NCBI RefSeq assembly: GCF_044324785.1
Contig: NZ_CP172127.1
DNA from: Escherichia coli
GTDB taxonomy: Bacteria; Pseudomonadota; Gammaproteobacteria; Enterobacterales; Enterobacteriaceae
Length of the DNA stretch: 64,000 bases
Reading direction: 5' to 3' (one strand)
In this document: one piece after another, positions 1 through 64,000 of the stretch
How the letters are laid out: each line of letters opens with the position of its first letter
How positions within the stretch are numbered: position 1 is the stretch's first letter
The notes under the pieces: generated by a model
Databases searched by the model: none
Seen by the model: the letters and a program-made list of their open reading frames with translations, nothing else
Told to the model about the DNA's origin: nothing
Made by a program: the position numbers and the translations under genes

Positions 1-726
1 TCTATTTTTGAGAGTGCTTTTGGCTGGCAGGAAGCGGCAGGCGGCGCGGCGGGATATACCTTAAGCCAGGCGATTACTAACGGTTTTCAGCGCAGTATGT
101 TTTCCAATGAGGCGGGAATGGGGTCGACGCCAAACGCGGCAGCGGCGGCTGCGTCCTGGCCTCCGCATCCCGCAGCGCAAGGAATTGTCCAGATGATTGG
201 CATTTTTATCGACACCCTGGTCATTTGTACGGCAAGCGCCATGCTGATATTACTGGCGGGTAACGGCACAACCTACATGCCGCTGGAAGGTATTCAGCTT
301 ATCCAAAAGGCGATGCGGGTGTTAATGGGTTCCTGGGGTGCGGAGTTTGTTACCCTCGTGGTTATTCTGTTTGCCTTCAGCTCCATCGTTGCCAACTACA
401 TTTATGCCGAAAACAATCTCTTCTTCTTACGCCTGAACAACCCTAAAACGATCTGGTGTCTGCGAATCTGCACCTTCGCAACGGTCATCGGCGGCACCTT
501 GCTAAGTCTTCCGCTGATGTGGCAACTGGCAGATATCATAATGGCCTGCATGGCTATTACCAATTTGACCGCCATTTTACTGCTCTCGCCTGTGGTTCAT
601 ACCATTGCCAGTGATTATCTACGCCAGCGTAAACTCGGCGTGCGCCCGGTGTTTGATCCGTTGCGTTATCCGGATATCGGTCGCCAGCTTTCTCCGGACG
701 CGTGGGATGATGTTTCGCAGGAGTAA
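1..726 (+). CDS. yaaJ: Alanine/glycine:cation symporter (AGCS family), C-terminal part; 5' end lies upstream of the window
   Basis: ORF track 97..726 is in frame from position 1; multi-TM hydrophobic sequence; position next to yaaA matches the K-12 order. Confidence 0.85.
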   Translation, partial: SIFESAFGWQEAAGGAAGYTLSQAITNGFQRSMFSNEAGMGSTPNAAAAAASWPPHPAAQGIVQMIGIFIDTLVICTASAMLILLAGNGTTYMPLEGIQLIQKAMRVLMGSWGAEFVTLVVILFAFSSIVANYIYAENNLFFLRLNNPKTIWCLRICTFATVIGGTLLSLPLMWQLADIIMACMAITNLTAILLLSPVVHTIASDYLRQRKLGVRPVFDPLRYPDIGRQLSPDAWDDVSQE

Positions 727-795
727 TCACAACTATCGATCAACTCATTCTCGTTTTTTGCTAAAGTCGGCATAAATTTCCTGCAAGGACTGGAT

Positions 796-1572
796 ATGCT
801 GATTCTTATTTCACCTGCAAAAACGCTCGATTACCAAAGCCCATTGCCCACCACGCGCTATACGCTGCCGGAGCTGTTAGACAATTCCCAGCAGTTGATC
901 CATGAAGCGCGGAAACTGACGCCTCCGCAGATTAGCACGCTGATGCGCATCAGCGACAAACTGGCGGGTATCAACGCCGCTCGCTTTCATGACTGGCAGC
1001 CAGATTTCACGCCGGAGAATGCCCGCCAGGCGATTCTGGCATTTAAAGGTGATGTCTACACCGGCTTGCAGGCCGAAACCTTCAGCGAAGACGATTTCGA
1101 TTTTGCCCAACAGCATTTGCGAATGCTTTCCGGCTTGTATGGCGTACTCCGCCCGCTCGATTTAATGCAGCCTTATCGTCTGGAAATGGGGATCCGTCTT
1201 GAGAATGCCCGAGGGAAAGATCTGTATCAATTCTGGGGAGATATCATCACCAACAAGCTGAACGAGGCGCTCGCAGCACAAGGCGATAATGTGGTGATTA
1301 ATCTGGCGTCAGATGAGTATTTTAAATCGGTGAAGCCGAAGAAATTGAATGCCGAGATTATCAAGCCGGTGTTCCTCGATGAGAAGAACGGCAAATTTAA
1401 GATCATCAGCTTCTACGCTAAGAAAGCACGCGGTCTGATGAGTCGTTTCATTATTGAAAATCGGCTGACCAAACCAGAGCAACTGACTGGTTTTAATAGC
1501 GAAGGTTACTTCTTTGATGAAGCTTCCTCCAGCAATGGCGAACTGGTGTTTAAACGCTACGAGCAGCGTTAA
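796..1572 (+). CDS. yaaA: Peroxide stress protein YaaA (UPF0246/DUF328)
   Basis: ORF track 258 aa, [13 protein letters not shown]...; same length and context as K-12 yaaA. Confidence 0.95.
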
Positions 1573-1583
1573 GTTTGTAGTCA

Positions 1584-1605
1584 ATGCCGGATGGCAATCC
1601 GGCAT
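1584..1605. terminator. Inverted repeat between convergent yaaA and yaaX (atgccgga-N6-tccggcat); possible bidirectional terminator
   Basis: 8-bp perfect inverted repeat read directly; no strong T-tract, so weak call. Confidence 0.4.
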
Positions 1606-1611
1606 TGATAT

Positions 1612-1908
1612 TTAGCGATGATGTTTGTCAGGCCCCGGACGATGATCGCCACGATGATCATTGTGCTTGTTATGGCGCGGCGATGGCGGCGGTCCATATG
1701 GGTGCCAGCGATTGCCTCGCCATTCATAATGTTGTTTCCACCAGCCGTGGTCGCGCCAGTGACCGCCATCCCAGTAATAGCCACGATTATCACGATCGCC
1801 TATCTGTAATTTTACTGAAGGGACTAACGTAATTTCCGCAGCCTGCGCTGCCATGGGAGCGACCAGAACCAGGGAAAGTGCGAGTACGATAGATTGCATC
1901 TTTTTCAC
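1612..1908 (-). CDS. yaaX: DUF2502 secreted His/Trp/Gly-rich protein YaaX
   Basis: ORF track 98 aa with signal peptide [23 protein letters not shown]; adjacent to thrC as in K-12. Confidence 0.85.
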
Positions 1909-2062
1909 AGGTTACTCCTTTTATCATTGCCCGTTATGGGTCGATATCCGGAGATTACGCGATGAGAACGGCGGTTGTTATTCTCCGCAATCCTAATCTC
2001 TAAGTTACCGCATTTATTGAGAATTTCTTCTTTTTCCCTGTCGTTTCTCTCCATATTTTCTT

Positions 2063-2099
2063 CACAAAAAAGCCGGGCTGCATAAAAGCAAACCCGGCC
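2063..2099 (-). terminator. thr operon terminator (hairpin gccggg-N15-cccggc followed by U-tract on the minus-strand transcript)
   Basis: Inverted repeat 2072-2098 with A-run 2065-2070 on the plus strand (= U-run after the hairpin for the minus transcript), 23 nt after the thrC stop. Confidence 0.7.
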
Positions 2100-2121
2100 T
2101 GATTGAGATAATGAATAGATA

Positions 2122-3408
2122 TTACTGATGATTCATCATCAATTTACGCAACGCAGCAAAATCGGCGGGCAGATTATGCGAAAGCAAGGGTAAATCGGCA
2201 CGTTCTGCCAGCTCTTTTGGCAGATCCAACGTTTCACCGAGAATCGCTTCCACGCTCTCTTTAAATTTCGCCGGATGCGCGGTGCCGAGGAACAAGCCAT
2301 ATTCGCCTGGATTCAACTGGTCACGCAGCGCACGATAAGCTACGGCAGCGTGCGGCTCCGAGGTGTAGCCCAGTTCTTTTAACTCACGCATTGTCTGTTG
2401 CGTGGTTTCATCATCCACGGCTGCATAACCCAGCTCTTTCAGTTGCCAGATTTTGCGGCGGAACAACTCTTCCACACGCGGCCAGTTGTTCGGCTGACTC
2501 ACGTCCATCGCGTTGGATAACGTCGCCTGAGTCGCTTTGGGGGACCACTGACCGTCGTGCAGGAAACGTGGCACGGTATCGTTCACGTTGGTCGCAGCAA
2601 TAAAACGTTTCACCGGCAAACCGAGTGACTTCGCCAGCAGACCCGCCGTCAAATCGCCGAAGTTTCCGCTTGGCACCGAGACAACCAGCTGGTTGCGCGC
2701 TTCCTGCGGCAGCTGCGCAACAGCTTCAAAGTAGTAGCAAATCTGCGCCAGCAAACGGCTGATGTTAATCGAGTTAGCCGAGTTTAACCCCAGCGCCACT
2801 TTCAGCTCTTCATCATCAAACGCCTGCTTCACCAGCGCCTGACAGGCATCGAAATCGCCGTCGATGGCAACAGTTTCAATATTGCCGCCCAATGTACAGA
2901 ACAGTTTTTCTTGCAGTGGACTGATTTTGCCTCGTGGATAGAGGATAACCACTTTCACATTCGGCAAACCGTAGAAAGCATGAGCCACTGCCGCTCCGGT
3001 ATCACCGGAGGTCGCGGTCAGAATGGTCACTGGCTTATCGCCCGCAATATGGGTCAGCATTTGTGCCATAAAGCGACCGCCGAAATCTTTAAATGCCAGC
3101 GTTGGCCCGTGGAACAATTCCAGACAACCGACATCGCTTTCAACATTGGCGACCGGAGCCGGGAAGGCAAACGCCGCGCGTACGCGCTCTTCCAGGATTT
3201 CCTGCGGGATTTCATCACCAATAAACGCCGAGAGGATCTTCGCACTGCGGGTGACAAAATCCAGCTTCAGCATCTCATCAATTTCAGTCAGGCTGAATTC
3301 CGGCAGGTCGTGCGGAAAAAACAGCCCCTGATTTTTGCCCAACCCCTGGGTTACGGCTTGCGCAAAGCTGACCTGCTCATTGTGATCTTTCAGATTGTAG
3401 AGTTTCAT
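2122..3408 (-). CDS. thrC: Threonine synthase
   Basis: ORF track 428 aa, MKLYNLKDHNEQVSFAQAVTQGLGK... Confidence 0.97.
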   Translation of the reverse strand: MKLYNLKDHNEQVSFAQAVTQGLGKNQGLFFPHDLPEFSLTEIDEMLKLDFVTRSAKILSAFIGDEIPQEILEERVRAAFAFPAPVANVESDVGCLELFHGPTLAFKDFGGRFMAQMLTHIAGDKPVTILTATSGDTGAAVAHAFYGLPNVKVVILYPRGKISPLQEKLFCTLGGNIETVAIDGDFDACQALVKQAFDDEELKVALGLNSANSINISRLLAQICYYFEAVAQLPQEARNQLVVSVPSGNFGDLTAGLLAKSLGLPVKRFIAATNVNDTVPRFLHDGQWSPKATQATLSNAMDVSQPNNWPRVEELFRRKIWQLKELGYAAVDDETTQQTMRELKELGYTSEPHAAVAYRALRDQLNPGEYGLFLGTAHPAKFKESVEAILGETLDLPKELAERADLPLLSHNLPADFAALRKLMMNHQ

Positions 3409-4341
3409 TTAGTTTTCCAGTACTCGTGCGCCCGCCGTATCCAGCCGGCAAATATGAACAAAACCTTCCTGATTTTGCAGGTAGTTATTACCCAACCAGT
3501 CGGCAACGCGCTGGGCGGTATCCGGCTTGTCACACAGAGCGAACAAGGTCGGGCCGGAGCCGGAGATACCGCTCGCTACCGCGCCGATTTCCGCGACCGC
3601 CTGCCGCGCCTGCCGGAAACCAGGCAGTAACCGTTCACGGTAGGGTTCAGCGATAACATCTTTCATCAGCTTCGCGGCAAGCTCAGGCTGACGGGAATAG
3701 CAGGCGTGAATGAAGCCTGCCAGATGTCGCCCGTGCGCAATGCAATCCTGGCGGCGATACTGCGCCGGTAAAATAGCCCTGGCTTCTGCCGTCGAGACTT
3801 TAATCCCCGGATACGCCAGCACCCACAGCCACTCATCAAACCCTGGCACTTGCTGGCTGATGATGTCGTTTTCTTCGATCATCAACTGCATACCACCAAG
3901 AAAACACGGTGCCACGTTGTCGTAATGAATGCTGCCGGAGATACGCCCTTCCAGCTCGCCCATCAAAGCCAGCAAACGGGTGTCATTAAGCGGCTTGCCG
4001 CAGTGTTCATTCATCGCCATCAGCGCCGCGACCACTGAGCAGGCGCTGGAGCCTAAGCCCGAGCCGATTGGCATATTCTTTTCCAGAGTCATCGCCACTG
4101 GAATTTGCTTACCCAGCTCCTGGCAAAAACGCTCCCAGCACTGATAAACGATATTTTCCCGAGGTTCTGACGGCAGCTTATCGGCAAAGCGTCCGAGGTT
4201 ATTGAGACTGAATGTCTCTGCCGCCTCAACCGTGACTACATCTCCGAGCAATGCACCATCAACGGGTGTCACCGCCGCCCCGAGCACATCAAACCCGACG
4301 CTCATATTGGCACTGGAAGCCGGGGCATAAACTTTAACCAT
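3409..4341 (-). CDS. thrB: Homoserine kinase
   Basis: ORF track 310 aa, [24 protein letters not shown]... Confidence 0.97.
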
Positions 4342-4342
4342 G

Positions 4343-6805
4343 TCAGACTCCTAACTTCCATGAGAGGGTACGTAGCAGATCGGCAAAGACACCGGCAGCT
4401 GTAACGTCATTGCCCGCACCATATCCGCGCAGCACCAACGGCAGCGGCTGATAATAGTGGCTATAGAAGGCCAGGGCGTTTTCGCCGTTTTTCACTTTGA
4501 ACAGCGGATCATTACCATCCACTTCGGCAATCTTCACGCGACAGACGCCATCTTCATCAATATTGCCAACATAGCGCAAAACTTTTCCTTCATCACGGGC
4601 CTTCGCCACGCGAGCGGCAAAGCGATCGTCGAGCTGTGACAGATTCGCCATAAAAGCGGCAACATCACCCTCGGCGTTAAACTCTGCGGGCAGCACAGGT
4701 TCAATTTCAATATCCGCCAGCTCCAGTTCACGTCCCGTTTCACGAGCGAGAATCAATAGTTTACGCGCCACATCCATACCAGAAAGATCATCTCGCGGGT
4801 CCGGTTCGGTATAACCCATTTCCCGCGCCAGCGTGGTCGCCTCGGAGAAACTCATGCCTTCGTCTAACTTGCCGAAGATATAAGAAAGCGAACCAGAAAG
4901 AATGCCGGAGAACTTCATCAATTCATCACCTGCATTGAGCAGATTTTGCAGGTTCTCAATAACCGGTAATCCAGCCCCAACGTTGGTGTCATAGAGGAAT
5001 TTACGCCGCGATTTTTCCGCCGCATGACGCAACAGATGGTAGTAATCCATCGACGAGGTGTTAGCCTTTTTGTTCGGCGTAACAACGTGGAAACCCTCGC
5101 GCAGGAAGTCGGCATATTGATCCGCCACTGCCTGGCTGGAGGTGCAGTCAACAATGACCGGGTTCAGCAGATGATATTCTTTCACGAGGCGAATTAAGCG
5201 CCCGAGATTAAACGGCTCTTTGGCTTGCGCCAGTTCTTCCTGCCAGTTTTCCAGATTAAGGCCATGTACATTGGTGAGCAGAGCCTTCGAGTTGGCAACA
5301 CCGCAGACACGTAAGTCGATATGTTTATTCTTCAGCCAGCTTTGCTGACGCTTCAGTTGCTCCAGCAGCGCACCGCCAACGCCACCGACGCCAATCACAA
5401 ACACTTCGATAACCTGATCGGTATTGAACAGCATCTGATGAGTAACGCGCACGCCAGTGGTCGCATCATCGTTATTTACCACGACAGAGATTGAGCGTTC
5501 AGAAGATCCCTGAGCAATGGCGACAATGTTGATATTGGCGCGGGCCAGCGCGGCAAAGAATTTCGCCGAGATCCCACGCAAGGTGCGCATACCATCACCT
5601 ACCACCGAGATAATGGCCAGCCGTTCCGTCACCGCCAGCGGCTCCAGTAAGCCTTCTTTCAGTTCCAGGTAGAACTCTTCCTGCATTGCCCGTTCAGCTC
5701 GCACACAGTCGCTTTGTGGAACGCAGAAACTGATACTGTATTCGGAAGATGATTGCGTAATCAGCACCACGGAAATACGGGCGCGTGACATCGCTGCAAA
5801 GACGCGCGCCGCCATGCCGACCATTCCTTTCATCCCCGGACCAGAAACGCTGAACATTGCCATGTTATTCAGATTGGAAATGCCCTTGACCGGTAATTCG
5901 TCTTCATCACGGCTGGCACCAATGAGCGTACCTGGTGCTTGAGGATTTCCGGTATTTTTAATCAGGCAAGGGATCTGGAACTGGGCGATGGGGGTAATTG
6001 TGCGGGGGTGAAGAACTTTAGCGCCGAAGTAGGAAAGCTCCATCGCTTCCTGGTAGGACATCGACTTCAACAACCTCGCATCGGGCACCTGACGCGGGTC
6101 GCAGGTATAGACCCCGTCAACGTCCGTCCAAATCTCGCAACAATCGGCGCGTAAACAGGCAGCCAGCACCGCAGCAGAGTAGTCGGAACCGTTGCGTCCA
6201 AGCACCACCAGTTCGCCTTTTTCATTACCGGCGGTGAAACCTGCCATCAGCACCATGTGATCAGCCGGAATACGACTTGCCGCAATACGGCGGGTGGACT
6301 CAGCAATATCGACGGTAGATTCGAGGTAATGCCCCACTGCCAGCAGTTTTTCGACCGGATCGATAACGGTAACGTTGTGACCGCGCGCTTCTAATACGCC
6401 GGCCATAATGGCGATCGACATTTTCTCGCCACGGCAAATCAGCGCAGCGTTGATGCTATCCGGGCACTGCCCCAACAAACTAATGCCATGCAGGACATGT
6501 TTTATTTGGGCAAATTCCTGGTCGACGAAAGTTTTCAGTTGCGCCAGCGGGAATCCCGGCTGAGCGGCGGCGAGTCCCGTCAGAAGTTCGGCAAAAATAC
6601 GTTCGGCATCGCTGATATTGGGTAAAGCATCCTGGCCGCTAATGGTTTTTTCAATCATCGCCACCAGGTGGTTGGTGATTTTGGCGGGGGCAGAGAGGAC
6701 GGTGGCCACCTGCCCCTGCCTGGCATTGCTTTCCAGAATATCGGCAACCCGCAGAAAACGTTCTGCATTTGCCACTGATGTACCGCCGAACTTCAACACT
6801 CGCAT
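4343..6805 (-). CDS. thrA: Bifunctional aspartokinase I / homoserine dehydrogenase I
   Basis: ORF track 4343..6847; start set at the internal [17 protein letters not shown] (820 aa) as in K-12. Confidence 0.96.
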
Positions 6806-6830
6806 GGTTGTTACCTCGTTACCTTTGGTC

Positions 6831-6862
6831 GAAAAAAAAGCCCGCACTGTCAGGTGCGGGCT
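6831..6862 (-). terminator. thr attenuator (rho-independent terminator of the leader transcript)
   Basis: Minus-strand transcript reads AGCCCGCACCUGACAGUGCGGGC followed by a U8 run, directly downstream of thrL. Confidence 0.9.
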
Positions 6863-6885
6863 TTTTTCTGTGTTTCCTGTACGCG

Positions 6886-6954
<69 letters not shown>

Positions 6955-7001
6955 TGTTGTGTACTCTGTAATTTTTATCTGTCTGTGCGCTATGCCTATA
7001 T

Positions 7002-7030
7002 TGGTTAAAGTATTTAGTGACCTAAGTCAA
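7002..7030 (-). promoter_or_regulatory. thr operon promoter (-35 TTGACT, 17-bp spacer, -10 TAACCA on the minus strand)
   Basis: Hexamers read from the sequence at 7025-7030 and 7002-7007 (reverse complement); matches the known thr promoter region. Confidence 0.65.
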
Positions 7031-7164
7031 TAAAATTTTAATTTACTCACGGCAGGTAACCAGTTCAGAAGCTGCTATCAGACACTCTTTTTTTAATCCA
7101 CACAGAGACATATTGCCCGTTGCAGTCAGAATGAAAAGCTGAAAAATACTTACTAAGGCGTTTT

Positions 7165-7851
7165 TTATTTGGTGATATTTTTTTCAATATCATGCAGCAA
7201 ACGGTGCAACATTGCCGTGTCTCGTTGCTCTAAAAGCCCCAGGCGTTGTTGTAACCAGTCGACCAGTTTTATGTCATCTGCCACTGCCAGAGTCGTCAGC
7301 AGTGCCATGGCTCGTTCGCGTAAAGCTTGCAGTTGATGTTTGTCTGCCGTTGTGTCACTTTTCGCCGGTTGTTGTATTAATGTTGCTAATTGATAGCAAT
7401 AGACCATCACCGCCTGCCCAAGATTGAGCGAAGGATAATCCGCCACCATCGGCACACCAGTAAGAACGTCAGCCAACGCTAACTCTTCGTTAGTCAGCCC
7501 GGAATCTTCGCGACCAAACACCAGCGCGGCATGGCTCATCCATGAAGATTTTTCCTCTAACAGCGGCACCAGTTCTACTGGCGTAGCGTAGTAATGATAT
7601 TTCGCCCGACTGCGCGCAGTGGTGGCGACAGTGAAATCGACATCGTGTAACGATTCAGCCAGTGTCGGGAAAACTTTAATATTATCAATAATATCACCAG
7701 ATCCATGTGCGACCCAGCGGGTGGCTGGCTCCAGGTGCGCCTGACTATCGACAATCCGCAGTTTGCTAAACCCCATCGTTTTCATTGCCCGCGCCGCTGC
7801 CCCAATATTTTCTGCTCTGGCGGGTGCGACCAGAATAATCGTTATACGCAT
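7165..7851 (-). CDS. lasT: SpoU/TrmH-family tRNA/rRNA methyltransferase LasT
   Basis: ORF track 7165..7872; start set at MRITIILVAPARAENIGAAARAMK (228 aa). Confidence 0.9.
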   Translation of the reverse strand: MRITIILVAPARAENIGAAARAMKTMGFSKLRIVDSQAHLEPATRWVAHGSGDIIDNIKVFPTLAESLHDVDFTVATTARSRAKYHYYATPVELVPLLEEKSSWMSHAALVFGREDSGLTNEELALADVLTGVPMVADYPSLNLGQAVMVYCYQLATLIQQPAKSDTTADKHQLQALRERAMALLTTLAVADDIKLVDWLQQRLGLLEQRDTAMLHRLLHDIEKNITK

Positions 7852-8250
7852 ATTGCCACTCTTCTTGATCAAATAACCGCGAACCGGGTGATCACTGTCA
7901 ACTTATTACGCGGTGCGAATTTACAAATTCTTAACGTAAGTCGCAGAAAAAGCCCTTTACTTAGCTTAAAAAAGGCTAAACTATTTCCTGACTGTACTAA
8001 CGGTTGAATTGTTAAAAAATGCTACATATCCTTCTGTTTACTTAGGATAATTTTATAAAAAATAAATCTCGACAATTGGATTCACCACGTTTATTAGTTG
8101 TATGATGCAACTAGTTGGATTATTAAAATAATGTGACGAAAGCTAGCATTTAGATACGATGATTTCATCAAACTGTTAACGTGCTACAATTGAACTTGAT
8201 ATATGTCAACGAAGCGTAGTTTTATTGGGTGTCCGGCCCCTCTTAGCCTG

Positions 8251-8391
8251 TTATGTTGCTGTTAAAATGGTTAGGATGACAGCCGTTTTTGACACTGTCG
8301 GGTCCTGAGGGAAAGTACCCACGACCAAGCTAATGATGTTGTTGACGTTGATGGAAAGTGCATCAAGAACGCAATTACGTACTTTAGTCAT
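8251..8391 (-). CDS. yjjY: Small protein YjjY (46 aa)
   Basis: Reverse-complement translation MTKVRNCVLDALSINVNNIISLVVGTFPQDPTVSKTAVILTILTAT*; below the ORF-track size cut-off. Confidence 0.7.
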   Translation of the reverse strand: MTKVRNCVLDALSINVNNIISLVVGTFPQDPTVSKTAVILTILTAT

Positions 8392-8486
8392 GTTACGCCG
8401 ATCATGTTAATTTGCAGCATGCATCAGGCAGGTCAGGGACTTTTGTACTTCCTGTTTCGATTTAGTTGGCAATTTAGGTAGCAAAC

Positions 8487-9203
8487 ATGCAGACCCCGCA
8501 CATTCTTATCGTTGAAGACGAGTTGGTAACACGCAACACGTTGAAAAGTATTTTCGAAGCGGAAGGCTATGATGTTTTCGAAGCGACAGATGGCGCGGAA
8601 ATGCATCAGATCCTCTCTGAATATGACATCAACCTGGTGATCATGGATATCAATCTGCCGGGTAAGAACGGTCTTCTGTTAGCGCGTGAACTGCGCGAGC
8701 AGGCGAATGTTGCGTTGATGTTCCTGACTGGCCGTGACAACGAAGTCGATAAAATTCTCGGCCTCGAAATCGGTGCAGATGACTACATCACCAAACCGTT
8801 CAACCCGCGTGAACTGACTATTCGTGCACGCAACCTGCTGTCCCGTACCATGAATCTGGGGACTGTCAGCGAAGAACGTCGTAGCGTTGAAAGCTACAAG
8901 TTCAATGGTTGGGAACTGGACATCAACAGCCGTTCGTTGATCGGCCCTGATGGCGAGCAGTACAAGCTGCCGCGCAGCGAGTTCCGCGCCATGCTTCACT
9001 TCTGTGAAAACCCAGGCAAAATTCAGTCCCGTGCTGAACTGCTGAAGAAAATGACCGGCCGTGAGCTGAAACCGCACGACCGTACTGTAGACGTGACGAT
9101 CCGCCGTATTCGTAAACATTTCGAATCTACGCCGGATACGCCGGAAATCATCGCCACCATTCACGGTGAAGGTTATCGCTTCTGCGGTGATCTGGAAGAT
9201 TAA
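8487..9203 (+). CDS. arcA: Aerobic respiration control response regulator ArcA
   Basis: ORF track 238 aa, [43 protein letters not shown]... Confidence 0.97.
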
Positions 9204-9220
9204 TCGGCTTTACCACCGTC

Positions 9221-9258
9221 AAAAAAAACGGCGCTTTTTAGCGCCGTTTTTATTTTTC
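9221..9258. terminator. Bidirectional rho-independent terminator between convergent arcA and creD
   Basis: A8 run, stem aacggcgc / gcgccgtt with 6-nt loop, then T-rich run; read directly. Confidence 0.85.
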
Positions 9259-9262
9259 AACC

Positions 9263-10615
9263 TTATTTCCAGATACGTAATTCATCGTCCGTTGTAACTT
9301 CTTTACTGGCTTTCATTTTCGGCAGTGAAAACGCATACCAGTCGATATTACGGGTCACAAACATCATGCCGGCCAGCGCCACCACCAGCACACTGGTTCC
9401 CAACAACAGCGCGCTATCGGCAGAGTTGAGCAGTCCCCACATCACACCATCCAGCAACAACAGCGCGAGGGTAAACAACATGCTATTGCGCCAGCCTTTC
9501 AATACCGCCTGCAAATAAATACCGTTCATTAACGCCCCAATCAGACTGGCGATTATCCATGCCACGGTAAAACCGATATGTTCAGAAAGCGCCAGCAAGA
9601 GCAAATAAAACATCACCAATGAAAGCCCCACCAGCAAATATTGCATTGGGTGTAAACGTTGCGCGGTGAGCGTTTCAAAAACAAAGAACGCCATAAAAGT
9701 CAGTGCAATCAGCAGAATGGCGTACTTAGTCGCCCGGTCAGTTAATTGGTATTGATCGGCTGGCGTCGTCACTGCGACGCTAAACGCCGGGAAGTTTTCC
9801 CAGCCGGTATCATTGCCTGAAGCAAAACGCTCACCGAGATTATTAGCAAACCAGCTGCTTTGCCAGTGCGCCTGAAAACCTGACTCGCTAACTTCCCGTT
9901 TGGCTGGTAGAAAATCACCTAAAAAACTGGGATGCGGCCAGTTGCTGGTTAAGGTCATTTCGCTATTACGCCCGCCAGGCACCACAGAAAGATCGCCGGT
10001 ACCGCTTAAATTCAGGGCCATATTCAGCTTCAGGTTCTGCTTCCGCCAGTCCCCTTCAGGTAAAGGGATATGCACGCCCTGCCCGCCTTGCTCTAACCCG
10101 GTGCCGGGTTCAATGGTCAGCGCCGTTCCGTTAACTTCAGGCGCTTTCACCACACCAATACCACGCGCATCCCCGACGCTAATCACAATAAATGGCTTGC
10201 CTAAGGTGATATTTGGCGCGTTGAGTTCGCTAAGACGCGAAACATCGAAATCGGCTTTTAGCGTTAAATCACTGTGCCAGACCTGACCGGTATAAATCCC
10301 TATCTTGCGTTCTTCCACGTTCTGATTGCCATCAACCATCAATGACTCAGGTAACCAAAAATGGATAAAACTTCGTTTCCGCTCCACGGTTTTATCCTCT
10401 TCCTGCACCGTATAAAGCTCGGTCACAGGAATAGCGATGAGCGGCCCAACGAGTTTTTGCGGCCCGCTGGTACTTTGGCGAATCGCATCTTCCACATCGC
10501 TACGGTAATCAGCACGTTCGACAATCACCTGCCGAATCAGCATTATCGGAATCAACAACAGCAATACTGCACCAAACAGGGTGGTCATTTTCCAGAGCAG
10601 GGGGGATTTCAACAT
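9263..10615 (-). CDS. creD: Inner membrane protein CreD
   Basis: ORF track 450 aa; last gene of the creABCD operon. Confidence 0.93.
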   Translation of the reverse strand: MLKSPLLWKMTTLFGAVLLLLIPIMLIRQVIVERADYRSDVEDAIRQSTSGPQKLVGPLIAIPVTELYTVQEEDKTVERKRSFIHFWLPESLMVDGNQNVEERKIGIYTGQVWHSDLTLKADFDVSRLSELNAPNITLGKPFIVISVGDARGIGVVKAPEVNGTALTIEPGTGLEQGGQGVHIPLPEGDWRKQNLKLNMALNLSGTGDLSVVPGGRNSEMTLTSNWPHPSFLGDFLPAKREVSESGFQAHWQSSWFANNLGERFASGNDTGWENFPAFSVAVTTPADQYQLTDRATKYAILLIALTFMAFFVFETLTAQRLHPMQYLLVGLSLVMFYLLLLALSEHIGFTVAWIIASLIGALMNGIYLQAVLKGWRNSMLFTLALLLLDGVMWGLLNSADSALLLGTSVLVVALAGMMFVTRNIDWYAFSLPKMKASKEVTTDDELRIWK

Positions 10616-10672
10616 AGTCTTCTCCTTTGCAATGGCAGCAGGATACGAAGGCTATGTGGGAAGAATTTGAAG

Positions 10673-12097
10673 CTATGTGAAGTGACGGTGAAGTCGAAGC
10701 GAAGCCAGCACGCCACCTTCCTGCACGTTGCGCAGCGTGACTTCGCCGTTAAACAAACGGGCGACCTCACTGACGAACGCCAACCCCAGACCGCTGCTTT
10801 TTTGCCCATTTGCACGCGGCAAAGAGTAAAAGCGTTCAAAAATACGTGAAAGCGCGTAGTCAGGAATACCACTACCGGTATCCAGCACCTTAAGCGTGAC
10901 GTGTTCCTGATCCACTTCGGCGCTTAGCGTGATGCAACCGCTCTCGGGGGTAAAATCGATGGCGTTATCCAGTAAATTTCCCAGCGCCTGCTCCAGTAAC
11001 GCCGGTTCAGCAGCAACATTAACCTCGGTGGGCGTAACATGCAGAGTGATTTTTTTTTCTGCCAACTGCACGGTGCGCGCTTCGCTGACGCGGCGAAATA
11101 ATGCCGCCACATCAACAGCAGTCAGAACGACTTCCTGACGATTCTCCAGTCTTGCCTGGCGTAGTAACGTTTCTACTAATGCCTGCATACGCGCATTTTG
11201 CGTCAGAATGTTGTCAGTAAAACGAGCCACCACTTCCGGCGGCGGACCTTCGCGTAAAATTTCCGCCGCGCCACGAATCGCCGCCAGTGGGCTTTTTAGC
11301 TCATGGGTTAACGCATAAACATACTGCTCAATATAGTTTTTCCCTTCCAGCTTCACGCGCATACTTTCCAGCGCCTGCGCGAGTTTACGCAGCTCGCTAC
11401 TACCGAGATCGGGGAGAGGAACGGGCTTATTGTCAGTGACGGAATCAGCATAGCGAGTGAGCCGGGCAATGGAGCGGTTGATCCACCAAACCATGCCTGC
11501 GCCAATCACCAGTGCAATCCCCAACAAAATGGCGCTGGCCCATAAAATTCGCCGCTCGCTGCGCTTAATGACCGGAGCCATCGCCGCGTTCGGTTTGCCT
11601 ACGCTCAAAACGCCAATAAGCCGCGAGCCGTCCATAATCGGCGCGGCAACATACATCACCGAACTTTCGGGATCGGCAGGATTTTGCAACGTGCTGCGCG
11701 CACCATACTGACCACGCAACGTTAGCCAGACGTCATTCCAGCGCGAATAATCCTGTCCAACGGCTTTATTTGCCGAATCGAACAATACTTTGCCCTGCGC
11801 ATCGGTCATATAGACATGATATTCATTGCGCACTTTGTTAATGCCACCGATATTGGCGCGAAACGGGCGATGCTGTAGCTGATTAAACGCCTGCGCCAGT
11901 TGCCCATGCGTTGGGTCCCCAGAGAGCAAATCGGGACGCGCCAGCTCCGCCAGCAACGTTGCGGTGTCGATCAACGTCCCCTCCGTTGCTCTTCGCACGC
12001 CCGGTTTAACTTCTTTGACAAAAATAGCCAGTACGAACCAGGCCGCCACCGCCACCAGTAAAAAATAGCCCAGCAGCAACCGCATGCCGATACGCAT
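10673..12097 (-). CDS. creC: Sensor histidine kinase CreC
   Basis: ORF track 474 aa; HAMP and HisKA/HATPase motifs; overlaps the creB stop. Confidence 0.95.
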   Translation of the reverse strand: MRIGMRLLLGYFLLVAVAAWFVLAIFVKEVKPGVRRATEGTLIDTATLLAELARPDLLSGDPTHGQLAQAFNQLQHRPFRANIGGINKVRNEYHVYMTDAQGKVLFDSANKAVGQDYSRWNDVWLTLRGQYGARSTLQNPADPESSVMYVAAPIMDGSRLIGVLSVGKPNAAMAPVIKRSERRILWASAILLGIALVIGAGMVWWINRSIARLTRYADSVTDNKPVPLPDLGSSELRKLAQALESMRVKLEGKNYIEQYVYALTHELKSPLAAIRGAAEILREGPPPEVVARFTDNILTQNARMQALVETLLRQARLENRQEVVLTAVDVAALFRRVSEARTVQLAEKKITLHVTPTEVNVAAEPALLEQALGNLLDNAIDFTPESGCITLSAEVDQEHVTLKVLDTGSGIPDYALSRIFERFYSLPRANGQKSSGLGLAFVSEVARLFNGEVTLRNVQEGGVLASLRLHRHFT

Positions 12098-12786
12098 TAC
12101 AGGCCCCTCAGGCTATATCCCATGCCGCGATGAGTATTAATCGGTGAAAGATCGGGGTTGATGGCGCGCAACTTGGCACGCAGCGTTTTAATGTGGGTAT
12201 CGACGGTGCGATCGTAGGTGTCCTGCGCATCTTCCCACACGCTATCCATCAGTTGCTGGCGGGACCAGACGCGGCCTGGCGACTTGAGTAACGTCTTCAG
12301 CAATAAAAACTCATACCGCGTCAGCGCTAATGGCGTGTCAAACCAGCAGATCTGCGCCGCGGGTTCATTCAATTCAAAATGTCCAATACGGATGACGGGA
12401 GACGGCATCGAGAATTTCTTCACCCGACGCAGTAAGGTGCGCACCCTGGCGCACACTTCGCGAGGTGAAAACGGTTTAGCCACGTAGTCGTCAGCGCCAA
12501 TTTCCAGCCCAAGCAGGCGATCGACCTCTTCACTTCGGGCCGTCAGGAACAGTACAGGTAACGCCGGATGGAGCACCAGTAACTGGCGGCACAATTCAAA
12601 GCCGCTAATATCCGGCAGACCAACATCGAGAATCATGACGTCGGGTACCTGCTGGCGAGCTTTATCCAGCACCGGCAAGCCTCGCTCAAAGACCTCGACG
12701 GCAAAACCTTCCTGCTGCAACATGTAGACCAGCGTGTCGGCTATCCCTTGCTCATCTTCCACTAACCAGACCGTTTCCCGTTGCAT
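12097..12786 (-). CDS. creB: Response regulator CreB (OmpR family)
   Basis: ORF track 229 aa, MQRETVWLVEDEQGIADTLVYMLQQEGF... Confidence 0.95.
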   Translation of the reverse strand: MQRETVWLVEDEQGIADTLVYMLQQEGFAVEVFERGLPVLDKARQQVPDVMILDVGLPDISGFELCRQLLVLHPALPVLFLTARSEEVDRLLGLEIGADDYVAKPFSPREVCARVRTLLRRVKKFSMPSPVIRIGHFELNEPAAQICWFDTPLALTRYEFLLLKTLLKSPGRVWSRQQLMDSVWEDAQDTYDRTVDTHIKTLRAKLRAINPDLSPINTHRGMGYSLRGL

Positions 12787-12798
12787 AAATCGCCTCTG

Positions 12799-13272
12799 TT
12801 ATTGCCGCCACGGCATGACAGGAACCGCGCTAATCGCGTTTTTCGGCGAACCTTCTACAACTTTGTCGGAGTAAGCCAGATAAGCGAGCGCGTTGCGTTT
12901 GGCGTCATAAAAGCGCACGACCTGTAACGACTTAAAGACCAGGGACGTGCGTTTTTTGAATACTACCTCGCCCTGAGCTTTGCCGTTTTTAATACGATCC
13001 GACAGTTCAATCGGCCCGACTTGCTGACAAGAAATGGCCGCATCGGAGGTATCTTCCGCCAGACCCAATCCCCCTTTAATACCACCGGTTTTCGCCCGGC
13101 TCACATAACAGGTGACATTTTTCACATCGGGATCGTCAAAGGCTTCCACAACAATTTTGTGATCCGGGCCGATCATTTTAAATACGGTGTCGACCGAACC
13201 AATCTCTTCTGCATGAGCCAATGGCCCCAGCATTATCAGGCTTAAAGACAGGATCAAATGCTTGTATTTCAT
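12799..13272 (-). CDS. creA: Periplasmic protein CreA
   Basis: ORF track 157 aa with signal peptide [21 protein letters not shown]. Confidence 0.92.
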
Positions 13273-13482
13273 ATTGTTACCATTTTTATCTATTACACGA
13301 GCAATTAGTTCGTCACGGTAAATAACATATTGATTAAGAACAAAATCTCAATACTTTTATTTCCGTCAAGCCCTAAAACATACTCTACTAAGAAAAAAAC
13401 ACTGAATGCTAAAACAGCAAAAAATGCTATTATCCAATTACCTGATGTCAGGTGCTCGTTGTTGAAAGGATGAGGATATTTT

Positions 13483-14352
13483 ATGGATCAGGCCGGCATT
13501 ATTCGCGACCTTTTAATCTGGCTGGAAGGTCATCTGGATCAGCCCCTGTCGCTCGACAATGTAGCGGCGAAAGCAGGTTATTCCAAGTGGCACTTACAGA
13601 GAATGTTTAAAGATGTCACTGGCCATGCTATTGGCGCGTATATTCGTGCTCGTCGTTTGTCGAAATCGGCGGTCGCACTACGCCTGACTGCGCGTCCGAT
13701 TCTGGACATCGCGCTGCAATACCGCTTCGACTCTCAACAGACATTTACCCGCGCATTCAAGAAGCAGTTTGCCCAGACTCCTGCACTTTACCGCCGTTCT
13801 CCTGAATGGAGCGCCTTTGGTATTCGCCCGCCGCTACGTCTGGGTGAATTCACTATGCCAGAGCACAAATTTGTCACCCTGGAAGATACGCCGCTGATTG
13901 GTGTTACCCAGAGCTACTCCTGTTCGCTGGAGCAAATCTCTGATTTCCGCCATGAAATGCGTTATCAGTTCTGGCACGATTTTCTCGGCAACGCGCCGAC
14001 CATTCCGCCGGTGCTCTACGGCCTGAATGAAACGCGTCCGAGTCAGGATAAAGACGACGAACAAGAAGTATTCTATACCACCGCGTTAGCCCAGGATCAG
14101 GCAGATGGCTATGTACTGACGGGGCATCCGGTGATGCTGCAGGGCGGCGAATATGTGATGTTTACCTATGAAGGTCTGGGAACCGGCGTGCAGGAGTTTA
14201 TCCTGACGGTATACGGAACGTGCATGCCAATGCTCAACCTGACGCGCCGTAAAGGTCAGGATATTGAGCGATACTACCCGGCAGAAGATGCCAAAGCGGG
14301 AGATCGCCCAATTAATCTGCGCTGTGAACTACTGATTCCGATCCGTCGTTAA
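13483..14352 (+). CDS. rob: AraC/XylS-family transcriptional activator Rob
   Basis: ORF track 289 aa, MDQAGIIRDLLIWLEGHLDQPLSLDNVAAKAGYSKWHLQRMFKDVTG... Confidence 0.96.
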   Translation: MDQAGIIRDLLIWLEGHLDQPLSLDNVAAKAGYSKWHLQRMFKDVTGHAIGAYIRARRLSKSAVALRLTARPILDIALQYRFDSQQTFTRAFKKQFAQTPALYRRSPEWSAFGIRPPLRLGEFTMPEHKFVTLEDTPLIGVTQSYSCSLEQISDFRHEMRYQFWHDFLGNAPTIPPVLYGLNETRPSQDKDDEQEVFYTTALAQDQADGYVLTGHPVMLQGGEYVMFTYEGLGTGVQEFILTVYGTCMPMLNLTRRKGQDIERYYPAEDAKAGDRPINLRCELLIPIRR

Positions 14353-14996
14353 CGCTGCAGCTCATCTAATGCAGGGGCGTCCAGATGCGAGATGTCCCCT
14401 GCGGTTTCAACGACCCAGCCAGACGCCAGCCACAGGCTTTCCTGATAATCCACGCGCGAAATAGAACAGTTACGCAAACGTAAGCGACGCTCTGCCCATG
14501 CTGGTAATCCGAGAATCGTACTCACCAGGCATCCCAGTGCAATACCGTGGCTCACCAGCAGCGGTCGGCTTCCCTGCGGTAAGTCCCGGCAAGATTCCAG
14601 TGCCGCATTGACGCGATCGCTGAGCTCCTGCATTGACTCGCCTTCAGGAATACGCCCGTCAACGGTGCCATTGACCAGCTGCCGACGCCAGTTCTCTTCT
14701 TCTTCGGTCAGAGAATCGATATGTCTTTTTTCCAGCACACCCATGTTTAATTCACGCAGGCGAGAATCAAAGATGATGTCACAGCCGCAGGCCTGGGCGA
14801 TGATTTCCGCCGTACGCCGGGTGCGTCCTAAATCGCTACTGATGATATGCGTAATGCCAAGCTCTTTGGCACGGGTTGCCACCTGCATCGCCTGTTGCTC
14901 ACCTTTGGCGGTCAGCGGGCTGTCAGACTGGCCCTGAATACGTCGCTCGGCGTTCCACTGCGTTTCACCGTGGCGGACTAGGTATACCTGTAACAT
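14349..14996 (-). CDS. gpmB: Histidine-phosphatase family phosphoglycerate mutase GpmB
   Basis: ORF track 215 aa, MLQVYLVRHGETQWNAERRIQGQSDSPLT... Confidence 0.93.
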   Translation of the reverse strand: MLQVYLVRHGETQWNAERRIQGQSDSPLTAKGEQQAMQVATRAKELGITHIISSDLGRTRRTAEIIAQACGCDIIFDSRLRELNMGVLEKRHIDSLTEEEENWRRQLVNGTVDGRIPEGESMQELSDRVNAALESCRDLPQGSRPLLVSHGIALGCLVSTILGLPAWAERRLRLRNCSISRVDYQESLWLASGWVVETAGDISHLDAPALDELQR

Positions 14997-15035
14997 GCTT
15001 TTTTTCCGTATACTGCTGTAACGTTAATTTTCTGA

Positions 15036-15898
<863 letters not shown>

Positions 15899-15930
15899 TT
15901 AGCGGGGGAAGCAAAATGCCTCCCCCGGTT

Positions 15931-15948
15931 GTACTCGCTAAAGAGTAC
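15931..15948 (-). promoter_or_regulatory. TrpR operator in the trpR promoter (GTACTC-N6-GAGTAC palindrome)
   Basis: Minus strand reads ATCGTACTCTTTAGCGAGTACAACC, about 48 nt upstream of the trpR start. Confidence 0.8.
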
Positions 15949-15972
15949 GATAGCATATCATAAACGTGCGGA

Positions 15973-17910
15973 TCAGTAACGACGTCCCCATTCCGTGGCG
16001 CTCATCAATGTCGGTTTATCCCCCATGAAATAGCGGTAGTAAGCGTCATAAGCCAGCACGTTCTTCACATAACCGCGCGTCTCGGAGAACGGAATACTCT
16101 CGACAAATGCCACTGCGTCGATACGCCCGGCGCTGTTGCCAAGCCAGGTTCGCACCCGCCCTGGTCCGGCGTTATAAGCTGCTGAGGAGAAAATACGGTT
16201 ATTACCAAACTGCTGATAAACATATTGCAGGTAACTGGTGCCAATGTTGATGTTCGTTTCCGGATCCAGCAATTGTCCTGGGCTGCTATAACCAGGAATA
16301 GAGAACATCTTCACCGTATGGGTCGCCGTGCCCGGCATAATCTGCATCAGGCCGCTGGCCCCTACCGGTGATTTCACTTTCGGATTCCAGGCACTCTCCT
16401 GACGGGCAATCGCCATCGCATAGCTTTGCGGGATCTCCTTCCCACTGGTGTAACGTTTGAAAAGATCGTTGTAGGCCAGCGGGAATCTCTCTTCCAGATG
16501 ATCCCAAAGCTTCCCGGCGATCGTTGCCTGAACGCTAAGATCCCACCATTGGTTATTGAAAGCATACCGAGCCAGTTGCGCCTGCTCTGTTTTTGACTTG
16601 CTCTTCACCAGATTGGCCCACTCGCTACGCGCGGTATTATCGAGATTCCAGTACATCAACTCGCGCACGCGCGCCATCTCCGGCCCCTGAGTCAGGGCGC
16701 TGTCAACATTCTGCGGCGCTTTATCAATCTTCAGCTCATACTCTTCACCGATGCGTTGTGCTGCAACCATCGGGTAGAAACCACGCTGTTGCATGAGTTG
16801 ATGCAAAATCTCTTTTGCTTCAGCTTCACGTCCGCGTTCCAGCAGTAAATCCGCCTGCCAGTAACGCCATTCATCTTTCTCTTTCGCCTCCATCGGCAAA
16901 CGCGCCAGCCAGGTATTCAGGCCGCGACGATCGCCGGTGCCAAGCGCCATTCGCACACGGCGTTCAATAAGCGAAGTAGATTGCGAACGCATAATGGCGT
17001 CATCACGCCATTTCGCCTGTTCGTCGGTGACATCGTTGCCCATCAAACGCCAGGCGACGATATCGCGCAGCTCCTGAATCTGATCTTCATTAAGCTGCTG
17101 CGCCTGGGCAAGCGACGGGATCATCAGCCGTGCATTTTCAGCATCCTGCCGCGCCACACTGGCAAACGCCACCGCCGCCATTTGACGGGTAAAATCGGTC
17201 GCTCCGGTTGTACGCGCGAAGGTCAGTACCGTATTAGGATTGTTCGCCAATGAAATAATTGCCGAGGCGATAGTCTGGTAATCGGCAGGCATCTGCCCTG
17301 CCAGCACTGTTACGAGGCCAGTGTTACCCGCTTTCATCGCCAGACGGATACGCTCTAAATACGCCAGCGGATCTTGTTTACCTGACGCACGCCAGACGCT
17401 AAATAACTTGTCACAGGCGTTAGGCTGGCTCTTGCCGGTTAGCCACAGCTCTTTCGCCCCTTGCCAGGCTTCTTCACTCTGCCCGGTGTTCCATTTTGCA
17501 TAGTAGTAATTACATTGCGCTTCGGTAGTTCCGGGCTTTTCCGGGCTAAAGGCTAACAAGCCACGCCAGTCTTCACGCCGCGCCAGTTCATTGACGAAAC
17601 GAGATTGCAGCGTGCGAGCGGGAGGAAGCGTGGGGTTAGCGCGAACAAAGTTAGTGACCGTCACCGCCGGTTGATTCATCAGATCATCGGTGATCTGGCG
17701 GTATTCCAGGTAGGGATAAAGCGGATAATCCTTCAGTCCAGGCATCATTTGTTCGACCACATCCATCTGTCGATTATCCCAGGCCTGCTTGATTTGCGCG
17801 TAACGGCTACGCTGCTCATCCAGTGAGTCGGCTCGCGCCACGCTGCTGACCGTCAGCAGACAGACACCGGCAGCCAACAGCCGCCAGGTAACTTGTTTGG
17901 CTTTTTCCAC
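15973..17910 (-). CDS. slt: Soluble lytic murein transglycosylase Slt70
   Basis: ORF track 15973..17940; start set at the GTG codon giving (M)EKAKQVTWRLLAAGVCLL (645 aa). Confidence 0.93.
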   Translation of the reverse strand: MEKAKQVTWRLLAAGVCLLTVSSVARADSLDEQRSRYAQIKQAWDNRQMDVVEQMMPGLKDYPLYPYLEYRQITDDLMNQPAVTVTNFVRANPTLPPARTLQSRFVNELARREDWRGLLAFSPEKPGTTEAQCNYYYAKWNTGQSEEAWQGAKELWLTGKSQPNACDKLFSVWRASGKQDPLAYLERIRLAMKAGNTGLVTVLAGQMPADYQTIASAIISLANNPNTVLTFARTTGATDFTRQMAAVAFASVARQDAENARLMIPSLAQAQQLNEDQIQELRDIVAWRLMGNDVTDEQAKWRDDAIMRSQSTSLIERRVRMALGTGDRRGLNTWLARLPMEAKEKDEWRYWQADLLLERGREAEAKEILHQLMQQRGFYPMVAAQRIGEEYELKIDKAPQNVDSALTQGPEMARVRELMYWNLDNTARSEWANLVKSKSKTEQAQLARYAFNNQWWDLSVQATIAGKLWDHLEERFPLAYNDLFKRYTSGKEIPQSYAMAIARQESAWNPKVKSPVGASGLMQIMPGTATHTVKMFSIPGYSSPGQLLDPETNINIGTSYLQYVYQQFGNNRIFSSAAYNAGPGRVRTWLGNSAGRIDAVAFVESIPFSETRGYVKNVLAYDAYYRYFMGDKPTLMSATEWGRRY

Positions 17911-18120
17911 AAGCGCATCCTCTAAGTGTAAATACATCAATGCAGCGTCATGCCGCGTAATAGATTTATGCTAACCAGTCATTGCCGTTTACGCCACGTT
18001 ACGGACACTTTTTTACTTTTATCGGGAGGGTGATCGACCGGCTGGGATTAGATAAGGAAACAGGCTACACTTCGCCTTTGAAAACTCATCATCACGATAA
18101 ACATAGAGGCGAAGTCCAAC

Positions 18121-19788
18121 GTGGCTCAATTCGTTTATACCATGCATCGTGTCGGCAAAGTTGTTCCGCCGAAACGTCATATTTTGAAAAACATCTCTCT
18201 GAGTTTCTTCCCTGGGGCAAAAATTGGTGTCCTGGGTCTGAACGGCGCGGGTAAGTCCACCCTGCTGCGCATTATGGCGGGCATTGATAAAGACATCGAA
18301 GGCGAAGCGCGTCCGCAACCGGATATCAAGATTGGTTATCTGCCGCAGGAACCGCAGCTGAACCCGGAACACACCGTGCGTGAGTCCATTGAAGAAGCGG
18401 TTTCTGAAGTGGTTAACGCCCTGAAACGCCTGGATGAAGTGTATGCGCTGTACGCCGATCCGGATGCCGATTTTGACAAGCTGGCCGCTGAACAAGGCCG
18501 TCTGGAAGAGATCATTCAGGCTCACGACGGTCACAACCTGAACGTTCAGCTGGAGCGTGCGGCGGATGCGCTGCGTCTGCCGGACTGGGACGCGAAAATC
18601 GCTAACCTCTCCGGTGGTGAGCGTCGTCGCGTGGCGTTGTGCCGCCTGCTGCTGGAAAAACCAGACATGCTGCTGCTCGACGAACCGACCAACCACCTGG
18701 ATGCCGAATCCGTGGCCTGGTTGGAACGCTTCCTGCACGACTTCGAAGGCACCGTGGTGGCGATTACCCACGACCGTTACTTCCTTGATAACGTTGCAGG
18801 CTGGATCCTCGAACTGGACCGCGGTGAAGGTATTCCGTGGGAAGGCAACTACTCCTCCTGGCTGGAGCAGAAAGATCAACGTCTGGCGCAGGAAGCTTCA
18901 CAAGAAGCTGCGCGTCGTAAGTCGATTGAGAAAGAGCTGGAGTGGGTACGTCAGGGAACTAAAGGCCGTCAGTCGAAAGGTAAAGCACGTCTGGCGCGTT
19001 TTGAAGAGCTGAACAGCACCGAATATCAGAAACGTAACGAAACCAACGAACTGTTTATTCCACCAGGACCGCGTCTTGGCGATAAAGTGCTGGAAGTCAA
19101 CAACCTGCGTAAATCCTATGGCGATCGTCTGCTGATTGATGACCTGAGCTTCTCGATCCCGAAAGGAGCGATCGTCGGGATCATCGGTCCGAACGGTGCG
19201 GGTAAATCGACCCTGTTCCGTATGATCTCTGGTCAGGAACAGCCGGACAGCGGCACCATCACTTTGGGTGAAACGGTGAAACTGGCATCGGTTGATCAGT
19301 TCCGTGACTCAATGGATAACAGCAAAACCGTTTGGGAAGAAGTTTCCGGCGGGCTGGATATCATGAAGATCGGCAACACCGAGATGCCAAGCCGTGCCTA
19401 CGTTGGCCGCTTTAACTTTAAAGGGGTTGATCAGGGTAAACGCGTTGGCGAACTCTCCGGCGGTGAGCGCGGTCGTCTGCATCTGGCGAAGCTGCTGCAG
19501 GTTGGCGGCAACATGCTGCTGCTCGACGAACCAACCAACGACCTGGATATCGAAACCCTGCGCGCGCTGGAAAACGCCCTGCTGGAGTTCCCGGGCTGCG
19601 CGATGGTTATCTCGCACGACCGTTGGTTCCTCGACCGTATCGCCACGCACATTCTGGATTACCAGGATGAAGGTAAAGTTGAGTTCTTCGAAGGTAACTT
19701 TACCGAGTACGAAGAGTACAAGAAACGCACGCTGGGCGCAGACGCGCTGGAGCCGAAGCGTATCAAGTACAAGCGTATTGCGAAGTAA
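18121..19788 (+). CDS. ettA: ABC-F energy-dependent translational throttle protein EttA (YjjK)
   Basis: ORF track 555 aa, MAQFVYTMHRVGKVVPPKRHILKNISLSFFPGAKIGVLGLNGAGKSTLL...; two ABC domains. Confidence 0.97.
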   Translation: MAQFVYTMHRVGKVVPPKRHILKNISLSFFPGAKIGVLGLNGAGKSTLLRIMAGIDKDIEGEARPQPDIKIGYLPQEPQLNPEHTVRESIEEAVSEVVNALKRLDEVYALYADPDADFDKLAAEQGRLEEIIQAHDGHNLNVQLERAADALRLPDWDAKIANLSGGERRRVALCRLLLEKPDMLLLDEPTNHLDAESVAWLERFLHDFEGTVVAITHDRYFLDNVAGWILELDRGEGIPWEGNYSSWLEQKDQRLAQEASQEAARRKSIEKELEWVRQGTKGRQSKGKARLARFEELNSTEYQKRNETNELFIPPGPRLGDKVLEVNNLRKSYGDRLLIDDLSFSIPKGAIVGIIGPNGAGKSTLFRMISGQEQPDSGTITLGETVKLASVDQFRDSMDNSKTVWEEVSGGLDIMKIGNTEMPSRAYVGRFNFKGVDQGKRVGELSGGERGRLHLAKLLQVGGNMLLLDEPTNDLDIETLRALENALLEFPGCAMVISHDRWFLDRIATHILDYQDEGKVEFFEGNFTEYEEYKKRTLGADALEPKRIKYKRIAK

Positions 19789-19876
19789 TGCGTAAAATGC
19801 CGGATGCGGCGCGCCAGCATCGCATCCGGTATTAGTTAAATGATTAGTCCCCGGAAAAAGGCAGAATTTTCTTTAA
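19015..19876 (+). repeat. Left copy of a ~0.86 kb direct repeat (ettA codon Ser299 to stop, REP hairpin, decayed 3' tip of the antitoxin gene)
   Basis: Sequence from agcaccgaatatcagaaacgtaacg... through ...ccggaaaaaggcagaattttctttaa recurs at 23917-24776. Confidence 0.85.
19797..19831. repeat. REP-like palindrome downstream of ettA (gccggatgcg ... cgcatccggt)
   Basis: Inverted repeat read directly; same element recurs at about 24686-24720. Confidence 0.7.
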
Positions 19877-19943
19877 GCGTATTAGCTCAGATGCGGACTG
19901 ACACCTCAAATCAAGCGGGAACTCATGGTTCCCGCTTAACGTT

Positions 19944-20831
19944 TTATTCACCGCGCAGGATCTGGCGGAAATGGGAAACCAGCGGACGTTGGTTGGCTTT
20001 ATGCCAGGCTGCCCATAATTGCGTTGAATAATTCATCCACGGCAATTCACGTAATACCACCCCTTCCGGCGCATTATGACGCAGACTATGTTGAATTAAG
20101 GCCAGACCTAATCCCGCAGCGACCAGACCTAATGCCGTGAGGGGTTCACCCGCTTCCAGGCGAATATCAGGATTAAACCCGGCGTTAACACAGGCGGCGA
20201 CAAAATGATCGCGAGAATGCGCATCGTCGTTATGAATCACCGCAATCCACTGCTCATCGCCAAGTTGTGACGCGACAAGGTTTTCCTCCTGCGCCAGAGG
20301 ATGATTTTGCGGTAAGGCCAACAACATTCGATCATCCAGAACCTGAATATATTCCAGATCCTGCTCGCTGTCGGCGGGCGGCGTATCGACCAGAGAAAAA
20401 TCGAGACTGCGCTGGCGCAGGCCTTCAATCTGGGTAGCCGGTGGTTGGCTGTAAAGTGCGATATGCACATTCGGACGCGATACACGTAACGTACGTAGCG
20501 CCGTAGAAAGCACACCGGAATGCATGGCGTTTTCGATATAGCCAATACACAAGCCACCATCTTCCCCCCGTCCCAGGCGTTTGCCTAACGACTCCAGGCG
20601 GTTGGCGTGTGTCAGCAACGAACGTGTTTCGGCAAGGAATGTCTGTCCATCAGCGGTCAGGCGAATGCGCTGCTGATTACGCTCAAACAGCGTCAGCCCC
20701 AGCCGTTCTTCCAGTTGTGCAATCTGGCGGCTCAGCGGTGATTGCGAGATATGTAATCGCTCGGCTGCGCGTCCCACGTGCTCTTCTTCTGCGACCACCA
20801 CGAAGTACTTCAGTTGGCGTAAATCAATCAT
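19944..20831 (-). CDS. LysR-family transcriptional regulator
   Basis: ORF track 19944..20924; start set at MIDLRQLKYFVVVAEEEHVGRAAERLHISQSPLSRQIAQLEERLG (typical LysR HTH); divergent from the reductase genes. Confidence 0.85.
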   Translation of the reverse strand: MIDLRQLKYFVVVAEEEHVGRAAERLHISQSPLSRQIAQLEERLGLTLFERNQQRIRLTADGQTFLAETRSLLTHANRLESLGKRLGRGEDGGLCIGYIENAMHSGVLSTALRTLRVSRPNVHIALYSQPPATQIEGLRQRSLDFSLVDTPPADSEQDLEYIQVLDDRMLLALPQNHPLAQEENLVASQLGDEQWIAVIHNDDAHSRDHFVAACVNAGFNPDIRLEAGEPLTALGLVAAGLGLALIQHSLRHNAPEGVVLRELPWMNYSTQLWAAWHKANQRPLVSHFRQILRGE

Positions 20832-20964
20832 GTTAGACCTCAAAGGACTTAAGTCAGACGAATTATGTCCTATCAAGTCACAACCTCGCAAGGTATTGTG
20901 ATCCACGTCACAGGGCGATAGCAAAAAAACGCCCTAACCCAAACCGAATAATTGAGGACATCTT

Positions 20965-21975
20965 ATGAGCATCAAAAATTTACTTCCCGGCAAAATTGGC
21001 TTAGGTGGCGCACCACTCGGCAACATGTTCCGTGCCATTCCGGAAGACGAGGCCCACGCCACCGTGAGCGAAGCCTGGAACCTGGGCGTGCGTTACTTTG
21101 ATACCGCGCCGCTGTACGGCTCTGGCCTTTCTGAAATCCGCATGGGTGAAGCGCTGTCTCAGTATCCACGCGATGAATACGTTCTGAGCAGCAAAGTCGG
21201 TCGCATCATGCTGGACGAAATGGAAGATCCGGCAAAACGTGATTTCGGTGAAAAAGGTGGCCTGTTCGAACACGGCCTGAAAAACAAAATTCTGAATGAC
21301 TACTCTGCTGACGCCACGCTGCGCTCGATTGAAGACAGCCTGAAACGCCTGAAAACAGACCGTCTGGATATTGTCTGGATCCATGACCCGGCGCAGGACT
21401 TCTACGGTGACAGCTGGCTGGAACAGTTCAACATTGCCCGTACCGGTGCGTTTCGTGCGCTGACGCGTTTGCGTGACGAAGGTGTGATTAAAGCCTGGGG
21501 ACTGGGTGTGAATCGCGTCGAACCTTGCGAACTGACGCTGGCGCTGGACGAACCGAAGCCGGATGCGTTCCTGCTGGCGGGGCGTTATTCCCTGCTGGAT
21601 CACGAACGTGCGCTGCAACGCCTGATGCCAGAAGCACTGGAACAGAACGTGGATATTGTTGTGGGCGGTCCGTACAGCTCTGGCGTACTGGCAGGCGGCG
21701 AGCACTTTGAATATCAGAAAGCTTCTGCGGCCATCCAGCAGAAAGTGGCGCAAATTAACACCATTGCCACACGTTTCAATGTGAACGTTAAAGCAGCTGC
21801 GCTGCAGTTCGCACTGGCAAACCCGGCCGTTGCGGCGGTTATTCCTGGCTCCAGCCGTCCTGGCCGTATGGCAGAAGATCTGGCTGCACTGAATGCGCCT
21901 GTTCCGGCTGAATTCTGGGCAGAAATGCGCCGTCAAAATCTGGTTGCGGAAAACGCTCCGCTGCCGACCCGTTAA
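20965..21975 (+). CDS. Aldo-keto reductase family oxidoreductase
   Basis: ORF track 336 aa; AKR-type N-terminus (GLGGAPLGNMF...YFDTAPLYGSGLSE); GGAG-type RBS 8 nt upstream. Confidence 0.85.
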   Translation: MSIKNLLPGKIGLGGAPLGNMFRAIPEDEAHATVSEAWNLGVRYFDTAPLYGSGLSEIRMGEALSQYPRDEYVLSSKVGRIMLDEMEDPAKRDFGEKGGLFEHGLKNKILNDYSADATLRSIEDSLKRLKTDRLDIVWIHDPAQDFYGDSWLEQFNIARTGAFRALTRLRDEGVIKAWGLGVNRVEPCELTLALDEPKPDAFLLAGRYSLLDHERALQRLMPEALEQNVDIVVGGPYSSGVLAGGEHFEYQKASAAIQQKVAQINTIATRFNVNVKAAALQFALANPAVAAVIPGSSRPGRMAEDLAALNAPVPAEFWAEMRRQNLVAENAPLPTR

Positions 21976-21994
21976 TCAACCTGGTGAGAAAACG

Positions 21995-22792
21995 ATGAAA
22001 CTGGATCTGACAGGTAAAGTCGCGGTAGTCAGCGGCTCAACCTCCGGCATTGGGCAGGGTATCGCCGCCGGACTGGCAAAAGCAGGCGCAACGGTGGTTG
22101 TCGTCGGCCGTAAACAGCGCGGCGTTGATGACGCCATGGCTGCGATTGCGGCACAAACTCCCACGGCGTCACTGCGTGGCGTGGTGGCCGACCTCAGCAC
22201 CGAAGACGGCGTGGCTGCGCTGATCGCTGCAGTCCCAACGGCTGATGTGCTGGTCAATAATCTGGGCATTTTTAACGATAAAGATTTCTTTAGCGTTCCG
22301 GATGATGAGTGGATGCACTTCTATAACGTCAACGTCCTCTCCGGCGTTCGTCTGGCGCGTCACTATGCGCCAGGCATGACGGAACAGGGCTGGGGGCGGA
22401 TTATCTTTGTCTCGTCCGAATCCGGCGTGGCAATCCCTGGCGACATGATCAACTACGGCGTCACCAAAGCCGCGAATCTGGCGGTTTCTCATGGTCTGGC
22501 GAAACGACTGGCGGGGACCGGTGTGACCGTCAACGCCATTCTGCCAGGGCCAACCTTTACCGATGGCCTGAAAGAGATGCTGGCGGATGCCGCTGCACAA
22601 TCGGGACGCAGTGCGCGTGAACAGGCCGATGAGTTTGTTAAAACCTCGCGTCCGAGCTCCATCATCCAGCGTGCGGCGGATGTGGAAGAAGTGGCGAATC
22701 TGGCGGTTTATCTCGCGTCACCGCTTTCCTCGGCAACCACAGGGGCAGCCCTGCGCGTCGATGGTGGCGTCGTCGACACCCTGACTATGTAA
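21995..22792 (+). CDS. Short-chain dehydrogenase/reductase (classical SDR)
   Basis: ORF track 21893..22792; start set at MKLDLTGKVAVVSGSTSGIGQGIA (TGxxxGxG); YGVTK catalytic motif present. Confidence 0.85.
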   Translation: MKLDLTGKVAVVSGSTSGIGQGIAAGLAKAGATVVVVGRKQRGVDDAMAAIAAQTPTASLRGVVADLSTEDGVAALIAAVPTADVLVNNLGIFNDKDFFSVPDDEWMHFYNVNVLSGVRLARHYAPGMTEQGWGRIIFVSSESGVAIPGDMINYGVTKAANLAVSHGLAKRLAGTGVTVNAILPGPTFTDGLKEMLADAAAQSGRSAREQADEFVKTSRPSSIIQRAADVEEVANLAVYLASPLSSATTGAALRVDGGVVDTLTM

Positions 22793-22817
22793 CCCTATAA
22801 ATTAAGAGAAAATTATC

Positions 22818-23234
22818 ATGGCTAAAACAACTGTATCGATCGAAATTCCGGCTTCTGCCGACGCCGTATGGCAATTGATGGGCGGCTTTGATGCGCTGCC
22901 AGACTGGCTGCCGTTCATCCCGAAAAGCGTGGTGACAGAAGGCGGTCGCGTTCGTTCGCTGACAACCTCTGACGGCGGCACTGTGGTTGAACGTCTGGAA
23001 GCGTTTGATAACCGTCAACGCAGTTATACCTATTCCATTATTCAAGCACCGTTCCCAGTGGTGGATTACCTCTCCACCATTACCGTTCATGAAACCGCCG
23101 ACAGCCAGGTTTCCCGTGTGGAATGGTTCGGTGAATTCACCCCGGTGAATGTGACGAACGAAGAGGCCGAAGCGCTGTTTACCGGCATCTATCGGGATGG
23201 TCTCAAGGCGCTGAAGGACAACTTTGTTGCCTGA
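22818..23234 (+). CDS. SRPBCC (Bet v1-like / polyketide cyclase-dehydrase fold) protein
   Basis: ORF track 138 aa; size and composition typical of SRPBCC small-molecule binding proteins; family call from memory only. Confidence 0.6.
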   Translation: MAKTTVSIEIPASADAVWQLMGGFDALPDWLPFIPKSVVTEGGRVRSLTTSDGGTVVERLEAFDNRQRSYTYSIIQAPFPVVDYLSTITVHETADSQVSRVEWFGEFTPVNVTNEEAEALFTGIYRDGLKALKDNFVA

Positions 23235-23391
23235 TGCAATCGACAGGCGTCGGAACGTCCGGCGTCTGATTATTAACAAAAGCAGAATAGTCTATTGTCA
23301 TTTGTATCATTTATGTTATCAGGCAGCAGGCGTATTCTCTTCCCATCGCGTTAATAAACGCCAAACAATTAAGACACTCTGGAATATAAAC

Positions 23392-23604
23392 ATGAAAACG
23401 ATCATCGCAATTTTTACGGCTTCTCTTTTCTCTGTCGCGGCGTTTAACGCATCGGCGCAAAGCGTGACAGCAACCGGTACAACACTGGATTCTGCGGAAG
23501 CAGTTATTGCGCAGAAAGCGAAAGAGATGAACGCCTCTGAATACAAAATCACCAGCGCTCGCATGGGCAATACCGTCACCATGAGTGCCGAACTGTACAA
23601 ATAA
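23392..23604 (+). CDS. Small secreted DUF1471 (YdgH/BhsA/McbA-like) protein
   Basis: Internal start MKTIIAIFTASLFSVAAFNASAQ (signal peptide) within ORF track 23224..23604; 70 aa. Confidence 0.6.
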   Translation: MKTIIAIFTASLFSVAAFNASAQSVTATGTTLDSAEAVIAQKAKEMNASEYKITSARMGNTVTMSAELYK

Positions 23605-23652
23605 CCGCGCAAGGGACCCATTACGTAATTTGCTAAATATGCGCTGAATGCG

Positions 23653-23838
23653 TTGCCATTAAAAAACCGTATTGTAATGCCACCGATGACACGTTCCCGT
23701 GCGGGTGACGTTGCGACTGACATGATGGCGGACTATTACGCGCAGCGCGCTAGTGCAGGACTTATCATCAGCGAAGGTACGCAAATCAGCAGAAGCGCTG
23801 CGCATAATTTTCCACGGCCCGCTGATTTACTCCGGTAA
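23653..23838 (+). pseudogene. Remnant of an Old Yellow Enzyme (NemA-like NADH:flavin oxidoreductase) N-terminus
   Basis: ...LKNRIVMPPMTRSRAGDVATDMMADYYAQRASAGLIISEGTQIS resembles the OYE N-terminal region, then the frame terminates after about 60 codons. Confidence 0.5.
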
Positions 23839-23916
23839 ATAGACCAAAGCGCGCGCAGAAGCGGACTGTCAGATTTGATTGCATTCTGGCTACGCAACTG
23901 GTCGGTTGGAGTATGA

Positions 23917-24677
23917 AGCACCGAATATCAGAAACGTAACGAAACCAACGAACTGTTTATTCCACCTGGACCGTGTCTGGGCGACAAAGTGCTGGAAGTC
24001 AGCAACCTGCGTAAATCCTATGGCGATCGTCTGCTGATTGACTCCCTGAGCTTCTCGATCCCGAAAGGAGCGATCGTCGGGATCATCGGTCCGAACGGTA
24101 CGGGCAAATCGACGTTGTTCCGTATGATCTCTGGTCAGGAACAGCCGGACAGCGGCACCATCACTCTGGGTGAAACGGTGAAACTGGCATCGGTTGATCA
24201 GTTCCGTGACTCAATGGATAACCGCAAAGCCGTTTGGGAAGAAGTTTCCGGCGGGCTGGATATCATGAAGATCGGCAACACCGAGATGCCAAGCCGCGCC
24301 TACGTTGGCCGCTTTAACTTTAAGGTAAACGCGTTGGTGAACTTTCCGGTGGTGAGCGCGGTCGTCTGCATCTGGCGAAGCTGCTGCAGGTTGGCGGCAA
24401 CATGCTGCTGCTCGACGAACCAACTAACGACCTGAATATCGAAACCCTGCGCGCGCTGGAAAACGCCCTACTGGAGTTCCCGGGCTGTGCGATGGTTATC
24501 TCGCACGACCGTTGGTTCCTCGACCGTATCGCCACGCACATCCTGGACTACCAGGATGAAGGTAAAGTTGAGTTCTTCGAAGGTAACTTTACCGAGTACG
24601 AAGAGTACAAAAAACGCACGCTGGGCGCAGACGCGCTGGAGCCGAAGCGTATCAAGTACAAGCGTATTGCGAAGTAA
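23917..24677 (+). pseudogene. ettA: Frameshifted duplicate of the ettA 3' half
   Basis: Near-identical to ettA 19015-19788 but with a ~13-nt deletion near 24318; ORF track splits it into 23989..24435 and 24402..24677. Confidence 0.85.
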
Positions 24678-24776
24678 TGCGTAAAATGCCGGGTGCGGCG
24701 CGCCAGCATCGCATCCGGTATTAGTTAAATGATTAATGGGAGGCAAGTTCCCGGAAAAAGGCAGGATTTTCTTTAA
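23917..24776 (+). repeat. Right copy of the ~0.86 kb direct repeat (ettA 3' fragment, REP, and the true 3' end of the antitoxin gene)
   Basis: Aligns by eye to 19015-19876 with point differences and two small indels. Confidence 0.85.
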
Positions 24777-25017
24777 TTGTGGCAAGTACTTTTGCAGCCA
24801 ATCCCGTAGGATTTCTTCGCTTCGATTCCCAGCTTTTAATGGTATCCACACTGGTTCCCAGAGCTTTTGCCATCTCACTTTGAGAAACGTTGAGTTGCTC
24901 ACGAATAGCTTTAACATCCGCAATTTCGTAGCGGGTCACCCGTGCAGGTTCTTTTAAACCTTGTTTAATCTCGACAGCCTCTTCCAGAGAGGTTTTCAAC
25001 TCATCAAAAAAACTCAT
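24733..25017 (-). CDS. XRE-family HTH antitoxin (HigA-like)
   Basis: ORF track 94 aa, MSFFDELKTSLEEAVEIKQGLKEPARVTRYEIADVKAIREQLNVSQSEMAKALGTSVDTIKSWE...; starts 1 nt after the toxin stop. Confidence 0.75.
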   Translation of the reverse strand: MSFFDELKTSLEEAVEIKQGLKEPARVTRYEIADVKAIREQLNVSQSEMAKALGTSVDTIKSWESKRRNPTGLAAKVLATIKENPAFFRELASH

Positions 25018-25018
25018 T

Positions 25019-25351
25019 TTATACCTCGCCTTTGAGCAGTTTCGTCAACTTCTTTAGTTGAGCTTTTTCCGTATCTGTCAGACTATCTTTGGCATTTTTC
25101 GGATAGGCCATAATCAAATAAATAATCTCTTCCGTCGCCAGAAAGTAAATTATTCTGACACTGCCACTTTTTCCCTGTGAACCCGCAGCCATTCGGACTT
25201 TACGCAATCCACCAGTCTGCTGAATGAGATCACCTTTATCGGGAGTTCCGATGAGTTCTTTTTGTAATTCCTTTAATTCATCATCGGTTGCAATCTGCTT
25301 GATCTGACGCGTAAACATTGGCGTCTCTATAAATATTATCGCCTTGCCCAT
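25019..25351 (-). CDS. RelE/ParE-superfamily toxin, HigB-2-like
   Basis: ORF track 25019..25429; start set at MGKAIIFIETPMFTRQIK... with GGAGG upstream; GGLRKVRMA...GSVRIIYF motif region resembles HigB-2 toxins. Confidence 0.7.
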   Translation of the reverse strand: MGKAIIFIETPMFTRQIKQIATDDELKELQKELIGTPDKGDLIQQTGGLRKVRMAAGSQGKSGSVRIIYFLATEEIIYLIMAYPKNAKDSLTDTEKAQLKKLTKLLKGEV

Positions 25352-25367
25352 CCCCCCTCCCTGGCAG

Positions 25368-25402
25368 GTACATTGTACACCGAAATGGAGTACTAAGTAC
25401 AC
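25368..25402 (-). promoter_or_regulatory. Two GTAC-N3-GTACAC motifs 22 bp apart upstream of the toxin gene; candidate autoregulatory operators
   Basis: gtacattgtacac (25368-25380) and gtactaagtacac (25390-25402) read directly in the 90-bp nadR-toxin spacer. Confidence 0.45.
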
Positions 25403-25442
25403 TTTTGAATTAGTAATCCCACTCAACATCTTATAAAGATGA

Positions 25443-26675
25443 TTATCCCTGCTCCCCCATCATCTCCCGCACCAGCTCCACACAGCGCAGGAAACGGCTG
25501 TCGTAATCGTCCTCTTCAACCCGCACAAATTCGATATTGTTCTCTTCCAGCATCTCTACCAGCAAGTTCTGGAACTCTTTGCGATCCACCGAACTACCGA
25601 GGCTGCGTAAACCATCCGCCACCCACGGGGTGTTGTTCTCCAGCAAGATAACCAGATCAAAACGGTATTCATCGATCAGCGCCTGCACGAACGGATGCTC
25701 CCGCCCTTCGTACTTTTTGCAGAACGCCTGGGTAGTGACAAAATCAGTGTCGATAAACGCCACTTTATTGGCATATTTCACTGCAAAATCAATGTATTGA
25801 GCGTGTCCCAGCGCGATTTTATCGTAGTCGGAATACTGCAATGCGATCTCATCACCGCCAAGGTGTGAAAAGACATAATCGCGACCATATTCCCATGCAC
25901 TGGTAGTGTTGAAGATATTAGCAAGTTTGTTTACCAGGGTGGATTTACCGCTCGACTCGCCGCCAAGGATCGCCACGGTACGCACAAAGAACGGCTTCAC
26001 TTCGGTGGGAATATATTCCCAGTAGCGGAACGGGTTTTCGCGGATCTGCGCACCGCTGATACTCATAAAGGTACGCTTCGGATCGACCAGCACCGTCTCG
26101 ATCCCCAGATGTTCCATATACTGTGGCGCATCGGCTTCTTCCGAGGTGTAGATCAGGTCCGGCTGGATCCCCTTTTCAGCCATAAACTTTTTGATGCCGT
26201 TGCTCCACACATCCCAGCCGTGCGGATATGGCTCCATGCCCTCTTCGTTGAAAGCATGAATACGGATATTTTTCTGATATTTAAAGGTTTGCAATAACCA
26301 GCGCAGACGATCCGGCACGGTGGGCTGCTGCGACATGGCGCTGTCTTCAAACAACGCGCGGTCGCGGGTATCGTCAAAACCCATAATGATATGCAGCTCG
26401 TCAACCTGGCTACAGGCGCGCTGGATAAGGTAGATATGTCCGGTATGTAGCGGGTAGAACTTACCGAATACGACACCAATGGTTTTCTTCTGTCGGGGAA
26501 ATTCAAGCCCCAAAAAACGGTGCAACGCCTCCAGTTTTTGCGCGCTGGGGCTTTTAATTTTGGCATTCAGTAACTGGCTTAAATACCCTTTGGTCATACC
26601 GCTGGCATCAGCTACCTGCTGTAGCGTGCAGCCCTGTTGCTTGATGGCAGTTTTCAGGTAATCAAATGACGACAT
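25443..26675 (-). CDS. nadR: Trifunctional NAD biosynthesis regulator / NMN adenylyltransferase / ribosylnicotinamide kinase NadR
   Basis: ORF track 25443..26696; start set at MSSFDYLKTAIKQQGCTLQQVADASGMTKGYLSQLL (410 aa). Confidence 0.95.
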   Translation of the reverse strand: MSSFDYLKTAIKQQGCTLQQVADASGMTKGYLSQLLNAKIKSPSAQKLEALHRFLGLEFPRQKKTIGVVFGKFYPLHTGHIYLIQRACSQVDELHIIMGFDDTRDRALFEDSAMSQQPTVPDRLRWLLQTFKYQKNIRIHAFNEEGMEPYPHGWDVWSNGIKKFMAEKGIQPDLIYTSEEADAPQYMEHLGIETVLVDPKRTFMSISGAQIRENPFRYWEYIPTEVKPFFVRTVAILGGESSGKSTLVNKLANIFNTTSAWEYGRDYVFSHLGGDEIALQYSDYDKIALGHAQYIDFAVKYANKVAFIDTDFVTTQAFCKKYEGREHPFVQALIDEYRFDLVILLENNTPWVADGLRSLGSSVDRKEFQNLLVEMLEENNIEFVRVEEDDYDSRFLRCVELVREMMGEQG

Positions 26676-26695
26676 ATCTCCCTCCGTATCTCTCA

Positions 26696-28078
26696 TTATA
26701 AGTCGTCGAACACGCTAAGCGCGTCGGAGAGTTTTTTAACGCCAAAAATCTGCATCCCTTCCGGCGCTTTTTTCGGCACGTTAGCCGCCGGAACAATCGC
26801 CCGGCGAAAACCGTGTTTCGCCGCTTCAGAGATTCGTTCCTGACCGCTGGGCACCGGGCGGATCTCCCCTGCCAGCCCGACTTCACCAAACACCACCAGA
26901 TCCTGTGGCAGCGGTCTGTCGCGCAGGCTGGAAACCATCGCCAGCAGTAACGCTAAGTCGGCGCTGGTTTCGGTTACCTTCACGCCGCCGACCACGTTCA
27001 CAAACACATCCTGATCGGCCATTTGCAGACCACCGTGACGGTGCAAGACAGCCAGCAGGATTGCCAGACGGTTTTGTTCCAGCCCCACTGCCACGCGGCG
27101 CGGATTCGCCATCATCGAGTGATCGACCAGCGCCTGAATCTCCACCAGCAACGGACGCGTTCCTTCCCACACCACCATCACTGAGCTACCGGAGGTCACT
27201 TCATCACCGCGGCTTAAAAAGATGGCGGAAGGGTTGCTGACTTCACGCAGCCCCTGTTCGGTCATCGCGAAGACGCCCAGCTCATTCACCGCGCCGAAGC
27301 GGTTTTTATGGCTGCGTAAGGTGCGAAAACGGGAGTCGGCATCGCCATCCAGAAGCACCGAACAGTCAATACAGTGTTCCAGCACTTTAGGGCCAGCCAG
27401 CGAACCATCTTTGGTTACGTGCCCAACCATGACAATCGCCACGCCGCGCGTTTTGGCGAAGCGCGTCAGATAAGCCGCCGTTTCACGCACCTGCGCCACG
27501 CTGCCAGGCGATGATTGTACATCCGCCATATGCATCACCTGAATGGAGTCAATTACCATCAGCTTCGGTTGCTCTTCTTCGGCAATCAGGCAGATTTGCT
27601 CGATGCTGGTTTCCGACAACATATTGAGATTGTCAGTCGGCAGGCCAAGGCGATGAGCGCGCATTGCCACCTGTTGCAGCGACTCTTCGCCGGTGACATA
27701 CAGCGTTTTCATCTGCTGCGCCAGTTTGCACAGCGTTTGCAGCAACAGCGTGGATTTCCCCGCACCTGGGTTACCGCCAATCAGAATGGCGCTTCCCGGC
27801 ACCACCCCGCCGCCTAATACGCGGTCGAACTCTTTAAATCCGGTGGAAAAACGCGGCAGCTCTTCAAGGCTGATGTCGGAAAGTTTCTGGACTTTTGCCA
27901 CCCCGGCGCTACCGGCATAGCCACTGAGACGCTCGTTACGCGCCACCGTTGGTGACGCGGCAAGACGCACCTCGGTGATGGTGTTCCAGGCATGACAGGC
28001 ACTGCACTGTCCCTGCCAGCGCGGATAATCGGCCCCGCATTCATTACAAACAAAGGCGCGTTTTGGAGCTTTTGCCAC
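26696..28078 (-). CDS. radA: DNA repair protein RadA (Sms)
   Basis: ORF track 26696..28126; start set at the GTG codon giving (M)AKAPKRAFVCNECGADYPRWQGQCSACHAWNT (460 aa). Confidence 0.95.
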   Translation of the reverse strand: MAKAPKRAFVCNECGADYPRWQGQCSACHAWNTITEVRLAASPTVARNERLSGYAGSAGVAKVQKLSDISLEELPRFSTGFKEFDRVLGGGVVPGSAILIGGNPGAGKSTLLLQTLCKLAQQMKTLYVTGEESLQQVAMRAHRLGLPTDNLNMLSETSIEQICLIAEEEQPKLMVIDSIQVMHMADVQSSPGSVAQVRETAAYLTRFAKTRGVAIVMVGHVTKDGSLAGPKVLEHCIDCSVLLDGDADSRFRTLRSHKNRFGAVNELGVFAMTEQGLREVSNPSAIFLSRGDEVTSGSSVMVVWEGTRPLLVEIQALVDHSMMANPRRVAVGLEQNRLAILLAVLHRHGGLQMADQDVFVNVVGGVKVTETSADLALLLAMVSSLRDRPLPQDLVVFGEVGLAGEIRPVPSGQERISEAAKHGFRRAIVPAANVPKKAPEGMQIFGVKKLSDALSVFDDL

Positions 28079-28126
28079 GGTGTACCTCGTTAATGCTGTG
28101 CCGCCCGCAGGATGACGGGCGAGCAA

Positions 28127-29095
28127 TTACTTCTGATTCAGGCTGCCAGAGAGGATGCAGAATACCCCCATCAGGTCAGCGTGACGGATGGTGACTTCCG
28201 TCTTTTCATTCACTTTTGGCTTGGCATGGTAGGCAATCCCCAGCCCTGCCGCTTTGATCATCGGCAGGTCATTGGCTCCATCACCAATCGCCACGGTCTG
28301 CGCCAGCGGGATTTCATACTCCTGCGCGAGGCGAGTCAGAGTTTTCGCTTTGTACTGCGCGTCAACGATGTCGCCGATCACATTGCCGGTAAATTTACCG
28401 TCCATGATCTCCAGTTCATTGGCTACCACGGCTGTCAGGCGCAGCTTGTCGCGCAGGTATTCAGCAAAGAAAGTAAAGCCGCCGGAGGCAATCGCCACTT
28501 TCCAGCCCAGCGTTTCCAGCTTGAGTACCAGCTGCGTTAAGCCTGGCATCAGCGGCAGATTTTCACGCACCTGTTGCAGGATATTGGCGTCAGCGCCTTT
28601 CAGCGTCGCCACACGGCTGCGCAGGCTGGCGGTAAAATCGAGTTCGCCGCGCATCGCCCGTTCGGTTACCTCCGCCACCATCTCGCCCGTTCCGGCCAGT
28701 TTGGCAATTTCATCAATACATTCAATCTGGATGGCGGTGGAATCCATGTCCATCACCAGCAAACCTGGCGTGCGCAGGTGCGGGATTTTCCCCAGCGGCG
28801 CGACATCCAGCTGCGCTTCGTGGGCCAGGCGCGTAGCCCGCGCGGTGAGTGAACCTGCCAGACGAATCACCTGATAATCTTCCACGCACCAGGCGGCAAC
28901 AATCACCATAGCCGCGCCCAGTTTGCTCTGGTATTGGGTCAGACGTTGTTTATCCAGCCCACGACCATACAGCAGCCAGCCGCTACGACCTGCGTGGTAA
29001 TCCAGTGGCATCACTTCATCACCACTTAATGAAAGAGGCAGACCCGGCCATAAAGAGACATCTTCAGGCAGGTCGCACCAGGTAATGTTAGGCAT
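28127..29095 (-). CDS. serB: Phosphoserine phosphatase
   Basis: ORF track 28127..29233; start set at MPNITWCDLPEDVSLWPGLPLSLSGDEV (322 aa). Confidence 0.95.
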   Translation of the reverse strand: MPNITWCDLPEDVSLWPGLPLSLSGDEVMPLDYHAGRSGWLLYGRGLDKQRLTQYQSKLGAAMVIVAAWCVEDYQVIRLAGSLTARATRLAHEAQLDVAPLGKIPHLRTPGLLVMDMDSTAIQIECIDEIAKLAGTGEMVAEVTERAMRGELDFTASLRSRVATLKGADANILQQVRENLPLMPGLTQLVLKLETLGWKVAIASGGFTFFAEYLRDKLRLTAVVANELEIMDGKFTGNVIGDIVDAQYKAKTLTRLAQEYEIPLAQTVAIGDGANDLPMIKAAGLGIAYHAKPKVNEKTEVTIRHADLMGVFCILSGSLNQK

Positions 29096-29200
29096 TAAAG
29101 CTCCTGTAAAATCGTTCGAAGCAGGGAAAATAACGCATGAGGCTACCTTGTATCCATTGCTTCTGGCAACATTAAGTCTCAAATTTTCAAAGGGTGGAAG

Positions 29201-29845
29201 ATGGCTCGCACAAAACTGAAATTCCGGCTGCATCGGGCAGTGATTGTCCTGTTCTGTCTTGCCTTGTTAGTGGCGCTGATGCAGGGAGCGTCATGGTTTA
29301 GTCAAAACCACCAGCGACAGCGTAATCCGCAGCTGGAAGAACTGGCCCGCACCCTGGCGCGTCAGGTAACCCTGAACGTTGCACCGCTGATGCGTACCGA
29401 CTCGCCGGATGAAAAACGCATTCAGGCGATCCTCGATCAGTTAACGGATGAAAGCCGTATCCTCGACGCGGGTGTGTATGACGAACAAGGCGATCTTATC
29501 GCACGTTCTGGCGAAAGCGTCGAAGTGCGCGACCGGCTGGCGCTCGACGGTAAAAAAGCAGGCGGCTATTTTAACCAGCAGATTGTCGAACCGATTGCCG
29601 GGAAAAACGGACCGCTCGGCTATCTGCGCCTGACGCTCGACACCCATACGCTCGCCACCGAAGCCCAACAGGTGGATAACACCACTAACATTTTACGCCT
29701 GATGTTGCTGCTCTCACTGGCAATCGGCGTAGTGCTGACCCGCACGCTGCTACAGGGTAAACGCACCCGCTGGCAGCAATCGCCCTTCCTGTTAACCGCC
29801 AGCAAACCGGTGCCGGAAGAGGAAGAAAGCGAGAAAAAAGAGTGA
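29201..29845 (+). CDS. ytjB: Membrane protein Smp (YtjB)
   Basis: ORF track 214 aa, MARTKLKFRLHRAVIVLFCLALLVALMQGASWFSQ... Confidence 0.9.
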   Translation: MARTKLKFRLHRAVIVLFCLALLVALMQGASWFSQNHQRQRNPQLEELARTLARQVTLNVAPLMRTDSPDEKRIQAILDQLTDESRILDAGVYDEQGDLIARSGESVEVRDRLALDGKKAGGYFNQQIVEPIAGKNGPLGYLRLTLDTHTLATEAQQVDNTTNILRLMLLLSLAIGVVLTRTLLQGKRTRWQQSPFLLTASKPVPEEEESEKKE

Positions 29846-29872
29846 CCCATTACTACAAGAAAGGAAATCGTT

Positions 29873-30889
29873 ATGTCCACATTACGCCTGCTCATCTCTG
29901 ACTCTTACGACCCATGGTTTAACCTGGCGGTGGAGGAGTGTATTTTTCGCCAGATGCCCGCCACGCAGCGCGTTCTGTTTCTCTGGCGCAATGCCGACAC
30001 GGTAGTGATTGGTCGCGCGCAGAACCCGTGGAAAGAGTGTAATACCCGGCGGATGGAAGAAGATAACGTCCGCCTGGCGCGGCGCAGTAGCGGCGGTGGC
30101 GCGGTGTTCCACGATCTCGGTAATACCTGCTTTACCTTTATGGCTGGCAAGCCGGAGTACGATAAAACCATCTCCACGTCGATTGTACTCAATGCTCTGA
30201 ACGCGCTCGGCGTCAGCGCCGAAGCGTCCGGACGTAACGATCTGGTGGTGAAAACCGCCGAAGGCGACCGCAAAGTCTCAGGCTCAGCCTATCGCGAAAC
30301 CAAAGATCGCGGCTTCCATCACGGCACCTTGCTACTCAATGCTGACCTTAGCCGTCTGGCAAACTATCTCAACCCGGATAAAAAGAAACTGGCGGCGAAA
30401 GGCATTACGTCGGTACGTTCCCGCGTGACCAACCTCACCGAGCTGCTGCCGGGGATCACCCATGAGCAGGTTTGCGAGGCGATTCGAGAGGCCTTTTTCG
30501 CCCATTATGGCGAGCGCGTGGAAGCGGAAATCATCTCCCCGGACAAAACGCCAGACTTGCCGAACTTCGCCGAAACCTTTGCCCGTCAGAGTAGCTGGGA
30601 GTGGAACTTCGGTCAGGCTCCGGCGTTCTCACATCTGCTGGATGAACGCTTCACCTGGGGCGGCGTAGAACTGCATTTCGACGTTGAAAAAGGCCATATC
30701 ACCCGCGCCCAGGTGTTTACCGACAGCCTCAACCCCGCGCCGCTGGAAGCCCTCGCCGGGCGACTGCAAGGCTGCCTGTACCGCGCGGATATGCTGCAAC
30801 AGGAGTGCGAAGCGCTGTTGGTTGACTTCCCGGAACAGGAAAAAGAGCTACGGGAGTTGTCTGCGTGGATAGCGGGGGCGGTGCGGTAG
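29873..30889 (+). CDS. lplA: Lipoate-protein ligase A
   Basis: ORF track 338 aa, [57 protein letters not shown]... Confidence 0.97.
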
Positions 30890-32221
30890 TTACCCGCCCA
30901 TGCGGGCAACTTTCCCTTCGATTTGCCGGATTTTTTCCGGCATTTCTTGTGCAATGTGGCGAAATGCCTCGCTGATACGCGGATCTCCGGCGACCGTTTG
31001 CCAGAACTGCTGCGCCAGCGGGATCGCCGTTAACCATGCACTTTTACTGACGTTAAGATCAAACCTCACCTCAATGGCAGCATCACGCAACATTCCGGCG
31101 CTGTTTGGTGCATAGGCCATCGGCAGCATGTCGTAGACGGGCGTCAGCGCAAATGGTGGTTCAGATAAATAAAATGATAAATTGCCTGCGTGCATATCGC
31201 TGTTGGCGATAAGTCGCCCAAACGCCCAGATCACTTCTGTTTGCGCCACGCTCTGGTGAGTGACAAGTTGTTGCTCACACAAACGGCGCATAGCCTCCGG
31301 CCACGATCCCGGAGAAGAGATAAACTCACTCTGCACCGCCTCCAGCGACACAATGGGCAAACGACCATCGTTACCTTTGCAGTCAAATCGTTCCGCTTCA
31401 AGGAATACCTGCCTGTTACTTGTTACAAGCACCGTTGACTCGATGGCGTGGATCCCACCGTCGAGCAGGATTTGCGCGGCAATAGATTCCGCAATAAGCA
31501 AGTCGCCCCAACGTTGGCTGACCGCGGTTTGCTGTGGCACGGTGAATTTAACCAGCACATGTTTATTGCCTGACGGCGTTTGTGCATAGCAGGTAAATTT
31601 TGGCTGCTCGCCGCCCGCAGAAGAACCCACAATTTCTCCTGCCAGAGCATCGCTTGCCAGTTGTTCGTAATGGGTGAGTTTTTGATCCAGAGGAATTGCC
31701 GCAGGGCGTTGTGCAGTAATCCATCGCTGATAATTACCCTCCCCGACCAGCCAGCCGCCGGTGTATTCACCGCTAAATACGGTCAGGGCGTAGAGCACAT
31801 CTTCTTCCTGCCAGAGACGGATATCTTCAGTAAGATTCAGTTGCGCGGCTAACTTCCTGCCCCACGCGCGCCCCAAAAACCCCTGCGGTCGCAGATCGGT
31901 CAAATACCAGGGCAAACTATCAAACCACTGTTCGTCGCCATCTGCGCCTGTTACCAGACAACTTCCCTGCGGCCAGCACAACCGGATGTCGGCGAATTTA
32001 TGCGCCTTTCCGGCATCATCCACTCGCCATACGGGAATACGCTCAATTCCGCGATAAGGACGCAGCAGTGCATATCGCGTTGCCCGTGCTTTACCAAAGC
32101 GAATCACCCGATCTTCTCTGGCAACAAGGCGTGAGAACGTCGCCTGACTGATTGCCAGACGCTGGCGCAATTCCGGGGCAGAACGCGGCCCTTGCAGTAA
32201 AAGATCGGTCAGTTCGCTCAT
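30890..32221 (-). CDS. yjjJ: HipA-like Ser/Thr kinase with N-terminal HTH (YjjJ)
   Basis: ORF track 443 aa, MSELTDLLLQGPRSAPELRQRLAISQATFSRLVARE...; HipA-type C-terminal region. Confidence 0.9.
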   Translation of the reverse strand: MSELTDLLLQGPRSAPELRQRLAISQATFSRLVAREDRVIRFGKARATRYALLRPYRGIERIPVWRVDDAGKAHKFADIRLCWPQGSCLVTGADGDEQWFDSLPWYLTDLRPQGFLGRAWGRKLAAQLNLTEDIRLWQEEDVLYALTVFSGEYTGGWLVGEGNYQRWITAQRPAAIPLDQKLTHYEQLASDALAGEIVGSSAGGEQPKFTCYAQTPSGNKHVLVKFTVPQQTAVSQRWGDLLIAESIAAQILLDGGIHAIESTVLVTSNRQVFLEAERFDCKGNDGRLPIVSLEAVQSEFISSPGSWPEAMRRLCEQQLVTHQSVAQTEVIWAFGRLIANSDMHAGNLSFYLSEPPFALTPVYDMLPMAYAPNSAGMLRDAAIEVRFDLNVSKSAWLTAIPLAQQFWQTVAGDPRISEAFRHIAQEMPEKIRQIEGKVARMGG

Positions 32222-32387
32222 TAATGAATAGATTCGTGAATAGATACTTGAATAGATTTATTAACACATTTCACTGAAAAGTATAGCGAAAATATTCAAG
32301 CTGGAGAGAAAAATGAATAAATGCTAAAAAGCCGGAGCAGTCTCCCGCTCCGGCTTCACAAGGCAATCGCCTTTCAGCGAAACACAA

Positions 32388-33107
32388 TTACTCTTTATCA
32401 CCCAACAGAACGGATTCCAGTGCGATTTTGATCATGTCGTTGAAGGTGGTCTGACGCTCAGCGGCAGTGGTCTGCTCGTGAGTGCGGATGTGGTCAGATA
32501 CGGTGCAGATGGTCAGGGCTTTCGCGCCAAACTCTGCAGCCACGCCGTAGATGCCAGCGGCTTCCATTTCCACGCCGAGGATGCCGTATTTTTCCATCAC
32601 GTCGAACATTTCGCCGTCCGGAGAGTAGAACAGGTCAGCGGAGAACAGGTTACCCACGCGAGCATCAACGCCCAGTGCTTTAGCCGCGTCTACCGCGTTA
32701 CGCACCATGTCAAAGTCAGCGATAGCGGCAAAGTCATGATCTTTAAAACGGATGCGGTTAACTTTGGAATCGGTGCAGGCACCCATACCGATAACGACGT
32801 CGCGCAGTTTTACGTGCGGCAGAACTGCGCCACAGGAACCCACGCGGATAATTTTCTTCACGCCGAAATCGGTGATCAGTTCTTTGGTGTAGATGGAGCA
32901 GGACGGGATACCCATACCGTGACCCATTACGGAAATTTTGCGGCCTTTGTAAGTACCGGTGAAGCCCAGCATACCGCGAACGTTGTTCACTTCACGGGCA
33001 TCTTCAAGGAAAGTTTCAGCAATATACTTCGCACGCAGCGGGTCGCCTGGCATCAAAACTACGTCAGCGAAATCGCCCATTTCTGCATTAATGTGTGGGG
33101 TAGCCAT
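32388..33107 (-). CDS. deoD: Purine nucleoside phosphorylase DeoD
   Basis: ORF track 32388..33164; start set at [36 protein letters not shown] (239 aa). Confidence 0.96.
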
Positions 33108-33163
33108 TGTTTTATCCTTTTTGTGACATAACAAAGGCGGAGTCAACGCTCCGCCCAAATCCA

Positions 33164-34408
<1,245 letters not shown>

Positions 34409-34438
34409 TCAAATTTAAATGATCAGATCAGTATACCG

Positions 34439-35761
34439 TTATTCACTGATACGACGATAGACAGTTGGTGTGCTTTCCGGTGCTTTATCGGCAAGTTTAA
34501 TTGCCGCTTTCACCGCTTTAGCCGCTTCCTGCCAGCTGTTTTCGTCTTTCGCGTGGATAACCGCCAGCGGACGCTGACCGTCTACCTGGTCGCCCAGACG
34601 CGCCATATCAGTAAAGCCGACGCTGTAATCGATGGTGTCAGATGCCTGACGGCGTCCGCCGCCCATTGCAACCACTGCCATCCCCAGCGCACGGGTATCC
34701 ATTTCACTGACAAAACCTTCGGTATCAGCATAGACTGCTTTCGTCAGCATCGCTGTCGGCAGATACTTCGCGTAGTTCTCAACGAAGTCGGTCGGGCCTT
34801 TTTGTGCCGCTACCATACGACCAAAGACTTCTGCCGCTTTACCGTTGTCCAGCACCGCCTGCAATTTCGCGCGCGCTTCGGCGTCATCTTTCGCCAGTTT
34901 GCCGGAGATCAGCATCTCCACGCACAGCGCCATCGTGACATCAAACAGACGCGGGTTACGATACTCACCCGTCAGGAACTGCACCGCTTCACGAACTTCA
35001 ACCGCGTTACCTGCACTGGAGGCCAGTACCTGATTCATATCGGTGAGCAGCGCGGTGGTGCGCACGCCCGCGCCGTTAGCTACGCCAACAATCGCTTCGG
35101 CAAGGGCTTCAGAGAGTTCGTAGTTCGGCATAAATGCACCACTACCCACTTTCACGTCCATCACCAGCGCATCCAGACCTTCCGCCAGTTTCTTCGCCAG
35201 GATCGAGGCAGTGATCAGCGGGATGGAGTCCACGGTTGCGGTAATATCACGGGTCGCGTAGAAACGTTTATCCGCCGGAGCCAGTGAGCTGGTCTGGCCG
35301 ATAATCGCCACGCCGACGTCTTTAATAATTTCGCGGAAACGGTTGTCATCCGGGAAAATGTCGAAGCCAGGGATGGATTCCAGTTTGTCGAGCGTACCGC
35401 CAGTATGACCGAGGCCGCGACCAGAGATCATCGGAATATAGCCGCCGCAGGCTGCGACCATCGGCCCCAACATCAGCGAAGTCACATCGCCGACGCCACC
35501 GGTGGAGTGTTTATCAACAATCGGGCCATTCAGATGCAGGCTTTTCCAGTCGAGAACGGTTCCTGAATCTCGCATCGCCATGGTCAGCGAGACACGCTCA
35601 GGCATTGTCATATCGTGGAAGAAAATGGTCATCGCGAGGGCGGCAATCTGCCCTTCGGAGATAGTGTTGTCGCGAATACCGTTGATAAAGAAACGAATTT
35701 CTTCATCGCTCAGCGCATGACCATCACGTTTTTTACGAATAATTTCTTGTGCGAGAAACAA
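34439..35761 (-). CDS. deoA: Thymidine phosphorylase
   Basis: ORF track 440 aa, (M)[37 protein letters not shown]...; TTG start codon as read. Confidence 0.97.
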
Positions 35762-35796
35762 GGTAACCTCCCGTGGAAAAGAGTATGAGGCGGCTT

Positions 35797-35876
35797 TTGC
35801 CGGATGCGTCTACGCCTTATCCGGCCTACGGGTAGATACGTCTCGTAGGCCTGATAAGCGCAGCGCATCAGGCGTA
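35797..35876. repeat. BIME: two inverted REP elements between deoA and deoC
   Basis: gccggatgcgtctacgccttatccggcctacg and cgtaggcctgataagcgcagcgcatcaggcg read directly. Confidence 0.75.
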
Positions 35877-35887
35877 AAGCATCTTAC

Positions 35888-36667
35888 TTAGTAGCTGCTG
35901 GCGCTCTTACCGTCGCCGTGACCCAGCGCTTTCAGCAGGCTTGCCAGCAGGCTGGAAGCACCAAAGCGGTAGTGACGCGCATCAGCCCAGTCAGCACCGA
36001 ACAGTTCATCTGCGATGGCGAGATATTTCTGCGCATCTTCCGCAGTACGCACGCCGCCCGCCGGTTTGAAACCAACGGTTTTTTCTACGCCCATATCACG
36101 GATCACTTCCATCATGATGCGCGCGCTTTCCGGCGTCGCGTTCACAGCCACTTTACCGGTAGAGGTTTTGATGAAGTCCGCACCCGCTTTGATGGAGATT
36201 TCAGACGCTTTACGGATCAGCGCTTCGTCTTTCAGTTCGCCGGTTTCGATGATCACTTTCAGCAGTACATTCGCTGCCGCGCAAGCCTCTTTACAGGCTT
36301 TCACAAGGTCAAAACCAACCTGCTCGTTACCCGCCATCAGCGCGCGGTACGGGAACACAACGTCAACTTCATCAGCACCGTAGGCGATTGCCGCACGGGT
36401 TTCTGCCAGCGCGATTTCGATGTCGTCGTTACCGTGTGGGAAGTTGGTTACCGTAGCAATACGGATTTCCGGGGTGCCCTGCTCTTTCAGCGTTTTGCGA
36501 GCAATTGGGATAAAGCGAGGATAGATACAGATAGCGGCGGTATTGCCGACCGGGGTTTTGGCCTGATGACACAGAGCAATTACTTTCTCGTCGGTGTCGT
36601 CGTCATTCAGGGTGGTCAGGTCCATCAATTTCAGTGCACGCAGGCTGCTTGCTTTCAGATCAGTCAT
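35888..36667 (-). CDS. deoC: Deoxyribose-phosphate aldolase
   Basis: ORF track 35888..36691; start set at [54 protein letters not shown] (259 aa). Confidence 0.96.
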
Positions 36668-36711
36668 TTCATTCTCCTGGCTTGTCGCCAATAAAATTCA
36701 CCTTGCGAGTT

Positions 36712-36727
36712 TGTTAGTATTCTAACA
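36712..36727 (-). promoter_or_regulatory. DeoR operator O2 at deo promoter P2 (TGTTAGAATACTAACA on the deoC strand)
   Basis: 16-bp near-palindrome 45 nt upstream of the deoC start; matches the known DeoR operator. Confidence 0.8.
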
Positions 36728-36924
36728 TCTACTCCGCAACACACTTCGATATACATCACAATTAAGGAAATCTACTTACAAGTTTGCATCACTGTAATGC
36801 GATCTGGTTCAAATAATTCACTTTCAAATGAATGCGTCAGTGGTGGCAAACGCATCAGGATCAAAGTGAACATCACGAAACTTCTTACAATGGCGCATCA
36901 CCTTCGGCATAAAAGGAAAAGAAG

Positions 36925-38475
36925 ATGCCCACTTCTCATGAAAATGCACTGCAACAACGTTGCCAGCAAATTGTCACCAGCCCAGTGCTTAGCCCGGAGC
37001 AGAAGCGCCATTTTCTGGCACTGGAAGCAGAAAACAATCTGCCTTACCCACAGCTTCCTGCCGAAGCCCGCCGCGCGCTGGATGAAGGTGTAATCTGCGA
37101 TATGTTTGAAGGTCATGCGCCGTACAAACCGCGCTATGTCTTACCCGATTACGCCCGTTTTCTGGCGAACGGTTCCGAATGGCTGGAGCTGGAAGGCGCG
37201 AAAGATCTTGATGACGCCCTCTCTCTGCTGACCATTCTTTACCACCACGTACCGTCGGTCACATCGATGCCGGTCTACCTGGGGCAACTGGATGCGTTGT
37301 TGCAACCGTATGTTAGAATTCTAACACAAGACGAGATCGATGTTCGAATAAAACGTTTCTGGCGTTACCTCGACAGAACCCTGCCAGACGCCTTTATGCA
37401 CGCCAATATCGGCCCGTCTGATTCGCCCATTACCCGCGCGATCTTACGTGCAGACGCAGAGTTGAAGCAGGTTTCACCGAACCTGACCTTTATCTACGAT
37501 CCTGAAATCACCCCTGATGACCTGCTGCTGGAAGTGGCGAAGAACATCTGTGAATGTAGCAAACCGCACATCGCCAACGGTCCGGTGCATGATAAAATTT
37601 TCACAAAAGGGGGCTACGGGATTGTGAGCTGTTACAACTCACTGCCGCTGGCGGGTGGTGGCAGCACGCTGGTACGCCTTAACCTGAAAGCCATTGCCGA
37701 GCGCAGCGAATCGCTGGATGACTTCTTTACGCGCACTCTACCGCACTACTGCCAGCAGCAGATCGCCATCATCGATGCGCGGTGTGAATTCCTCTATCAA
37801 CAATCACACTTCTTTGAGAATAGCTTCCTGGTGAAAGAAGGGCTGATTAACCCTGAACGTTTTGTGCCAATGTTTGGCATGTATGGGCTGGCGGAAGCGG
37901 TTAACTTGCTGTGTGAGAAAGAAGGGATTGCCGCGCGCTACGGTAAAGAAGCCGCCGCAAATGAAGTGGGTTATCGCATCAGCGCGCAACTGGCGGAGTT
38001 TGTCGCCAATACCCCCGTGAAATATGGCTGGCAAAAACGCGCCATGTTACACGCACAGTCGGGGATCAGTTCCGATATCGGCACCACGCCGGGCGCGCGT
38101 TTGCCGTATGGCGATGAGCCAGATCCGATCACCCATCTGCAAACTGTCGCCCCGCATCATGCTTATTATTATTCCGGCATCAGCGACATTCTGACGCTCG
38201 ACGAAACCATCAAACGTAACCCGCAGGCACTGGTACAGCTTTGCCTCGGTGCCTTTAAAGCCGGAATGCGTGAATTTACCGCCAATGTCAGCGGTAACGA
38301 TCTGGTTCGCGTTACCGGTTATATGGTGCGTTTGTCGGATTTAGAAAAATATCGCGCCGAAGGTTCACGCACCAACACCACCTGGCTGGGCGAAGAAGCC
38401 GCACGCAACACTCGTATTCTGGAACGCCAGCCGCGCGTGATAAGCCATGAACAGCAGATGCGCTTTAGTCAGTAA
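36925..38475 (+). CDS. yjjI: YjjI, DUF3029 glycyl-radical-enzyme-like protein
   Basis: ORF track 516 aa, [55 protein letters not shown]...; followed by its activase yjjW. Confidence 0.88.
37311..37326 (-). promoter_or_regulatory. DeoR operator O1 at deo promoter P1 (perfect palindrome TGTTAGAATTCTAACA)
   Basis: Perfect 16-bp palindrome exactly 599 bp from O2, the documented O1-O2 spacing; lies inside the yjjI reading frame. Confidence 0.8.
37590..37605 (-). promoter_or_regulatory. DeoR distal operator OE candidate (TGTGAAAATTTTATCA on the deoC strand)
   Basis: Imperfect palindrome 279 bp beyond O1, matching the reported ~278 bp O1-OE distance. Confidence 0.55.
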
Positions 38476-39310
38476 GATTATCCCCTTCTCCTGCGTTGAC
38501 GGGCCAGGCAGTCGTCTGGCTCTGTTTTTGCAGGGCTGCAATCTGCGCTGCAAAAACTGTCACAATCCGTGGACGATGGGACGTTGCAATGACTGTGGGG
38601 AGTGCGTGCCACAGTGTCCGCATCAGGCGTTGCAGATTGTTGACGGCAAAGTGGTGTGGAACGCTGTGGTCTGCGAGCAATGTGATACCTGCCTGAAGAG
38701 GTGTCCGCAACATGCCACGCCAATGGCGCAATCCATGAGCGTGGATGAGGTGCTTAGCCATATCCGCAAAGCGGTGCTGTTTATTGAAGGGATAACGGTA
38801 AGCGGCGGCGAAGCCACGACCCAACTGCCGTTTGTAGTGGCGCTGTTTACTGCTATCAAAAACGATCCGCAACTGCGCCACCTCACCTGCCTGGTAGACA
38901 GTAACGGTATGTTGAGCGAAACCGGCTGGGAAAAATTGCTCCCGGTGTGCGACGGCGCAATGCTCGATCTCAAAGCGTGGGGGAGCGAATGTCATCAACA
39001 ACTCACCGGACGCGATAATCAGCAGATTAAGCGCAGCATCTGTTTGCTGGCAGAGCGCGGCAAGCTGGCGGAACTGCGTTTGCTGGTAATCCCTGGCCAG
39101 GTGGATTATTTGCAACACATCGAAGAACTGGCGGTGTTTATCAAGGGACTTGGCGATGTTCCGGTACGCCTGAACGCGTTTCATGCCCACGGCGTGTATG
39201 GCGAGGCGCAAAGCTGGGCGAGCGCCACGCCGGAAGACGTTGAGCCGTTGGCTGATGCGTTAAAGGTGCGCGGGGTGAGCCGCTTAATATTCCCGGCGCT
39301 GTATTTGTGA
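38447..39310 (+). CDS. yjjW: Radical SAM glycyl-radical-enzyme activating protein YjjW
   Basis: ORF track 287 aa; cysteine cluster near the N-terminus (CKNCHNPW) plus ferredoxin-like Cys motifs; overlaps the yjjI end by 29 nt. Confidence 0.9.
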
Positions 39311-39312
39311 CA

Positions 39313-39432
39313 TGCCGGATGCGGCCTACAGTTCGGCACAGACTTGTAGGCATGATAAGACGCGTCAAGCGTCGCATCAGGCATTGTGCGCCAACTGCCG
39401 GATGCGGCGTGAACGCCTTATCCGGCCTACGG
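39313..39432. repeat. BIME / REP cluster between yjjW and yjjV
   Basis: Three REP-like palindromes (gccggatgcggcctaca..., tgtaggcatgataagacgcg...gcatcaggcat, tgccggatgcggcgtgaacgccttatccggcctacgg); the last overlaps the yjjV stop. Confidence 0.75.
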
Positions 39433-40206
39433 CACGTTAAACAACGTATACGTGTTATTAAGCAACACTTCGGCAATTTCATCTGCGGGTTCCAGGCGTA
39501 ACTCACAAAGCACAGCAAACACCCGCGCGGCCTGTTCCGGGCGGTTAGGCTGCCCCTGAAAACCGTTGAGCGGCATATCCGGCGCGTCGGTTTCCAGCAA
39601 CAACGATGCCAGCGGTAATTTTGCGATGACATCGCGGGTTTTACTGGCGCGTGGATAGGTGATAGTACCGCCTACGCCGATTTTGTAGCCCAGCTGTACA
39701 AACCGCTCGGCCTGTTGGAGGCTGCCGGAAAAACCGTGAACCACGCCAGTGCGCGATAAATCGTGGCGTTTAAGATGCATCGCCAGTTTGTCGTGCGTGC
39801 GTCGTGAATGCAGGATCACCGGCAGATCGTAGCGTTTCGCCAGTTTCAGTTGTTCGTCGAGTAACCACTGCTGCCTCTCAAATTGCGGATCGTCGCCGAA
39901 GAGATCCAGACCGATCTCCCCCACCGCCACCACCTTCGCCGGACGCCTTTCCAGCGCCTGCTGTAGCTGATCAAGAGACACATCGCTATGTTTTTCCAAC
40001 ATACCAGGATGCAAGCCCAATGCGGCATACAGCGGTTGATATTTTTCCGCTAATGCCAACACACGGGCAAAATTTGCCGCCTCGGTTGCCGGAACAATGA
40101 TCTTGCCTACGCCCGCTTGTGCCGCGCGTTGCAGGCTGGCCTCTTCATCACCACTAAAAGGCGGGAAATCAAAATGGCAGTGGGTGTCGATAAAACGGCA
40201 AATCAA
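39427..40206 (-). CDS. yjjV: TatD-family metal-dependent hydrolase YjjV
   Basis: ORF track 259 aa, MICRFIDTHCHFDFPPF... Confidence 0.92.
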   Translation of the reverse strand: MICRFIDTHCHFDFPPFSGDEEASLQRAAQAGVGKIIVPATEAANFARVLALAEKYQPLYAALGLHPGMLEKHSDVSLDQLQQALERRPAKVVAVGEIGLDLFGDDPQFERQQWLLDEQLKLAKRYDLPVILHSRRTHDKLAMHLKRHDLSRTGVVHGFSGSLQQAERFVQLGYKIGVGGTITYPRASKTRDVIAKLPLASLLLETDAPDMPLNGFQGQPNRPEQAARVFAVLCELRLEPADEIAEVLLNNTYTLFNVP

Positions 40207-41276
40207 GCCAGATCCTCATTGTTAAATGTCGGGTCGTTCGCCTGCGGAGCGTCGATCACTTCGGCAACCAGCGTATCGTTGGCGACTGGCGCAGGCGGAA
40301 TAACGATCGACTCCGGCGTCACCACCGGCACCAGATGGCGGGTAAGCGGCGCTTTTTCAGTTAATAGCTTGCCAACCGTGGCGAGGAAATATCGCCCGCA
40401 TAAACGCCCAAGTTTATAGTCTTCACGCAGCGCCGGAATCCGACTGCCAAGCGCGATACTATGTAATGGCTTCGGTGGATAAATTTCGAATATTCGCAGC
40501 TTGCCCGGTGGTTTCTCAATAAATTGCTGGATGTCACGATAGCTGGTTTCATGATGCTGCACCAGATTGACCAGCGGCTGCAGGCTACTGTCACCCAGCC
40601 AGCGTTCCATGCGTTTGAACCACTGCGGCGTGTAGTACATTTGCGACGGCACGGTGCGAATGACGACCAACGTTTTTGCCCCTTGCCTTGCCGCCTCTTT
40701 AACCGGAATCGCATCACTGATCCCACCATCCAGGTAGTTAATGCCTTCCAGCGACACTCCGCTACGATAAAAGCCAGGTATCGCACTGGAGGCGCGAATC
40801 ACATCCAGCCAGTTTTGTTTGGTTGGTAAAAAGTAATTCGGCGCGTAGTCATCCTGACGACAGGCGCACATATAAAACGATTTGCCGCTGTCAAACAACC
40901 GCGCGGCGGTGTCCATTTGCAACGGCATCTGGCTTGCGGTGGCCTCCACCAGCCAGTCGAGATCGATAAGATTTCCTCCACGGACAAAGCGCAATGGATC
41001 GAAAAATTCGCGTTTTGTGGTATAGCGCATGATGACTTTGCGCGCGTAACCGGGCTGATTACAGATATACGCCGAGAGGTTCTGCGCCCCGGCAGATGTG
41101 CCGAGATAAAGATCGAAAGGATTAAACTGCGCGCGCATAAACTCATCCAGCACGCCTGCCGTGAAAATTCCACGCTGCCCGCCGCCTTCGCACACCAGAG
41201 CTATTCGTCCAGGCTGGAACGGCCTTAGCGACAACGGCGCAATATTACCAAGCGTTACAGGTATTCGCTGCCCCAC
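40203..41276 (-). CDS. yjjU: Patatin-like phospholipase family protein YjjU
   Basis: ORF track 40203..41312; start set at a GTG codon giving (M)GQRIPVTLGNIAPLS... (357 aa); GGGQRG and GTSAG patatin motifs. Confidence 0.88.
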   Translation of the reverse strand: MGQRIPVTLGNIAPLSLRPFQPGRIALVCEGGGQRGIFTAGVLDEFMRAQFNPFDLYLGTSAGAQNLSAYICNQPGYARKVIMRYTTKREFFDPLRFVRGGNLIDLDWLVEATASQMPLQMDTAARLFDSGKSFYMCACRQDDYAPNYFLPTKQNWLDVIRASSAIPGFYRSGVSLEGINYLDGGISDAIPVKEAARQGAKTLVVIRTVPSQMYYTPQWFKRMERWLGDSSLQPLVNLVQHHETSYRDIQQFIEKPPGKLRIFEIYPPKPLHSIALGSRIPALREDYKLGRLCGRYFLATVGKLLTEKAPLTRHLVPVVTPESIVIPPAPVANDTLVAEVIDAPQANDPTFNNEDLA

Positions 41277-41397
41277 CTCTGCCTTCCTGTTTTTGTTGTG
41301 AAAGAATGACAAAGTAACGCAATTTATTATTCGCTAAAACCGCAAAAGCCAGTCCGCTGGACTGGCTTTGGATAAAATTTTCTTAATGGTCTGAAAT

Positions 41398-41559
41398 CTA
41401 GGGTCGTTTTCGGCCCATGAACAAACTCACCAGGAACAGAATAATCCCGACGACAAAGACAATTTTAGCTGCGCCCGCAGCGGTACCGGCCAGACCACCA
41501 AACCCAAGTGCGGCGGCGATTAACGCGATAACCAGAAATATGATGCCCCAACGAAACAT
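41398..41559 (-). CDS. ytjA: Small inner membrane protein YtjA (53 aa)
   Basis: Internal start [53 protein letters not shown] within ORF track 41398..41589. Confidence 0.8.
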
Positions 41560-41685
41560 AAGCGTCTCCTTTACCATAGTTAATGTCACCGCTTGATATG
41601 AGCGTGAAAATCACTCAATGCGATATTTTTAGTGTGGTGCACATCGCGCCTCCCGACAAAGTTCGGGAGGACGAATTACGACGAA

Positions 41686-42291
41686 TTACTTAGTTTTCAG
41701 ATCATTTTTAACGCTTTTCACACCATCTACCGCTTTGGCGATACTTTCAGCACGGTCACTTTGTGCCTGAGAATCTACGGTACCGGAGAGCTGAACCACG
41801 CCATCGGTGGTTTCAACTTTCACATGACGGGAAGGGACGATATCGTCCGCCAGCAGTTTGGCTTTGATTTCACTGGTGGTGGCGGTGTCACCCGCGTAGC
41901 CCTTCACAGAGCCTTCTTTAGCGTCGCGAACGTGCAGTTTGTCGCTGACAGAGGTCACGCCTTCAACGCCTTTGGCCACTTTCACTGCCTCTTCGGCCTG
42001 GGCCTGGCTTTCAACGAAACCGCTCAGGGTCACGACTTTTTGATCGGTTTTGACAGAGATATCGGTGCTCTTGATGTTGTCATGATCCACCAGGGCCGCC
42101 TTCACTTTCGCTGTGATGGCGCTGTCATCCATGAAATTACCGACTTTATTCATAGAGCTATCGACTTTTTGCCCTGCGCTTTCATTGGTAGTCTGTGCGT
42201 TGTTTTCCGCGTAGGCAGAGCCGGTCGCGACGGCAGAGGTCAACATTACAGCCAGCAGAGTTTTCGAAATCTTCAGTCTTGTCATAGTCAT
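41686..42291 (-). CDS. osmY: Osmotically inducible periplasmic protein OsmY (tandem BON domains)
   Basis: ORF track 41686..42369; start set at [28 protein letters not shown] (201 aa). Confidence 0.93.
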
Positions 42292-42683
42292 CGATTTATT
42301 CCTGTATGTTTGCTCGTAATTTGAGCCTGGCAACACGAGGTTGCATTGCTGAATAGGGAGAGACTTCACCCTCTACAGAAGTCAATGGTCGCCATCACAA
42401 AAGCGATGGGTGATGAATAACGACCATTACAGCCTCTGAATCAGTTATTAATATCGGTAGAATGACAATCGACGGCTTTAGATACTGATATCTACGCATT
42501 GAACGGTATTTAACGCCGTCAGAAATGTCATTACTTTGTTAAATATAGATCACAATTTTGAAACCGCTCGGGATATCAGCTAAAACATAAGCAAAAGTGA
42601 ATGTTTTAAGAACATTCCGTAAGCGGCTAATAAGGAAGGGAAATTGACAGGGCGCAGCGGCTACCGCGCCCTGGAGGCAAGAA

Positions 42684-44273
42684 TTAATGCTCGCGGGTCT
42701 GGTGGAACTGAACGTCCGGATAACGTTCCTGCGCCAGGCGCAGATTGACCATGCTGGTAGCGATGTAAGCGAGGTTATCGCCGCCATCAAGCGCCAGTTG
42801 GCTTTCGTTCTTACGCTTGAACTCTTCGAATTTCTTCGCGTCCGCACATTCTACCCAGCGTGCAGTGGCAACGTTGACTGACTCATACACTGCTTCAACG
42901 TTGTATTCGCTCTTCAGGCGCGCTACCACCACATCAAACTGCAGCACACCAACCGCACCAACGATCAGGTCGTTGTTGGAGATCGGACGGAACACCTGCA
43001 CTGCGCCCTCTTCGGAAAGCTGTACCAGCCCTTTGAGCAGCTGTTTTTGCTTCAGTGGATCTTTCAGGCGGATACGACGGAACAGTTCTGGCGCGAAGTT
43101 CGGAATACCGGTGAACTTCATCATCTCACCCTGGGTAAAGGTGTCGCCGATCTGAATGGTGCCGTGGTTGTGCAGACCAAGGATATCGCCAGGATATGCT
43201 TCTTCAACGTGCGAACGGTCACCCGCCATAAAGGTCAGCGCGTCGGAGATCACCACATCTTTCGCAGTACGCACCTGGCGCAGCTTCATGCCTTTTTCAT
43301 ATTTACCGGACACCACACGCATAAACGCCACGCGGTCGCGGTGTTTCGGGTCCATGTTGGCCTGAATTTTAAATACGAAGCCGGTAAATTTGTCTTCGCT
43401 CGCTTCTACGGTACGGGTATCAGTCTGACGCGGCATCGGCGCAGGTGCCCACTCCACCAGGCCATCCAGCATATGATCGACACCGAAGTTACCCAGCGCA
43501 GTACCGAAGAATACCGGAGTGATTTCGCCCGCAAGGAACAATTCTTTGTCGAACTCGTTAGACGCGCCTTTCACCAGTTCCAGTTCATCACGCAGCTGCT
43601 GTGCCAGATCTTCACCAACCGCAGCATCGAGATCCGGGTTATTCAGCCCTTTAACAATGCGGACTTCCTGAATGGTGTGGCCTTTACCGCTCTGATAGAG
43701 ATAGGTTTCGTCTTTATAAAGGTGGTAAACGCCTTTAAACAGCTTGCCGCAGCCAATCGGCCAGGTGATCGGCGCACAGCCGATTTTCAGCTCGTTCTCA
43801 ACTTCATCGAGCAGCTCCATCGGGTCGCGGATATCACGGTCAAGTTTGTTCATAAAGGTGAGGATCGGCGTGTCGCGCAGACGGGTAACTTCCATCAGCT
43901 TACGGGTACGATCTTCAACACCTTTTGCAGCGTCGATAACCATCAGGCAGCAGTCCACCGCCGTCAGAGTACGATAGGTATCTTCCGAGAAGTCTTCGTG
44001 CCCCGGGGTGTCGAGCAGGTTAACCAGGCAGTCGTGATACGGAAACTGCATCACAGACGTGGTAATGGAGATCCCACGCTGCTTTTCCATCTCCATCCAG
44101 TCCGACTTAGCGTGCTGGTTAGAGCCACGGCCTTTTACTGTACCGGCGGTCTGAATGGCCTGTCCGAACAGCAGCACCTTCTCGGTGATGGTTGTTTTAC
44201 CGGCGTCCGGGTGAGAAATAATGGCAAAAGTGCGGCGCTTCGCCACCTCTTGCAAATAAGGAGACAACGTCAT
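42684..44273 (-). CDS. prfC: Peptide chain release factor 3
   Basis: ORF track 42684..44300; start set at [28 protein letters not shown] (529 aa). Confidence 0.96.
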
Positions 44274-44363
44274 AATTCTTTCTTCTTGAGTAAGCGGCAT
44301 CGCGCCGCGCTTGTTGAAAACGAAAAATTGCGGCTATTTTACCCATCAACGGGGGGGAGGCAA

Positions 44364-45041
44364 TCAGTGTTTACACAGGAGCTGCTCCAGTTCGTGCAAC
44401 GAAGAAACGGTCCAGGTGGGCGCGATGCCTTCTGGTTGCTCGCGATTGTGCGTATTCAGCCAGCAGGTCGCAAGCCCGGCGTTGATGCCACCGAGAATAT
44501 CGGACTCGGCAGTGTCGCCAACCATCAGCACGCGTGAACGGTCAGGATTGCCCGCCTGTTCCAGCGCATAATCGAAAATTTTCTTATTCGGTTTGGCAAC
44601 GCCAACTTCTTCGGAAATCACCAGCAAATCGAAGTAATCACGCAGGCCCGTGCGTTCCAGACGCACTTGCTGCAAGGCGCTAAAGCCGTTGGTGATGATG
44701 CCAATTTTAGCATTGCCACGAATGGCGTTAAGCAGAGAAACCGCGCCCGGCAGCGGCGTACAGATTTCCGCCATCGCATTAATAAAGGCTTCGTTGAGTT
44801 TACCCGGCTCGACGTTCAGCCGTTCGGCCCAGCTCTCAAACCGCCCGTGCTGAAGCTGTAATGAAGTGATCGCGCCGTTTTGATAATCCACCCACAGTGG
44901 CTTGTTAACGGCCTGATAGTCCTGAAAATCTTCAGCGGTAAAGGTGACGCTGTAATCAAGAAACATCCGCTGCAGGCCGGTGAATGAGTCAAAGGTAAAC
45001 AGCGTTTCATCGGCATCAAAGAAAATCCAGTCCCACTTCAT
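44364..45041 (-). CDS. yjjG: HAD-family pyrimidine 5'-nucleotidase YjjG
   Basis: ORF track 225 aa, [20 protein letters not shown]... Confidence 0.93.
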
Positions 45042-45055
45042 TATTCCACCTTGTC

Positions 45056-45502
45056 TTACATACTGATTGGCAACGCCATGATGATGGCGTCTTCGCGACC
45101 GTCCGTGGTGGGGTAGTAATTGCGGCGAATCGTCGCCTCGTTAAAGCCTAAACTTTCGTACAGGGCAATGGCGGCAGCGTTTGAAGCACGGACTTCCAGC
45201 CATAGTGTCGCCACGCCGCGTTTTTCCAGTTCGTCGATCAGATGTTCCAGCAGCGCCCTTCCCAATCCCTGACGCTGATAGTCAGGATCGACCGCAATAT
45301 TGAACAATGTAGCTTCATCCAGCACCACTTGCGTAATCGCAAACGCCGCCATTTTGCCGTTTTGCGTTAACTGAAAGTTGAGATAACGCTCGCCCTGGTT
45401 GCTGGCAAAGGTTTTTTCACTCCACGGAAAGGCGTGGGCGCGTTGTTCAATGTGGTAAGCCGCTGGTAAATCAGTCGTTTCGAGGGAAGAAATCGTGTTC
45501 AT
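45056..45502 (-). CDS. rimI: Ribosomal protein S18 alanine N-acetyltransferase
   Basis: ORF track 148 aa; GNAT motif [13 protein letters not shown]. Confidence 0.93.
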
Positions 45503-45884
45503 ATGTGCAAATTTGTTGCCATAACGCGGCGCGTGCCGTTGGGTTTGCCCGTAATTCGGTGAGCGCCGGTGATGCCACCTGAGCGCCTTCCAATGATAGC
45601 GGTTCGTCAGTACCCAACCGCCAGCTGTTGCAGCGACTGCCTTGCGGCAGCATCGCGATTTTTTCTGGCGTCAGTTGCAGCACTTGATCGGGGCTGACGG
45701 TTAATGCGCGCAGAACATCGCTCACTAAAGGATCAGTCAGGGCGGGAAGATCGTTTGCCACCATCACCAGACGGACGTGTGCCGGGATCGCAATGGCAAT
45801 CTCCCCCTGCAACGCGCCAGGGCGACGCAGCGACCACTGGGTAATGCCCAGTTGCTGTAACTGCCAGTCTCGTCGGGATGTCAT
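45471..45884 (-). CDS. holD: DNA polymerase III psi subunit
   Basis: ORF track 137 aa, MTSRRDWQLQQLGITQWSLRRPGALQGEIAIAIP...; 32-nt overlap with rimI. Confidence 0.93.
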   Translation of the reverse strand: MTSRRDWQLQQLGITQWSLRRPGALQGEIAIAIPAHVRLVMVANDLPALTDPLVSDVLRALTVSPDQVLQLTPEKIAMLPQGSRCNSWRLGTDEPLSLEGAQVASPALTELRANPTARAALWQQICTYEHDFFPRND

Positions 45885-45986
45885 AGCGAATCGCTCCTGT
45901 TGTCAGGGGCGCAAATATAGCAAATTCGTCGATACCGCGCCAACATATGGCTATAATCGCCGCCAGTATCAATTGAGGAGCATTCC

Positions 45987-47018
45987 ATGTCTGCATTTAC
46001 CCCGGCAAGTGAAGTCTTGCTGCGTCACAGTGATGATTTCGAACAAAGCCGTATTCTGTTTGCCGGAGACTTACAGGATGACCTGCCCGCGCGTTTAGAT
46101 ACCGCGGCCAGCCGTGCTCATACCCAGCAATTCCACCACTGGCAGGTGTTAAGCCGCCAGATGGGGGATAACGCCCGTTTTAGTCTGGTCGCCACGGCGA
46201 ATGATGTCGCAGATTGCAATACGCTGATTTACTACTGGCCGAAGAACAAACCGGAAGCCCAGTTCCAGTTGACGAATTTACTTTCTCTACTGCCGGTGGG
46301 CACGGATATTTTTGTCGTTGGCGAGAACCGCAGCGGCGTGCGCAGCGCCGAACAGATGCTGGCAGATTATGCGCCGTTGAATAAAGTCGACAGCGCCCGT
46401 CGCTGTGGCCTCTATTTTGGTCGTCTGGAAAAACAGCCGGTATTTGATGCCGATAAATTCTGGGGCGAATACAGCGTCGATGGCCTGACGGTCAAAACGC
46501 TGCCGGGCGTGTTTAGCCGCGACGGTCTGGATGTCGGTAGCCAGTTACTGCTCTCGACGTTAACTCCGCACACGAAAGGTAAAGTGCTGGATGTCGGCTG
46601 TGGCGCGGGCGTGCTTTCTGTTGCCTTTGCGCGCCATTCACCGAAAATTCGTCTCACTCTGTGCGATGTCTCTGCGCCAGCGGTAGAAGCCAGCCGCGCA
46701 ACACTTGCCGCCAACGGCGTTGAAGGTGAAGTCTTTGCCAGTAACGTCTTTTCCGAGGTGAAAGGTCGTTTTGATATGATCATCTCCAACCCGCCGTTCC
46801 ACGATGGGATGCAAACCAGCCTCGATGCGGCGCAAACGCTGATTCGCGGCGCGGTGCGTCATCTTAATAGCGGCGGCGAGCTGCGAATTGTAGCGAACGC
46901 CTTCCTGCCTTATCCGGACGTGCTGGATGAGACATTTGGCTTCCATGAAGTTATCGCGCAAACCGGGCGCTTCAAGGTGTATCGCGCCATTATGACCCGC
47001 CAGGCGAAGAAAGGTTAA
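45987..47018 (+). CDS. rsmC: 16S rRNA m2G1207 methyltransferase RsmC
   Basis: ORF track 343 aa; SAM-binding motif [12 protein letters not shown]. Confidence 0.95.
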
Positions 47019-47033
47019 GTATCTGGCACCTGT

Positions 47034-47077
47034 CGCCGCATACCGTGTCGGATGCGGCGTACACGCCTTATCTGACC
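47034..47077. repeat. REP-like palindromic element downstream of rsmC
   Basis: gccgcataccgtgtcggatgcggcgtacacgccttatctgacc read directly. Confidence 0.55.
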
Positions 47078-47148
47078 GACAAACGAATTATCCACAATTC
47101 GCTGATGGCCATTTTTCCAGCAATTACACCTCTGTCGATAATTAACTA

Positions 47149-47176
47149 TTGACGAAAAGCTGAAAACCACTAGAAT
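47149..47176 (+). promoter_or_regulatory. tRNA-Leu promoter (-35 TTGACG, 16-bp spacer, -10 TAGAAT, GC-rich discriminator)
   Basis: Hexamers read directly; AT-rich upstream stretch; 41 nt between the -10 and the mature tRNA 5' end. Confidence 0.75.
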
Positions 47177-47217
47177 GCGCCTCCGTGGTAGCAATTCTTT
47201 TTAAGAATTGATGGTAT

Positions 47218-47304
47218 GCGAAGGTGGCGGAATTGGTAGACGCGCTAGCTTCAGGTGTTAGTGTCCTTACGGACGTGGGGGTTCAAGTCCCCCCCCTCGC
47301 ACCA
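47218..47304 (+). tRNA. leuQ: tRNA-Leu (anticodon CAG), 87 nt with encoded CCA
   Basis: GCGAAGGTGGCGGAATTGGTAGACGCGCTAGCTTCAGGTGTTAGTGTCCTTACGGACGTGGGGGTTCAAGTCCCCCCCCTCGCACCA; class II tRNA with long variable arm. Confidence 0.95.
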
Positions 47305-47342
47305 ATTATCTTTACTTCCTTTCTTGTTGCTTCCCTGTTTTA

Positions 47343-47579
47343 TCATCCCTGCTTCAAATTCATTATCATCAGCATGATGCCAGCAATAAGCGCCAGGCAC
47401 GATGGCAGCAAAACGTAATGCCGCAACTGTTTGTGATACAGCATCACCGGCGTCAATACTAATCCCATCAGAATGATAATCCGCCATTGATCCGGCGATA
47501 AATCCGCATACATCAGCCCTGCAATCAGCAATCCCGGCAGCAACACTCCCCAGCCACTGCCCAGCGTACGTTGCAACAT
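47343..47579 (-). CDS. yjjZ: Small membrane protein YjjZ (78 aa)
   Basis: Internal start MLQRTLGSGWGVLLPGLLIAGLMYADLSPDQWRIIILMGL... within ORF track 47343..47690. Confidence 0.75.
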   Translation of the reverse strand: MLQRTLGSGWGVLLPGLLIAGLMYADLSPDQWRIIILMGLVLTPVMLYHKQLRHYVLLPSCLALIAGIMLMIMNLKQG

Positions 47580-47719
47580 GGTTTCATCTCTTTCATTGAT
47601 AATGATAACCAATATCATATGATAATTTTTATCATTTGCAAGCCAGAGAAATCCCTTGCTATCGGGTAAACCTATCGCTAGGATTAGCAATCATTATCAT
47701 TTAGATTACTATCACGATT

Positions 47720-48508
47720 ATGGCCTATCGTTCCGCACCGCTCTATGAAGATGTTATCTGGCGAACGCATCTCCAGCCGCAGGATGCTGGGCTTGCACAA
47801 GCCGTACGGGCGACGATCGCCGAACATCGTGAACATTTGCTGGAGTTTATCCGTCTGGATGAACCCGCACCGCTCCGTGCCATGACGCTGGCGCAATGGT
47901 CATCACCGAATACGCTAAGTTCTCTACTGGCGGTCTATTCCGATCATATCTACCGCAACCAACCCTTGATGATCCGCGAGAACAAACCGCTGATCTCACT
48001 ATGGGCACAATGGTATATCGGCCTGATGGTGCCACCATTAATGCTGGCGCTACTGACGCAGGAAAAAGCATTAGATGTGTCGCCGGAACATTTCCATGCT
48101 GAGTTTCACGAAACCGGACGCGCCGCCTGTTTCTGGGTCGATGTGTGTGAAGATAAAAACGCAACACCACATTCGCCGCAGCAGCGAATGGAAACGTTAA
48201 TCAGCCAGGCGCTGGTTCCGGTTGTGCAGGCACTAGAAGCGACCGGAGAGATCAACGGCAAACTTATCTGGAGTAATACCGGTTATTTGATCAACTGGTA
48301 TCTCACTGAGATGAAGCAACTGCTCGGCGAGGCGACGGTTGAATCGCTGCGCCATGCCCTATTTTTTGAGAAAACGCTCACGACCGGTGAAGATAATCCA
48401 CTCTGGCGTACCGTGGTGCTGCGCGACGGCCTACTGGTGCGCCGCACTTGCTGCCAGCGTTATCGCTTACCGGATGTGCAGCAATGTGGCGATTGTACGC
48501 TGAAATGA
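47720..48508 (+). CDS. fhuF: Ferric-siderophore reductase FhuF (2Fe-2S)
   Basis: ORF track 262 aa; C-terminal C-C-x10-C-x2-C motif (CCQRYRLPDVQQCGDC). Confidence 0.93.
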   Translation: MAYRSAPLYEDVIWRTHLQPQDAGLAQAVRATIAEHREHLLEFIRLDEPAPLRAMTLAQWSSPNTLSSLLAVYSDHIYRNQPLMIRENKPLISLWAQWYIGLMVPPLMLALLTQEKALDVSPEHFHAEFHETGRAACFWVDVCEDKNATPHSPQQRMETLISQALVPVVQALEATGEINGKLIWSNTGYLINWYLTEMKQLLGEATVESLRHALFFEKTLTTGEDNPLWRTVVLRDGLLVRRTCCQRYRLPDVQQCGDCTLK

Positions 48509-48544
48509 AGCACTGCCGGGGAAGTAAACCCGGCATCATGTGGA

Positions 48545-49222
48545 TTAATAGGGATGCAACACATTACTTGCTTCGCAATGCCGCATACATAACAGAATAT
48601 CTGCGGCCTCCAACAACCCTGCATCAGAACTGACGCCCAGTTTCGACATCACATTAAATTTATGTGCACGGATCGTTTTGATATTGCGTTTAAGCTGCTC
48701 GGCAATTTGTGTCATTGAGTAGCCACGCGACATAAAGCGCAATATTTCTCTCTCCGTCGGGCTTAGCGTTCGGCTTTGATTAATGTACCACTGATTGTTC
48801 AGTCGGTCGGTCGCCTGACGTACACCATTTAATGACAAAAAGAGTTCCTGATGAAAAATCTCCAGCGTTGACGCTTTACTTAATACACCGTCCAGCGGTG
48901 ATGGCGACAATGAACCGATCAGCCGAGCTTCAATATCATCATCCGCAATAACTAAACGTCGGGTACGCGGAAACTTAATCGCCAGTTCAGTCAGGCAAGA
49001 TAATCCCTCTCTGCGTTCACTTCTCATGGCAGAAAAAGAAAAAATGACCGCCGCAAACGAGATCCGCGACATGGCATCCTGAAATGACTCCTGACTGGTA
49101 TAGGTATGGAGCTTATAAGGGTTACCTGCAAACTTTCTGAATAAACTCTCAATACCGATACTGCTCATGACGCATTTTTCTATGAGTGCGACATTTCTCT
49201 TCTTAATTCGGCTGTGTTCCAT
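48545..49222 (-). CDS. bglJ: LuxR-family transcriptional activator BglJ
   Basis: ORF track 225 aa; C-terminal LuxR HTH ([25 protein letters not shown]). Confidence 0.9.
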
Positions 49223-49905
49223 TCTGCGGCATCTCCATAAACAGAAGGCAAGTTAAGTTCTCTTGCACCCTGCGCGCTATTTATCCATGCATACATTTCA
49301 GCGTTGCTGTGAATTGCCAGTCGACGCATCGCACTGTTTTTTTGGGCGCTGATAGTTTTATTACTTTTCTTAAGCAATGAAGCTATCTGGTTGATGCCCC
49401 ATCCTTTACCTAATAGCCGCAGTACCTTGCGCTCTGAAAGAGTGAGAATGACGGAGCGATAGCTAAAATCATGAGTTTCAGTCATTGCCGGAGAGGTCAG
49501 CATGGCGCTGATACGCTCTGCGTGCGTATTGCCGGAACGTACGGTCTTGACCAGATTCTCAATAGGTTCAACATCAGACAATAACGTCGCCGTAGGGCAC
49601 ATGAGCAATTCTACTGCCTGGGAATACCAGGAGCGTGACACCATGAAAACCCAGTGAATTTCCCGATATTGTGAGATTAAAGAATAATAATGTTCACAAA
49701 CAGAACGTGGATCTTCACTTTCACCGGCTAAATCAGCAATAACTAATCCGGAACGACGTAATTGTAATAAGGTAAGGTCCTCCGCAGAGGCGCTGGATAT
49801 TATTTCATATTCAGGGAAGTGAGTCCTCATGACCTCTTTTAACCCTGCTTGCATAACAGGTATTTTACTGATAACAATTCCATTTTTGCAGCATCCTGGC
49901 AACAT
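49180..49905 (-). CDS. yjjQ: LuxR-family transcriptional regulator YjjQ
   Basis: ORF track 241 aa; C-terminal LuxR HTH ([23 protein letters not shown]); overlaps bglJ by 43 nt. Confidence 0.9.
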
Positions 49906-50523
49906 ATTTCCTCCACATCCACTGTCTAAAAATCATGATGGTTTATTCAGGATATTCATTCCTTAAATGTTTCCAGCAAATTAATAGATTAAGCGAATAA
50001 ATTATCCTTAGCATTCACTTTCATATCAGCATACTCCTGCTGCACAACAACTCCACTGCATGTGTCAGAAGGTTAGCATCAAATGATAACCTGGTGAAAT
50101 AGCCTGGAGACATTTAAAATATCTACATTAAGTTGTTAGAAATACTTAATGAAAAACAGAATTCTCATTCATTTAATTTATAATTAACTGATATCCCTTC
50201 CCGCAGAATGCAAAATCACACAATCAATATTTATTCAATAAAATCTGATAGTTTTAACTTGTAAAAATTAAAAAACGCGCCCAGTTATCTTTTATCCTGA
50301 TTCGTAAAGGCTAAACAATAAATTCATTATAGTGATAATATTCATGCGATAATTTGTTTGCGGCGAGAGATAATTCGCTTTTTAACACCGAGCTTCTCCC
50401 GATAACCAGGATTAATCAGCGCAATTTTGATCTTAACCTACCGCAAAACAACCGTGCTTCATGATACAAATGGATTCTCATTATCTGAACAATACGCAGC
50501 ACGTCTATGACAAAGGGCGAGTT

Positions 50524-51294
50524 ATGCAAACTGAGCAACAGCGAGCCGTAACACGGCTTTGTATCCAGTGTGGATTATTTCTTTTGCAACATGGTGCGGA
50601 AAGCGCGTTGGTTGATGAGCTTTCCTCACGACTGGGTCGGGCGTTGGGAATGGACAGCGTCGAAAGTTCTATCTCTTCGAACGCCATAGTGCTGACAACC
50701 ATCAAAGATGGACAATGCCTGACATCGACACGTAAAAATCACGATCGCGGCATTAATATGCATGTGGTGACTGAAGTCCAGCACATTGTGATTCTGGCGG
50801 AGCATCATCTGCTGGATTACAAAGGTGTAGAGAAACGATTTAGCCAAATTCAGCCATTACGTTACCCGAGATGGCTGGTAGCCTTAATGGTCGGCCTTTC
50901 TTGCGCCTGTTTCTGTAAACTCAATAAAGGTGGCTGGGATGGTGCCGTCATCACCTTCTTTGCCAGTACGGTCGCGATGTATATCCGCCAGCTGCTGGCA
51001 CAACGTCATCTTCATCCACAGATCAACTTTTGCCTCACCGCTTTCGCCGCCACCACCATTTCCGGTTTGCTTTTGCAACTTCCCACTTTCAGCAATACAC
51101 CCACTATCGCGATGGCCGCCAGCGTTCTGCTGCTGGTGCCGGGTTTTCCGTTGATTAATGCCGTCGCCGATATGTTTAAAGGCCACATCAATACCGGACT
51201 GGCACGCTGGGCGATCGCCAGTCTGCTGACACTGGCTACCTGCGTCGGCGTGGTGATGGCACTGACGATTTGGGGGCTACGCGGATGGGTGTGA
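50524..51294 (+). CDS. yjjP: Inner membrane protein YjjP (ThrE-family-like)
   Basis: ORF track 50461..51294; start set at [27 protein letters not shown] (256 aa). Confidence 0.88.
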
Positions 51295-51758
51295 TCGAAT
51301 TTCTGTTCGCGTTGGCGCAGGATATGATCCTCGCCGCCATTCCAGCGGTCGGCTTTGCGATGGTGTTCAACGTTCCCGTTCGGGCGTTACGCTGGTGTGC
51401 GCTGCTTGGCGCGATTGGTCATGGTTCACGAATGATCTTAATGACCAGCGGGCTGAATATTGAGTGGTCAACCTTTATGGCCTCCATGCTGGTCGGCACC
51501 ATTGGTATTCAATGGTCGCGCTGGTATCTTGCGCATCCGAAAGTGTTTACCGTGGCGGCTGTTATCCCCATGTTCCCTGGCATATCGGCTTATACCGCAA
51601 TGATTTCGGCGGTAAAAATCAGCCAGTTAGGTTACAGCGAGTCATTGATGATTACCCTATTAACCAACTTTCTTACAGCTTCATCGATTGTTGGTGCATT
51701 ATCCATCGGTCTTTCCATTCCTGGATTATGGTTGTACCGCAAGCGCCCTCGCGTATAA
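51285..51758 (+). CDS. yjjB: Inner membrane protein YjjB
   Basis: ORF track 51270..51758; start set at [26 protein letters not shown] (157 aa); overlaps the yjjP end. Confidence 0.88.
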
Positions 51759-51865
51759 AATTGCCTCGCTTAAAGCACACGGATGAGAGACAGCCTCCTC
51801 TCCTCCGTGTGTTACTATAAAAGTTATCTCCCTTCTCGTTCATCGTTCCATATTTGAGAAACAGT

Positions 51866-52405
51866 ATGTCTTCCAGAGTTTTGACCCCGGACGTCGTTGG
51901 TATTGACGCCCTGGTACACGATCACCAAACCGTTCTGGCAAAAGCTGAAGGCGGTGTGGTTGCCGTATTTGCTAACAATGCCCCGGCGTTTTATGCCGTC
52001 ACGCCTGCACGCCTGGCTGAACTGCTGGCGCTGGAAGAAAAGCTGGCGCGTCCGGGAAGCGATGTCGCTCTGGACGATCAACTCTATCAGGAACCGCAAG
52101 CCGCTCCCGTTGCTGTACCCATGGGGAAATTCGCCATGTATCCGGACTGGCAACCCGATGCCGACTTTATCCGCCTGGCGGCGCTATGGGGCGTGGCGCT
52201 AAGAGAGCCGGTGACCACCGAAGAACTGGCCTCATTCATTGCCTACTGGCAGGCGGAAGGTAAAGTCTTTCACCATGTGCAGTGGCAACAAAAACTGGCG
52301 CGCAGCCTGCAAATCGGCCGTGCCAGCAACGGCGGACTGCCGAAACGAGATGTGAATACGGTCAGCGAACCTGACAGCCAAATTCCACCAGGATTCAGAG
52401 GGTAA
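51866..52405 (+). CDS. dnaT: Primosomal protein DnaT
   Basis: ORF track 51854..52405; start set at [29 protein letters not shown] (179 aa). Confidence 0.93.
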
Positions 52406-52407
52406 CG

Positions 52408-53145
52408 ATGAAAAACGTTGGCGACCTGATGCAACGCCTGCAAAAAATGATGCCTGCCCATATCAAACCTGCGTTCAAAACGGGTGAAGAACTACTGGCC
52501 TGGCAGAAAGAACAAGGGGCGATCCGCTCCGCCGCTCTCGAACGTGAAAATCGGGCGATGAAAATGCAGCGCACCTTTAACCGCTCCGGTATTCGTCCAC
52601 TGCATCAGAACTGCTCCTTTGAGAACTATCGCGTTGAGTGTGAAGGGCAAATGAATGCGTTAAGCAAAGCGCGCCAGTATGTCGAAGAGTTTGACGGCAA
52701 CATCGCCAGCTTCATCTTTTCTGGTAAGCCAGGAACCGGCAAAAACCATCTGGCGGCAGCAATCTGCAACGAGCTGCTGCTACGCGGTAAATCCGTATTG
52801 ATCATCACCGTGGCCGATATTATGTCGGCGATGAAAGATACCTTCAGGAATAGCGGTACCAGCGAAGAACAACTGCTTAACGATCTGAGCAACGTTGATC
52901 TGCTGGTGATCGATGAGATCGGCGTGCAGACCGAATCGAAATACGAAAAAGTGATCATCAACCAGATCGTCGATCGCCGCTCTTCTTCCAAACGCCCAAC
53001 CGGGATGCTGACCAACAGTAATATGGAAGAGATGACCAAGTTGCTGGGCGAACGCGTGATGGACCGTATGCGCCTGGGTAACAGTTTGTGGGTGATCTTC
53101 AACTGGGATAGCTACCGTAGCCGGGTAACGGGTAAAGAGTATTAA
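52408..53145 (+). CDS. dnaC: Helicase loader DnaC
   Basis: ORF track 245 aa; Walker A GKPGTGKNHLAAAI. Confidence 0.96.
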   Translation: MKNVGDLMQRLQKMMPAHIKPAFKTGEELLAWQKEQGAIRSAALERENRAMKMQRTFNRSGIRPLHQNCSFENYRVECEGQMNALSKARQYVEEFDGNIASFIFSGKPGTGKNHLAAAICNELLLRGKSVLIITVADIMSAMKDTFRNSGTSEEQLLNDLSNVDLLVIDEIGVQTESKYEKVIINQIVDRRSSSKRPTGMLTNSNMEEMTKLLGERVMDRMRLGNSLWVIFNWDSYRSRVTGKEY

Positions 53146-53193
53146 TCCCCGTTTCTGGCGGTATACTGCGACACAATTCCACCTTGAGTAATG

Positions 53194-53688
53194 ATGATGA
53201 AAACTGTTAAACATCTTCTGTGCTGTGCCATTGCCGCCAGCGCATTAATTTCCACCGGGGCACATGCTGCGTCATGGAAAGATGCGCTCTCCAGCGCCGC
53301 CAGCGAACTTGGCAACCAAAACAACACGACACAGGAAGGCGGTTGGTCGCTCGCGTCATTAACTAACTTGCTTAGCAGCGGGAACCAGGCCTTAAGCGCA
53401 GATAACATGAACAATGCCGCAGGCATTCTGCAATACTGCGCGAAGCAAAAGCTGGCTTCGGTAACCGATGCCGAAAACATCAAGAATCAGGTACTGGAAA
53501 AACTGGGCCTGAACAGTGAAGAGCAAAAAGAAGACACCAACTACCTAGATGGCATTCAGGGTTTGCTGAAAACCAAAGATGGTCAGCAACTCAATCTGGA
53601 TAACATCGGAACGACTCCGCTGGCAGAAAAGGTGAAAACCAAAGCCTGCGATCTGGTGTTAAAGCAGGGGCTGAACTTCATTTCCTGA
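53194..53688 (+). CDS. yjjA: DUF2501 secreted protein YjjA
   Basis: ORF track 53191..53688; signal peptide MMKTVKHLLCCAIAASALISTGAHA; start codon choice among three tandem Met is uncertain. Confidence 0.85.
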   Translation: MMKTVKHLLCCAIAASALISTGAHAASWKDALSSAASELGNQNNTTQEGGWSLASLTNLLSSGNQALSADNMNNAAGILQYCAKQKLASVTDAENIKNQVLEKLGLNSEEQKEDTNYLDGIQGLLKTKDGQQLNLDNIGTTPLAEKVKTKACDLVLKQGLNFIS

Positions 53689-53941
53689 ACCGCGAAACGC
53701 CGCGTTTTAGCTGTTACCCGGCTGACGCGGCTCTCTCCTGCCCTTTTCCCTGCCCCTGGACGGTTTTCCCCCTGTTACACGGGAAGCGACCGTAATCAAA
53801 AAAGTCTGTTTATAAACTAATTCCTAACAACATCGCATTTTTTTGACACTAGAATTGCAGCAATATGGCGACGCCATTACATTGTGCTTCTCAAAAAGCT
53901 TAAACGTTGGCTAAACGGCCCGGTTTAGTGAGGATCGCCCG

Positions 53942-56233
53942 TTGTCAGAACTACTCTCTTTCGCCCTTTTTCTCGCCTCTGTGCTGATTTACGCATGGAA
54001 AGCGGGACGTAACACCTGGTGGTTTGCAGCCACGTTAACGGTGCTGGGGCTATTTGTCGTTTTAAATATCACCCTGTTTGCCAGCGACTATTTTACTGGT
54101 GATGGTATTAACGACGCGGTTCTCTATACCTTAACCAACAGCCTGACCGGTGCTGGCGTCAGCAAATACATTCTTCCGGGTATCGGCATTGTGCTGGGGC
54201 TGACGGCGGTGTTCGGTGCGCTGGGCTGGATCCTGCGCCGTCGTCGTCATCATCCGCACCATTTTGGTTACAGCCTGCTGGCACTCTTACTGGCGTTGGG
54301 TTCAGTGGATGCCAGCCCGGCATTTCGTCAGATAACGGAACTGGTGAAATCCCAGTCACGCGATGGCGACCCGGACTTTGCGGCTTATTATAAAGAGCCG
54401 TCGAAAACTATCCCTGACCCGAAACTCAACCTGGTTTATATCTACGGCGAAAGTCTCGAGCGGACCTATTTTGATAACGAAGCTTTCCCGGATCTCACGC
54501 CTGAACTGGGCGCGTTGAAAAATGAAGGCCTGGATTTCAGCCACACGCAGCAGCTGCCAGGAACGGATTACACGATTGCGGGCATGGTGGCTTCTCAGTG
54601 CGGCATACCGCTGTTTGCCCCCTTTGAAGGCAACGCCTCCGCCTCTGTCTCCAGCTTCTTCCCGCAGAACATCTGTCTGGGCGATATCCTGAAAAACTCG
54701 GGTTATCAGAACTATTTCGTGCAGGGCGCGAATCTGCGTTTTGCCGGTAAAGATGTGTTCCTGAAGTCGCACGGCTTCGACCACTTATACGGCTCAGAAG
54801 AGCTGAAAAGCGTGGTGGCCGACCCGCACTATCGCAACGACTGGGGATTCTACGACGATACCGTTCTCGATGAAGCGTGGAAAAAGTTTGAAGAGCTTTC
54901 CCGCTCAGGTCAGCGATTCTCACTGTTTACCCTGACAGTCGATACCCATCACCCGGATGGTTTTATCTCGCGTACCTGTAACCGCAAAAAATATGATTTT
55001 GACGGTAAGCCGAATCAGTCATTCAGCGCGGTAAGTTGCAGCCAGGAGAATATCGCGACGTTTATCAACAAAATCAAAGCGTCACCGTGGTTTAAAGATA
55101 CCGTCATCGTCGTCTCTTCTGACCATTTAGCGATGAACAACACGGCGTGGAAATACCTCAATAAACAGGATCGCAATAACCTGTTTTTTGTCATCCGTGG
55201 CGACAAGCCGCAGCAAGAGACGCTGGCGGTGAAGCGTAACACGATGGATAACGGCGCGACGGTGCTGGACATTCTCGGTGGCGATAACTATCTCGGACTT
55301 GGTCGTAGCAGTTTATCCGGGCAGTCGATGTCGGAAATCTTCCTCAATATCAAAGAGAAAACATTGGCGTGGAAGCCGGATATCATCCGCCTGTGGAAAT
55401 TCCCTAAAGAGATGAAAGAGTTCACCATCGACCAGCAGAAAAACACGATTGCCTTCTCGGGTAGCCATTTCCGTTTGCCGCTGCTGTTGCGGGTTTCAGA
55501 CAAGCGCGTAGAACCGCTGCCGGAAAGTGAATACTCAGCACCGCTGCGTTTCCAGCTGGCCGATTTCGCTCCACGCGACAATTTCGTCTGGGTTGACCGT
55601 TGCTACAAGATGGCACAACTCTGGGCTCCGGAACTGGCACTCTCCACCGACTGGTGTGTCTCGCAGGGGCAGCTTGGCGGTCAGCAAATTGTTCAGCATG
55701 TTGACAAAACAACATGGAAGGGCAAAACGGCATTTAAAGATTCGGTCATCGACATGGCGCGTTACAAAGGCAATGTCGATACGCTGAAGATTGTTGATAA
55801 CGATATCCGCTACAAAGCCGACAGTTTCATCTTTAACGTCGCCGGTGCGCCGGAAGAGGTGAAACAGTTTAGCGGGATTTCTCGTCCGGAGTCGTGGGGC
55901 CGCTGGTCCAACGCACAGCTGGGCGACGAAGTAAAAATCGAGTACAAGCATCCGCTGCCGAAGAAATTTGACCTGGTGATTACCGCCAAAGCATACGGCA
56001 ATAACGCCAGCCGTCCTATTCCGGTACGCGTAGGCAATGAAGAACAAACTCTTGTGCTGGGCAATGAAGTGACCACCACCACGCTGCATTTCGATAACCC
56101 AACCGATGCCGACACGCTGGTAATTGTGCCGCCGGAACCTGTCTCAACCAACGAAGGGAATATCCTCGGACACTCGCCGCGTAAGCTCGGGATCGGCATG
56201 GTGGAAATTAAAGTGGTAGAACGTGAAGGGTAA
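53942..56233 (+). CDS. opgB: Phosphoglycerol transferase I (osmoregulated periplasmic glucan biosynthesis)
   Basis: ORF track 763 aa, (M)[31 protein letters not shown]...; TTG start as read. Confidence 0.95.
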
Positions 56234-56245
56234 TTCCTGACTGAT

Positions 56246-56290
56246 GTGTAGGTCGCATAAGGTGCGACCTACACGCCTTCTCCGGCTTAC
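56246..56290. repeat. REP-like hairpin between convergent opgB and lgoD
   Basis: gtaggtcgca-N5-tgcgacctac stem followed by acgccttctccggcttac. Confidence 0.6.
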
Positions 56291-56370
56291 AACACACTAT
56301 TAAGAAACAAAAAAAACAGCGCCCAACACTTCCCCGGACGCTGCATGGCAACTTTAATAATCTCGCCTTA

Positions 56371-57393
56371 TCAGAAAGTAATTACACCCTTAATCAACTC
56401 ACGATTGTTAATCACATCGCGCTCGTAGGTTTCTGCCAGCGTGGCGAACGGATAGCGATGGGTTAACATCATGTCAGCAGTGATTTTTCCTTCCGCCATC
56501 AGTCGACCGACTTTAGCAAAATCTTCCGGCGTGGCGTTGCGGCTGCCCATCATCGTCGTTTCTTTTTTATGGAATTCCGGATCGGAGAACTGCAACTCAC
56601 CTTTAAACAGGCCGACAAATACCACCGTGCCGCCGTGACGAATCAGATTCACGGTGTTATTCATCGCATGTTGATTACCTGTCGCGTCGATCACTTTCTG
56701 CGCCAGCGAACCACCAAACTGCGCCCGCAGCTGCGCGTCAAAATCTTCGGCTGACGGGTCCAGCACGGGCAACTCCAGACGCGTTGCCACATGTTCACGG
56801 CGCGCCGGACTGGTATCCGCCACCACTACCTGTGCGCCATCGGCTTTAGCGATTGCCGCCGCGCCCAGACCGATTGGCCCCGCCCCGACCACCAGCACCT
56901 GCTCGCCGGGAGCAATGGCTGCGCGACGCACCGCATGAGCGCTAATCGCGAAAGGTTCAATCAATGCTGCCGCCTGCGGGTCAATACCGTCTGCGGGCAA
57001 AATGTTCGCCACCGGCACGCTCAAATACTCACTAAAACCGCCATCCTGATGCACGCCAATGACTGAAATTTTTTCACAGCAATTGGTACGCCCGCTTTTA
57101 CACGCCGGGCATTGCTGACAAGAAATATACGGAATTACCGCAACTTGCTGTCCGATATTAAAATTGTGAATGTTTTTTCCTGATTCAATAATCTCCCCAC
57201 ATATTTCATGGCCTAAAACGCGTGGATAACTAAAAAATGGTTGATTGCCCGCCCAGGCATGAATATCTGTACCGCAAATCCCGACGGTTTTAATTTTAAT
57301 TAATGCTTCGTTATCGCCTGGCACCGGTCTTTCCCGGACTGTCCATACTAAATTCTTTATTTCCTGACAAATTAATACTTTCATTGTGGACAT
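56371..57393 (-). CDS. lgoD: L-galactonate 5-dehydrogenase (Zn-dependent MDR family)
   Basis: ORF track 340 aa; Zn-ADH motifs (GHEICGEI, CxxCxxC, GAGPIGLGAAA). Confidence 0.92.
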   Translation of the reverse strand: MSTMKVLICQEIKNLVWTVRERPVPGDNEALIKIKTVGICGTDIHAWAGNQPFFSYPRVLGHEICGEIIESGKNIHNFNIGQQVAVIPYISCQQCPACKSGRTNCCEKISVIGVHQDGGFSEYLSVPVANILPADGIDPQAAALIEPFAISAHAVRRAAIAPGEQVLVVGAGPIGLGAAAIAKADGAQVVVADTSPARREHVATRLELPVLDPSAEDFDAQLRAQFGGSLAQKVIDATGNQHAMNNTVNLIRHGGTVVFVGLFKGELQFSDPEFHKKETTMMGSRNATPEDFAKVGRLMAEGKITADMMLTHRYPFATLAETYERDVINNRELIKGVITF

Positions 57394-57531
57394 GATTCAC
57401 CGCTCCTTTTATTTTATGACTTTCAGATATCGTCGAATTTATAAGAGCGCCTGAATTTACCCATAAAATATGCGGATGATCACGCATAAAAATGTTTTAA
57501 ATCGGTTTTTAATGCCGGACTGGAGGGAAGA

Positions 57532-58437
57532 ATGAGTCGTTCGCAGAATTTACGTCATAACGTCATAAATCAGGTGATTGAAGATATGGCGAGGGGCAAT
57601 ATTCCTTCTCCGCTGCCTTCACAAAGTGGGCTGGCAGAAATGTATAACATCAGTCGCACTACGGTACGCCACATACTCCAGCATTTAAGCGCATGTGGCG
57701 TGCTCACCCTGGTGGGGAAAAATTATGTTATCGCCCGCAAACCCGAACAGAACGATGGATTTGATTGCATCACGGCCTCGCTGAAAGAGCAAAACCGTCT
57801 TTTCGAGCAGGCATTTTTCACCATGATTAACCTGCGCCAGTTACGCGCGGGAGAAAGCTTTTCCGAACTTCAGCTGGCGCGAGCGGCAGGCGTCAGTCCG
57901 GTAGTAGTACGAGAATATCTTTTGAAATTCGGTCGTTATAATCTTATTCAAAGCGAAAAGCGCGGCCAGTGGAGCATGAAGCAGTTCGATCAATCCTACG
58001 CCGAGCAACTGTTTGAGCTACGCGAAATGCTCGAAACACATTCCCTGCAACACTTTCTCAACCTTCCCGATGACGATCCCCGCTGGTTGCAGGCGAAAAC
58101 CATGCTCGAACGTCACAGGACATTGCGCGACAGCATTGGCAGCAACTTTCGGATGTTTTCTCAATTAGACCGTGATTTTCATGCCATGCTGTTATCCGCT
58201 GCTGACAACATCTTTTTTAATCAATCACTTGAAATTATCTCGGTGATCTTTCATTTTCACTATCAATGGGATGAAAGCGATCTCAAGCAGCGCAATATCA
58301 TTGCTGTTGATGAGCATATGACCATTCTCAGCGCCCTGATTTGCCGTAGCGATTTAGATGCAATAACGGCATTGCGAAACCATCTGGATACCGCCAAACA
58401 ATCAATGATTCGTTCCATCAGGCAACATCACCGATAA
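57532..58437 (+). CDS. lgoR: GntR-family regulator of L-galactonate catabolism
   Basis: ORF track 301 aa; N-terminal wHTH and C-terminal FCD-like domain; divergent from lgoD. Confidence 0.88.
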   Translation: MSRSQNLRHNVINQVIEDMARGNIPSPLPSQSGLAEMYNISRTTVRHILQHLSACGVLTLVGKNYVIARKPEQNDGFDCITASLKEQNRLFEQAFFTMINLRQLRAGESFSELQLARAAGVSPVVVREYLLKFGRYNLIQSEKRGQWSMKQFDQSYAEQLFELREMLETHSLQHFLNLPDDDPRWLQAKTMLERHRTLRDSIGSNFRMFSQLDRDFHAMLLSAADNIFFNQSLEIISVIFHFHYQWDESDLKQRNIIAVDEHMTILSALICRSDLDAITALRNHLDTAKQSMIRSIRQHHR

Positions 58438-58607
58438 ATTAAGTACAGATTAAAAACATTGATTCTTGGTTTATATCACTATGTTGTATTAATGCAGTAT
58501 TAATCCAGGCGATTGTTCTGCCTATAAGGAAATACATAGGGAATAAACGATGCTGGAAGTATTACTCTCAGCCATCATTTAACTCCCTATTACTGGTAGC
58601 GATAAAA

Positions 58608-60260
58608 TTATCGGCTATCCATGATTAACGTTTCCAGCACATCTAATTCACTGACTATTTTTGCCAGTGTTTCATCACTGACTTCTTGCCGTGCACGCAT
58701 CTGGTAAATAGCCGCACGCCTGGCATTTAACGCTGCCAGATTAAATGTTCTTTCCAGCTTCGCGCGCTGCATATGTAAAGAATTATCATTTTCCGACATA
58801 TCATCTTCGCTACGCCGCATATAACCGATAACTCTGGCCCCTGTTTCCATAATCAACTCGTTGTCGAGGTTTTCTGTACTGGTGCGTAGCAAACGTTGCT
58901 CAGTCTTTTGCACACTGAGTATGGCCATTTTGGCCATAAACAGATCGGCAGCTTCCTCTTCTTTTTGCCGGTTATCGCTGAAAATGCCCACATTTTTCCC
59001 CAGTAGTAACGGCAGAATAATAATGCCGCAAACCAGCGAAAAGAGGATCACACCTGTGGCGAGAAATACCAGTAAGTAACGCCCGGGAAAAGATGTGCCA
59101 TCCGGCAGCAATAACGGGATAGAAAGCACCCCCGCAAGCGTGATGGCTCCGCGCACCCCCGCAAAGGTCGCCAGCAGCATATGACGCGTTTTATATCCAG
59201 CAAACAGCATCGGATGTTTGCCGGGTCGTTTACGGCTATACAGACGCATCAGCCAAAGCCAGCCCAAGCGCACAACCATTAACGCCAGGTAGATCCAAAT
59301 GACATCAAGGAGCAGCGATCCGGTGTCTACCAGTGGATCGTTTTCTGCACGGATCAGTGATTCCGTAATAATGCCCGGCAGTTGTAAGCCTAAAATCAGA
59401 AACACCATGCCGTTAAAGACATATTCAAGCATCGACCAGCTACTTTTAGCTTTAATTCTCAGGCGAATAGGCGCGTGGTGGACTACGCCAATGCGACTGG
59501 TTGTTAACCCCGCGGCGACAGCGGCAAGAATGCCAGATAAGCCAAAATGTTCCGCAACCAGATAAACAATAAACGGCAACAGAAGCATCAATACAATCTG
59601 AATGGAAGGTTCATCGTGAGCATATCGACTGATCAACAGCAGCCCTTTGCCATATAACCAGGTAACAGCGATCCCCACGGCAATACCGCCCAACGCAACG
59701 ACAAAAAACGCAATGGTTGCGCCATGAACGCTGAATTCCATCGTTCCCATCGTCACTGCAACAGCAAATTTCAACGCCACCAAGCCGGAAGCATCATTCA
59801 TCAACGCTTCGCCTTCGAGCACTTCCTGGATGTTTTTGCTGATACGCCCTTTCCCGACAATCCCCAGCAACGCCACGGCATCGGTAGGCGACAACACGGC
59901 GGCTAATGCGAAAGCAGCGATGAGCGGCACATTCGGTAAGAGTAAATGAATCACATAGCCGACACCAAAAATAGTGATTAGCACCAACACAAGCGCCAGG
60001 CTGACAATTTCCCGACTGTGCTTGATCAATTCTTTAGGTTGTATTTTTGAGCTTTCAGCAAACAACAAGGGGGGTATAAACAATAAGAGAAAAAGTTCAG
60101 GATTGAATTCCACATGCAGACCAAATATGGGCTGGGCCAGTATAGCGCCAGCGGCAATCTGGATTAAAGGAAGTGGTATCTGAACAGGAGACAGACGCGT
60201 AAGCACGCTGGTTAATGATACTACCAACGTAAGAATTAAAATTGTTAAAAGTATTTCCAT
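58608..60260 (-). CDS. CPA1-family Na+(K+)/H+ antiporter (NhaP-type) with C-terminal cytoplasmic domain
   Basis: ORF track 58608..60281; multi-TM; CPA1 signatures AVLSPTDAVALLGIV and EGEALMNDASGLVALKF; start may be 60281 or 60260. Confidence 0.85.
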   Translation of the reverse strand: MEILLTILILTLVVSLTSVLTRLSPVQIPLPLIQIAAGAILAQPIFGLHVEFNPELFLLLFIPPLLFAESSKIQPKELIKHSREIVSLALVLVLITIFGVGYVIHLLLPNVPLIAAFALAAVLSPTDAVALLGIVGKGRISKNIQEVLEGEALMNDASGLVALKFAVAVTMGTMEFSVHGATIAFFVVALGGIAVGIAVTWLYGKGLLLISRYAHDEPSIQIVLMLLLPFIVYLVAEHFGLSGILAAVAAGLTTSRIGVVHHAPIRLRIKAKSSWSMLEYVFNGMVFLILGLQLPGIITESLIRAENDPLVDTGSLLLDVIWIYLALMVVRLGWLWLMRLYSRKRPGKHPMLFAGYKTRHMLLATFAGVRGAITLAGVLSIPLLLPDGTSFPGRYLLVFLATGVILFSLVCGIIILPLLLGKNVGIFSDNRQKEEEAADLFMAKMAILSVQKTEQRLLRTSTENLDNELIMETGARVIGYMRRSEDDMSENDNSLHMQRAKLERTFNLAALNARRAAIYQMRARQEVSDETLAKIVSELDVLETLIMDSR

Positions 60261-60940
60261 ATAATAAACAGGCTTCCTCATTCATAAATAATGGATATTA
60301 TTAATTTAACTTCATAAAAAGCGCCCTGGTTAGCACTTAACGTTAATCATTAATCACAGCGTTCACTCACATGCTCAGGAGGAAACCAGTGAGATGAGTT
60401 TTCCCGTTGATAACAAATTCACCATGTGAATATTTACTACCTTTAACCGTTGTAACGAATCATCCGTTACTCTTTGATCTCCTTGCCGAACAAGTTGTTT
60501 AGTGAATGATGGCTTTCTTTTAACGTCAGCATGAATTATACGTTCAGCAAATGTATTAAATCAGCACTAAATAAATTTAATGGATACCACCATTCTGCGT
60601 CAACACTTAGTTTTTATCTGTAAAAATAGCCGCAGCCAAATTAATGCTTTTATTTTTAATAAATCATCAACCGAATAAGAGATCTTATCAGCGGTAACTA
60701 AACTCATCAGTGGGTGTTCCTTGTAACGTCATACATTACATAACTTTAAGATATACAATCAAAAAATGCATTAAAAACCGATTAAAAGCAGCAAAGTATT
60801 ACCCGGTGCACGAATTTATGACACATTTGCAGCCATTCCGCTATTCACTGACTACTTTTCAGTAATGACTGCTTTTTCATAAGGTTTCACTCCCGACAAC
60901 AATGTTGGAGTTTTATTTCCTTAGCATGGAGTAAGTAAAG

Positions 60941-61912
60941 ATGAGCAAAATAATAGCGATGCTAATTACTGTCAGTACCCTTTTTTTACCGTCAATAATC
61001 CAGGCAAAACCTATTTCGATAAAAGTTGCCTATGAAAATAACCCTGGAGAACCCCTGGATGTGGTCATGCGTTACTGGGCAGACCTATTAAATAAAAAAA
61101 GTAATGGCGAAATAACACTTGCGCTCTATCCAAGTTCCCAATTGGGCTCAAAACAGGATGTCACCGAGCAAGCCATGATGGGCATGAATGTCATAACCTT
61201 GAGTGATGTGGCCTTTCTTGCCGATTATGAACCCGATTTGGGTATTTTGTTTGGACCGTATCTGACTGACGATCCGCAAAAACTGTTCAAAATATATGAA
61301 AGCGACTGGTTTAAACAAAAAAATGAAAGTCTGAAGAAAAAGGGAATTCATGTGGTAATGAATAATTATCTCTATGGCACTCGACAGATTATTTCGAAAA
61401 AACCCATTCGCACTGTTGACGATCTCGCAGGCTTAAAAATTCGTGTTCCTAATAACGTCATGCAAATAAAAGCCATTCAGGCGATGGGGGCAACACCAAC
61501 TCCCATGCCATTAGGCGAAGTTTATCCCGCATTAACCCAGGGCGTTATTGACGGCGTAGAAAACCCAATTTCAGTGCTGCAAGGGCAAAAACTGTATGAG
61601 CAGGCAAGATATCTGACAATGGTTAACTACCTGACAAATACCTCAGTATGGATAGGTGGTGAAGCCTTCTTTAGCACCCTTTCACCAGAACAACTGGAGA
61701 TGATCCACCAGACCGGCTATGAAGCGGGTGTCTATAGCCAGAAACTCACTCTTGAACGTGATGCCGAAATGTTGAAAACCATGCAGGCAGCGGGCGTCGA
61801 AGTGATCTATCCCGATACTGGACCATTCCAGAAGAAAGCACGCGAAGTTTACTCTCAATTCCCGGAATGGACACCAGGTCTGTACGAAACCATTCAACAG
61901 CAACTGCAATAA
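60941..61912 (+). CDS. TRAP transporter substrate-binding protein (DctP family)
   Basis: ORF track 323 aa with signal peptide; GGAG RBS upstream; first of three co-oriented genes with the DctP/DctQ/DctM size pattern. Confidence 0.8.
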   Translation: MSKIIAMLITVSTLFLPSIIQAKPISIKVAYENNPGEPLDVVMRYWADLLNKKSNGEITLALYPSSQLGSKQDVTEQAMMGMNVITLSDVAFLADYEPDLGILFGPYLTDDPQKLFKIYESDWFKQKNESLKKKGIHVVMNNYLYGTRQIISKKPIRTVDDLAGLKIRVPNNVMQIKAIQAMGATPTPMPLGEVYPALTQGVIDGVENPISVLQGQKLYEQARYLTMVNYLTNTSVWIGGEAFFSTLSPEQLEMIHQTGYEAGVYSQKLTLERDAEMLKTMQAAGVEVIYPDTGPFQKKAREVYSQFPEWTPGLYETIQQQLQ

Positions 61913-61975
61913 GCATTAATGCTCAGCGTCCTGCCTCATCTCTCTTAGGCAGGACACGCACTAACAGGAGGTTTC

Positions 61976-62449
61976 ATGCGTCTTTTTGGCAAAGTGGCAG
62001 AATTTAGTGCTGCCTTTGCGCTATTCGTTCTGGTTGTGATGACAATTGGAGCGGTATTTATGCGTTATTTCATCGGCCAACCGCTTCAATGGACAGAAGA
62101 AATGTCGGGAATGCTGATGATTTGGGTGGTGATGTTAGGTGGAGTAGTGGCGGAACGTGACAGGGCGCACCTGACCATTCCCTTCCTGATGGAGATGCTT
62201 CCAGGCAAGCTCAGGCGTGTTATTGCAGTACTGGTCGCCGTTCTCTCCATCGCACTGCTGCTGTATATGGCCTGGCTGGGCTACCGACTAGCCGAAATGG
62301 CGCAGTTTAAAGTGACACAAATTCTGAAGGTTTCCTGGTTCTGGATCGATCTGGCGGTCCCTGTCGGTGCACTGGCAACGGCTATTTATACCCTCTACTG
62401 GTTAATACACGATATAAAACAATCCGATAGCGGAGACAAAATGCAATGA
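61976..62449 (+). CDS. TRAP transporter small permease (DctQ family)
   Basis: ORF track 157 aa, four predicted TM helices; overlaps the next gene by 4 nt. Confidence 0.8.
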   Translation: MRLFGKVAEFSAAFALFVLVVMTIGAVFMRYFIGQPLQWTEEMSGMLMIWVVMLGGVVAERDRAHLTIPFLMEMLPGKLRRVIAVLVAVLSIALLLYMAWLGYRLAEMAQFKVTQILKVSWFWIDLAVPVGALATAIYTLYWLIHDIKQSDSGDKMQ

Positions 62450-63717
62450 GTTGGTTATTGATTATTCCGCTAATGATCGTCTGTTTGTTTCTCAACATTC
62501 GGGTCTATCTGGCGATGTTTATTGGCATCATCGCTTACTTTTTATTCTTCTCCAGCGTACCGATTGAAATTGCCGTGCAAAGACTGATCGCGCCAACGCA
62601 AAGCCCATCATTGCTGGCAATTCCGTTTTTTATCTTGCTCGGCACACTAATGAGCTACACCGGCATTGCCGAACGCATCCTGCACATTGCCAATGTTCTG
62701 GTGGGGAAAATGCGCGGCGGACTGGGCGTGGCAAACATTCTCGTCAGCACCATGATGGGCGGCGTCAGCGCCTCTAACCTTGCTGACGCGGCGATGCTGT
62801 CGCGCATGATGGTGCCGGAGATGGAGCGTAAAGGCTACAATCGCGCGTTTGCCGCCGCCATTACCGCTGGTGGCTCGTTAGTCACCCCGATCATACCGCC
62901 GGGAATAGCCCTGATTATTTACGGTCTGGTTGCCGACGTCTCTATCGGAAAAATGTTTATCGCCGGACTGGTACCTGGTTTGCTATGCGCAGTCGTATTG
63001 ATGTTTACCGTCTACCTGGTCGCCCGCAAAACTAACGCCAAACCCTCGCGTGAAAGCTGGCCTACGGGCAAAGAGGTGGTGTTCTCGCTGGGACAGGCCT
63101 GGCCTGCGCTGTTCCTCATTTTTGCTGTGGTGGGTGGTATTCGCGCTAACATTTTCACCCCAACAGAAGCAGGCGCAGCAGCGGTGTTAATCGTGCTGGC
63201 GATTGGCTTTTTTATCTATCGTGAAATGCGGATTTCTCATGTCGTCAAAGCATTGGGCGAAACGGCACGCGCTACCGCATCGGTGATGCTGGTAATCATG
63301 GCCAGCGCCGCGTTGGGATGGATTTTCTCAATGGAACATGCTGGTGTCGCAGTGGCGAATTTTGTGACTTCGCTGACCGAAAATAAATATATGTTCCTGT
63401 TGATTATCAACATATTGCTGCTGACGCTGGGGATGTTTCTTGAAGGAAACGCCATTTTGCTGATCCTGGTACCACTATTAAAACCGGTGGTCGAACACTT
63501 TGGCATCGATCCGGTGCATTTTGGCATCATCATGATCTTCAACCTGTCGATTGGCGCATTCACGCCACCGGTAGGTACCGTGATGCTGCTGGTATGTAAC
63601 ATCACGCAAGTTTCGGTGGGAAATTTCTTTAAACAATCCCTACCCCTACTGGCGGCTCTCCTGTTAATGCTAATGCTGGTGACATATATCCCGGCGATTT
63701 CACTGTTCCTGGTTTAA
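62446..63717 (+). CDS. TRAP transporter large permease (DctM family)
   Basis: ORF track 423 aa, highly hydrophobic, about 12 TM helices. Confidence 0.85.
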   Translation: MSWLLIIPLMIVCLFLNIRVYLAMFIGIIAYFLFFSSVPIEIAVQRLIAPTQSPSLLAIPFFILLGTLMSYTGIAERILHIANVLVGKMRGGLGVANILVSTMMGGVSASNLADAAMLSRMMVPEMERKGYNRAFAAAITAGGSLVTPIIPPGIALIIYGLVADVSIGKMFIAGLVPGLLCAVVLMFTVYLVARKTNAKPSRESWPTGKEVVFSLGQAWPALFLIFAVVGGIRANIFTPTEAGAAAVLIVLAIGFFIYREMRISHVVKALGETARATASVMLVIMASAALGWIFSMEHAGVAVANFVTSLTENKYMFLLIINILLLTLGMFLEGNAILLILVPLLKPVVEHFGIDPVHFGIIMIFNLSIGAFTPPVGTVMLLVCNITQVSVGNFFKQSLPLLAALLLMLMLVTYIPAISLFLV

Positions 63718-63759
63718 TAATAAAAACGCCGGATGAAATACTCATCCGGCGTCATTGCG

Positions 63760-64000
63760 TTAAAACGTTTCCCAGTTCTCCTCGCTATCTGCCACAGCCA
63801 TTTTACGCGGCGTAGCTGGCGTCACGGTTTTTACCACAGCCGATGTTTCACGCTGATGTTGCTGAATCCGGAACACTGCCACAGCTTCGGTCAGGCGACT
63901 GGCCTGCTCTTCCAGCGCGGCGGCGGCGGCGGCAGATTCTTCCACCAGCGCGGCGTTCTGTTGAGTTACCCGGTCCATCTCAGCAACCGCTAAGCCAACC
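63760..64000 (-). CDS. tsr: Methyl-accepting chemotaxis protein Tsr, C-terminal part (N-terminus beyond the window end)
   Basis: ORF track 63760..63978 ends ...[18 protein letters not shown], the NWETF pentapeptide of a high-abundance chemoreceptor. Confidence 0.9.

Follow-up and report, generated by a model that had tools for sequence, protein, structure and literature searches.

Has the short gap between yaaA and yaaX in this genome lost something that K-12 keeps, or was it never filled in the first place? The DNA that we analysed, a stretch of 64,000 nucleotides from Escherichia coli (hereafter the window), corresponds, in reverse complement, to the thrABC–yaaX–yaaA–yaaJ region of E. coli, and the convergent ends of the two genes are separated in it by only 39 bp. 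The initial annotation, working from approximate K-12 coordinates, had put this spacer at some 110 bp less than its K-12 counterpart and suggested the 'loss or absence' of a small repetitive element. We think that the 39-bp spacer is probably the unoccupied, ancestral-type state of the locus, furnished with one REP-derived hairpin that is likely to work as a terminator or stabiliser, and that the BIME-1 seen in K-12 is an addition to it.

What does K-12 have that the window does not?

In K-12 MG1655 (NC_000913.3), yaaX lies at 5234-5530 and yaaA at 5683-6459, which leaves a spacer of 152 bp (5531-5682); the boundaries given for K-12 in the initial annotation (5530 and 5683) were exact, and so was the spacer of about 150 bp deduced from them. 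Alignment of the interval with the K-12 reference, the check that had been proposed, gives a difference of 113 bp, and K-12 does not have the same 39-bp spacer. The genes themselves leave little doubt about the identity of the locus, with the last 300 nt of yaaA being 99.7% identical to K-12 yaaA. The features of the window that are discussed here are collected in Table 1.

Table 1. Features at the yaaA–yaaX junction, in window coordinates
Feature	Coordinates	Strand	Basis and remarks
yaaA CDS (peroxide stress protein YaaA)	796..1572	+	ORF list; RefSeq annotation of matching regions; stop TAA 1570-1572
yaaA–yaaX spacer, 39 bp, 'empty' allele without BIME-1	1573..1611	.	between convergent genes
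GTAG tetranucleotide	1577..1580	+	5 nt (TCAAT) upstream of the GCCGGAT foot; aligned to the reverse complement of the y REP
Palindromic hairpin	1580..1609	.	arms TCAATGCCGGAT (1581-1592) and ATCCGGCATTGA (1597-1608), loop GGCA (1593-1596), perfect stem
10-bp unit AATGCCGGAT (left arm)	1583..1592	+	one copy here; two or three in tandem in other strains
REP-foot core GCCGGAT-GGCA-ATCCGGC	1586..1603	.	y REP outer stem minus the apical ~15 nt
Divergent haplotype block	1593..1700	.	hairpin loop, right arm and last ~90 nt of yaaX
yaaX CDS (DUF2502 protein, 98 aa, GTG start)	1612..1908	-	ORF list; RefSeq annotation of matching regions

The additional K-12 DNA is a 112-bp BIME-1, consisting of a y REP, a linker (L) and a z1 REP, and it sits directly 5' of the hairpin that the locus retains. 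When compared with the REP consensus sequences quoted in PMC11208160, the y REP agrees at 33 of 35 positions (spacer positions 13-47; K-12 coordinates 5636-5670) and the z1 REP at all 37 of 37 (spacer positions 82-118; K-12 coordinates 5565-5601). The two stand in inverse orientation around a linker of 34-35 nt, which is how a BIME-1 is recognised: a y and a z1 REP, inversely oriented, on either side of a long, conserved linker in which an IHF site is frequent (PMC3333891). The same search of the window spacer against the y and z1 consensus found no complete y REP and no z1 REP. The K-12 linker resembles those of other BIME-1 copies and contains ATTCAATATATTG, which differs by one mismatch from the IHF consensus (WATCAANNNNTTR) and which we take to be a putative, IHF-like site. 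Presumably the whole element is the feature RIP1, placed at about 5565-5669 in U00096, with which our own parse (5565-5670) agrees; the RefSeq feature table of NC_000913.3 holds no repeat feature at the yaaA–yaaX spacer.

Read in order, the K-12 spacer runs from GTTTGCAGTC through AATGCCGGATG, which leads into the y REP, to the linker, the z1 REP, GCTG and finally AATGCCGGAT-TGTTAC-CCGGCATT, this last being a weakened copy of the hairpin. The BIME-1 is bracketed by two copies of AATGCCGGAT, of which the right one is an arm of the resident hairpin. It is tempting to see a target-site duplication in this pair of 10-mers, and we rejected the idea: the 11-mer AATGCCGGATG, with which both the BIME-1 and the hairpin arm begin, commonly forms the native left end of y REPs elsewhere, so that the left 10-mer can be the element's own end.

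None of this is a new kind of variation. Strains are known to differ in the BIMEs that they carry at a locus (PMC3333891; bioRxiv 10.64898/2026.03.23.713779) and in where their REPs lie (bioRxiv 10.64898/2026.03.23.713779), and the presence or absence of a BIME at a locus, including the targeting of REPs by IS621, is a polymorphism of an already known type. The yaaA–yaaX spacer shares with the BIME-1 (RIP) presence-absence polymorphism its setting at a variable E. coli intergenic locus, with the difference that the window holds the empty allele.

What is the hairpin that remains?

A single hairpin is all that the window's spacer contains, as had been annotated, and only the 8-bp stem ascribed to it needs correction: there are 12 Watson-Crick pairs, to which G1580·U1609 adds a thirteenth in the + strand RNA, the - strand RNA folding with the same 12. 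An 8-bp stem is what the K-12 allele has, around an 8-nt loop (AATGCCGG/CCGGCATT). In the window the stem begins 8-9 nt past the yaaA stop and finishes 3 nt before the yaaX stop; its predicted free energy is -22.3 kcal/mol (z = -7.4 against 200 dinucleotide shuffles, none of which folded as well), and the folding z values recorded for the hairpin are -7.4, -5.3 and -4.9. The surroundings of the stop codons (window 1567-1620; GCGUUAAG from yaaA, and UUUAGCG, complementary to the yaaX stop) also pair with one another in the predicted + strand RNA, adding a lower stem beneath the main hairpin that brings the energy to -28.7 kcal/mol, and they do likewise in the K-12 and Nissle alleles.

Where might such a structure come from? 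The pattern GCCGGAT..ATCCGGC occurs four times in the window, with 0.01 matches expected, so the hairpin is not a chance feature. When the hairpin is aligned with the y REP consensus TGCCGGATGCGGCGTAAACGCCTTATCCGGCCTAC, the match is confined to the foot (TGCCGGAT plus ATCCGGC); here, over TGCCGGAT(G)...ATCCGGC(A), it does not differ from a y REP. Close by stands a GTAG, perhaps a vestige of the tetranucleotide, GTAG or CTAC, that is conserved at the very foot of REPs; it is polymorphic, being GCAG in K-12, EcN and SMS-3-5 in our strain comparison. In addition, (T)GTAGT(C/A)(A/C)ATG(C/T)CGGAT, which takes in the left arm together with the flank upstream of it, aligns with the Citrobacter sequence just after yaaA, where it makes up the left half of a REP-type hairpin of full length. 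The hairpin is like a y REP, then, in its foot, in its place in the 3' UTR between convergent genes and in its positional orthology to a complete Citrobacter REP, but unlike one in lacking the apical ~15 nt and the stem mismatch, in having its GTAG 5 nt off the foot and variable, and in being single-copy. A REP is described as an imperfect palindrome of 30-40 nt with an internal mismatch or bubble (PMC3333891), whereas ours is a perfect palindrome of 28 nt with a 4-nt loop and no bubble; REPs are also present in many copies per genome, and the central 30-mer of the window spacer is found exactly once per genome in every one of the 866 genomes, among 5426 complete E. coli genomes, that carry it. 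On these sequence features we regard 'REP remnant' as the accurate label, and the hairpin would be the shortened descendant of a REP that has stood downstream of yaaA since before Escherichia and Citrobacter parted.

The REP foot turns up elsewhere in the window as well, in a y+z2 BIME at 35799-35875 that bears an IS621 target (GTAGGCCTGAT), in a REP cluster at 39310-39430 and in another short 'mini-REP' hairpin (GCCGGATGAAATACTCATCCGGC) at 63728-63750, right after the end of an ORF.

How common is the short spacer?

We surveyed 5426 complete E. coli genomes, in 5424 of which the locus is present. The intact K-12-type spacer with BIME-1 is found in 3367 (62%), and the flanks lie more than 720 bp apart in about 660 (~12%; 5424 minus 4764). 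Some three quarters of sequenced E. coli carry BIME-1 at yaaA–yaaX. In 199 of the 5426 genomes (3.7%) the 10-bp arm forms a tandem array of two or three units. The remainder, about 22%, have the one-hairpin form, 866 of them with the exact sequence of the window and others with a GGTA loop or a GTA flank; the window's own allele is already on record in hundreds of finished genomes.

Named strains make the picture more concrete. The window spacer is identical to those of JJ1886 and IAI39, and a 39-bp spacer is also found in SMS-3-5 and APEC O2:K1, while K-12, IAI1, O157:H7 and H10407 have 152 bp. The 10-bp arm, present once in the window, is present twice in E2348/69 and three times in CFT073 and Nissle (a strain comparison whose loci include CP195804), and slippage at the palindrome is one possible cause of the change in copy number. 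We take JJ1886 (ST131) and APEC O2:K1 to belong to phylogroup B2, IAI39 and SMS-3-5 to F, K-12 to A and IAI1 to B1; the reference strains compared by name represent groups other than D, with UMN026 (NC_011751) lying outside the collection. The spacer measures 39 bp in B2/F-type strains such as ST131; E2348/69 and CFT073/Nissle have 49 or 59 bp, strains of groups A, B1 and E have 152 bp, and an inserted IS621 brings the length to ~1.4 kb. The locus had been called a minor strain marker, and that description holds, since the state of the spacer differs between strains (39-bp and 152-bp forms): the indel is a handy lineage marker, of little importance beyond strain typing. As to the window's own lineage, the best match to its first 20,000 nucleotides (1-20000) among the 5426 genomes is 99.2% identical over 20 kb and only 44 genomes reach 99%, the closest being strain N3, ST2747 strains, MS 69-1 and NRZ14408, and the window seems to come from a lineage that is sparsely sampled.

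What lies between the widely separated flanks? In both of the two genomes that we inspected (CP019267, 3286-4560, and CM177019), IS621 has entered the z1 REP at GTAG^GCCTGAT, which is the reverse complement of the natural IS621 target ATCAGGCCTAC (PMC11208160). These two split BIME-1 alleles resemble other insertions of IS621, a member of the IS110 family with a bridge-RNA recombinase, into REPs. A spread sample searched with an IS621 junction query was consistent with the ~660 large-insertion genomes; the query also matched IS621 in other BIME-1 copies, and so it yields no exact count for yaaA–yaaX. The window allele differs in having no ATCAGGCCTAC at yaaA–yaaX, and it therefore cannot host IS621 at this locus.

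Was the element lost, or was it never there?

The indel sits inside a stretch of divergent sequence with sharp limits. Against K-12, the divergent block of Table 1 shows 17 mismatches, a 6-bp deletion and 6 bp of insertions, whereas its flanks show 1 mismatch in 535 nt on the left and about 3 in 250 nt on the right. The block takes in the His/Pro/Gly-rich C-terminal tail of YaaX (...PRHHKKAPHDHHGGHGPGKHHR in K-12), and this part of yaaX (window 1612-1700) has two strongly differing forms in linkage with the state of the spacer, set between flanks that are ~99% identical; within about 90 nt they are told apart by 17 substitutions and compensating 6-bp indels. The window-type tail resembles the ...HRPGPDRKHH of Citrobacter and Enterobacter, and in the final 100 nt of yaaX each of the four outgroups examined has a higher identity with the window type (71, 66, 65 and 63%) than with the K-12 type (61, 63, 58 and 62%, respectively). 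The two versions also cross species boundaries: the K-12-type block is common to E. albertii and Escherichia sp. MOD1-EC7003 (of a cryptic clade), the short type, with the same kind of hairpin, is found in two Escherichia species representatives, L006 and the divergent E1V33, and Nissle is a mosaic with K-12-like flanks and a short-type tail and spacer.

Could the window nevertheless descend from a K-12-like ancestor whose BIME-1 was recently deleted, by recombination or slippage between the direct copies of AATGCCGGAT? The two 10-mers do flank the element in K-12, the element is old, given that E. albertii and MOD1-EC7003 carry it, and we have direct evidence that precise loss of this sort is possible, though rare, in that clean excision of the 112-bp BIME-1 between the 10-mers has occurred in just three of the 5426 genomes (HH97, AJ6 and HH45). 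These were identified with a junction-only 32-mer, which replaced a 98-nt synthetic 'excised K-12' query that could not separate one-piece from two-piece matches. What such excision leaves behind is a 40-bp spacer, GTCAATGCCGGATTGTTACCCGGCATTTGTCAT, on the K-12-type haplotype: the loop and right arm of the true products are still of the K-12 type (TGTTACCCGGCATTTGTCAT, 40 bp), and so is their yaaX, which is 97.6-99.7% identical to that of K-12 and ~89% to that of the window. The window, by contrast, has a GGCA loop, a perfect stem and a yaaX tail like that of other genera, with 17 substitutions plus indels, and because excision alone cannot yield this combination of loop, stem and tail, we think it very unlikely that the allele arose by recent loss. 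As for the thought that the short spacer might be a collapsed repeat, REPs are repetitive and could in principle be mis-assembled, but the same 39-bp spacer in finished JJ1886 and IAI39 and the single-copy diagnostic 30-mer in 866 complete genomes refute it, and we give an assembly artefact practically no chance at all.

Absence of BIME-1, and not a recent deletion derivative, is thus the reading that we favour for the window spacer, because the linked block is divergent, the yaaX tail is outgroup-like and the known excision products are distinct from the window; of the two terms in the original 'loss or absence' of an element now recognisable as BIME-1, it is absence that fits better. The age of the element has a consequence here, which is that the polarity of the change rests on the linked sites and on the more distant outgroups. 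We would picture an old haplotype, in the K-12-type lineage, that gained a BIME-1 beside a resident REP remnant, with the BIME-1 haplotype and the empty haplotype since shuffled among Escherichia lineages by recombination. This direction, a gain in the K-12-type haplotype, appears well supported by comparison of the sequences, in a sample that does not extend to E. fergusonii, without being proven. A bolder proposal would be that the block of some 110-220 bp (yaaX tail plus spacer) is an old cross-species polymorphism, kept by selection or moved by recombination, and that the gain of BIME-1 alters the expression of yaaA (peroxide stress) and yaaX between phylogroups; we mention it as a speculation that is unlikely to be right. 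More generally, the locus illustrates how a REP cluster can build up beside a resident REP-like hairpin.

What might the hairpin do?

The layout of the locus in other Enterobacteria offers a good starting point. We scanned one genome per species for YaaA and extracted the region downstream, which gave 80 enterobacterial species loci, and in 41 of these yaaX follows yaaA. In 35 of the 41, the spacer measures 25-47 nt and forms one strong hairpin, unrelated in sequence and with a folding energy between -14.7 and -25.9 kcal/mol; the other six are E. albertii and Escherichia sp. MOD1-EC7003 with BIME-1, two species with two hairpins and two nearly without a spacer. With a single hairpin in 35 of 41 species, one hairpin is the conserved layout, and the window matches it. 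Many of the 35 are flanked by A and T tracts, for example AAAACCCCGCCAGCTGGCGGGGTTTTG in Enterobacter and its equivalents in Buttiauxella, Kluyvera and Leclercia, and to judge by their composition these are textbook bidirectional terminators.

The hairpin of Escherichia resembles such bidirectional intrinsic terminators in being a single GC-rich stem-loop, strongly folded at -22.3 kcal/mol, right past the stop codons of both convergent genes, but it differs from them in that its U tracts are poor on both strands, the tails being UAUUUAGC (RNA UAUUUAG) after yaaA and CUACAAAC after yaaX. A consensus terminator and promoter scan, with a threshold of 5 or more T in 8 nt, passed over the hairpin because its T tail is weak; an Rfam scan of 700-2200 at E ≤ 1 returned nothing at the hairpin and one spurious snoRNA match inside yaaA, and a search of the literature found no mapped 3' ends or terminator data for yaaA or yaaX. 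Most REPs are located between genes that are convergent or in tandem, and they have been proposed to be bidirectional terminators or blocks to decay (bioRxiv 10.64898/2026.03.23.713779). We infer a role for the hairpin in bidirectional termination, in stabilising 3' ends, or in both: forming in the RNA at the 3' ends of the two convergent transcripts, it could serve as a weak terminator in both directions, as a block to 3' exonucleases, or as both, in the way proposed for REPs between convergent genes.

It could of course be argued that the hairpin is simply the inert relic of a decayed REP, with no part in termination or stability, and that the length of the spacer has no phenotype. The missing canonical U tract, terminator call and Rfam match would all suit that idea, as would the tolerance in the population of loop and flank SNPs and of duplications of the 10-bp arm, and the persistence in the K-12 allele of a hairpin weakened to 8 bp. 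Yet the stem is perfect in the short alleles, with SNPs confined to the loop or to positions outside the core stem, and 35 of 41 species have an equivalent strong hairpin of unrelated sequence, which speaks in favour of selection for structure here; on balance we consider an inert relic unlikely, if the least improbable of the alternatives raised here. On our preferred reading, in which the hairpin would have a role at the 3' ends, and provided that REPs modulate how 3' UTRs behave, as has recently been proposed, there could be a slight difference between the two alleles in the termination or mRNA stability of yaaA and yaaX.

The survey also brought to light some quite different arrangements. 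yaaX is absent from 29 of the 80 enterobacterial species loci, including those of many Citrobacter, Salmonella, Klebsiella, Trabulsiella and Kosakonia, and in loci without it thrC directly follows yaaA, and one or two REP-type hairpins frequently lie between the two genes. In Enterobacter sp. kpr-6 (2275-2445 of the extracted locus), the single terminator hairpin is replaced by an array of ~45-nt palindromic repeats downstream of yaaA, of the form CCCTCACC(C/T)TAACCCTCT(C/T)CCC..GGGGAGA(G/A)GGGAC.

Follow-up and report, generated by a model that had tools for sequence, protein, structure and literature searches.

The ettA-nadR interval described here lies in a 64,000-nucleotide stretch of an Escherichia coli genome (contig NZ_CP172127.1 of RefSeq assembly GCF_044324785.1; hereafter the window), and raises the question of how a block of accessory genes came to stand between two copies of the 3' end of a core gene. 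A sequence-only reading had proposed that about 860 bp of the ettA 3' end is duplicated as direct repeats around the cassette, and a pairwise alignment bears this out: 19015-19876 (862 nt) and 23917-24776 (860 nt), both on the + strand, are collinear direct repeats with 97% identity over 873 alignment columns. They differ by 29 substitutions (26 within the ettA part and 3 within the REP/tip part), by 13 nt missing from the right copy after repeat position 407 and by 11 nt (AATGGGAGGCA) missing from the left copy, in agreement with the point differences and two indels noted earlier. The edges of the repeat are sharp, with different bases preceding 19015 and 23917 and divergence past 19876 and 24776. 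The first base, 19015, opens ettA codon 299 (AGC, Ser), and from there the left copy runs through the stop codon and a REP-type hairpin (19796-19833, + strand; fold -27.5 kcal/mol, z = -4.46) to a decayed nadS 3' tip, while the right copy has a hairpin (24685-24722, + strand) that differs by one base.

On the left of the interval ettA itself (18121-19788, + strand) is an intact ORF of 555 codons, annotated also in the collinear genome of strain 06-00048, and its 3' 774 nt make up most of the left copy. Alignment shows behind it a relic of the nadS 3' end (19836-19876, - strand), which reads KENSAFFRGLII followed by a stop and has an 11-nt deletion and two substitutions common to all cassette-bearing alleles. 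The cassette begins with a 36-nt filler (19877-19912) that is not in the module of E. coli E69 and E. whittamii; homology to L006 and L007 starts at 19911-19915. It contains, as previously listed, five genes and an OYE remnant: 1) a LysR-family regulator (19944-20831, - strand) and 2) an aldo/keto reductase (20965-21975, + strand), both recovered as ORFs, by annotation and by family search; 3) an SDR-family oxidoreductase (21995-22792, + strand; annotation, family search); 4) an SRPBCC-family protein (22818-23234, + strand; ORF, annotation); 5) a DUF1471 (YdgH/BhsA/McbA family) small periplasmic protein (23392-23604, + strand; annotation, family search); and 6) the remnant, N-ethylmaleimide-reductase-like (23623-23861, + strand), with a mutated start codon and deletions of 6 nt and of a large internal segment, which ends at the deletion joint of the short cassette form and was delineated by alignment to long-form alleles and to the intact E69 OYE, itself identified by a family match. 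A 55-nt tail (23862-23916) closes the cassette in every allele compared (short, GNAT and TauE forms), and its final base is the breakpoint in both junction types described below. Next comes ettA' (23917-24677, + strand), a pseudogene reaching from codon 299 to the stop, in which the 13-nt deletion shifts the frame and several substitutions are found in no sampled functional allele; the 06-00048 annotation has it as a frameshifted partial ABC protein. It is followed by an intact nadS (24733-25017, - strand; 94 aa, HTH antitoxin-like; NCBIfam NadS NF041265, 182.6 bits against a cut-off of 60), an intact predicted RelE/ParE-family toxin gene (25019-25351, - strand; Pfam RelE PF06296, E = 5.9e-10, and annotation) and nadR (25443-26675, - strand; ORF, annotation), the right-hand core flank. 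The 3' end of nadS supplies the final 44 nt of the right copy (24733-24776), where ~40 nt had been claimed. The suggestion that the cassette is more GC-rich than the core fares less well: at 53.8% it is above the window (51.6%) but below ettA (55.0%) and slt (54.2%), and only the SDR gene (59.3%) stands out, which makes the argument weak.

With a repeat of about 860 bp, which exceeds short-read length, a misassembly of the window's genome, with a contig end collapsed or duplicated, is conceivable in principle, and we give it practically no credence. The two copies are distinguished by the 29 sites and two indels, and the independent complete genome of 06-00048 (NZ_CP015229.1) has the whole 9.3-kb arrangement, collinear with the window without indels and with 123 substitutions, down to the same 13-nt deletion and the same joint of cassette and ettA'; hence the structure is not an assembly artefact. 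Between the two genomes nadS shows zero differences and ettA' differs at 9 sites, several changes absent from sampled functional alleles being common to both along with the 13-nt deletion; the nearest functional ettA is ~13 substitutions away from ettA'. The duplicated arrangement is real and old.

The sequence-only reading implied that the duplication is the footprint of the cassette's arrival at the locus, and the distribution of the cassette contradicts this. Among 5426 complete E. coli genomes, 482 have the cassette at the ettA-nadR site with the same left junction, but 481 of them lack the ettA repeat: there the last base of the cassette abuts a nadS 5' stub and no toxin gene is present, whereas the junction to ettA' occurs in one genome. 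All 13 metagenome contigs with the cassette likewise show the same site, left junction and last base and no ettA repeat, and the toxin is absent from all 21 duplication-less cassette alleles checked (L004, L086-L106). The cassette is usually resident at the same spot without the repeat, and therefore the repeat marks a rare later event. The 11-nt deletion of the nadS tip is found in all cassette-bearing alleles; thus the left copy does keep a decayed antitoxin tip, as noted before, but the decay was inherited from these alleles and did not follow the duplication. The long cassette forms, GNAT (20 genomes) and wHTH+TauE (21 genomes), have the plain junction and the same 55-nt tail, and retain ~50 nt more of authentic OYE sequence than the short form. 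The window and 06-00048 carry the derived short form, with deletion endpoints identical to those of duplication-less short-form alleles, and when sites near the right end are polarised with outgroups, the duplication alleles fall among derived haplotypes. Because the long forms, with more of the OYE gene, already have the plain junction and the window has the derived short form, this comparison indicates that the duplicated form arose later than the plain one. Near the right end of the cassette there is also a slot in which alternative gene sets lie between identical borders, one set having 15-nt flanking inverted repeats.

The toxin-antitoxin genes provide a second series. The toxin gene is present in 672 of the 5426 genomes, and all 7 toxin-bearing genomes sampled have the order ettA-REP-nadS-toxin-nadR, so that the arrangement ettA-REP-antitoxin-toxin-nadR, earlier postulated as ancestral, does exist. 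The locus is found with the intact pair, with nadS alone (IAI39, AR_0013 and PI24), with a 5' stub of nadS (K-12) or with nothing (strain 439). Chromosomal type II toxin-antitoxin modules (RelE/ParE toxin with HTH antitoxin) decay to orphan antitoxin stubs, and a full decay series is apparent here too; the putative toxin/NadS pair would matter in the present case only as context left intact by additive integration.

The reverse order, in which the duplicated form is primary, through Campbell integration or through a tandem duplication with the cassette at its joint, and the plain form arose from it when a later deletion of 976 bp removed ettA', the REP and the 3' part of nadS and the toxin was lost, is permitted by the geometry alone. 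The age of ettA', with its shared 13-nt deletion, its changes absent from sampled functional alleles and its private changes, suits this order, and polarity drawn from haplotypes is blurred by recombination inside the island, whose sequences are clearly shuffled (the window's island has 17 differences from that of strain N3, which lacks the duplication, and 55 from that of 06-00048). We nevertheless hold it to be very improbable: it needs a long-form duplication allele, which was not observed, and in addition either a crossover within the 55-nt tail or the same deletion twice; the 976-bp deletion must begin exactly at the first base of ettA'; and the antitoxin would be truncated next to a complete toxin gene, or else prior loss of the toxin must be supposed, which adds steps. 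Against it stand also the plain junction of the GNAT and TauE forms with their more ancestral OYE, when both duplication alleles are of the derived short form, the counts (481 plain against 1 duplicated among complete genomes, and 13 against 0 among metagenome contigs) and the existence of the nadS-only intermediate, which explains the plain-first order.

The parentage of the window allele can be read from the two repeat copies. Over repeat positions 401-830 ettA' stands 5-6 differences away from cassette-allele ettA (O145 and 2017C) and 14-16 from sampled intact-pair alleles (n=7 only), its haplotype being 441T, 447T, 639C, 645C, 708A and 790G; from position 839 on it matches the type with intact nadS, having the 11 nt, 846T and 862G. 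The left copy has 639T, 645T, 708G and 790A, and then the 11-nt deletion, 846C and 862A. Both left copies (window and 06-00048) share 639T/645T with 7/7 intact-pair alleles, as against C/C in 15 of 16 cassette alleles (the one T/T exception is L100), and despite these states both end in the cassette-allele tip. Conversely, 639C/645C occurs in none of the seven intact-pair alleles, and no genome joins the 3' haplotype of ettA' to intact nadS at >99.2%. The C/C haplotype is present in 2783 of 5421 genomes and ettA alleles are highly mosaic; both points, like the L100 exception and the shuffling of island sequences, tell against the explanation given below. From the site tables a crossover is inferred at 19804-19846 in the left copy, with intact-pair-type states to the left and the cassette-allele tip to the right, and at 24693-24742 in the right copy, with cassette-allele-like ettA to the left and the intact nadS type to the right. 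These patterns indicate that the two copies are reciprocal mosaics that switch at about repeat position 790. Later allelic exchange must be assumed as well, because the 5' parts of both left copies resemble ettA from cassette-bearing strains.

We consider it very probable that the window allele is a later recombinant of a cassette-bearing allele and an allele with the intact toxin-antitoxin pair. The comparison shows the first steps: 1) the oldest recoverable form is ettA-REP-nadS-toxin-nadR; 2) toxin loss left full nadS alone, as in the IAI39 type; 3) in this toxin-less lineage the LysR/AKR/SDR/SRPBCC/DUF1471/OYE module with extra flanking DNA replaced 116 nt of nadS, leaving its 3' tip on the left and its 5' stub on the right; and 4) a deletion situated ~55 nt from the right end gave the short cassette. 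We infer that 5) DNA of a short-form allele then entered a cell that had retained both toxin and antitoxin; 6) a linear segment spanning ettA codon 299 to the final cassette base was circularised by an illegitimate joint with a 2 nt (AG) overlap; and 7) one RecA-type crossover occurred within the 862 nt of homology (ettA-3'/REP/nadS-tip), somewhere near repeat positions 790-839. Such an event would add the cassette and duplicate the homology without disturbing nadS or the toxin, and decay of the truncated right-hand ettA would have followed. Because the cassette was already resident at the site and no plasmid or phage carries it, the circle would have to stem from this locus in an E. coli with a different allele.

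For the route by circle and single crossover specifically our confidence is only somewhat better than even. Experiments in E. coli have shown that linear DNA, once trimmed, can close into a circle and integrate through one recA-dependent crossover, a route that leaves duplications of 109-950 bp and is ~10 times commoner than homology-facilitated illegitimate recombination (Amarir-Bouhram, Goin and Petit 2011, PMC3240628). As in that system, heterologous DNA is added beside a chromosomal locus with direct duplication of the homologous segment (862 bp here), one edge of the repeat would be an illegitimate ligation joint, and no site-specific recombinase takes part. Here, however, the substrate would be a natural chromosomal fragment of an allele of the same locus and not a conjugated suicide plasmid, the event would be ancient and fixed in at least two lineages, and the joint lies exactly at the last base of the cassette, a position that the experimental model does not predict. 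The joint is illegitimate: it overlaps by 2 nt and shows no wider similarity (P about 0.5-0.7 in comparison with shuffled sequences). It uses the very last cassette base, at most 2 nt from the breakpoint of the plain junction, and random breakage would reach that point with a probability of order 1e-3, which counts against the circle route; clipping of a non-homologous tail at the homology boundary is a candidate account of the position. Neither a circular intermediate nor a donor strain was observed. The Campbell-type geometry of the sequence-only reading thus remains the best-supported route, by virtue of the reciprocal mosaic and the E. coli precedent, but not as the cassette's arrival at the locus.

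The same two parent alleles figure in one-ended homologous recombination completed by an illegitimate second joint, which we regard as unlikely. Homology-facilitated illegitimate recombination of this type is known from Acinetobacter, Streptococcus pneumoniae and Pseudomonas stutzeri; as a rule it removes recipient DNA and does not duplicate it. In a first version an intact-pair fragment, linear and ending at ettA codon 299, would recombine on the nadR side of a cassette chromosome and its unpaired tail would be sealed at the homology boundary; as homology between the two alleles ends at the last base of the cassette, this would account for a joint exactly there. In the other, a linear cassette fragment would anchor in ettA of an intact-pair chromosome and be rejoined at codon 299. 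The window's allele resembles such products in combining one homologous exchange with one joint of 0-2 nt overlap and in having foreign DNA beside the anchor, and the process has been documented and measured in E. coli, with reported joints like the 2 nt overlap seen here (PMC3240628). In E. coli, however, it was ~10 times rarer than recircularisation with a single crossover and yielded deletions, not duplications (PMC3240628). It also predicts a non-chimeric right copy wholly derived from the intact pair, and this prediction, tested here, fails on the affinity of positions 401-830 to cassette alleles, on 639C/645C and on the missing link of this haplotype to intact nadS; the first version further predicts a left copy of cassette type throughout, against the T/T state of both left copies.

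A mobile genomic island, placed by a site-specific recombinase or transposase with the repeats as attachment sites or target duplication, is in our view extremely improbable. Integrase-type islands have direct-repeat att sites, often at tRNA 3' ends, and like them the cassette is an accessory block between direct repeats, one of which lies in the 3' end of a core gene. The right end of the cassette served twice as a breakpoint, the nearby slot has its identical borders and inverted repeats, and in E69 and E. whittamii the module lies in unrelated surroundings; on this reading a hypothetical recombinase acting in trans would cleave at ...GGAGTATGA/AG. Yet no integrase, transposase or IS was found among the ORFs and annotation in or adjoining the interval, as the sequence-only reading had stated; there is no tRNA target; the repeat is not tens of nucleotides long but 862 nt of a housekeeping gene, and is missing from 481/482 occupied sites; comparison of occupied and empty sites shows a 116-nt target deletion and no conserved attachment core; and in E. 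coli the cassette always lies on the chromosome in a single copy and was not found on plasmids or phages. ISCR1-linked genes in complex class 1 integrons lie between duplicated 3'-conserved segments, their circle being rescued by homologous recombination. The proposed route would share with them a homology-bearing circle, a single crossover and two copies of the homology around the cargo, but there is no ISCR/IS91 element, oriIS or terIS here, and the circle would stem from breakage and ligation. The comparisons as a whole indicate that the window carries a rare, secondary allele of the ettA-nadR interval, which very probably reflects transfer between E. coli alleles and not the first acquisition of the cassette.

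Pairwise alignment of positions 19015-19876 (862 nt) with positions 23917-24776 (860 nt) revealed collinear direct repeats with 97% column identity over 873 columns and sharp edges, the sequence diverging at once beyond both ends, in agreement with the sequence-only reading of high-identity repeats of about 860 bp derived from the ettA 3' end. The copies differ by 26 substitutions within the ettA part and 3 within the REP/tip part, as well as by a 13-nt deletion in the right copy and an 11-nt deletion in the left copy. The left copy extends from the first base of ettA codon 299 through the stop codon and a REP-type hairpin (-27.5 kcal/mol, z = -4.5) to 41 nt of a decayed nadS 3' end. The right copy, the ettA part of which forms a pseudogene (ettA', 23917-24677), terminates in the genuine 3' end of an intact nadS (24733-25017, minus strand), with an intact RelE/ParE-family toxin gene (25019-25351) and then nadR beyond it; both nadS and the toxin gene were recognized by family matches. 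Between the copies (19877-23916), ORFs, annotation and family matches identify a cassette encoding a LysR regulator, an aldo/keto reductase, an SDR protein, an SRPBCC protein, a DUF1471 protein and an OYE remnant. This cassette had been described as more GC-rich than its surroundings; at 53.8% it is barely richer than the window (51.6%), and ettA is higher still (55.0%), so that composition is uninformative regarding a foreign origin. The left filler of the cassette (19877-19912) and its right tail (23862-23885) have in common both GCTC...GCGGACTG, directly oriented, and TCAAATC/GATTTGA, inverted, a similarity that may be a relic of the cassette's earlier context or of a recombination site. 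No Chi site was found near the breakpoints.

The same architecture is present in the independent complete genome of strain 06-00048 (NZ_CP015229.1), which aligns collinearly with the window for 9301 nt and differs from it by 123 substitutions (1.3% divergence) but by no indel. This rules out an assembly artefact, against which the sequence-only reading had cautioned, and the ettA duplication also explains the 'frameshifted partial ABC protein' pseudogene annotated in 06-00048.

To place this structure among the alleles of the ettA-nadR interval we used 5426 complete E. coli genomes, a set that does not include the window's own genome (the best match over 9.3 kb is only 98.7% identical). Six forms were observed: (i) ettA-REP-nadS-toxin-nadR, seen in KE51 and six further sampled genomes, which is the ancestral order that had been deduced from the window alone; (ii) ettA-REP-full nadS-nadR with the toxin deleted, in IAI39 (locus L119, 2422-2706), AR_0013 and PI24 (also loci L120 and L121); (iii) ettA-REPs-5' nadS stub-nadR, with the same toxin deletion endpoints as in form (ii), in K-12; (iv) ettA-REPs-nadR, lacking nadS, in strain 439 (locus L005); (v) ettA-REP-nadS tip-cassette-5' nadS stub-nadR, without the toxin, in strain 144 and many others, hereafter the plain form; and (vi) the form with a second ettA end seen in the window, hereafter the duplication form. 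The full-length nadS of IAI39 encodes the same protein as that of the window and is accompanied by the K-12-type toxin deletion; the K-12 stub and the cassette-bearing alleles alike seem to descend from this orphan nadS. In K-12 a run of three REPs (locus L003, 2790-2950) stands in place of the nadS 3' half, and this replacement and the loss of nadS in strain 439 appear to be separate routes of decay of the orphan antitoxin. Individual genomes display further changes: the toxin gene is frameshifted in TUM13773 (L112, 1601-1932), ettA has an internal stop in isolate 30821_1#117 (L091, 535-2202), IS1A sits between the nadS stub and nadR in E300010 (L108, 8343-9040), and an IS1397 transposase is listed under the match to the ettA-nadR region in AR_0372.

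The cassette occurs in 482 of the 5426 genomes, as a single chromosomal copy in every case. An initial set of 415 genomes matching at 80% or more query coverage was discarded as an artefact in which a single ettA end matched both query copies, as shown by junction-specific probes: a 120-nt probe over the cassette/ettA' joint (GGTTGGAGTATGAAGCACCGAATATCAG) matched at full length in one genome, 06-00048, and a probe over the cassette/nadS-stub joint did so in 481. Metagenome contigs containing the right end of the cassette carried the plain joint in 13 of 13 cases, and the exact duplication joint had no match in metagenomes, where the plain joint served as the positive control. The toxin gene is present in 672 genomes, of which 06-00048 alone also has the cassette (about 60 would be expected under independence), and the 21 non-duplicated cassette loci checked (L004, L086-L106) contained no toxin, no nadS middle and no second ettA end. 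These counts bear on the idea of an integrase-mediated genomic island, which would place att repeats at every occupied site: the repeat is missing at 481 of 482 sites, and the earlier statement that no integrase or transposase is present is borne out by the ORF list and the RefSeq annotation of the collinear 06-00048, neither of which includes an integrase or recombinase gene in or beside the island.

The last base of the cassette is identical in both junction types (...GGAGTATGA[AG]), which means that one type gave rise to the other. The plain form is placed first by three kinds of evidence. Two long forms of the cassette, with a GNAT gene in 20 genomes or wHTH and TauE/SafE genes in 21, both have an OYE remnant that extends about 50 nt further and is homologous to the intact OYE of outgroups, followed after the extra genes by an identical 55-nt tail and the plain junction. 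An insertion could not have supplied in-register OYE sequence, which makes these long forms the ancestral state. The short form arose by deletion between CGAA(G) repeats, with the same endpoints in non-duplicated short alleles and in both duplication alleles; with just 55 nt separating this deletion from the junction, recombination is unlikely to have carried it from one junction type to the other. An intermediate without the toxin but with a full nadS, into which the cassette can insert harmlessly, is found in IAI39, AR_0013 and PI24, and the reverse order is disfavoured because it requires extra steps and a deletion whose start coincides precisely with the initial base of ettA'. When E. coli E69, E. 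whittamii and Yokenella are used to polarise sites in the final 540 nt of the cassette, the duplication alleles fall among the derived haplotypes and the non-duplicated strain O145 retains outgroup states; this offers moderate support for the same order, as recombination within the cassette is common. Indeed, the window's cassette has 17 differences from that of the non-duplicated N3 as against 55 from that of 06-00048. A rooted tree of the island was rejected as an arbiter of polarity, given that it does not join the two duplication alleles as sisters and that recombination has plainly occurred, and the long and short forms as structural markers were decisive. The duplication had been taken as the footprint of cassette acquisition, a view that this order and the absence of the repeat at 481 of 482 occupied sites contradict; likewise, the 'decay' of the left nadS tip predates the duplication, since the same tip deletion is found in plain cassette alleles.

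The slot that separates the OYE remnant from the 55-nt tail has three alternative contents with identical borders: the GNAT acetyltransferase gene (L091, 6274-7000; 20 genomes), the wHTH and TauE/SafE genes flanked by 15-nt inverted repeats CGGAAGTTGGTAGTT / AACTAAGAACTTCCG (L107, 7003-8565; 21 genomes), and the deletion (23857-23862 of the window) in the window and most genomes. This variability resembles cassette exchange with no enzyme in sight, and hints that the right end of the cassette is recombinationally active.

The cassette module itself has relatives elsewhere. The segment from LysR to OYE is present in E. coli E69 (L006, 8951-13761) at 97.8% identity with an intact OYE of 365 codons, in E. 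whittamii (L007, 8947-13116) at 95.8% with a different, independent internal OYE deletion, and in Yokenella (L010, 8984-13749) and Trabulsiella at 82-89%. The genomic surroundings in E69, E. whittamii and Yokenella are unrelated, with neither ettA nor nadR nearby in E69 and E. whittamii, and no mobility gene lies inside the module in any of the three. No plasmid or phage carrying the E. coli cassette was found, the best plasmid match being an Ewingella megaplasmid at 71.8%. Beyond the shared module, the copy at the ettA locus has a 36-nt left filler and, on the right, the variable slot and 55-nt tail. A 1397-nt contig assigned to a Collinsella sp. MAG (L008, JAIJJM010000794.1) encodes the aldo/keto reductase of the cassette at 100% identity; the bin was most likely contaminated with E. 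coli.

A comparison of the two repeat copies with other alleles (positions counted along the copy) bears on how the duplication form arose. Over positions 401-830, ettA' has 5-6 differences from the ettA of the cassette alleles O145 and 2017C, 7 from the K-12-type strain CP53 and 14-16 from the sampled intact-pair alleles. The right copy reads 441T/447T/639C/645C/708A/790G and then the intact nadS tip, with intact-nadS states from position 839 onward (11 nt present, 846T, 862G), and the left copy reads 639T/645T/708G/790A followed by the cassette-allele tip. T/T at 639/645 characterizes the left copies of both duplication genomes and 7 of 7 intact-pair alleles, none of which has 639C/645C; C/C is found in 15 of 16 cassette alleles and T/T in the remaining one. 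As a cassette-specific marker 639C/645C was rejected, being present in 2783 of 5421 genomes; hence the argument rests on its association with locus state (15/16 versus 0/7), and on the absence among the 5426 genomes of any in which the ettA' 3' haplotype is joined to an intact nadS at >99.2%, the best match being the toxin-less IAI39 type. Thus, the two copies are probably reciprocal chimeras with a switch at about positions 790-839, the support being probabilistic because ettA alleles are very mosaic and the samples small (7 intact-pair alleles). In their 5' parts, the left copies point to allelic exchange at a later date. The window matches N3 (L086) perfectly over 17500-18700 and almost perfectly over 19900-21500, and the 26 differences in 18700-19900 are clustered in the ettA 3' region, a recombination patch over the left repeat copy. 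The nadR-radA-serB flank (25443-28800) is 99.0% identical to N3 and 95.4-97.9% to most sampled E. coli.

These observations make a Campbell-type single crossover the best-supported mechanism for the duplication allele. Collinear direct repeats bracket the added DNA; a single-copy, recipient-type allele without the insert is available in the seven sampled intact-pair genomes; a contiguous donor with the ettA 3' end, REP, nadS tip and cassette in order exists in 481 genomes, and in these donor-type genomes the tip deletion, short form and last base are all the same as in the window. The left part (ettA, REP, decayed tip and short cassette) would come from a cassette-bearing allele, and an intact-pair allele would have supplied the right part, which begins with the nadS tip (nadS and toxin). 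A linear chromosomal fragment of the cassette allele, from ettA codon 299 to the cassette end, would have been cut out and closed into a circle, and one crossover with an intact-pair chromosome, at about repeat positions 790-839, would then have added the cassette and duplicated the ettA end. The event was secondary, moving a cassette that was already resident from one E. coli allele to another, and was not the cassette's acquisition; hence the single-crossover geometry first read from the sequence stands, and its extension to first acquisition does not. We at first favoured one-ended recombination, in which the tail of an intact-pair-allele fragment is sealed at the homology boundary: this accounts for the exact reuse of the cassette's last base, and the cassette/ettA' joint, with a 2-nt overlap (AG) and no extended similarity on searching, is compatible with the one exchange and low-homology joint of homology-facilitated illegitimate recombination. 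Under such one-ended models, however, the right copy should descend from one parent only, but ettA' changes from cassette-allele to intact-nadS type between positions 790 and 839, and the left copy is not cassette-type. A reciprocal chimera with precisely this switch is the prediction of one crossover.

In E. coli, linear DNA trimmed by RecBCD has been shown to be religated and to integrate via a recA-dependent single crossover, giving duplications of 109-950 bp about 10 times more commonly than homology-facilitated illegitimate recombination (Amarir-Bouhram et al., PMC3240628). A transient recircularised fragment would leave no record. The closing joint of the proposed circle lies no more than 2 nt from the point where cassette and nadS meet in the plain form, which a random break would rarely achieve. 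One idea, put forward as conjecture, is that a cassette-allele fragment pairs with the intact-pair chromosome on the nadR side and its non-homologous tail is clipped at the homology boundary, which would release exactly the fragment later circularised.

The duplication allele is old, as indicated by shared changes in ettA' together with its divergence. In the window and 06-00048, ettA' has in common the 13-nt deletion and 10 substitutions missing from all other alleles compared, save that one or more of the latter (250C) is a polymorphism also seen in strain CP53; four of the 10 alter the protein. The two ettA' copies differ at 9 sites, and about 13 substitutions separate ettA' from the nearest functional ettA. 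The duplication allele has thus been either inherited or transferred as a unit. In both genomes nadS and the toxin gene are identical, which is consistent with continued constraint on both.

The toxin matches the Pfam RelE family (PF06296, E = 5.9e-10), and NadS matches NF041265 with 182.6 bits (cut-off 60) and shows a weaker similarity to MqsA-type HTH proteins. The genes are spaced 1 nt apart, and these adjacent family matches identify a putative type II toxin-antitoxin pair of a RelE/ParE toxin and an HTH antitoxin. In K-12 nadS is expressed, with nothing further reported there on this gene (PMC12350097). A two-sided allelic replacement bringing in the cassette would also remove nadS and the toxin, or truncate nadS beside a live toxin. 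If such a loss were lethal or growth-arresting, a pair-bearing chromosome could gain the cassette only through an additive single crossover that keeps the pair. That the pair in this way dictated the additive outcome, and that the near-complete mutual exclusion of cassette and toxin is partly selective beyond historical linkage, we consider rather unlikely; if true, the ettA duplication would be the trace left in nature when a chromosomal toxin-antitoxin module keeps its neighbourhood from being replaced by another allele.

The window thus offers what is probably a natural and well-resolved case of a route documented so far mainly in laboratory crosses, a case study rather than a new kind of system, in which genes were gained and part of a housekeeping gene duplicated without any mobile-element enzyme. 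A single E. coli locus presents a series of six states, namely the intact pair, orphan antitoxin, antitoxin stub, nothing, cassette, and cassette with duplication, and with this allelic series one can examine whether the presence of a chromosomal toxin-antitoxin pair limits how adjacent DNA is exchanged.

What the first reader, a model, noticed from the sequence alone, without database searches (positions are those of the whole stretch)
19877..23916. Cargo of the cassette: LysR regulator divergent from an AKR-SDR-SRPBCC operon, followed by a DUF1471 protein and an OYE remnant
A LysR regulator (19944-20831, minus) faces a three-gene plus-strand cluster of aldo-keto reductase, classical SDR and SRPBCC protein, with a 133-bp divergent promoter region. 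This is a typical small-molecule detoxification or catabolic module, but the substrate cannot be inferred from sequence. The downstream secreted DUF1471 protein and the truncated Old Yellow Enzyme fragment suggest the cassette is a mosaic carrying decayed remnants.
Basis: partly seen in the sequence, partly recalled or inferred. Interest (0 to 1): 0.45.

Follow-up and report, generated by a model that had tools for sequence, protein, structure and literature searches.

The report
Accessory LysR-controlled reductase island in E. coli
This 4-kb insert between ettA and nadR is an accessory gene island found in about 9% of E. coli: a regulator plus three reductase-type genes that are conserved from Streptomyces to Pseudomonas, with no known substrate.

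Summary
All gene calls are confirmed: LysR 19944-20831 (-), AKR 20965-21975, SDR 21995-22792, SRPBCC 22818-23234, secreted DUF1471 23392-23604, and a dead Old Yellow Enzyme (OYE) remnant.

The block is accessory. It is in 482 of 5426 complete E. coli genomes, always chromosomal and single-copy, and it is absent from K-12.

It is not a mosaic. The same six genes, in the same order and with an intact 365-aa OYE, occur in Yokenella and in a cryptic Escherichia lineage, at other chromosomal sites. E. coli carries one truncated copy of that island. The five intact genes are under strong purifying selection (dN/dS 0.00-0.22).

LysR<>AKR-SDR-SRPBCC is syntenic in 69 of 80 species sampled. The narrower trio LysR<>AKR-SRPBCC reaches Paraburkholderia and Streptomyces, with 63%, 73% and 61% identity to the E. 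coli proteins for Streptomyces and a related operator.

No function is published. My inference is inducible NAD(P)H-dependent reduction of a reactive carbonyl or enone. It rests on repeated linkage to OYE, HxlR and DJ-1/PfpI-type genes.

The window's layout, with an 860-bp ettA 3' duplication flanking the island, is rare: 1 of 5426 genomes. This is an ordinary kind of system and a modest lead.

The parts
19015..19876 (+). Direct-repeat copy 1. It covers the last 774 bp of the intact ettA gene (18121-19788) plus 88 bp downstream, including about 44 bp of the nadS 3' end.
   Evidence: the repeat finder families D1, D2 and D5; blastn collinearity.
19877..19912 (.). 36-bp left junction filler of unknown origin. 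It is not homologous to the island in other species or to the ettA-nadS locus.
   Evidence: Homology to L005 and L006 starts at 19911-19913. The filler is found only in E. coli cassette loci.
19913..19937 (+). Stem-loop just downstream of the lysR stop codon (11-bp stem). It marks the left boundary of the island in all Escherichia copies. I read it as the lysR terminator, although the scan lists the hairpin on the + strand and lysR is on the - strand.
   Evidence: Terminator scan; junction comparison.
19944..20831 (-). LysR-type transcriptional regulator, 295 aa.
   Evidence: Pfam HTH_1 and LysR_substrate. No NCBIfam equivalog is reached. 63% identical to the Streptomyces nigra counterpart. 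dN/dS 0.02-0.13.
20832..20964 (.). Divergent control region with four features. (1) A conserved operator block at 20848-20869 (CTTAAGT-N7-ATTATGTC, within GGAC..GTCC). (2) A predicted lysR promoter, TTGCGA-18-CATAAT, at 20891..20862 on the minus strand. (3) TGTGA-N6-TCACA at 20897-20912. (4) A small dyad GGGCG-N12-CGCCC at 20913-20934.
   Evidence: Alignment A1. The motif occurs once per locus in 80 of 93 sequences. Promoter scan. The TGTGA-N6-TCACA pattern is unique in the 64-kb window against 0.05 expected. Pair counts for the dyad.
20965..21975 (+). Aldo-keto reductase, 336 aa. Asp46, Tyr51, Lys77 and His140 sit in DxAPxYG, SKVG and WIHDP motifs.
   Evidence: Pfam; motif positions. The closest solved structure is plant L-galactose dehydrogenase, at only 1.8e-29. 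More than 7000 relatives have E<1e-60.
21995..22792 (+). Classical SDR oxidoreductase, 265 aa (GSTSGIG, NNLG, Ser141, Tyr154, Lys158).
   Evidence: Pfam; motifs. About 85% identical to PDB 8g9m, which carries only a generic family name.
22818..23234 (+). SRPBCC (Polyketide_cyc2) protein, 138 aa.
   Evidence: Pfam. Matches PDB 3cnw ('XoxI') at 4e-52 and 3f08 at 1e-50. Cross-phylum alignment A2 has 45 invariant columns.
23392..23604 (+). DUF1471 (YdgH/BhsA/McbA family) secreted protein, 70 aa.
   Evidence: Pfam. Below the cut-offs for BhsA, RclB and YhcN. dN/dS 0.06-0.14.
23623..23861 (+). Old Yellow Enzyme (NemA-like) pseudogene. The start codon is ACG, there is a 6-bp deletion, a 686-bp internal deletion at 23790|23791, and the 3' end is missing.
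   Evidence: Comparison with the intact 365-aa gene at L005:10659-11756. The deleted 686 bp is absent from all complete E. coli genomes.
23862..23918 (.). 57-bp right junction filler of unknown origin.
23917..24776 (+). Direct-repeat copy 2: an ettA 3' pseudogene (frameshifted, 13-bp indel) plus the ettA-nadS spacer. It runs into the intact nadS (24733-25017, -) and the relE-like toxin gene (25019-25351, -).
   Evidence: PGAP annotates the same feature in strain 06-00048.

Best explanation
The region is a horizontally acquired accessory island lodged in the 3' end of nadS, between ettA and nadR.

Shown:
- It carries five intact, selectively maintained genes and one dead gene.
- A LysR-type regulator is transcribed divergently from an AKR-SDR-SRPBCC operon across a 133-bp spacer.
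- The spacer holds a deeply conserved operator that overlaps the predicted lysR promoter.
- A separate DUF1471-OYE unit follows, and its OYE has been destroyed.
- The evolutionary core is the AKR-SRPBCC pair with its divergent regulator. That core is conserved in Beta- and Gammaproteobacteria and Actinobacteria, and in Firmicutes with an HxlR regulator in the one locus where a regulator was seen. The SDR is an addition seen in the Gammaproteobacteria sampled, and DUF1471 was seen only in Enterobacterales.

Inferred:
- The LysR protein represses its own promoter. On binding a small-molecule inducer, it activates the operon.
- The enzymes carry out NAD(P)H-dependent reduction of a reactive, probably hydrophobic carbonyl compound. 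Candidates are enals or enones, quinones or dicarbonyls of plant or soil origin.
- An OYE first saturates the C=C bond. AKR and SDR then reduce the C=O group. The SRPBCC protein binds or delivers the ligand.
- In E. coli the island's own OYE became dispensable, plausibly because chromosomal nemA covers that step.

In this window the island is flanked by 860-bp direct repeats of the ettA 3' end. That layout is a rare variant and should allow RecA-mediated loss of the island.
For: Anatomy: domain calls, catalytic motifs and matching PGAP annotation.

Accessory status: 482 of 5426 genomes, none on plasmids. K-12 lacks it.

Single-block origin:
- The six-gene island with intact OYE occurs in E69 and Yokenella.
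- It sits at three different loci in three Escherichia lineages: ettA/nadS in E. coli, next to yhiN in E69, and after glyS in E. whittamii.
- No complete E. coli genome holds the 686 bp that is deleted from the OYE gene.

Selection: dN/dS is 0.00-0.22 for all five intact genes.

Conservation:
- Of 80 species loci, 76 have the divergent LysR, 72 the SDR, 74 the SRPBCC and 69 all four.
- Paraburkholderia and Streptomyces have LysR<>AKR-SRPBCC.
- The Streptomyces proteins are 73% (AKR), 63% (LysR) and 61% (SRPBCC) identical to the E. coli ones.

Operator: CTYAAST-N7-ATTATGTC occurs exactly once per locus, always in the spacer. A related block is present in Streptomyces and Paraburkholderia. The predicted lysR promoter overlaps it.

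Detoxification reading:
- An OYE is linked to the module in Yokenella, E69, T. odontotermitis and Providencia.
- OYE-HxlR-AKR-SRPBCC occurs in Gottfriedia.
- Flavin reductase, OYE, a type 1 glutamine amidotransferase domain (DJ-1/PfpI-type) protein and the AKR occur together on a Priestia plasmid.
- An HxlR<>AKR pair lies next to the module in Streptomyces.
- No transporter, lactonase, dehydratase or aldolase is conserved beside the module.
Against: - No experiment or paper on any member of this module was found, so the substrate and even the reaction direction are unknown.
- The nearest solved AKRs are L-galactose dehydrogenases, which oxidise a sugar. Automated pipelines name the family 'D-threo-aldose 1-dehydrogenase'.
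- A perfect CRP-type TGTGA-N6-TCACA lies in the spacer of Enterobacteriaceae and Yersinia. That would suit a catabolic operon.
- The OYE link is seen in only a minority of the loci examined, and the OYE is lost in E. coli and E. whittamii.
- LysR binding, the transcription start and the inducer are not demonstrated.
Confidence: 0.5

Rival explanations
1. The module is catabolic. The AKR would work oxidatively as an aldose or lactol 1-dehydrogenase, as in L-galactose or L-fucose dehydrogenases. The SDR would perform a second oxidation. The operon would be induced by the substrate through LysR and placed under cAMP-CRP catabolite control.
For: - The closest solved AKRs are L-galactose dehydrogenases.
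- JGI and NCBI label relatives 'D-threo-aldose 1-dehydrogenase'.
- A perfect TGTGA-N6-TCACA with a variable spacer is conserved in Enterobacteriaceae and Yersinia, and is unique in the window against 0.05 expected.
Against: - Identity to L-galactose dehydrogenases is remote; the best aligned stretch covers only about 70 residues.
- No sugar transporter, lactonase, dehydratase or aldolase travels with the module in 80 loci.
- The partners that do recur are OYE, HxlR and DJ-1/PfpI-type proteins, not sugar-pathway enzymes.
- With the most plausible promoter (my own reading of the sequence), the TGTGA site centres near -26. That is not a CRP activating position and fits a LysR activation site instead.
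- The motif is absent from Serratia, Acinetobacter and Pseudomonas.
Confidence: 0.2
2. The AKR-SRPBCC pair makes or modifies a specific small signalling or secondary metabolite. The SRPBCC protein would act as a cyclase or isomerase rather than as a passive binder. The LysR protein would sense that same molecule.
For: - Regulator, enzyme and SRPBCC show unusually high cross-phylum identity (63%, 73% and 61%), and the operator is conserved. This implies one specific ligand.
- In the two-gene versions the AKR and SRPBCC genes abut or overlap.
- SRPBCC alignment A2 has 45 invariant columns, many of them polar or aromatic.
Against: - No PKS, NRPS or other biosynthetic genes are conserved nearby.
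- The module is small and moves alone.
- No data exist on any product.
Confidence: 0.1
3. The cassette is decaying junk: a hitch-hiking fragment on its way to loss, with no current function in E. coli.
For: The OYE gene is destroyed. The nadS target gene is disrupted. The island is absent from 91% of genomes. In this window the flanking 860-bp repeats would allow deletion.
Against: - All five other genes are intact here and in the other strains inspected, with dN/dS of 0.00-0.13 even within E. coli.
- Ribosome-binding-site-like sequences precede the lysR, AKR and SDR start codons.
- The promoter and operator are conserved.
Confidence: 0.04

Closest known systems
NemR-nemA-gloA and related electrophile-response operons of E. 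coli (my own knowledge of the family, not tested here)
   Same: An inducible flavin OYE works with carbonyl-detoxifying enzymes against reactive electrophiles. The island's ancestral OYE scores 396 bits against the NemA model NF007899, whose cut-off is 403.
   Different: The regulator is LysR-type, not TetR-type NemR. The enzymes are AKR, SDR and SRPBCC, not glyoxalase. The OYE is dead in E. coli. No inducer is known.
rclR-rclABC reactive-chlorine locus (my own knowledge of the family)
   Same: A small periplasmic DUF1471 protein sits next to a flavin oxidoreductase, under a divergent regulator.
   Different: The DUF1471 protein scores only 29 bits against RclB, whose cut-off is 100. The oxidoreductase is an OYE rather than an RclA-type disulfide reductase. 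The regulator family differs.
Plant L-galactose dehydrogenase and bacterial 'D-threo-aldose 1-dehydrogenase' AKRs
   Same: These are the nearest solved AKR sequences, and the source of the name that pipelines give the family.
   Different: E is only 1.8e-29, with a short best aligned stretch. There is no sugar-pathway gene context. The reaction direction is unknown.
Solved structures deposited under generic or unexplained names: PDB 8g9m and 3t4x (SDR), 3cnw 'XoxI' and 3f08 (SRPBCC)
   Same: They are direct homologues of two of the three operon proteins. 8g9m is about 85% identical to the SDR, and 3cnw matches the SRPBCC at 4e-52.
   Different: Their molecule names give no function, so they supply a fold but no substrate.
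Classical LysR-activated divergent operons (for example benM/catM-type)
   Same: The regulator is divergent. A conserved operator lies upstream of the target promoter and overlaps the regulator's own predicted promoter.
   Different: The operator sequence is its own (GGACTYAAGT-N7-ATTATGTC). No NCBIfam equivalog is reached; the best is AlsR at 223 bits against a cut-off of 430. The effector is unknown.

Membership tests
LysR-type transcriptional regulators | N-terminal HTH_1 domain plus a C-terminal LysR substrate-binding domain, about 300 aa in total | tested here: met
   HTH_1 2e-24 (residues 4-63) and LysR_substrate 8e-39 (residues 88-293).
LysR-type transcriptional regulators | Divergent target operon with a conserved binding site in the spacer that overlaps the regulator's own promoter | tested here: inconclusive
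   A conserved block is present once per locus in 80 of 93 sequences and overlaps the predicted lysR -10 element. Binding itself cannot be tested in silico.
Aldo-keto reductase superfamily | Full-length Aldo_ket_red domain with the Asp-Tyr-Lys-His catalytic tetrad | tested here: met
   Pfam 1e-44 over profile positions 1-287 of 291. D46, Y51, K77 and H140 sit in the expected motifs; their assignment as the tetrad is my reading and was not checked against a structure.
D-threo-aldose / L-galactose 1-dehydrogenase | Close sequence relationship to a characterised enzyme, or a sugar-oxidation pathway context | tested here: not met
   The best PDB hit has E=1.8e-29 with a short aligned stretch. No NCBIfam equivalog is reached. 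No lactonase, dehydratase or transporter is conserved nearby.
Classical short-chain dehydrogenases/reductases | Gly-rich cofactor motif, NNxG motif and Ser-Tyr-Lys catalytic residues | tested here: met
   GSTSGIG at 14-20, NNLG at 88-91, S141, Y154 and K158. adh_short_C2 2e-44.
SRPBCC / Polyketide_cyc2 | Full-length match to the family profile | tested here: met
   PF10604 1.7e-30 over profile positions 1-141 of 142. PDB 3cnw at 4e-52.
Old Yellow Enzyme (NemA-like alkene reductase) | Complete domain of about 340-365 aa with an intact reading frame | tested here: not met
   Only profile positions 11-64 of 342 match. The start codon is lost, 686 bp are deleted and the 3' end is missing. It is a pseudogene.
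DUF1471 (YdgH/BhsA/McbA) | Signal peptide plus one DUF1471 domain | tested here: met
   PF07338 2.5e-11. The signal peptide is read directly from the sequence. The protein is not an equivalog of BhsA, RclB, YhcN or YbiJ.
Integron cassette, transposon or integrative element (the sense in which 'cassette' might be read) | Terminal inverted repeats, an attC or att site, an integrase or transposase gene, or a tRNA target | tested here: not met
   No inverted repeats at the cassette ends. No tRNA within 15000-30000. No mobility gene among the ORFs. The ends are an illegitimate junction in nadS and a junction with a duplicated ettA fragment.

The most novel reading that the evidence does not exclude
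LysR<>AKR-SRPBCC would be a single, cross-phylum sensing-and-conversion system for one specific, widespread natural compound. In this reading the SRPBCC protein is an obligate catalytic or substrate-delivery partner of the AKR, not a generic reductase accessory. That would define a new two-protein enzyme system. The E. coli island would then be a tractable entry point, because natural island-plus and island-minus strains exist.
Probability: 0.3. Interest if true: 0.55.

Novelty: new member of a known kind. Interest (0 to 1): 0.3.

Why it matters
If the function were found, it would name a gene trio present in thousands of soil, plant-associated and enteric bacteria. All three operon proteins have solved homologues in the PDB, but none has an assigned function. 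It would also explain what about 9% of E. coli gain from carrying the island. The natural presence/absence polymorphism, the compact conserved operator and the existing structures make the question cheap to test. As it stands, this is a routine LysR-controlled oxidoreductase operon, already annotated generically in RefSeq.

Tried and rejected
1. Literature searches found nothing relevant. I searched by RefSeq protein accessions, by the domain combination, by ettA/nadR island terms and by 'XoxI'. The papers on 'D-threo-aldose 1-dehydrogenase' concern other enzymes.
2. I looked for an RNA element in the 5' region. Rfam gave nothing. RNAalifold on the spacer alignment gave only -8.3 kcal/mol and picked the DNA dyad. 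A hand-specified 5-bp hairpin pairs in 80% of cells against 35-46% in slid controls, but it is too small to call.
3. I tested whether the Pseudomonas neighbours add pathway genes. The recurrent flanking families are a histidine kinase, a response regulator, DinB, ICMT and a HAD hydrolase. I read these as local synteny, not pathway partners.
4. I tested whether the two junction fillers were once contiguous. They share a 14/16 direct repeat, CAGAWGCGGACTGWCA. No complete E. coli genome holds the reconstructed 'empty site', so this was rejected.
5. I tested whether the island is plasmid-borne in enterics. It is on no E. coli plasmid. In PLSDB the AKR family sits mainly on large plasmids of soil bacteria, plus one Ewingella plasmid.
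6. The order of events at the right junction stays unresolved. The common form is cassette|nadS 5' remnant, and the window form is cassette|ettA'. Both share the same cassette end...GTATGAAG. Either form could derive from the other through one illegitimate event.

Full report
**1. What is there**

The window around the finding is an E. coli-type locus:
- slt (15973-17940, -)
- ettA (18121-19788, +)
- the 4,040-bp block 19877-23916
- a frameshifted copy of the ettA 3' end (23917-24776)
- nadS (24733-25017, -)
- a RelE-like toxin gene (25019-25351, -)
- nadR and radA

PGAP calls the same five CDSs in other strains. The AKR has Asp46, Tyr51, Lys77 and His140 in the expected motifs. The SDR has GSTSGIG, NNLG, Ser141, Tyr154 and Lys158. 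Ribosome-binding-site-like sequences precede the lysR, AKR and SDR starts. The DUF1471 protein has an N-terminal signal-peptide-like segment.

**2. The OYE remnant**

Compared with the intact 365-aa NemA-like gene in locus L005, the E. coli copy carries four lesions:
- start codon ATG->ACG at 23623
- a 6-bp deletion
- a 686-bp internal deletion at 23790|23791
- loss of the 3' end after 23861

No complete E. coli genome contains the missing 686 bp. I infer that all carriers share the same damaged copy, which points to one acquisition.

**3. Accessory status and local architecture**

The block is in 482 of 5426 complete E. coli genomes. It is always chromosomal and single-copy, at 95-99.6% identity. 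K-12 has ettA, a short nadS and nadR with no cassette. B2-type strains have ettA, nadS, relE and nadR.

The left junction (19876|19877) lies about 44 bp inside the 3' end of nadS.

Two right-junction forms exist:
- In 439 genomes, the cassette end (...GTATGAAG) abuts a 5' nadS remnant directly before nadR.
- In this window, the same end abuts a copy of ettA starting at the equivalent of 19015. The island is therefore bracketed by 860-bp direct repeats. This junction occurs in only one complete genome, strain 06-00048.

The duplicated ettA'-nadS-relE segment is at most 97.3% identical to any B2-type locus. I read that as a sign the arrangement is old.

The block has no integrase, transposase, terminal inverted repeats or tRNA. 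'Cassette' is therefore only a descriptive word here. The 36-bp and 57-bp fillers at the two ends occur only in E. coli carriers. Which right-junction form came first is unresolved.

**4. Origin: one island, not a mosaic**

A scan of one genome per species with the AKR gave 80 loci. Yokenella regensburgei and strain E69 carry LysR<>AKR-SDR-SRPBCC-DUF1471-OYE in the same order, with a full-length OYE. E69 is deposited as E. coli; I take it to be a cryptic Escherichia lineage because it came up as a separate species representative.

The island sits at a different place in each Escherichia lineage:
- In E69 it lies beside yhiN-pitA-uspA and a ProA anti-phage gene.
- In E. whittamii it follows glyQS, and its OYE has a different internal deletion.
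- In E. coli it lies in nadS.

In all three, the left boundary is the stem-loop just downstream of the lysR stop codon. The island has therefore moved as a unit to three sites, and its OYE has been inactivated twice. DUF1471 and OYE also travel as a pair in Trabulsiella odontotermitis, on the other side of lysR.

**5. The genes are maintained**

Pairwise dN/dS for LysR, AKR, SDR, SRPBCC and DUF1471 is 0.00-0.22 in every comparison. This includes window versus another E. coli, where dS is 0.02-0.09 and omega is at most 0.13.

**6. How widely the module is conserved**

Among the 80 species loci:
- 76 have the divergent LysR
- 72 have the SDR
- 74 have the SRPBCC
- 69 have all four
- 9 have DUF1471 nearby

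The species are Pseudomonas (70-76% aa identity), Acinetobacter, Serratia, Yersinia, Providencia, Ewingella, Raoultella, Trabulsiella, Yokenella and others.

The AKR family exceeds 7000 sequences at E<1e-60. Members in Streptomyces, Bacillus-group, Janthinobacterium and Paraburkholderia are 72-76% identical. Gene context in distant taxa:
- Paraburkholderia and Streptomyces nigra have LysR<>AKR-SRPBCC without the SDR.
- Two Pseudomonas loci also lack the SDR.
- Gottfriedia has OYE-HxlR-AKR-SRPBCC.
- A Bacillus megaplasmid has AKR-SRPBCC.
- Saccharopolyspora has the AKR alone.

The E. coli and Streptomyces LysR proteins are 63% identical over their full length. The SRPBCC proteins are 55-61% identical across phyla, with 45 invariant columns. 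The core is thus AKR plus SRPBCC with a dedicated regulator.

**7. Control region**

Next to the lysR start lies an almost invariant block, GGACTYAAGT-N7-ATTATGTCC (window 20848-20869, within 20846-20871). A recognisably related block occurs in Paraburkholderia and Streptomyces.

A sigma-70-like lysR promoter, TTGCGA-18-CATAAT at 20891..20862 on the minus strand, overlaps the block. This is the classical layout for LysR autoregulation, but it is an inference.

Enterobacteriaceae and Yersinia also have a perfect TGTGA-N6-TCACA at 20897-20912. The pattern is unique in the 64-kb window against 0.05 expected, and the spacer between the half-sites varies among species. It could be a CRP site or the LysR activation site. 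With the most plausible -35/-10 pair (my own reading of the sequence), it centres near -26, which favours the LysR activation site.

A small GGGCG-N12-CGCCC dyad follows. No Rfam family matches the region.

**8. Function**

Nothing has been published on any member of this module. Solved homologues exist but carry only generic names: 8g9m and 3t4x for the SDR, and 3cnw ('XoxI') and 3f08 for the SRPBCC. The nearest solved AKRs are plant L-galactose dehydrogenases, at remote similarity.

The best contextual clue is repeated, phylogenetically independent linkage to electrophile-defence gene types:
- OYE in Enterobacterales, Gottfriedia and Priestia
- an HxlR-family regulator in Gottfriedia and beside the module in Streptomyces
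- a type 1 glutamine amidotransferase domain (DJ-1/PfpI-type) protein and a flavin reductase in Priestia
- a stress-type DUF1471 protein in Enterobacterales

No transport or sugar-pathway genes accompany the module.

I therefore favour inducible reduction of a reactive enal, enone, quinone or dicarbonyl, with probability about 0.5. In this model OYE acts on the C=C bond, AKR and SDR act on the C=O group, and SRPBCC binds the ligand. Loss of the island's OYE in E. coli would be tolerated because nemA is present; that last point is inference from general knowledge of nemA. A catabolic lactol or sugar dehydrogenase role is the main rival, at about 0.2.

**9. Verdict**

It belongs to an unusually well conserved, uncharacterised AKR-SRPBCC module. 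Interest is 0.3.

Noticed in passing
window 24733-25351 (nadS 24733-25017, relE-like 25019-25351, both -): An intact NadS (NF041265, 1e-54) and RelE-family toxin pair lies next to nadR. K-12 keeps only a 55-aa nadS, with REP-type sequence in place of its 3' part and no toxin. About 672 of 5426 genomes match at least 80% of the 23917-25442 segment that carries the full pair.
   Followed up: partly
window 19015-19876 and 23917-24776: 860-bp direct repeats of the ettA 3' end flank the island. The second copy is frameshifted with a 13-bp indel. This junction is found in only 1 of 5426 complete genomes (06-00048). That genome still differs from the window by 1.5% over 10.5 kb, which suggests an old arrangement.
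   Followed up: partly
window 19889-19904 and 23857-23872: A 14/16 direct repeat, CAGAWGCGGACTGWCA, sits just inside both cassette ends. The right copy spans the point where OYE homology stops. A reconstructed 'empty site' was not found in any E. coli genome. The repeat is unexplained.
   Followed up: yes
window 20897-20912: A perfect CRP-type palindrome, TGTGATCCACGTCACA, lies in the lysR-AKR spacer. It is conserved, with a variable spacer between half-sites, in Enterobacteriaceae and Yersinia, but not in Serratia, Acinetobacter or Pseudomonas.
   Followed up: partly
window 20913-20934 (alignment A1 columns 88-92 and 105-109): A small dyad or hairpin, GGGCG-N12-CGCCC, lies upstream of the AKR start, with some compensatory changes across genera. 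It pairs in 80% of cells against 35-46% in slid controls. Whether it acts at the DNA or RNA level is unknown.
   Followed up: partly
L005:12523-16971 (-): In cryptic Escherichia strain E69 the island lies directly beside a ProA-type anti-phage helicase gene (NF058533, 1686 bits). This suggests a variable-region hot spot next to yhiN.
   Followed up: no
L006:10656-11111: E. whittamii carries its own, different internal deletion of the island's OYE gene, leaving a 151-aa fusion ORF. This is a second, independent inactivation of the same gene.
   Followed up: partly
L007 (1397-bp contig labelled Collinsella sp. MAG): A contig 100% identical to the E. coli AKR is binned in a Collinsella metagenome-assembled genome. 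This is most likely a binning contaminant.
   Followed up: no

Follow-up and report, generated by a model that had tools for sequence, protein, structure and literature searches.

The right border of a small metabolic cassette beside ettA in Escherichia coli raises a twofold question: whether the stretch that follows the cassette, with its two overlapping open reading frames, can still act as a gene, and how a second, partial copy of a core gene came to stand there. The window analyzed here, a stretch of 64,000 nucleotides, is an E. coli chromosome segment with the gene order slt-ettA ... nadR-radA-serB. It contains the intact gene for EttA (YjjK), the ABC-F protein that serves E. coli as an energy-dependent translational throttle, and, at positions 23917-24677, a 5'-truncated copy of this gene that is very probably a non-functional relic, in other words an ordinary pseudogene without gene function.

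Identity and extent of the ettA fragment

The intact gene, the fragment (ettA') and its open frames are located as follows:

18121-19788, + strand: intact ettA, 555 aa, GTG start (open reading frame and Pfam; the equivalent gene in locus L001 carries the PGAP name ettA)
23914-23916, + strand: in-frame TGA directly upstream of ettA', at the cassette/fragment junction (read from the sequence)
23917-24677, + strand: ettA' pseudogene, ettA codons 299-555, 5'-truncated and frameshifted (repeat search, alignment, translation, PGAP)
23989-24435, + strand: ORF1, 148 aa, with a GTG start that corresponds to the internal codon Val323; Walker A and Q-loop region (ORF list, translation)
24323-24324, + strand: site of the 13-nt deletion, with AGGGGTTGATCAG missing and the GVDQ codons removed (alignments)
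24402-24677, + strand: ORF2, 91 aa, with an ATG start that corresponds to an internal Met; Walker B, D-loop (D476N), H-switch and C-terminal tail (ORF list, translation)

A repeat search and a pairwise alignment match 23917-24677 to 19015-19788 of the intact gene with 96-97% DNA identity, far above chance. The repeat search paired 19015-19314 with 23917-24216 (96%) and 19435-19734 with 24324-24623 (97%); the pairwise alignment runs continuously from 23917 to beyond 24677, with one 13-nt gap as its only interruption. These results confirm the duplicated ettA 3' half with a deletion of about 13 nt that the original prediction had described, and the two overlapping frames that it had given, here called ORF1 and ORF2, are matched exactly in the ORF list. 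The fragment begins at ettA codon 299, within the inter-domain linker and 24 codons upstream of the second ABC domain, and 298 codons of ettA are absent from its 5' end; compared to EttA, what remains is the last part of the linker, the second ABC domain and the C-terminal tail, whereas the start codon, the first ABC domain and almost the entire linker are missing. The position of the TGA at the junction fits with the opening of ORF1 only at 23989. A degenerate extension of ettA homology upstream of 23917 was considered and rejected, since the C-terminal region of OYE is the better match for the sequence there.

The 13-nt deletion shifts the frame of ettA' just ahead of the LSGGE signature motif; the signature motif, Walker B and the H-switch lie in a different frame from Walker A, and no single frame holds the complete motif set. 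The Walker A sequence GPNGTGKST that had been noticed in the first frame is indeed present and fits the pattern GxxxxGK[ST], although it differs from the GPNGAGKST that is conserved in EttA. ORF1 ends in 38 out-of-frame residues (this tail includes VNALVNFPVVSAVVCIWR), and its Pfam match to ABC_tran is limited to profile positions 2-51 of 137, about one third of a nucleotide-binding domain (NBD); no Pfam family matched ORF2. In the intact ettA product, Pfam finds two ABC_tran domains and an ABC_tran_Xtn domain, in the order ABC_tran, ABC_tran_Xtn, ABC_tran. Neither ORF contains a complete nucleotide-binding domain, and the ABC-F architecture of two tandem NBDs joined by a linker is found in neither.

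The pseudogene status is already part of the public annotation: in NZ_CP015229 (E. coli 06-00048), PGAP labels the identical interval [quoted passage not shown] and "partial in the middle of a contig". Truncation and frameshift, absence from close relatives, and recognition by standard annotation thus coincide in this fragment; a literature search on ettA and pseudogene found no relevant paper. Gene callers nevertheless report ORF1 (148 aa) and ORF2 (91 aa) as proteins, on approximately 25 contigs in total, and the exact window sequences number 13 and 14, respectively. For annotation, the practical value of the present analysis is that both ORFs should be suppressed as pseudogene pieces. The ORF2 product (24402-24674) shares a 90% protein cluster with genuine full-length EttA from several genera, a small annotation artefact.

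Decay of the fragment and coding potential of its open frames

The original prediction had proposed to compare other genomes in order to see whether the frameshift is fixed or strain-specific, and this comparison finds it fixed: the 13-nt deletion occurs in 11/11 fragment-bearing loci examined (the window, E. coli 06-00048, and nine more found by exact look-up of the ORF products). The fragment copies are about 1% diverged from each other and share nine derived changes; polymorphism within the 11 copies amounts to seven non-synonymous and six synonymous differences, and within the ORF2 interval six of the nine variable sites are non-synonymous. On the fragment lineage itself, eight non-synonymous changes stand against eight synonymous ones, compared to a ratio of 3:25 in functional alleles (six ettA alleles, over the same codons as the fragment; Fisher p = 0.009); the substitutions include R318C, A360T in Walker A, S401R, and D476N in the D-loop. 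The resulting dN/dS of approximately 0.3, calculated from small counts, is well above that of the functional copies and remains below 1; some of the synonymous differences of the fragment may predate its inactivation. Judged by these substitution patterns, constraint on the fragment is relaxed, and its protein sequence does not appear to be under purifying selection; in this respect, and in its Walker A and D-loop substitutions, the fragment differs from ettA, which is under strong purifying selection. In one locus, L094 (GCA_037967675.1, positions 7001-7612), an extra 77-nt deletion, equivalent to window positions 24407-24483, removes the start of ORF2 together with Walker B; the out-of-frame tail of ORF1 is here fused to the C-terminal frame, and the resulting 203-aa ORF is again reported by gene callers. 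The fixed 13-nt frameshift, the amino acid changes and the 77-nt deletion in one lineage show that the copy has decayed neutrally since its origin.

The original prediction had also raised the idea that a stand-alone ABC-F half-domain could be expressed from the fragment and interfere with EttA. The calculated anti-Shine-Dalgarno pairing energies of -2.8 kcal/mol (ORF1) and -4.8 kcal/mol (ORF2) compare with a local background mean of -2.6 and a 5th percentile of -5.9, and no Shine-Dalgarno sequence above local background level was found at either ORF start. A scan of positions 23200-24800 found no sigma-70-like site on the + strand and no terminator-like site; since no terminator-like site was found, read-through transcription of ettA' from the same-strand cassette genes is possible. 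A start codon with a ribosome-binding site and a promoter is thus not recognizable for either frame; instead, there are internal Val and Met starts and an upstream in-frame TGA.

In its general form, the half-domain proposal holds that translation of ORF1, ORF2 or both produces an independent ABC-F half-domain, which would bind to EttA or to the ribosome and modulate translation. Besides possible transcriptional read-through from the cassette, it could draw on the consensus-compatible Walker A in ORF1, on Walker B and the H-switch in ORF2, on the fact that both ORFs are open in 10 of the 11 loci, and on their recognition by gene callers. Against these points weigh the missing Shine-Dalgarno sequences and promoter and the in-frame stop upstream; the separation of the signature from the frame of Walker A, the 38 nonsense residues at the end of ORF1, and Pfam matches that amount to roughly a third of an NBD for ORF1 and are lacking for ORF2; the non-synonymous changes in Walker A and the D-loop, and similar numbers of non-synonymous and synonymous changes in both halves; the loss of the ORF2 start and Walker B in L094; and the absence of the fragment from 480 of the 481 other cassette carriers among complete genomes and from all non-carriers. 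EttA contacts the ribosome through its ABC1 arm and its linker (PtIM); the fragment lacks this ribosome-contacting arm and most of the linker, which makes an interfering half-domain unlikely on structural grounds. Taken together, translation into a functional half-domain appears extremely improbable, and its interference with EttA has no computed support, such that the chance of it is minimal. The same very low probability applies to a variant in which read-through-transcribed ORF1 or ORF2 would yield, at low level, a half-NBD peptide that pairs with EttA or another ABC-F protein and perturbs ATP-dependent ribosome gating in the rare carrier lineages. The original judgement that the interval is most likely a pseudogene is therefore supported by truncation, the fixed frameshift, relaxed constraint, the extra deletion in one relative, rarity among cassette carriers, and the PGAP call. 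The fragment carries little biological weight; a functional ettA gene is intact 4 kb upstream, and the copy itself shows neutral decay.

The cassette, the flanking repeat and their distribution

The fragment is best understood within the arrangement in which it occurs, composed of two repeat arms (R1 and R2), the inserted cassette, and the genes to its right:

19015-19876, + strand: repeat arm R1, comprising ettA codons 299-555, a REP-like hairpin and a nadS 3' remnant of ~31 nt with an 11-nt deletion (repeat search, alignments)
19877-23916: inserted cassette, LysR-AKR-SDR-SRPBCC-DUF1471-OYE' (PGAP annotation in L001 and L002)
19944-20831, - strand: LysR regulator (PGAP, cassette)
20965-21975, + strand: aldo/keto reductase (PGAP, cassette)
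21995-22792, + strand: SDR (PGAP, cassette)
22818-23234, + strand: SRPBCC (PGAP, cassette)
23392-23604, + strand: DUF1471/YdgH-BhsA (PGAP, cassette)
23653-23916, + strand: remnant of a decayed OYE/NemA-like alkene reductase gene
24678-24776, + strand: rest of repeat arm R2, with the REP-like hairpin 3' of ettA' and the 3' end of intact nadS (alignment)
24733-25017, - strand: nadS, intact (PGAP names in L001 and L004)
25019-25351, - strand: RelE/ParE-family toxin gene (PGAP names in L001 and L004)

The repeat arms R1 and R2 form a direct repeat of approximately 860 bp that flanks the 4-kb cassette; R2 spans from 23917 to about 24776, past the stop codon of the fragment. After the fragment follow nadS, the RelE/ParE toxin gene and nadR; the locus type that carries the fragment is thus relE+, and on its right side it matches the arrangement of ATCC 11775 almost exactly. 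Within one genome, R1 and R2 show about a dozen differences at sites where functional ettA alleles of E. coli also vary, which indicates that the two arms stem from different alleles. Consequently, the original description of the fragment as a decaying duplicate holds with regard to its decay, whereas a simple duplication within one genome is probably not its source, given these allelic differences and the different flank type. The nadS 3'-end remnant with its 11-nt deletion (19846-19876), located after intact ettA and the hairpin, is common to all cassette carriers examined.

The OYE remnant at the right end of the cassette retains about 45 N-terminal codons; relative to E. coli E69 it has lost 686 bp internally, and it also shows a premature stop, the loss of 13 nt, and truncation at the 3' end. 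Relatives of the cassette occur elsewhere, beside yhiN in E. coli E69 (where the OYE gene, of 365 aa, is intact) and beside glyS in E. whittamii, and also in Trabulsiella, Yokenella, Yersinia, Raoultella, Serratia and others. The left boundary of the cassette is always located at the LysR terminator hairpin. The idea of a mobile unit with a defined right end, which would account for the shared joint, was rejected, since the versions in E69 and E. whittamii continue as far as the stop codon of OYE; this marks the right end beside ettA as truncated and not as the terminus of an element. No gene for an integrase or a transposase appears in the ORF lists or the PGAP annotation for the cassette of the window and its immediate surroundings. 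A truncated 3'-end copy at the far border of an insert resembles the border remnants of genomic islands (duplicated 3' ends of tRNAs or genes, attL/attR); yet, unlike integrative islands, the locus has no integrase, tRNA or short att core, its repeat measures ~860 bp, its far border lies inside a decayed OYE gene, and no such repeats accompany the cassette at its other loci. The locus does not look like a site-specific integrative island.

The cassette is found in 482/5426 complete E. coli genomes. In 459 of these, its right end is joined to the middle of nadS (equivalent to window position 24893) without an ettA fragment; the fragment occurs in a single complete genome among the 5426, that of strain 06-00048, and hence in 1/482 cassette carriers. 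Approximately 25 contigs in a larger protein collection carry the 148-aa ORF or close variants. No exact match to the cassette/ettA' joint or to the 13-nt-deletion joint was found in JGI metagenome contigs, a dataset that holds little E. coli. Genomes without the cassette show three locus types, ettA-nadS-relE-nadR (ATCC 11775), ettA-nadS-nadR (STEC383) and ettA-REP-nadS remnant-nadR (K-12). The common cassette form has a relE-deleted right flank as in K-12 and STEC383, whereas the fragment-bearing form has a relE+ flank as in ATCC 11775. The pair of nadS (HTH antitoxin-like) and toxin genes is variable in E. coli; in K-12, nothing but a 5' remnant of nadS is left, behind REP elements, and in STEC383 nadS is present but the toxin gene is missing. 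Another variable spot lies nearby: in the lineage of the window (L092, L100), lplA is followed by a gene with a HipA_C domain (30890-32221, - strand), and in other lineages with the fragment this position is taken by an 87-aa HTH gene and a PNP_UDP_1 gene. The window genome is closest to strain N3, which lacks the fragment, with 99.5% identity over thrABC and 98.5% over yjjI-osmY.

Probable recombination at the right border of the cassette

The two junction types, cassette/ettA' in the rare form and cassette/nadS in the common form, share the left junction and the cassette end ...GGAGTATGA(AG), where a 2-nt AG overlap is found at both joints; an overlap of 2 nt is too short to be diagnostic. 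In the rare form, the cassette end is followed by a second copy of the ettA 3' part, the hairpin, intact nadS, relE and nadR. From this architecture, the fragment is most likely the scar of a recombination event at the right border of the cassette that would have involved a second ettA allele. Similar products have been obtained experimentally: when DNA with homology on one side was integrated in E. coli, products of homology-facilitated illegitimate integration (HFIR) and, more often, single-crossover products with target duplications of 109-950 bp were recovered (Amarir-Bouhram et al., 2011; PMC3240628). The resemblance extends to the direct duplication of several hundred bp of target that flanks the insert (here R1 19015-19876 and R2 23917-24776) and would extend to the combination of one homologous joint with one putatively illegitimate joint with short microhomology. 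Differences are that the event considered here is a natural and old one, deduced from comparative sequence, that its microhomology comprises only 2 nt, and that the recipient lost no DNA where the illegitimate joint formed, whereas a loss of about 1 kb is usual in published HFIR events (PMC3240628).

The order of events that we favor, by a modest degree, has the common form first and the fragment added later. The cassette would first have entered the nadS gene of a genome without relE, where 113 bp of the target would have been deleted. Later, DNA from a relE+ strain would have recombined into the cassette-bearing chromosome; the right-hand join would have been homologous, in the nadS 5' part or nadR, and the left-hand join illegitimate, with 2-nt AG microhomology, exactly where homology ends. 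In this way, 5'-truncated ettA would have been stitched in as the non-homologous tail of the incoming DNA. A Campbell-type single crossover of a circularized fragment is an alternative route that would produce the same architecture.

The reverse order, although less probable, has arguments of its own. The fragment-bearing form would then be the primary product, formed when the cassette entered a relE+ chromosome with a target duplication of ~860 bp, either because a circle with the ettA 3' part integrated by a Campbell-type single crossover or because sister chromatids were joined unequally, and the common form would have followed by later deletion of the fragment. Direct repeats do flank the insert, and single-crossover products with duplications of 109-950 bp were the majority class in the E. 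coli experiment (PMC3240628); the arrangement is not recent, given the ~1% divergence and the nine shared derived changes among the copies, and the fragment carriers are scattered on the cassette tree, where the two fragment-bearing genomes are not sisters (among nine ettA-locus cassettes sampled). The cassette tree and the N3-like background of the window genome are, however, uninformative on the order of events, because ordinary homologous recombination between the cassette and nadR can convert either state into the other. The later deletion, moreover, would have to begin within 2 nt of the cassette/fragment joint; the common form would also have to gain the relE deletion of K-12 and STEC383, which makes three events instead of two; and a circle with a joint between the nadS 3' end and the cassette presupposes an earlier genome that had this joint. 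Primary formation of the fragment is accordingly less likely than its later addition, and the fragment is a dead relic in both histories. Microhomology between the CAC(C)GAATA-like motifs of the two joints could have mediated a deletion; this was considered and rejected, since the common form keeps TTGCT, which this deletion would remove.

Retention for a purpose is a different matter: the fragment could be kept as a direct repeat that lets RecA excise the cassette precisely and restore the ettA-nadS arrangement, which would render the cassette reversible. Direct repeats of 860 bp that are 96-97% identical and surround 4 kb of DNA are a good RecA substrate, and the fragment-bearing state is rarer than the fragment-less state, as expected if it were unstable. 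Excision potential is nevertheless a consequence of the structure and not evidence of selection; if the crossover fell upstream of the 13-nt deletion, ettA itself would be destroyed, and the sequence decay of the repeat argues against its maintenance. Retention as an excision device is therefore very unlikely. Under the preferred reading of later addition, the locus would provide a natural example of a small metabolic cassette that became embedded beside a core gene, where later recombination left a partial gene duplicate.

As a side observation, a single truncated end of the cassette has two partners, ettA codon 299 in the window (23916-23918) and the middle of nadS in L002 (8917-8919); neither a simple deletion nor an independent insertion accounts for this pair of junctions. 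The reuse of the same cassette end at two joints constitutes a minor curiosity for research on illegitimate recombination.

What the first reader, a model, noticed from the sequence alone, without database searches (positions are those of the whole stretch)
24733..25442. HigB-2/RelE-type toxin and XRE-HTH antitoxin pair next to nadR, with tandem palindromic operator-like motifs
Two small co-oriented genes with toxin first (110 aa, N-terminus MGKAIIFIETPMF..., GGLRKV...GSVRIIYF region typical of HigB-2/RelE-fold toxins) and an HTH antitoxin starting 1 nt after the toxin stop. The 90-bp spacer upstream carries two GTAC-N3-GTACAC motifs 22 bp apart, as expected for antitoxin autoregulation. I do not recall a toxin-antitoxin module at this position in K-12.
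Basis: partly seen in the sequence, partly recalled or inferred. Interest (0 to 1): 0.55.

Follow-up and report, generated by a model that had tools for sequence, protein, structure and literature searches.

The report
HigB2-type toxin–antitoxin pair beside nadR
This is a real but already catalogued toxin–antitoxin gene pair of the Vibrio HigB-2/HigA-2 type, with its own repressor-binding sites, found in about one in eight E. coli genomes, while K-12 and most other strains keep only a broken remnant of it at the same spot.

Summary
On the minus strand, a 110-aa toxin gene (25019-25351) lies 1 nt upstream of a 94-aa HTH antitoxin gene (24733-25017). Both sit just downstream of nadR. The 91-bp spacer holds two GTAC-N3-GTAC palindromes 22 bp apart.

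The toxin matches Pfam PF06296 and V. cholerae HigB-2 (E 7.5e-17) and keeps all four catalytic residues. The antitoxin is NCBIfam "NadS" (182.6 bits against a cutoff of 60) and resembles HigA-2.

In 80 homologous loci from other species:
- 79 have the same gene pair.
- None lies near nadR.
- Counting the window, 72 of 81 upstream regions carry the GTAC-N3-GTAC motif (background 0.002 per 130 nt). It extends to GGTGTAC-N3-GTACACC and overlaps a -10-like hexamer.

The module is not new. RefSeq annotates it in 672 of 5,426 complete E. coli genomes, and a 2020 catalogue lists it as "parE-3/yiaG-2".

Three additions from this work:
- K-12's "nadS" is a deletion remnant of this module.
- All sampled remnants share one deletion junction.
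- One third of carrier genomes have a K85I change at the catalytic lysine. This window keeps K85.

Toxicity, neutralisation and operator binding are inferred, not tested. Verdict: an ordinary, already known element, correctly read. Interest is low.

The parts
25019..25351 (-). Toxin gene, 110 aa, HigB-2 / PF06296 'RelE' family. Predicted ribosome-dependent mRNA endonuclease.
   Evidence: ORF. Pfam PF06296 5.9e-10. V. cholerae HigB-2 chains at E 7.5e-17. The HigB-2 catalytic residues R51, R64, Y82 and K84 (PMC5416850) correspond to R53, R66, Y83 and K85 here, and these are invariant in 14 homologues. The predicted fold matches 5jaa_D with TM 0.87 and rmsd 1.8 A. RefSeq annotates the identical protein as WP_000513551.1.
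24733..25017 (-). Antitoxin gene nadS, 94 aa. N-terminal toxin-binding segment (about residues 1-32) plus C-terminal XRE-type HTH domain (about residues 35-93).
   Evidence: NCBIfam NF041265 NadS at 182.6 bits, cutoff 60. HTH_3 6.1e-10. HigA-2 chains at E 2.2e-6. In the toxin-linker-antitoxin model, NadS residues 3-18 form a helix and 26-32 a strand at pLDDT above 90, as HigA-2 does when bound to toxin. The C-terminal domain matches 5j9i with TM 0.82-0.85. The same antitoxin follows the toxin in 79 of 80 homologous loci.
25365..25381 (-). Proximal operator-like inverted repeat. Coding strand reads GGTGTAC-AAT-GTACCTG; core GTACAATGTAC at 25368-25378.
   Evidence: Read directly from the sequence. 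The motif is conserved 27-53 nt upstream of the toxin ATG in 72 of 81 loci, with consensus GGTGTAC-(T/A)(A/T)T-GTAC(A)(C)(C). Unchanged in four diverged E. coli alleles, although flanking spacer bases vary. Binding by NadS is inferred.
25387..25403 (-). Distal operator-like inverted repeat. Coding strand reads AGTGTAC-TTA-GTACTCC; core GTACTTAGTAC at 25390-25400. Lies 22 bp from the proximal site.
   Evidence: Eleven loci, including this one, have two copies spaced 20-22 bp, about two helical turns. Unchanged in four other E. coli alleles. Binding is inferred.
25372..25377 (-). Predicted -10 hexamer TACAAT, inside the proximal operator.
   Evidence: This is part of the best sigma-70-like match in the spacer (TGTACT, 18 nt, TACAAT). 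In 41 of 72 loci the best-scoring promoter puts its -10 at this same position inside the motif. The stricter consensus scan did not list it. Prediction only; no transcript data.
25396..25401 (-). Predicted weak -35 hexamer TGTACT (3 of 6 matches), inside the distal operator.
   Evidence: In most other two-site loci the -35-like hexamer likewise falls in the distal motif. Prediction only.
25356..25361 (-). Shine-Dalgarno-like GGGAGG, 4 nt upstream of the toxin ATG.
   Evidence: Read from the sequence. AGGAG- or GGAG-like sequences sit at the same place in most homologous loci.

Best explanation
This is a chromosomal type II toxin-antitoxin operon of the HigB-2/HigA-2 kind: a PF06296 toxin with a NadS-family antitoxin, transcribed toxin first from its own promoter in the nadR-toxin spacer.

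Proposed mechanism, by homology with V. cholerae HigBA2:
- The 110-aa toxin is a RelE-fold, ribosome-dependent endonuclease that cuts mRNA in the ribosomal A site, using R53, R66, Y83 and K85.
- The 94-aa NadS antitoxin neutralises it with its N-terminal segment, which folds into a helix plus a strand on the toxin.
- NadS dimerises through its C-terminal HTH domain and represses the operon by binding two 7-3-7 inverted repeats (GGTGTAC-N3-GTACACC type) that cover the -10 and -35 regions.
- Loss or degradation of NadS would free the toxin and de-repress the operon.

The module is mobile. Close relatives sit on small plasmids and in unrelated chromosomal sites of many Gammaproteobacteria, and its position next to nadR has no functional meaning.

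Shown here: family membership, conserved catalytic residues, conserved gene pair, conserved upstream motif, predicted folds.
Inferred: toxicity, neutralisation, DNA binding, promoter position.
For: - Sequence and profile matches.
- The four residues whose alanine substitution lowers HigB-2 activity 170- to 3000-fold (PMC5416850) are present and invariant in 14 homologues.
- The fusion model has pLDDT 83.5 and pTM 0.75. The toxin part matches HigB-2 from the HigBA2 complex (TM 0.87). The antitoxin N-terminus is ordered as helix plus strand, and the HTH domain matches the HigA-2 C-terminal domain at about 1 A rmsd.
- The gene pair is conserved in 79 of 80 loci with 1-7 nt gaps.
- The upstream motif is present in 72 of 81 loci against 0.0018 expected per 130 nt, with two-site spacing of 20-22 bp.
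- The -10-like hexamer lies inside the motif in 41 of 72 loci. This parallels the footprinted HigA2 operator TGTACGC-N5-GCGTACA, which extends over the -10 (PMC11006873).
- NadS residues at the four HigA2 base-contact positions (D58, K61, S62, R67) are invariant or nearly so within the NadS family, which fits one family-wide operator.
- Five diverged E. coli alleles encode an identical NadS protein, differ only synonymously in nadS, and have unchanged operator cores.
- Homologues occur in 889 plasmid records, at 82% identity on ~5.2-kb plasmids.
Against: - No experiment on this E. coli module was found in the held literature. Activity is extrapolated from a relative that is about 36-40% identical.
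- The -35 is weak (3 of 6), and the strict promoter scan did not call a promoter in the spacer.
- The -10 coincidence is partly built into the motif, because TACnnT lies within GTACnnTGTAC.
- Three of the four HigA2 base-contact residues differ in NadS, and the repeat spacer is 3 bp rather than 5 bp, so the DNA-binding geometry cannot simply be copied from the 8a0x structure.
- Most E. coli have lost the toxin, and a third of carriers have K85I. The module is therefore dispensable and often disarmed.
- A related-sounding 'HigB-like' toxin, SehA, turned out not to be a nuclease (PMC12817084), so homology-based mechanisms can fail. SehAB does belong to a different family.
Confidence: 0.85

Rival explanations
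1. The pair is a toxin-antitoxin module, but the toxin works differently from HigB-2. It could be a ParE-type gyrase poison, as the published label 'ParE-3' implies, or an inhibitor of another enzyme, as Salmonella SehA inhibits RNase III.
For: The 2020 AIEC catalogue files it under the 'ParE_toxin superfamily' (PMC7232551). SehA shows that a predicted RelE-fold nuclease can have another target (PMC12817084).
Against: No Pfam ParE_toxin, HigB_toxin or HigB-like match appears even at E up to 10. The best sequence and fold matches are all HigB-2, and ParE2 appears only at Foldseek E 0.14. All four HigB-2 catalytic residues are kept and invariant. SehB is a 142-aa relative of K-12 HigA, so SehAB is a different family.
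Confidence: 0.05
2. In this strain the module is an inert leftover. The reading frames are still open, but the toxin is no longer active or expressed, and the locus is on its way to the decayed state seen in K-12.
For: About 80% of complete E. coli genomes retain only a remnant. Remnants have decayed further in several lineages. 223 of 672 carrier genomes have K85I at the catalytic lysine. The predicted promoter is weak.
Against: The window allele keeps K85 and the other catalytic residues, and 281 genomes share its exact 61-nt segment. Both ORFs, the ribosome-binding site and both operator cores are intact. nadS shows only synonymous change among diverged strains, as expected under purifying selection. 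A strain with an active toxin cannot lose NadS.
Confidence: 0.07
3. The mechanism is as in the best explanation, but the biological role is anti-phage abortive infection rather than plasmid or locus addiction or stress response.
For: RelE/ParE-superfamily toxins are increasingly tied to defence (PMC11980606). Both proteins match PHROG families of unknown function, phrog_5869 at 7.7e-29 and phrog_2104 at 7.2e-22, so relatives travel with phages.
Against: There is no specific match in PADLOC, only generic HTH and weak CARF hits. Only 7 weak phage matches were found, against 889 plasmid records. No defence genes flank it. The role cannot be decided from sequence.
Confidence: 0.12
4. The GTAC-N3-GTAC motifs are chance, or belong to something else such as nadR termination or a restriction-site pattern, and are not antitoxin operators.
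For: Within the window alone the enrichment is modest: 5 of 100 shuffles give at least 2 matches.
Against: The motif recurs at a fixed distance upstream of homologous toxin genes in 72 of 81 loci whose flanks are otherwise unrelated and none of which has nadR. It extends to a 17-bp inverted repeat. The characterised relative HigA2 binds a TGTAC-containing inverted repeat. No terminator-like site was found in the spacer.
Confidence: 0.02

Closest known systems
Vibrio cholerae HigB-2/HigA-2 (higBA2; PDB 5JAA, 5JA8, 5J9I, 8A0X)
   Same: - Same Pfam toxin family, PF06296.
- About 36-40% identity over the whole toxin, with the same four catalytic residues.
- Toxin-first gene order.
- Antitoxin with an N-terminal neutralising segment (helix then strand) and a C-terminal HTH dimerisation and DNA-binding domain.
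- Operator is a 7-bp inverted repeat containing TGTAC that overlaps the -10.
   Different: - The antitoxin is only about 27-33% identical.
- Three of the four base-contacting residues differ: R68, E71 and N72 become D58, K61 and S62.
- The repeat is GGTGTAC-N3-GTACACC rather than TGTACGC-N5-GCGTACA.
- Here there are two sites 22 bp apart instead of one.
- The location is the core chromosome of E. coli rather than the superintegron.
- This module has not been tested experimentally.
E. coli 'parE-3/yiaG-2' (TA30) of AIEC NRG857c and UPEC CFT073, which RefSeq annotates as 'RelE/ParE family toxin' plus 'NadS family protein'
   Same: It is the same locus. The genes are 333 bp and 285 bp, separated by 1 nt, between nadR and ettA. 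The RefSeq proteins are identical or 97-99% identical in UTI89, 536, 06-00048 and others.
   Different: - The published name ParE-3 is not supported at family level.
- The paper says K-12 and HS lack the genes, whereas K-12 keeps a remnant.
- In this window a ~4-kb islet and a duplicated ettA 3' fragment lie between the module and intact ettA. UTI89 and 536 do not have this.
Plasmid-borne PF06296/NadS pairs, for example on ~5.2-kb plasmids of Yersinia ruckeri, Citrobacter, Pectobacterium and Hafnia
   Same: The toxin is about 82% identical, the antitoxin type is the same, and a GGTGTAC-AAT-GTAC motif lies upstream (loci L034, L036 and L037 look like such plasmids).
   Different: Those have a single operator site and sit on a small mobilisable replicon, where an addiction role is plausible. 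The E. coli copy is fixed in a chromosomal site.
E. coli MqsR/MqsA and Rts1 or K-12 HigB/HigA
   Same: Toxin-first operons with RelE-fold toxins and XRE-HTH antitoxins. The NadS HTH resembles the MqsA C-terminal domain (Pfam 6e-4; Foldseek TM 0.78 to 3fmy).
   Different: There is no zinc-binding N-terminal domain. The MqsA-family NCBIfam score of 38 is below its cutoff of 61.8. The toxin has no MqsR, HigB or HigB-like Pfam match.

Membership tests
PF06296 'RelE' / HigB-2 toxin family | Significant match to the family profile and to the prototype sequence | tested here: met
   Pfam PF06296 at 5.9e-10, residues 13-106. HigB-2 chains at E 7.5e-17 over residues 6-102. All 120 listed homologues but two carry PF06296.
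PF06296 'RelE' / HigB-2 toxin family | RelE-like active site: Arg51, Arg64, Tyr82 and Lys84 of VcHigB2 | tested here: met
   These align to R53, R66, Y83 and K85 (alignment; numbering from PMC5416850). All four are invariant in 14 homologues and in 33 fusion rows.
PF06296 'RelE' / HigB-2 toxin family | RelE fold with C-terminal helix alpha-3 | tested here: met
   The AF2 model gives beta1-alpha1-alpha2-beta2-beta3-beta4-alpha3 with pLDDT mostly above 90. Foldseek top hits are all HigB-2; 5jaa_D has TM 0.87 and rmsd 1.8 A. This is a predicted structure, not a solved one.
PF06296 'RelE' / HigB-2 toxin family | Ribosome-dependent mRNA cleavage and growth inhibition | not testable with these tools
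   Needs expression and cleavage assays. No report for the E. coli protein was found.
HigA-2 / NadS antitoxin family | Match above the curated family cutoff | tested here: met
   NCBIfam NF041265 NadS at 182.6 bits against a cutoff of 60, full length 1-94.
HigA-2 / NadS antitoxin family | Modular build: N-terminal segment that folds on the toxin (helix plus strand) and C-terminal HTH dimerisation and DNA-binding domain | tested here: met
   The fusion model shows NadS 3-18 as helix, 26-32 as strand, then five helices, with pLDDT of about 90 or above and pTM 0.75. Matches to full-length HigA-2 (5jaa_A/B, 8a0x_A) and to its C-terminal domain (5j9i, rmsd 0.9-1.4 A). The tool reports no interface contacts, so binding itself is inferred.
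Type II toxin-antitoxin operon | Two small adjacent co-oriented genes kept together across genomes | tested here: met
   The gap here is 1 nt. 79 of 80 homologous loci have the same pair, and the remaining one ends at a contig edge.
Type II toxin-antitoxin operon | Autoregulation through antitoxin operators at the promoter | tested here: inconclusive
   The inverted repeat is conserved in 72 of 81 loci and overlaps -10- and -35-like hexamers. No binding or reporter data exist, and the strict promoter scan found none in the spacer.
ParE gyrase-poison toxins (PF05016), as the published name 'ParE-3' implies | Match to the ParE_toxin profile | tested here: not met
   No PF05016 hit among domains with E up to 10. 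VcParE2 appears only at Foldseek E 0.14 and TM 0.59.
Rts1-type HigB/HigA (PF05015 / TIGR02607) and K-12 HigB/HigA, including Salmonella SehAB | Match to the HigB-like or HigB_toxin profiles; 138-142-aa HigA with an N-terminal dimerisation domain | tested here: not met
   No PF05015 or PF09907 hit. No antidote_HigA hit in NCBIfam. SehB is 142 aa and 46% identical to K-12 HigA (PMC7160566), whereas NadS is 94 aa.
MqsR/MqsA | MqsA zinc-binding N-terminal domain (CxxCG motifs) and the MqsR toxin profile | tested here: not met
   TIGR03830 scores 38 bits, below its cutoff of 61.8, and covers only the HTH part. NadS has no cysteines. There is no MqsR match.
Known anti-phage defence systems (PADLOC) | Match to a defence-system protein model | tested here: not met
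   Only generic HTH models and weak CARF hits (E 0.0025-0.0047) were found.

The most novel reading that the evidence does not exclude
The truncated 'nadS' ORF that K-12, O157:H7 and many other E. coli keep after losing the toxin may still be useful. It is 55 aa and retains residues 1-32, the whole predicted toxin-binding helix and strand, with only two substitutions. It has no HTH domain. One transposon-reporter study reports it as expressed. Such a peptide could neutralise incoming plasmid-borne HigB-2-family toxins, which are about 82% identical, and so protect cells from plasmid addiction. Relatedly, E. coli may be repeatedly disarming this toxin, by deletion in most lineages and by K85I in a third of carriers, while keeping NadS.
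Probability: 0.08. Interest if true: 0.45.

Novelty: already known. Interest (0 to 1): 0.17.

Why it matters
As a discovery it matters little. The gene pair is annotated by NCBI's pipeline in hundreds of genomes, is listed in a published E. coli toxin-antitoxin catalogue, and belongs to a family whose Vibrio prototype is solved structurally and biochemically.

The useful outcomes are corrective and descriptive:
- The published 'ParE-3' label should read HigB-2/PF06296, which predicts mRNA cleavage rather than gyrase poisoning.
- The name 'NadS' and the position beside nadR carry no functional meaning, because none of 80 homologous loci is near nadR.
- The family appears to share one operator, GGTGTAC-N3-GTACACC. 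This gives a ready target for EMSA and reporter work and a contrast with the HigA2 operator.
- The K-12 'nadS' gene, recently noted as expressed but unexplained, is a deletion remnant of this module.
- One third of carrier genomes have a substitution at the catalytic lysine, which anyone testing 'the' E. coli allele (strain 536, for example) should know.

Tried and rejected
- **Salmonella SehAB as closest relative.** I guessed from memory that it was the closest characterised enterobacterial relative. This was rejected: SehB is 142 aa and a homologue of K-12 HigA.
- **A functional link to nadR.** None of 80 homologous loci has a NadR homologue within 3 kb, so the adjacency is specific to E. 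coli.
- **Generic repeat finder.** It did not report the GTAC motifs because they fall below its seed and length thresholds. It reported only a 10-nt imperfect inverted repeat (25387-25396 / 25410-25419). One arm of that repeat varies among E. coli alleles, so I treat it as chance.
- **Strict sigma-70 scan.** It found no promoter in the spacer. The promoter proposed here comes from a looser scoring and from comparison across loci.
- **Rfam.** Nothing credible in 23500-26000; one SNORD89 match at E 0.53 is chance.
- **PADLOC.** No defence-system match.
- **Hairpin downstream of nadS.** It folds at -16.2 kcal/mol but is not better than shuffles (z = -0.92). I therefore do not claim it as a terminator.
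- **Literature searches.** Searches for experiments on the E. coli module (HigB2 + E. coli + UPEC; toxin-antitoxin distribution in phylogroup B2) found only catalogues. One paper's unnamed antitoxin group, 'paired in 12% and orphan in 88% of isolates', resembles the census here, but I could not tie it to NadS.
- **Second structure job.** I did not run NadS alone, so the contrast between disordered-alone and ordered-on-toxin rests on the Vibrio data.
Full report
**1. What is in the sequence**

Both genes lie on the minus strand.
- The toxin ORF runs 25351 to 25019: 110 aa, starting MGKAIIFIETPMF, with stop TAA at 25019-25021.
- After one spacer base the antitoxin ORF runs 25017 to 24733 (94 aa).
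- nadR ends at 25443, so the two genes sit immediately downstream of nadR in the same orientation, behind a 91-bp spacer. radA and serB follow nadR.
- A GGGAGG ribosome-binding site lies 4 nt before the toxin ATG.
- The mechanical ORF list extends the toxin to 136 aa from an upstream ATG. All homologues and RefSeq use the 110-aa start.
- The spacer contains GTACATTGTAC (25368-25378) and GTACTAAGTAC (25390-25400), each a perfect 5+1+5 palindrome, 22 bp apart.

**2. What the proteins are**

*Toxin.* It matches Pfam PF06296 'RelE' (5.9e-10) and, more weakly, Gp49. It has no match to the ParE_toxin, HigB_toxin or HigB-like families. Against solved structures the only real hits are V. cholerae HigB-2 chains, at E 7.5e-17 over residues 6-102. 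A 2025 survey of the superfamily takes HigB-2 as the prototype of PF06296 (PMC11980606).

Alanine substitution of Arg51, Arg64, Tyr82 or Lys84 in HigB-2 lowers its activity 170- to 3000-fold (PMC5416850). Through the alignment these correspond to R53, R66, Y83 and K85 here. All four are invariant in 14 homologues of 79-85% identity.

*Antitoxin.* It scores 182.6 bits against NCBIfam NF041265 'NadS', whose cutoff is 60. It has an HTH_3 domain at residues 35-79. Its best solved relatives are HigA-2 chains at E 2.2e-6.

*Predicted structure.* I modelled a toxin-linker-antitoxin fusion from a paired alignment of 33 loci. The model has mean pLDDT 83.5 and pTM 0.75, with only the artificial linker disordered.
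- The toxin part has the RelE fold with a C-terminal helix. It matches HigB-2 taken from the HigBA2 complex (5jaa_D, TM 0.87, rmsd 1.8 A).
- NadS residues 3-18 form a helix and 26-32 a strand at high confidence. This is the shape the disordered HigA-2 N-terminus adopts on the toxin.
- The NadS C-terminal domain matches the HigA-2 C-terminal domain at about 1 A rmsd.
- The tool reports no inter-chain contacts, so the interface itself is inferred.

**3. Conservation of the pair and of the upstream motif**

A scan of one genome per species returned 80 loci encoding toxins 65-82% identical to this one. They come from Enterobacterales, Pseudomonas, Halomonadaceae, Methylococcaceae, Nitrosomonas and others.
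- 79 have a NadS-type antitoxin directly downstream. The remaining locus ends at a contig edge.
- None has a NadR homologue within 3 kb.

The pair is therefore a mobile unit, and its position beside nadR is specific to E. coli.

GTAC-N3-GTAC occurs within 130 nt upstream of the toxin start in 72 of 81 upstream regions, counting the window. In the rest of the same loci it occurs 6 times in 427,881 nt, or 0.0018 per 130 nt. The flanks are conserved too: G at -3 in 52 of 72 sites, G at -2 in 66, T at -1 in 63, and A/C/C favoured on the other side. The element is thus a 7-3-7 inverted repeat, GGTGTAC-(T/A)(A/T)T-GTACACC. It starts 27-53 nt before the ATG. Eleven loci, including this one, have two copies 20-22 bp apart, about two helical turns.

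With a permissive sigma-70 scoring, the best promoter in 41 of 72 loci places its -10 hexamer at position +1 of the proximal motif, as G[TACnnT]GTAC. Reasonable -35 hexamers such as TCGACA, TAGACA and TTTACA lie 16-18 bp upstream in otherwise unrelated sequence. In most two-site loci the -35 position falls in the distal motif.

For the window this gives -35 TGTACT (25401-25396) and -10 TACAAT (25377-25372). This is a prediction:
- The -10 coincidence is partly built into the motif.
- The -35 is weak.
- The strict scan did not call a promoter in the spacer.

It does parallel the footprinted HigA2 operator TGTACGC-N5-GCGTACA, which starts after the -35 and extends over the -10 (PMC11006873).

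Of the four HigA2 residues that read bases (Arg68, Glu71, Asn72, Arg77), only the last is shared. NadS has D58, K61, S62 and R67 at those positions, and these are invariant or nearly so across the NadS family. That fits a family-specific operator that also contains TGTAC but has different flanks and spacing.

**4. Status in E. coli**

- The 765-bp locus is covered at 80% or more in 673 of 5,426 complete genomes. A further 4,313 genomes match only about 140 bp of it.
- The toxin gene plus spacer is all or nothing. It is present at 95% identity or better in 672 genomes, always chromosomal, and annotated as 'type II toxin-antitoxin system RelE/ParE family toxin'. Carriers include UTI89, 536, BEN2908 and the type strain ATCC 11775.
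- A 2020 catalogue of AIEC NRG857c lists it as TA30 'parE-3/yiaG-2', with genes of 333 and 285 bp separated by 1 nt in the nadR-ettA interval. It is shared with CFT073 and reported absent from K-12 and HS (PMC7232551).

The finding is therefore already known. I found no experimental work on it in the held literature.

**5. The K-12 state is a remnant**

In a K-12-derived genome, PGAP annotates a 55-aa 'nadS' 33 bp downstream of nadR. Alignment shows that K-12 retains the last ~30 nt of the toxin gene and the first ~110 nt of nadS at about 95% identity. These are joined directly to the end of nadR. Repetitive REP-type sequence replaces the 3' part of nadS. A stub of the toxin's 3' end has no use of its own, so the K-12 arrangement must derive from an intact module by deletion of the promoter and 304 of the 333 toxin bases.

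Five remnant alleles were examined (K-12-like, O157:H7, ST865, 45E, GPEC1165). All share the same junction, TAA-CCG-(T/C)GA(T/C)GAAAC, which points to a single deletion event. They have since decayed differently:
- K-12 and O157 keep an open 55-aa frame.
- ST865 and 45E have lost the ATG and one T.
- GPEC1165 has TTG and an internal deletion.

The 55-aa product keeps NadS residues 1-32 with two substitutions and has no HTH domain. One transposon-reporter study reports it as expressed in BW25113 (PMC12350097). The varied decay argues against strong selection on the remnant, so I rate an anti-addiction role as unlikely.

**6. Variation among intact alleles**

The window, UTI89, 536, Eco-15 and noe1104 encode an identical NadS protein, with one synonymous difference in nadS. 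Both operator cores are unchanged, while other spacer bases vary. The toxin varies more: V110I, V65L, and K85I in strain 536, at the catalytic lysine whose HigB-2 equivalent is the most damaging to mutate.

The exact 61-nt segment carrying K85I is present in 223 of the 672 carrier genomes. The exact window (K85) segment is present in 281. The window allele therefore looks competent, but a third of carriers probably have an attenuated toxin.

**7. Mobility and surroundings**

Homologues of the toxin occur in 889 plasmid records. At about 82% identity they sit on ~5.2-kb plasmids of Yersinia ruckeri, Citrobacter, Pectobacterium and Hafnia. Only 7 weak matches occur in phage records, although both proteins match PHROG families of unknown function.

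In this window the module is separated from intact ettA by a ~4-kb islet encoding a LysR regulator, an aldo/keto reductase, an SDR, an SRPBCC protein and a DUF1471 protein. The islet is followed by a frameshifted duplicate of the ettA 3' end (23917-24677 against 19015-19788, 96-97% identity, with a 13-bp length difference). UTI89 and 536 lack the islet, and another strain has a different insert there. The nadR-ettA interval is a variable spot.

**8. Verdict**

Both the observation and the interpretation are right. The element is a HigB-2/HigA-2-type (PF06296/NadS) type II toxin-antitoxin operon with two conserved operator-like inverted repeats over its predicted promoter.
- Shown: family membership, catalytic residues, the conserved gene pair and the conserved motif.
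- Inferred from the Vibrio prototype: toxicity, neutralisation, DNA binding and the transcription start.

Novelty: already known. Interest: low. The by-products (the family-wide operator consensus, the origin of K-12 nadS, and the K85I polymorphism) are modest but usable.

Noticed in passing
window 23917-24677 and 19015-19788: The 3' end of ettA is present twice, about 770 bp at 96-97% identity. The downstream copy has a 13-bp length difference and is frameshifted (RefSeq: 'ATP-binding cassette domain-containing protein, frameshifted, missing N-terminus'). The two copies flank a ~4-kb islet, as if an insertion brought its own ettA 3' end and displaced the old one.
   Followed up: partly
window about 19789-23916 (L001 1112-5239): An islet between intact ettA and the ettA fragment encodes a LysR-family regulator, an aldo/keto reductase, an SDR oxidoreductase, an SRPBCC protein, a DUF1471 (YdgH/BhsA/McbA) protein and a fragment of an alkene reductase. 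UTI89 and 536 lack it. Strain GPEC1165 has a different extension at the same place (TauE/SafE exporter and a winged-helix regulator).
   Followed up: partly
L002 2944-3111 (K-12-derived genome); equivalent to window 24907-25047: The PGAP-annotated 55-aa 'nadS' of K-12 is a deletion remnant of this toxin-antitoxin module. It comprises the last ~30 nt of the toxin gene plus the 5' part of nadS, fused to the end of nadR, with REP sequence replacing the rest. Five remnant alleles share one junction but have decayed differently.
   Followed up: yes
L085 779-781 (E. coli 536); equivalent to window 25097-25099: Strain 536 has ATA (Ile) instead of AAA (Lys) at toxin codon 85, the catalytic lysine. The exact 61-nt segment with this change is in 223 of the 672 carrier genomes. 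The window allele (Lys) segment is in 281.
   Followed up: yes
window 24688-24719: A GC-rich REP-like palindrome lies between the converging ends of the ettA fragment and nadS. On the nadS strand it is followed by UUUU. It folds at -16.2 kcal/mol but is no better than shuffled sequence (z = -0.92), so a terminator role is unproven.
   Followed up: partly
L027, L031, L033, L039 (Lelliottia, Enterobacter), upstream of the toxin gene: These four loci lack the GTAC motif. They have a longer toxin ORF (123-130 aa where measured), a ~60-nt gap before the antitoxin, and a different upstream inverted repeat (GCAATAT...ATATTGC). They may be a sub-lineage with a changed regulatory region.
   Followed up: no
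L020, L025, L026, L048 (Rosenbergiella), upstream of the toxin gene: The operator-like site is degenerate on one side (GGGTAC-TAT-GTAAC). In L026 the toxin ORF is shortened to 92 aa, which suggests decay of the module in that genus.
   Followed up: no
window 25387-25396 and 25410-25419: A 10-nt imperfect inverted repeat (GGAGTACTAA / TTAGTAATCC) overlaps the distal operator. One arm differs in other E. coli alleles, so it is probably chance.
   Followed up: partly
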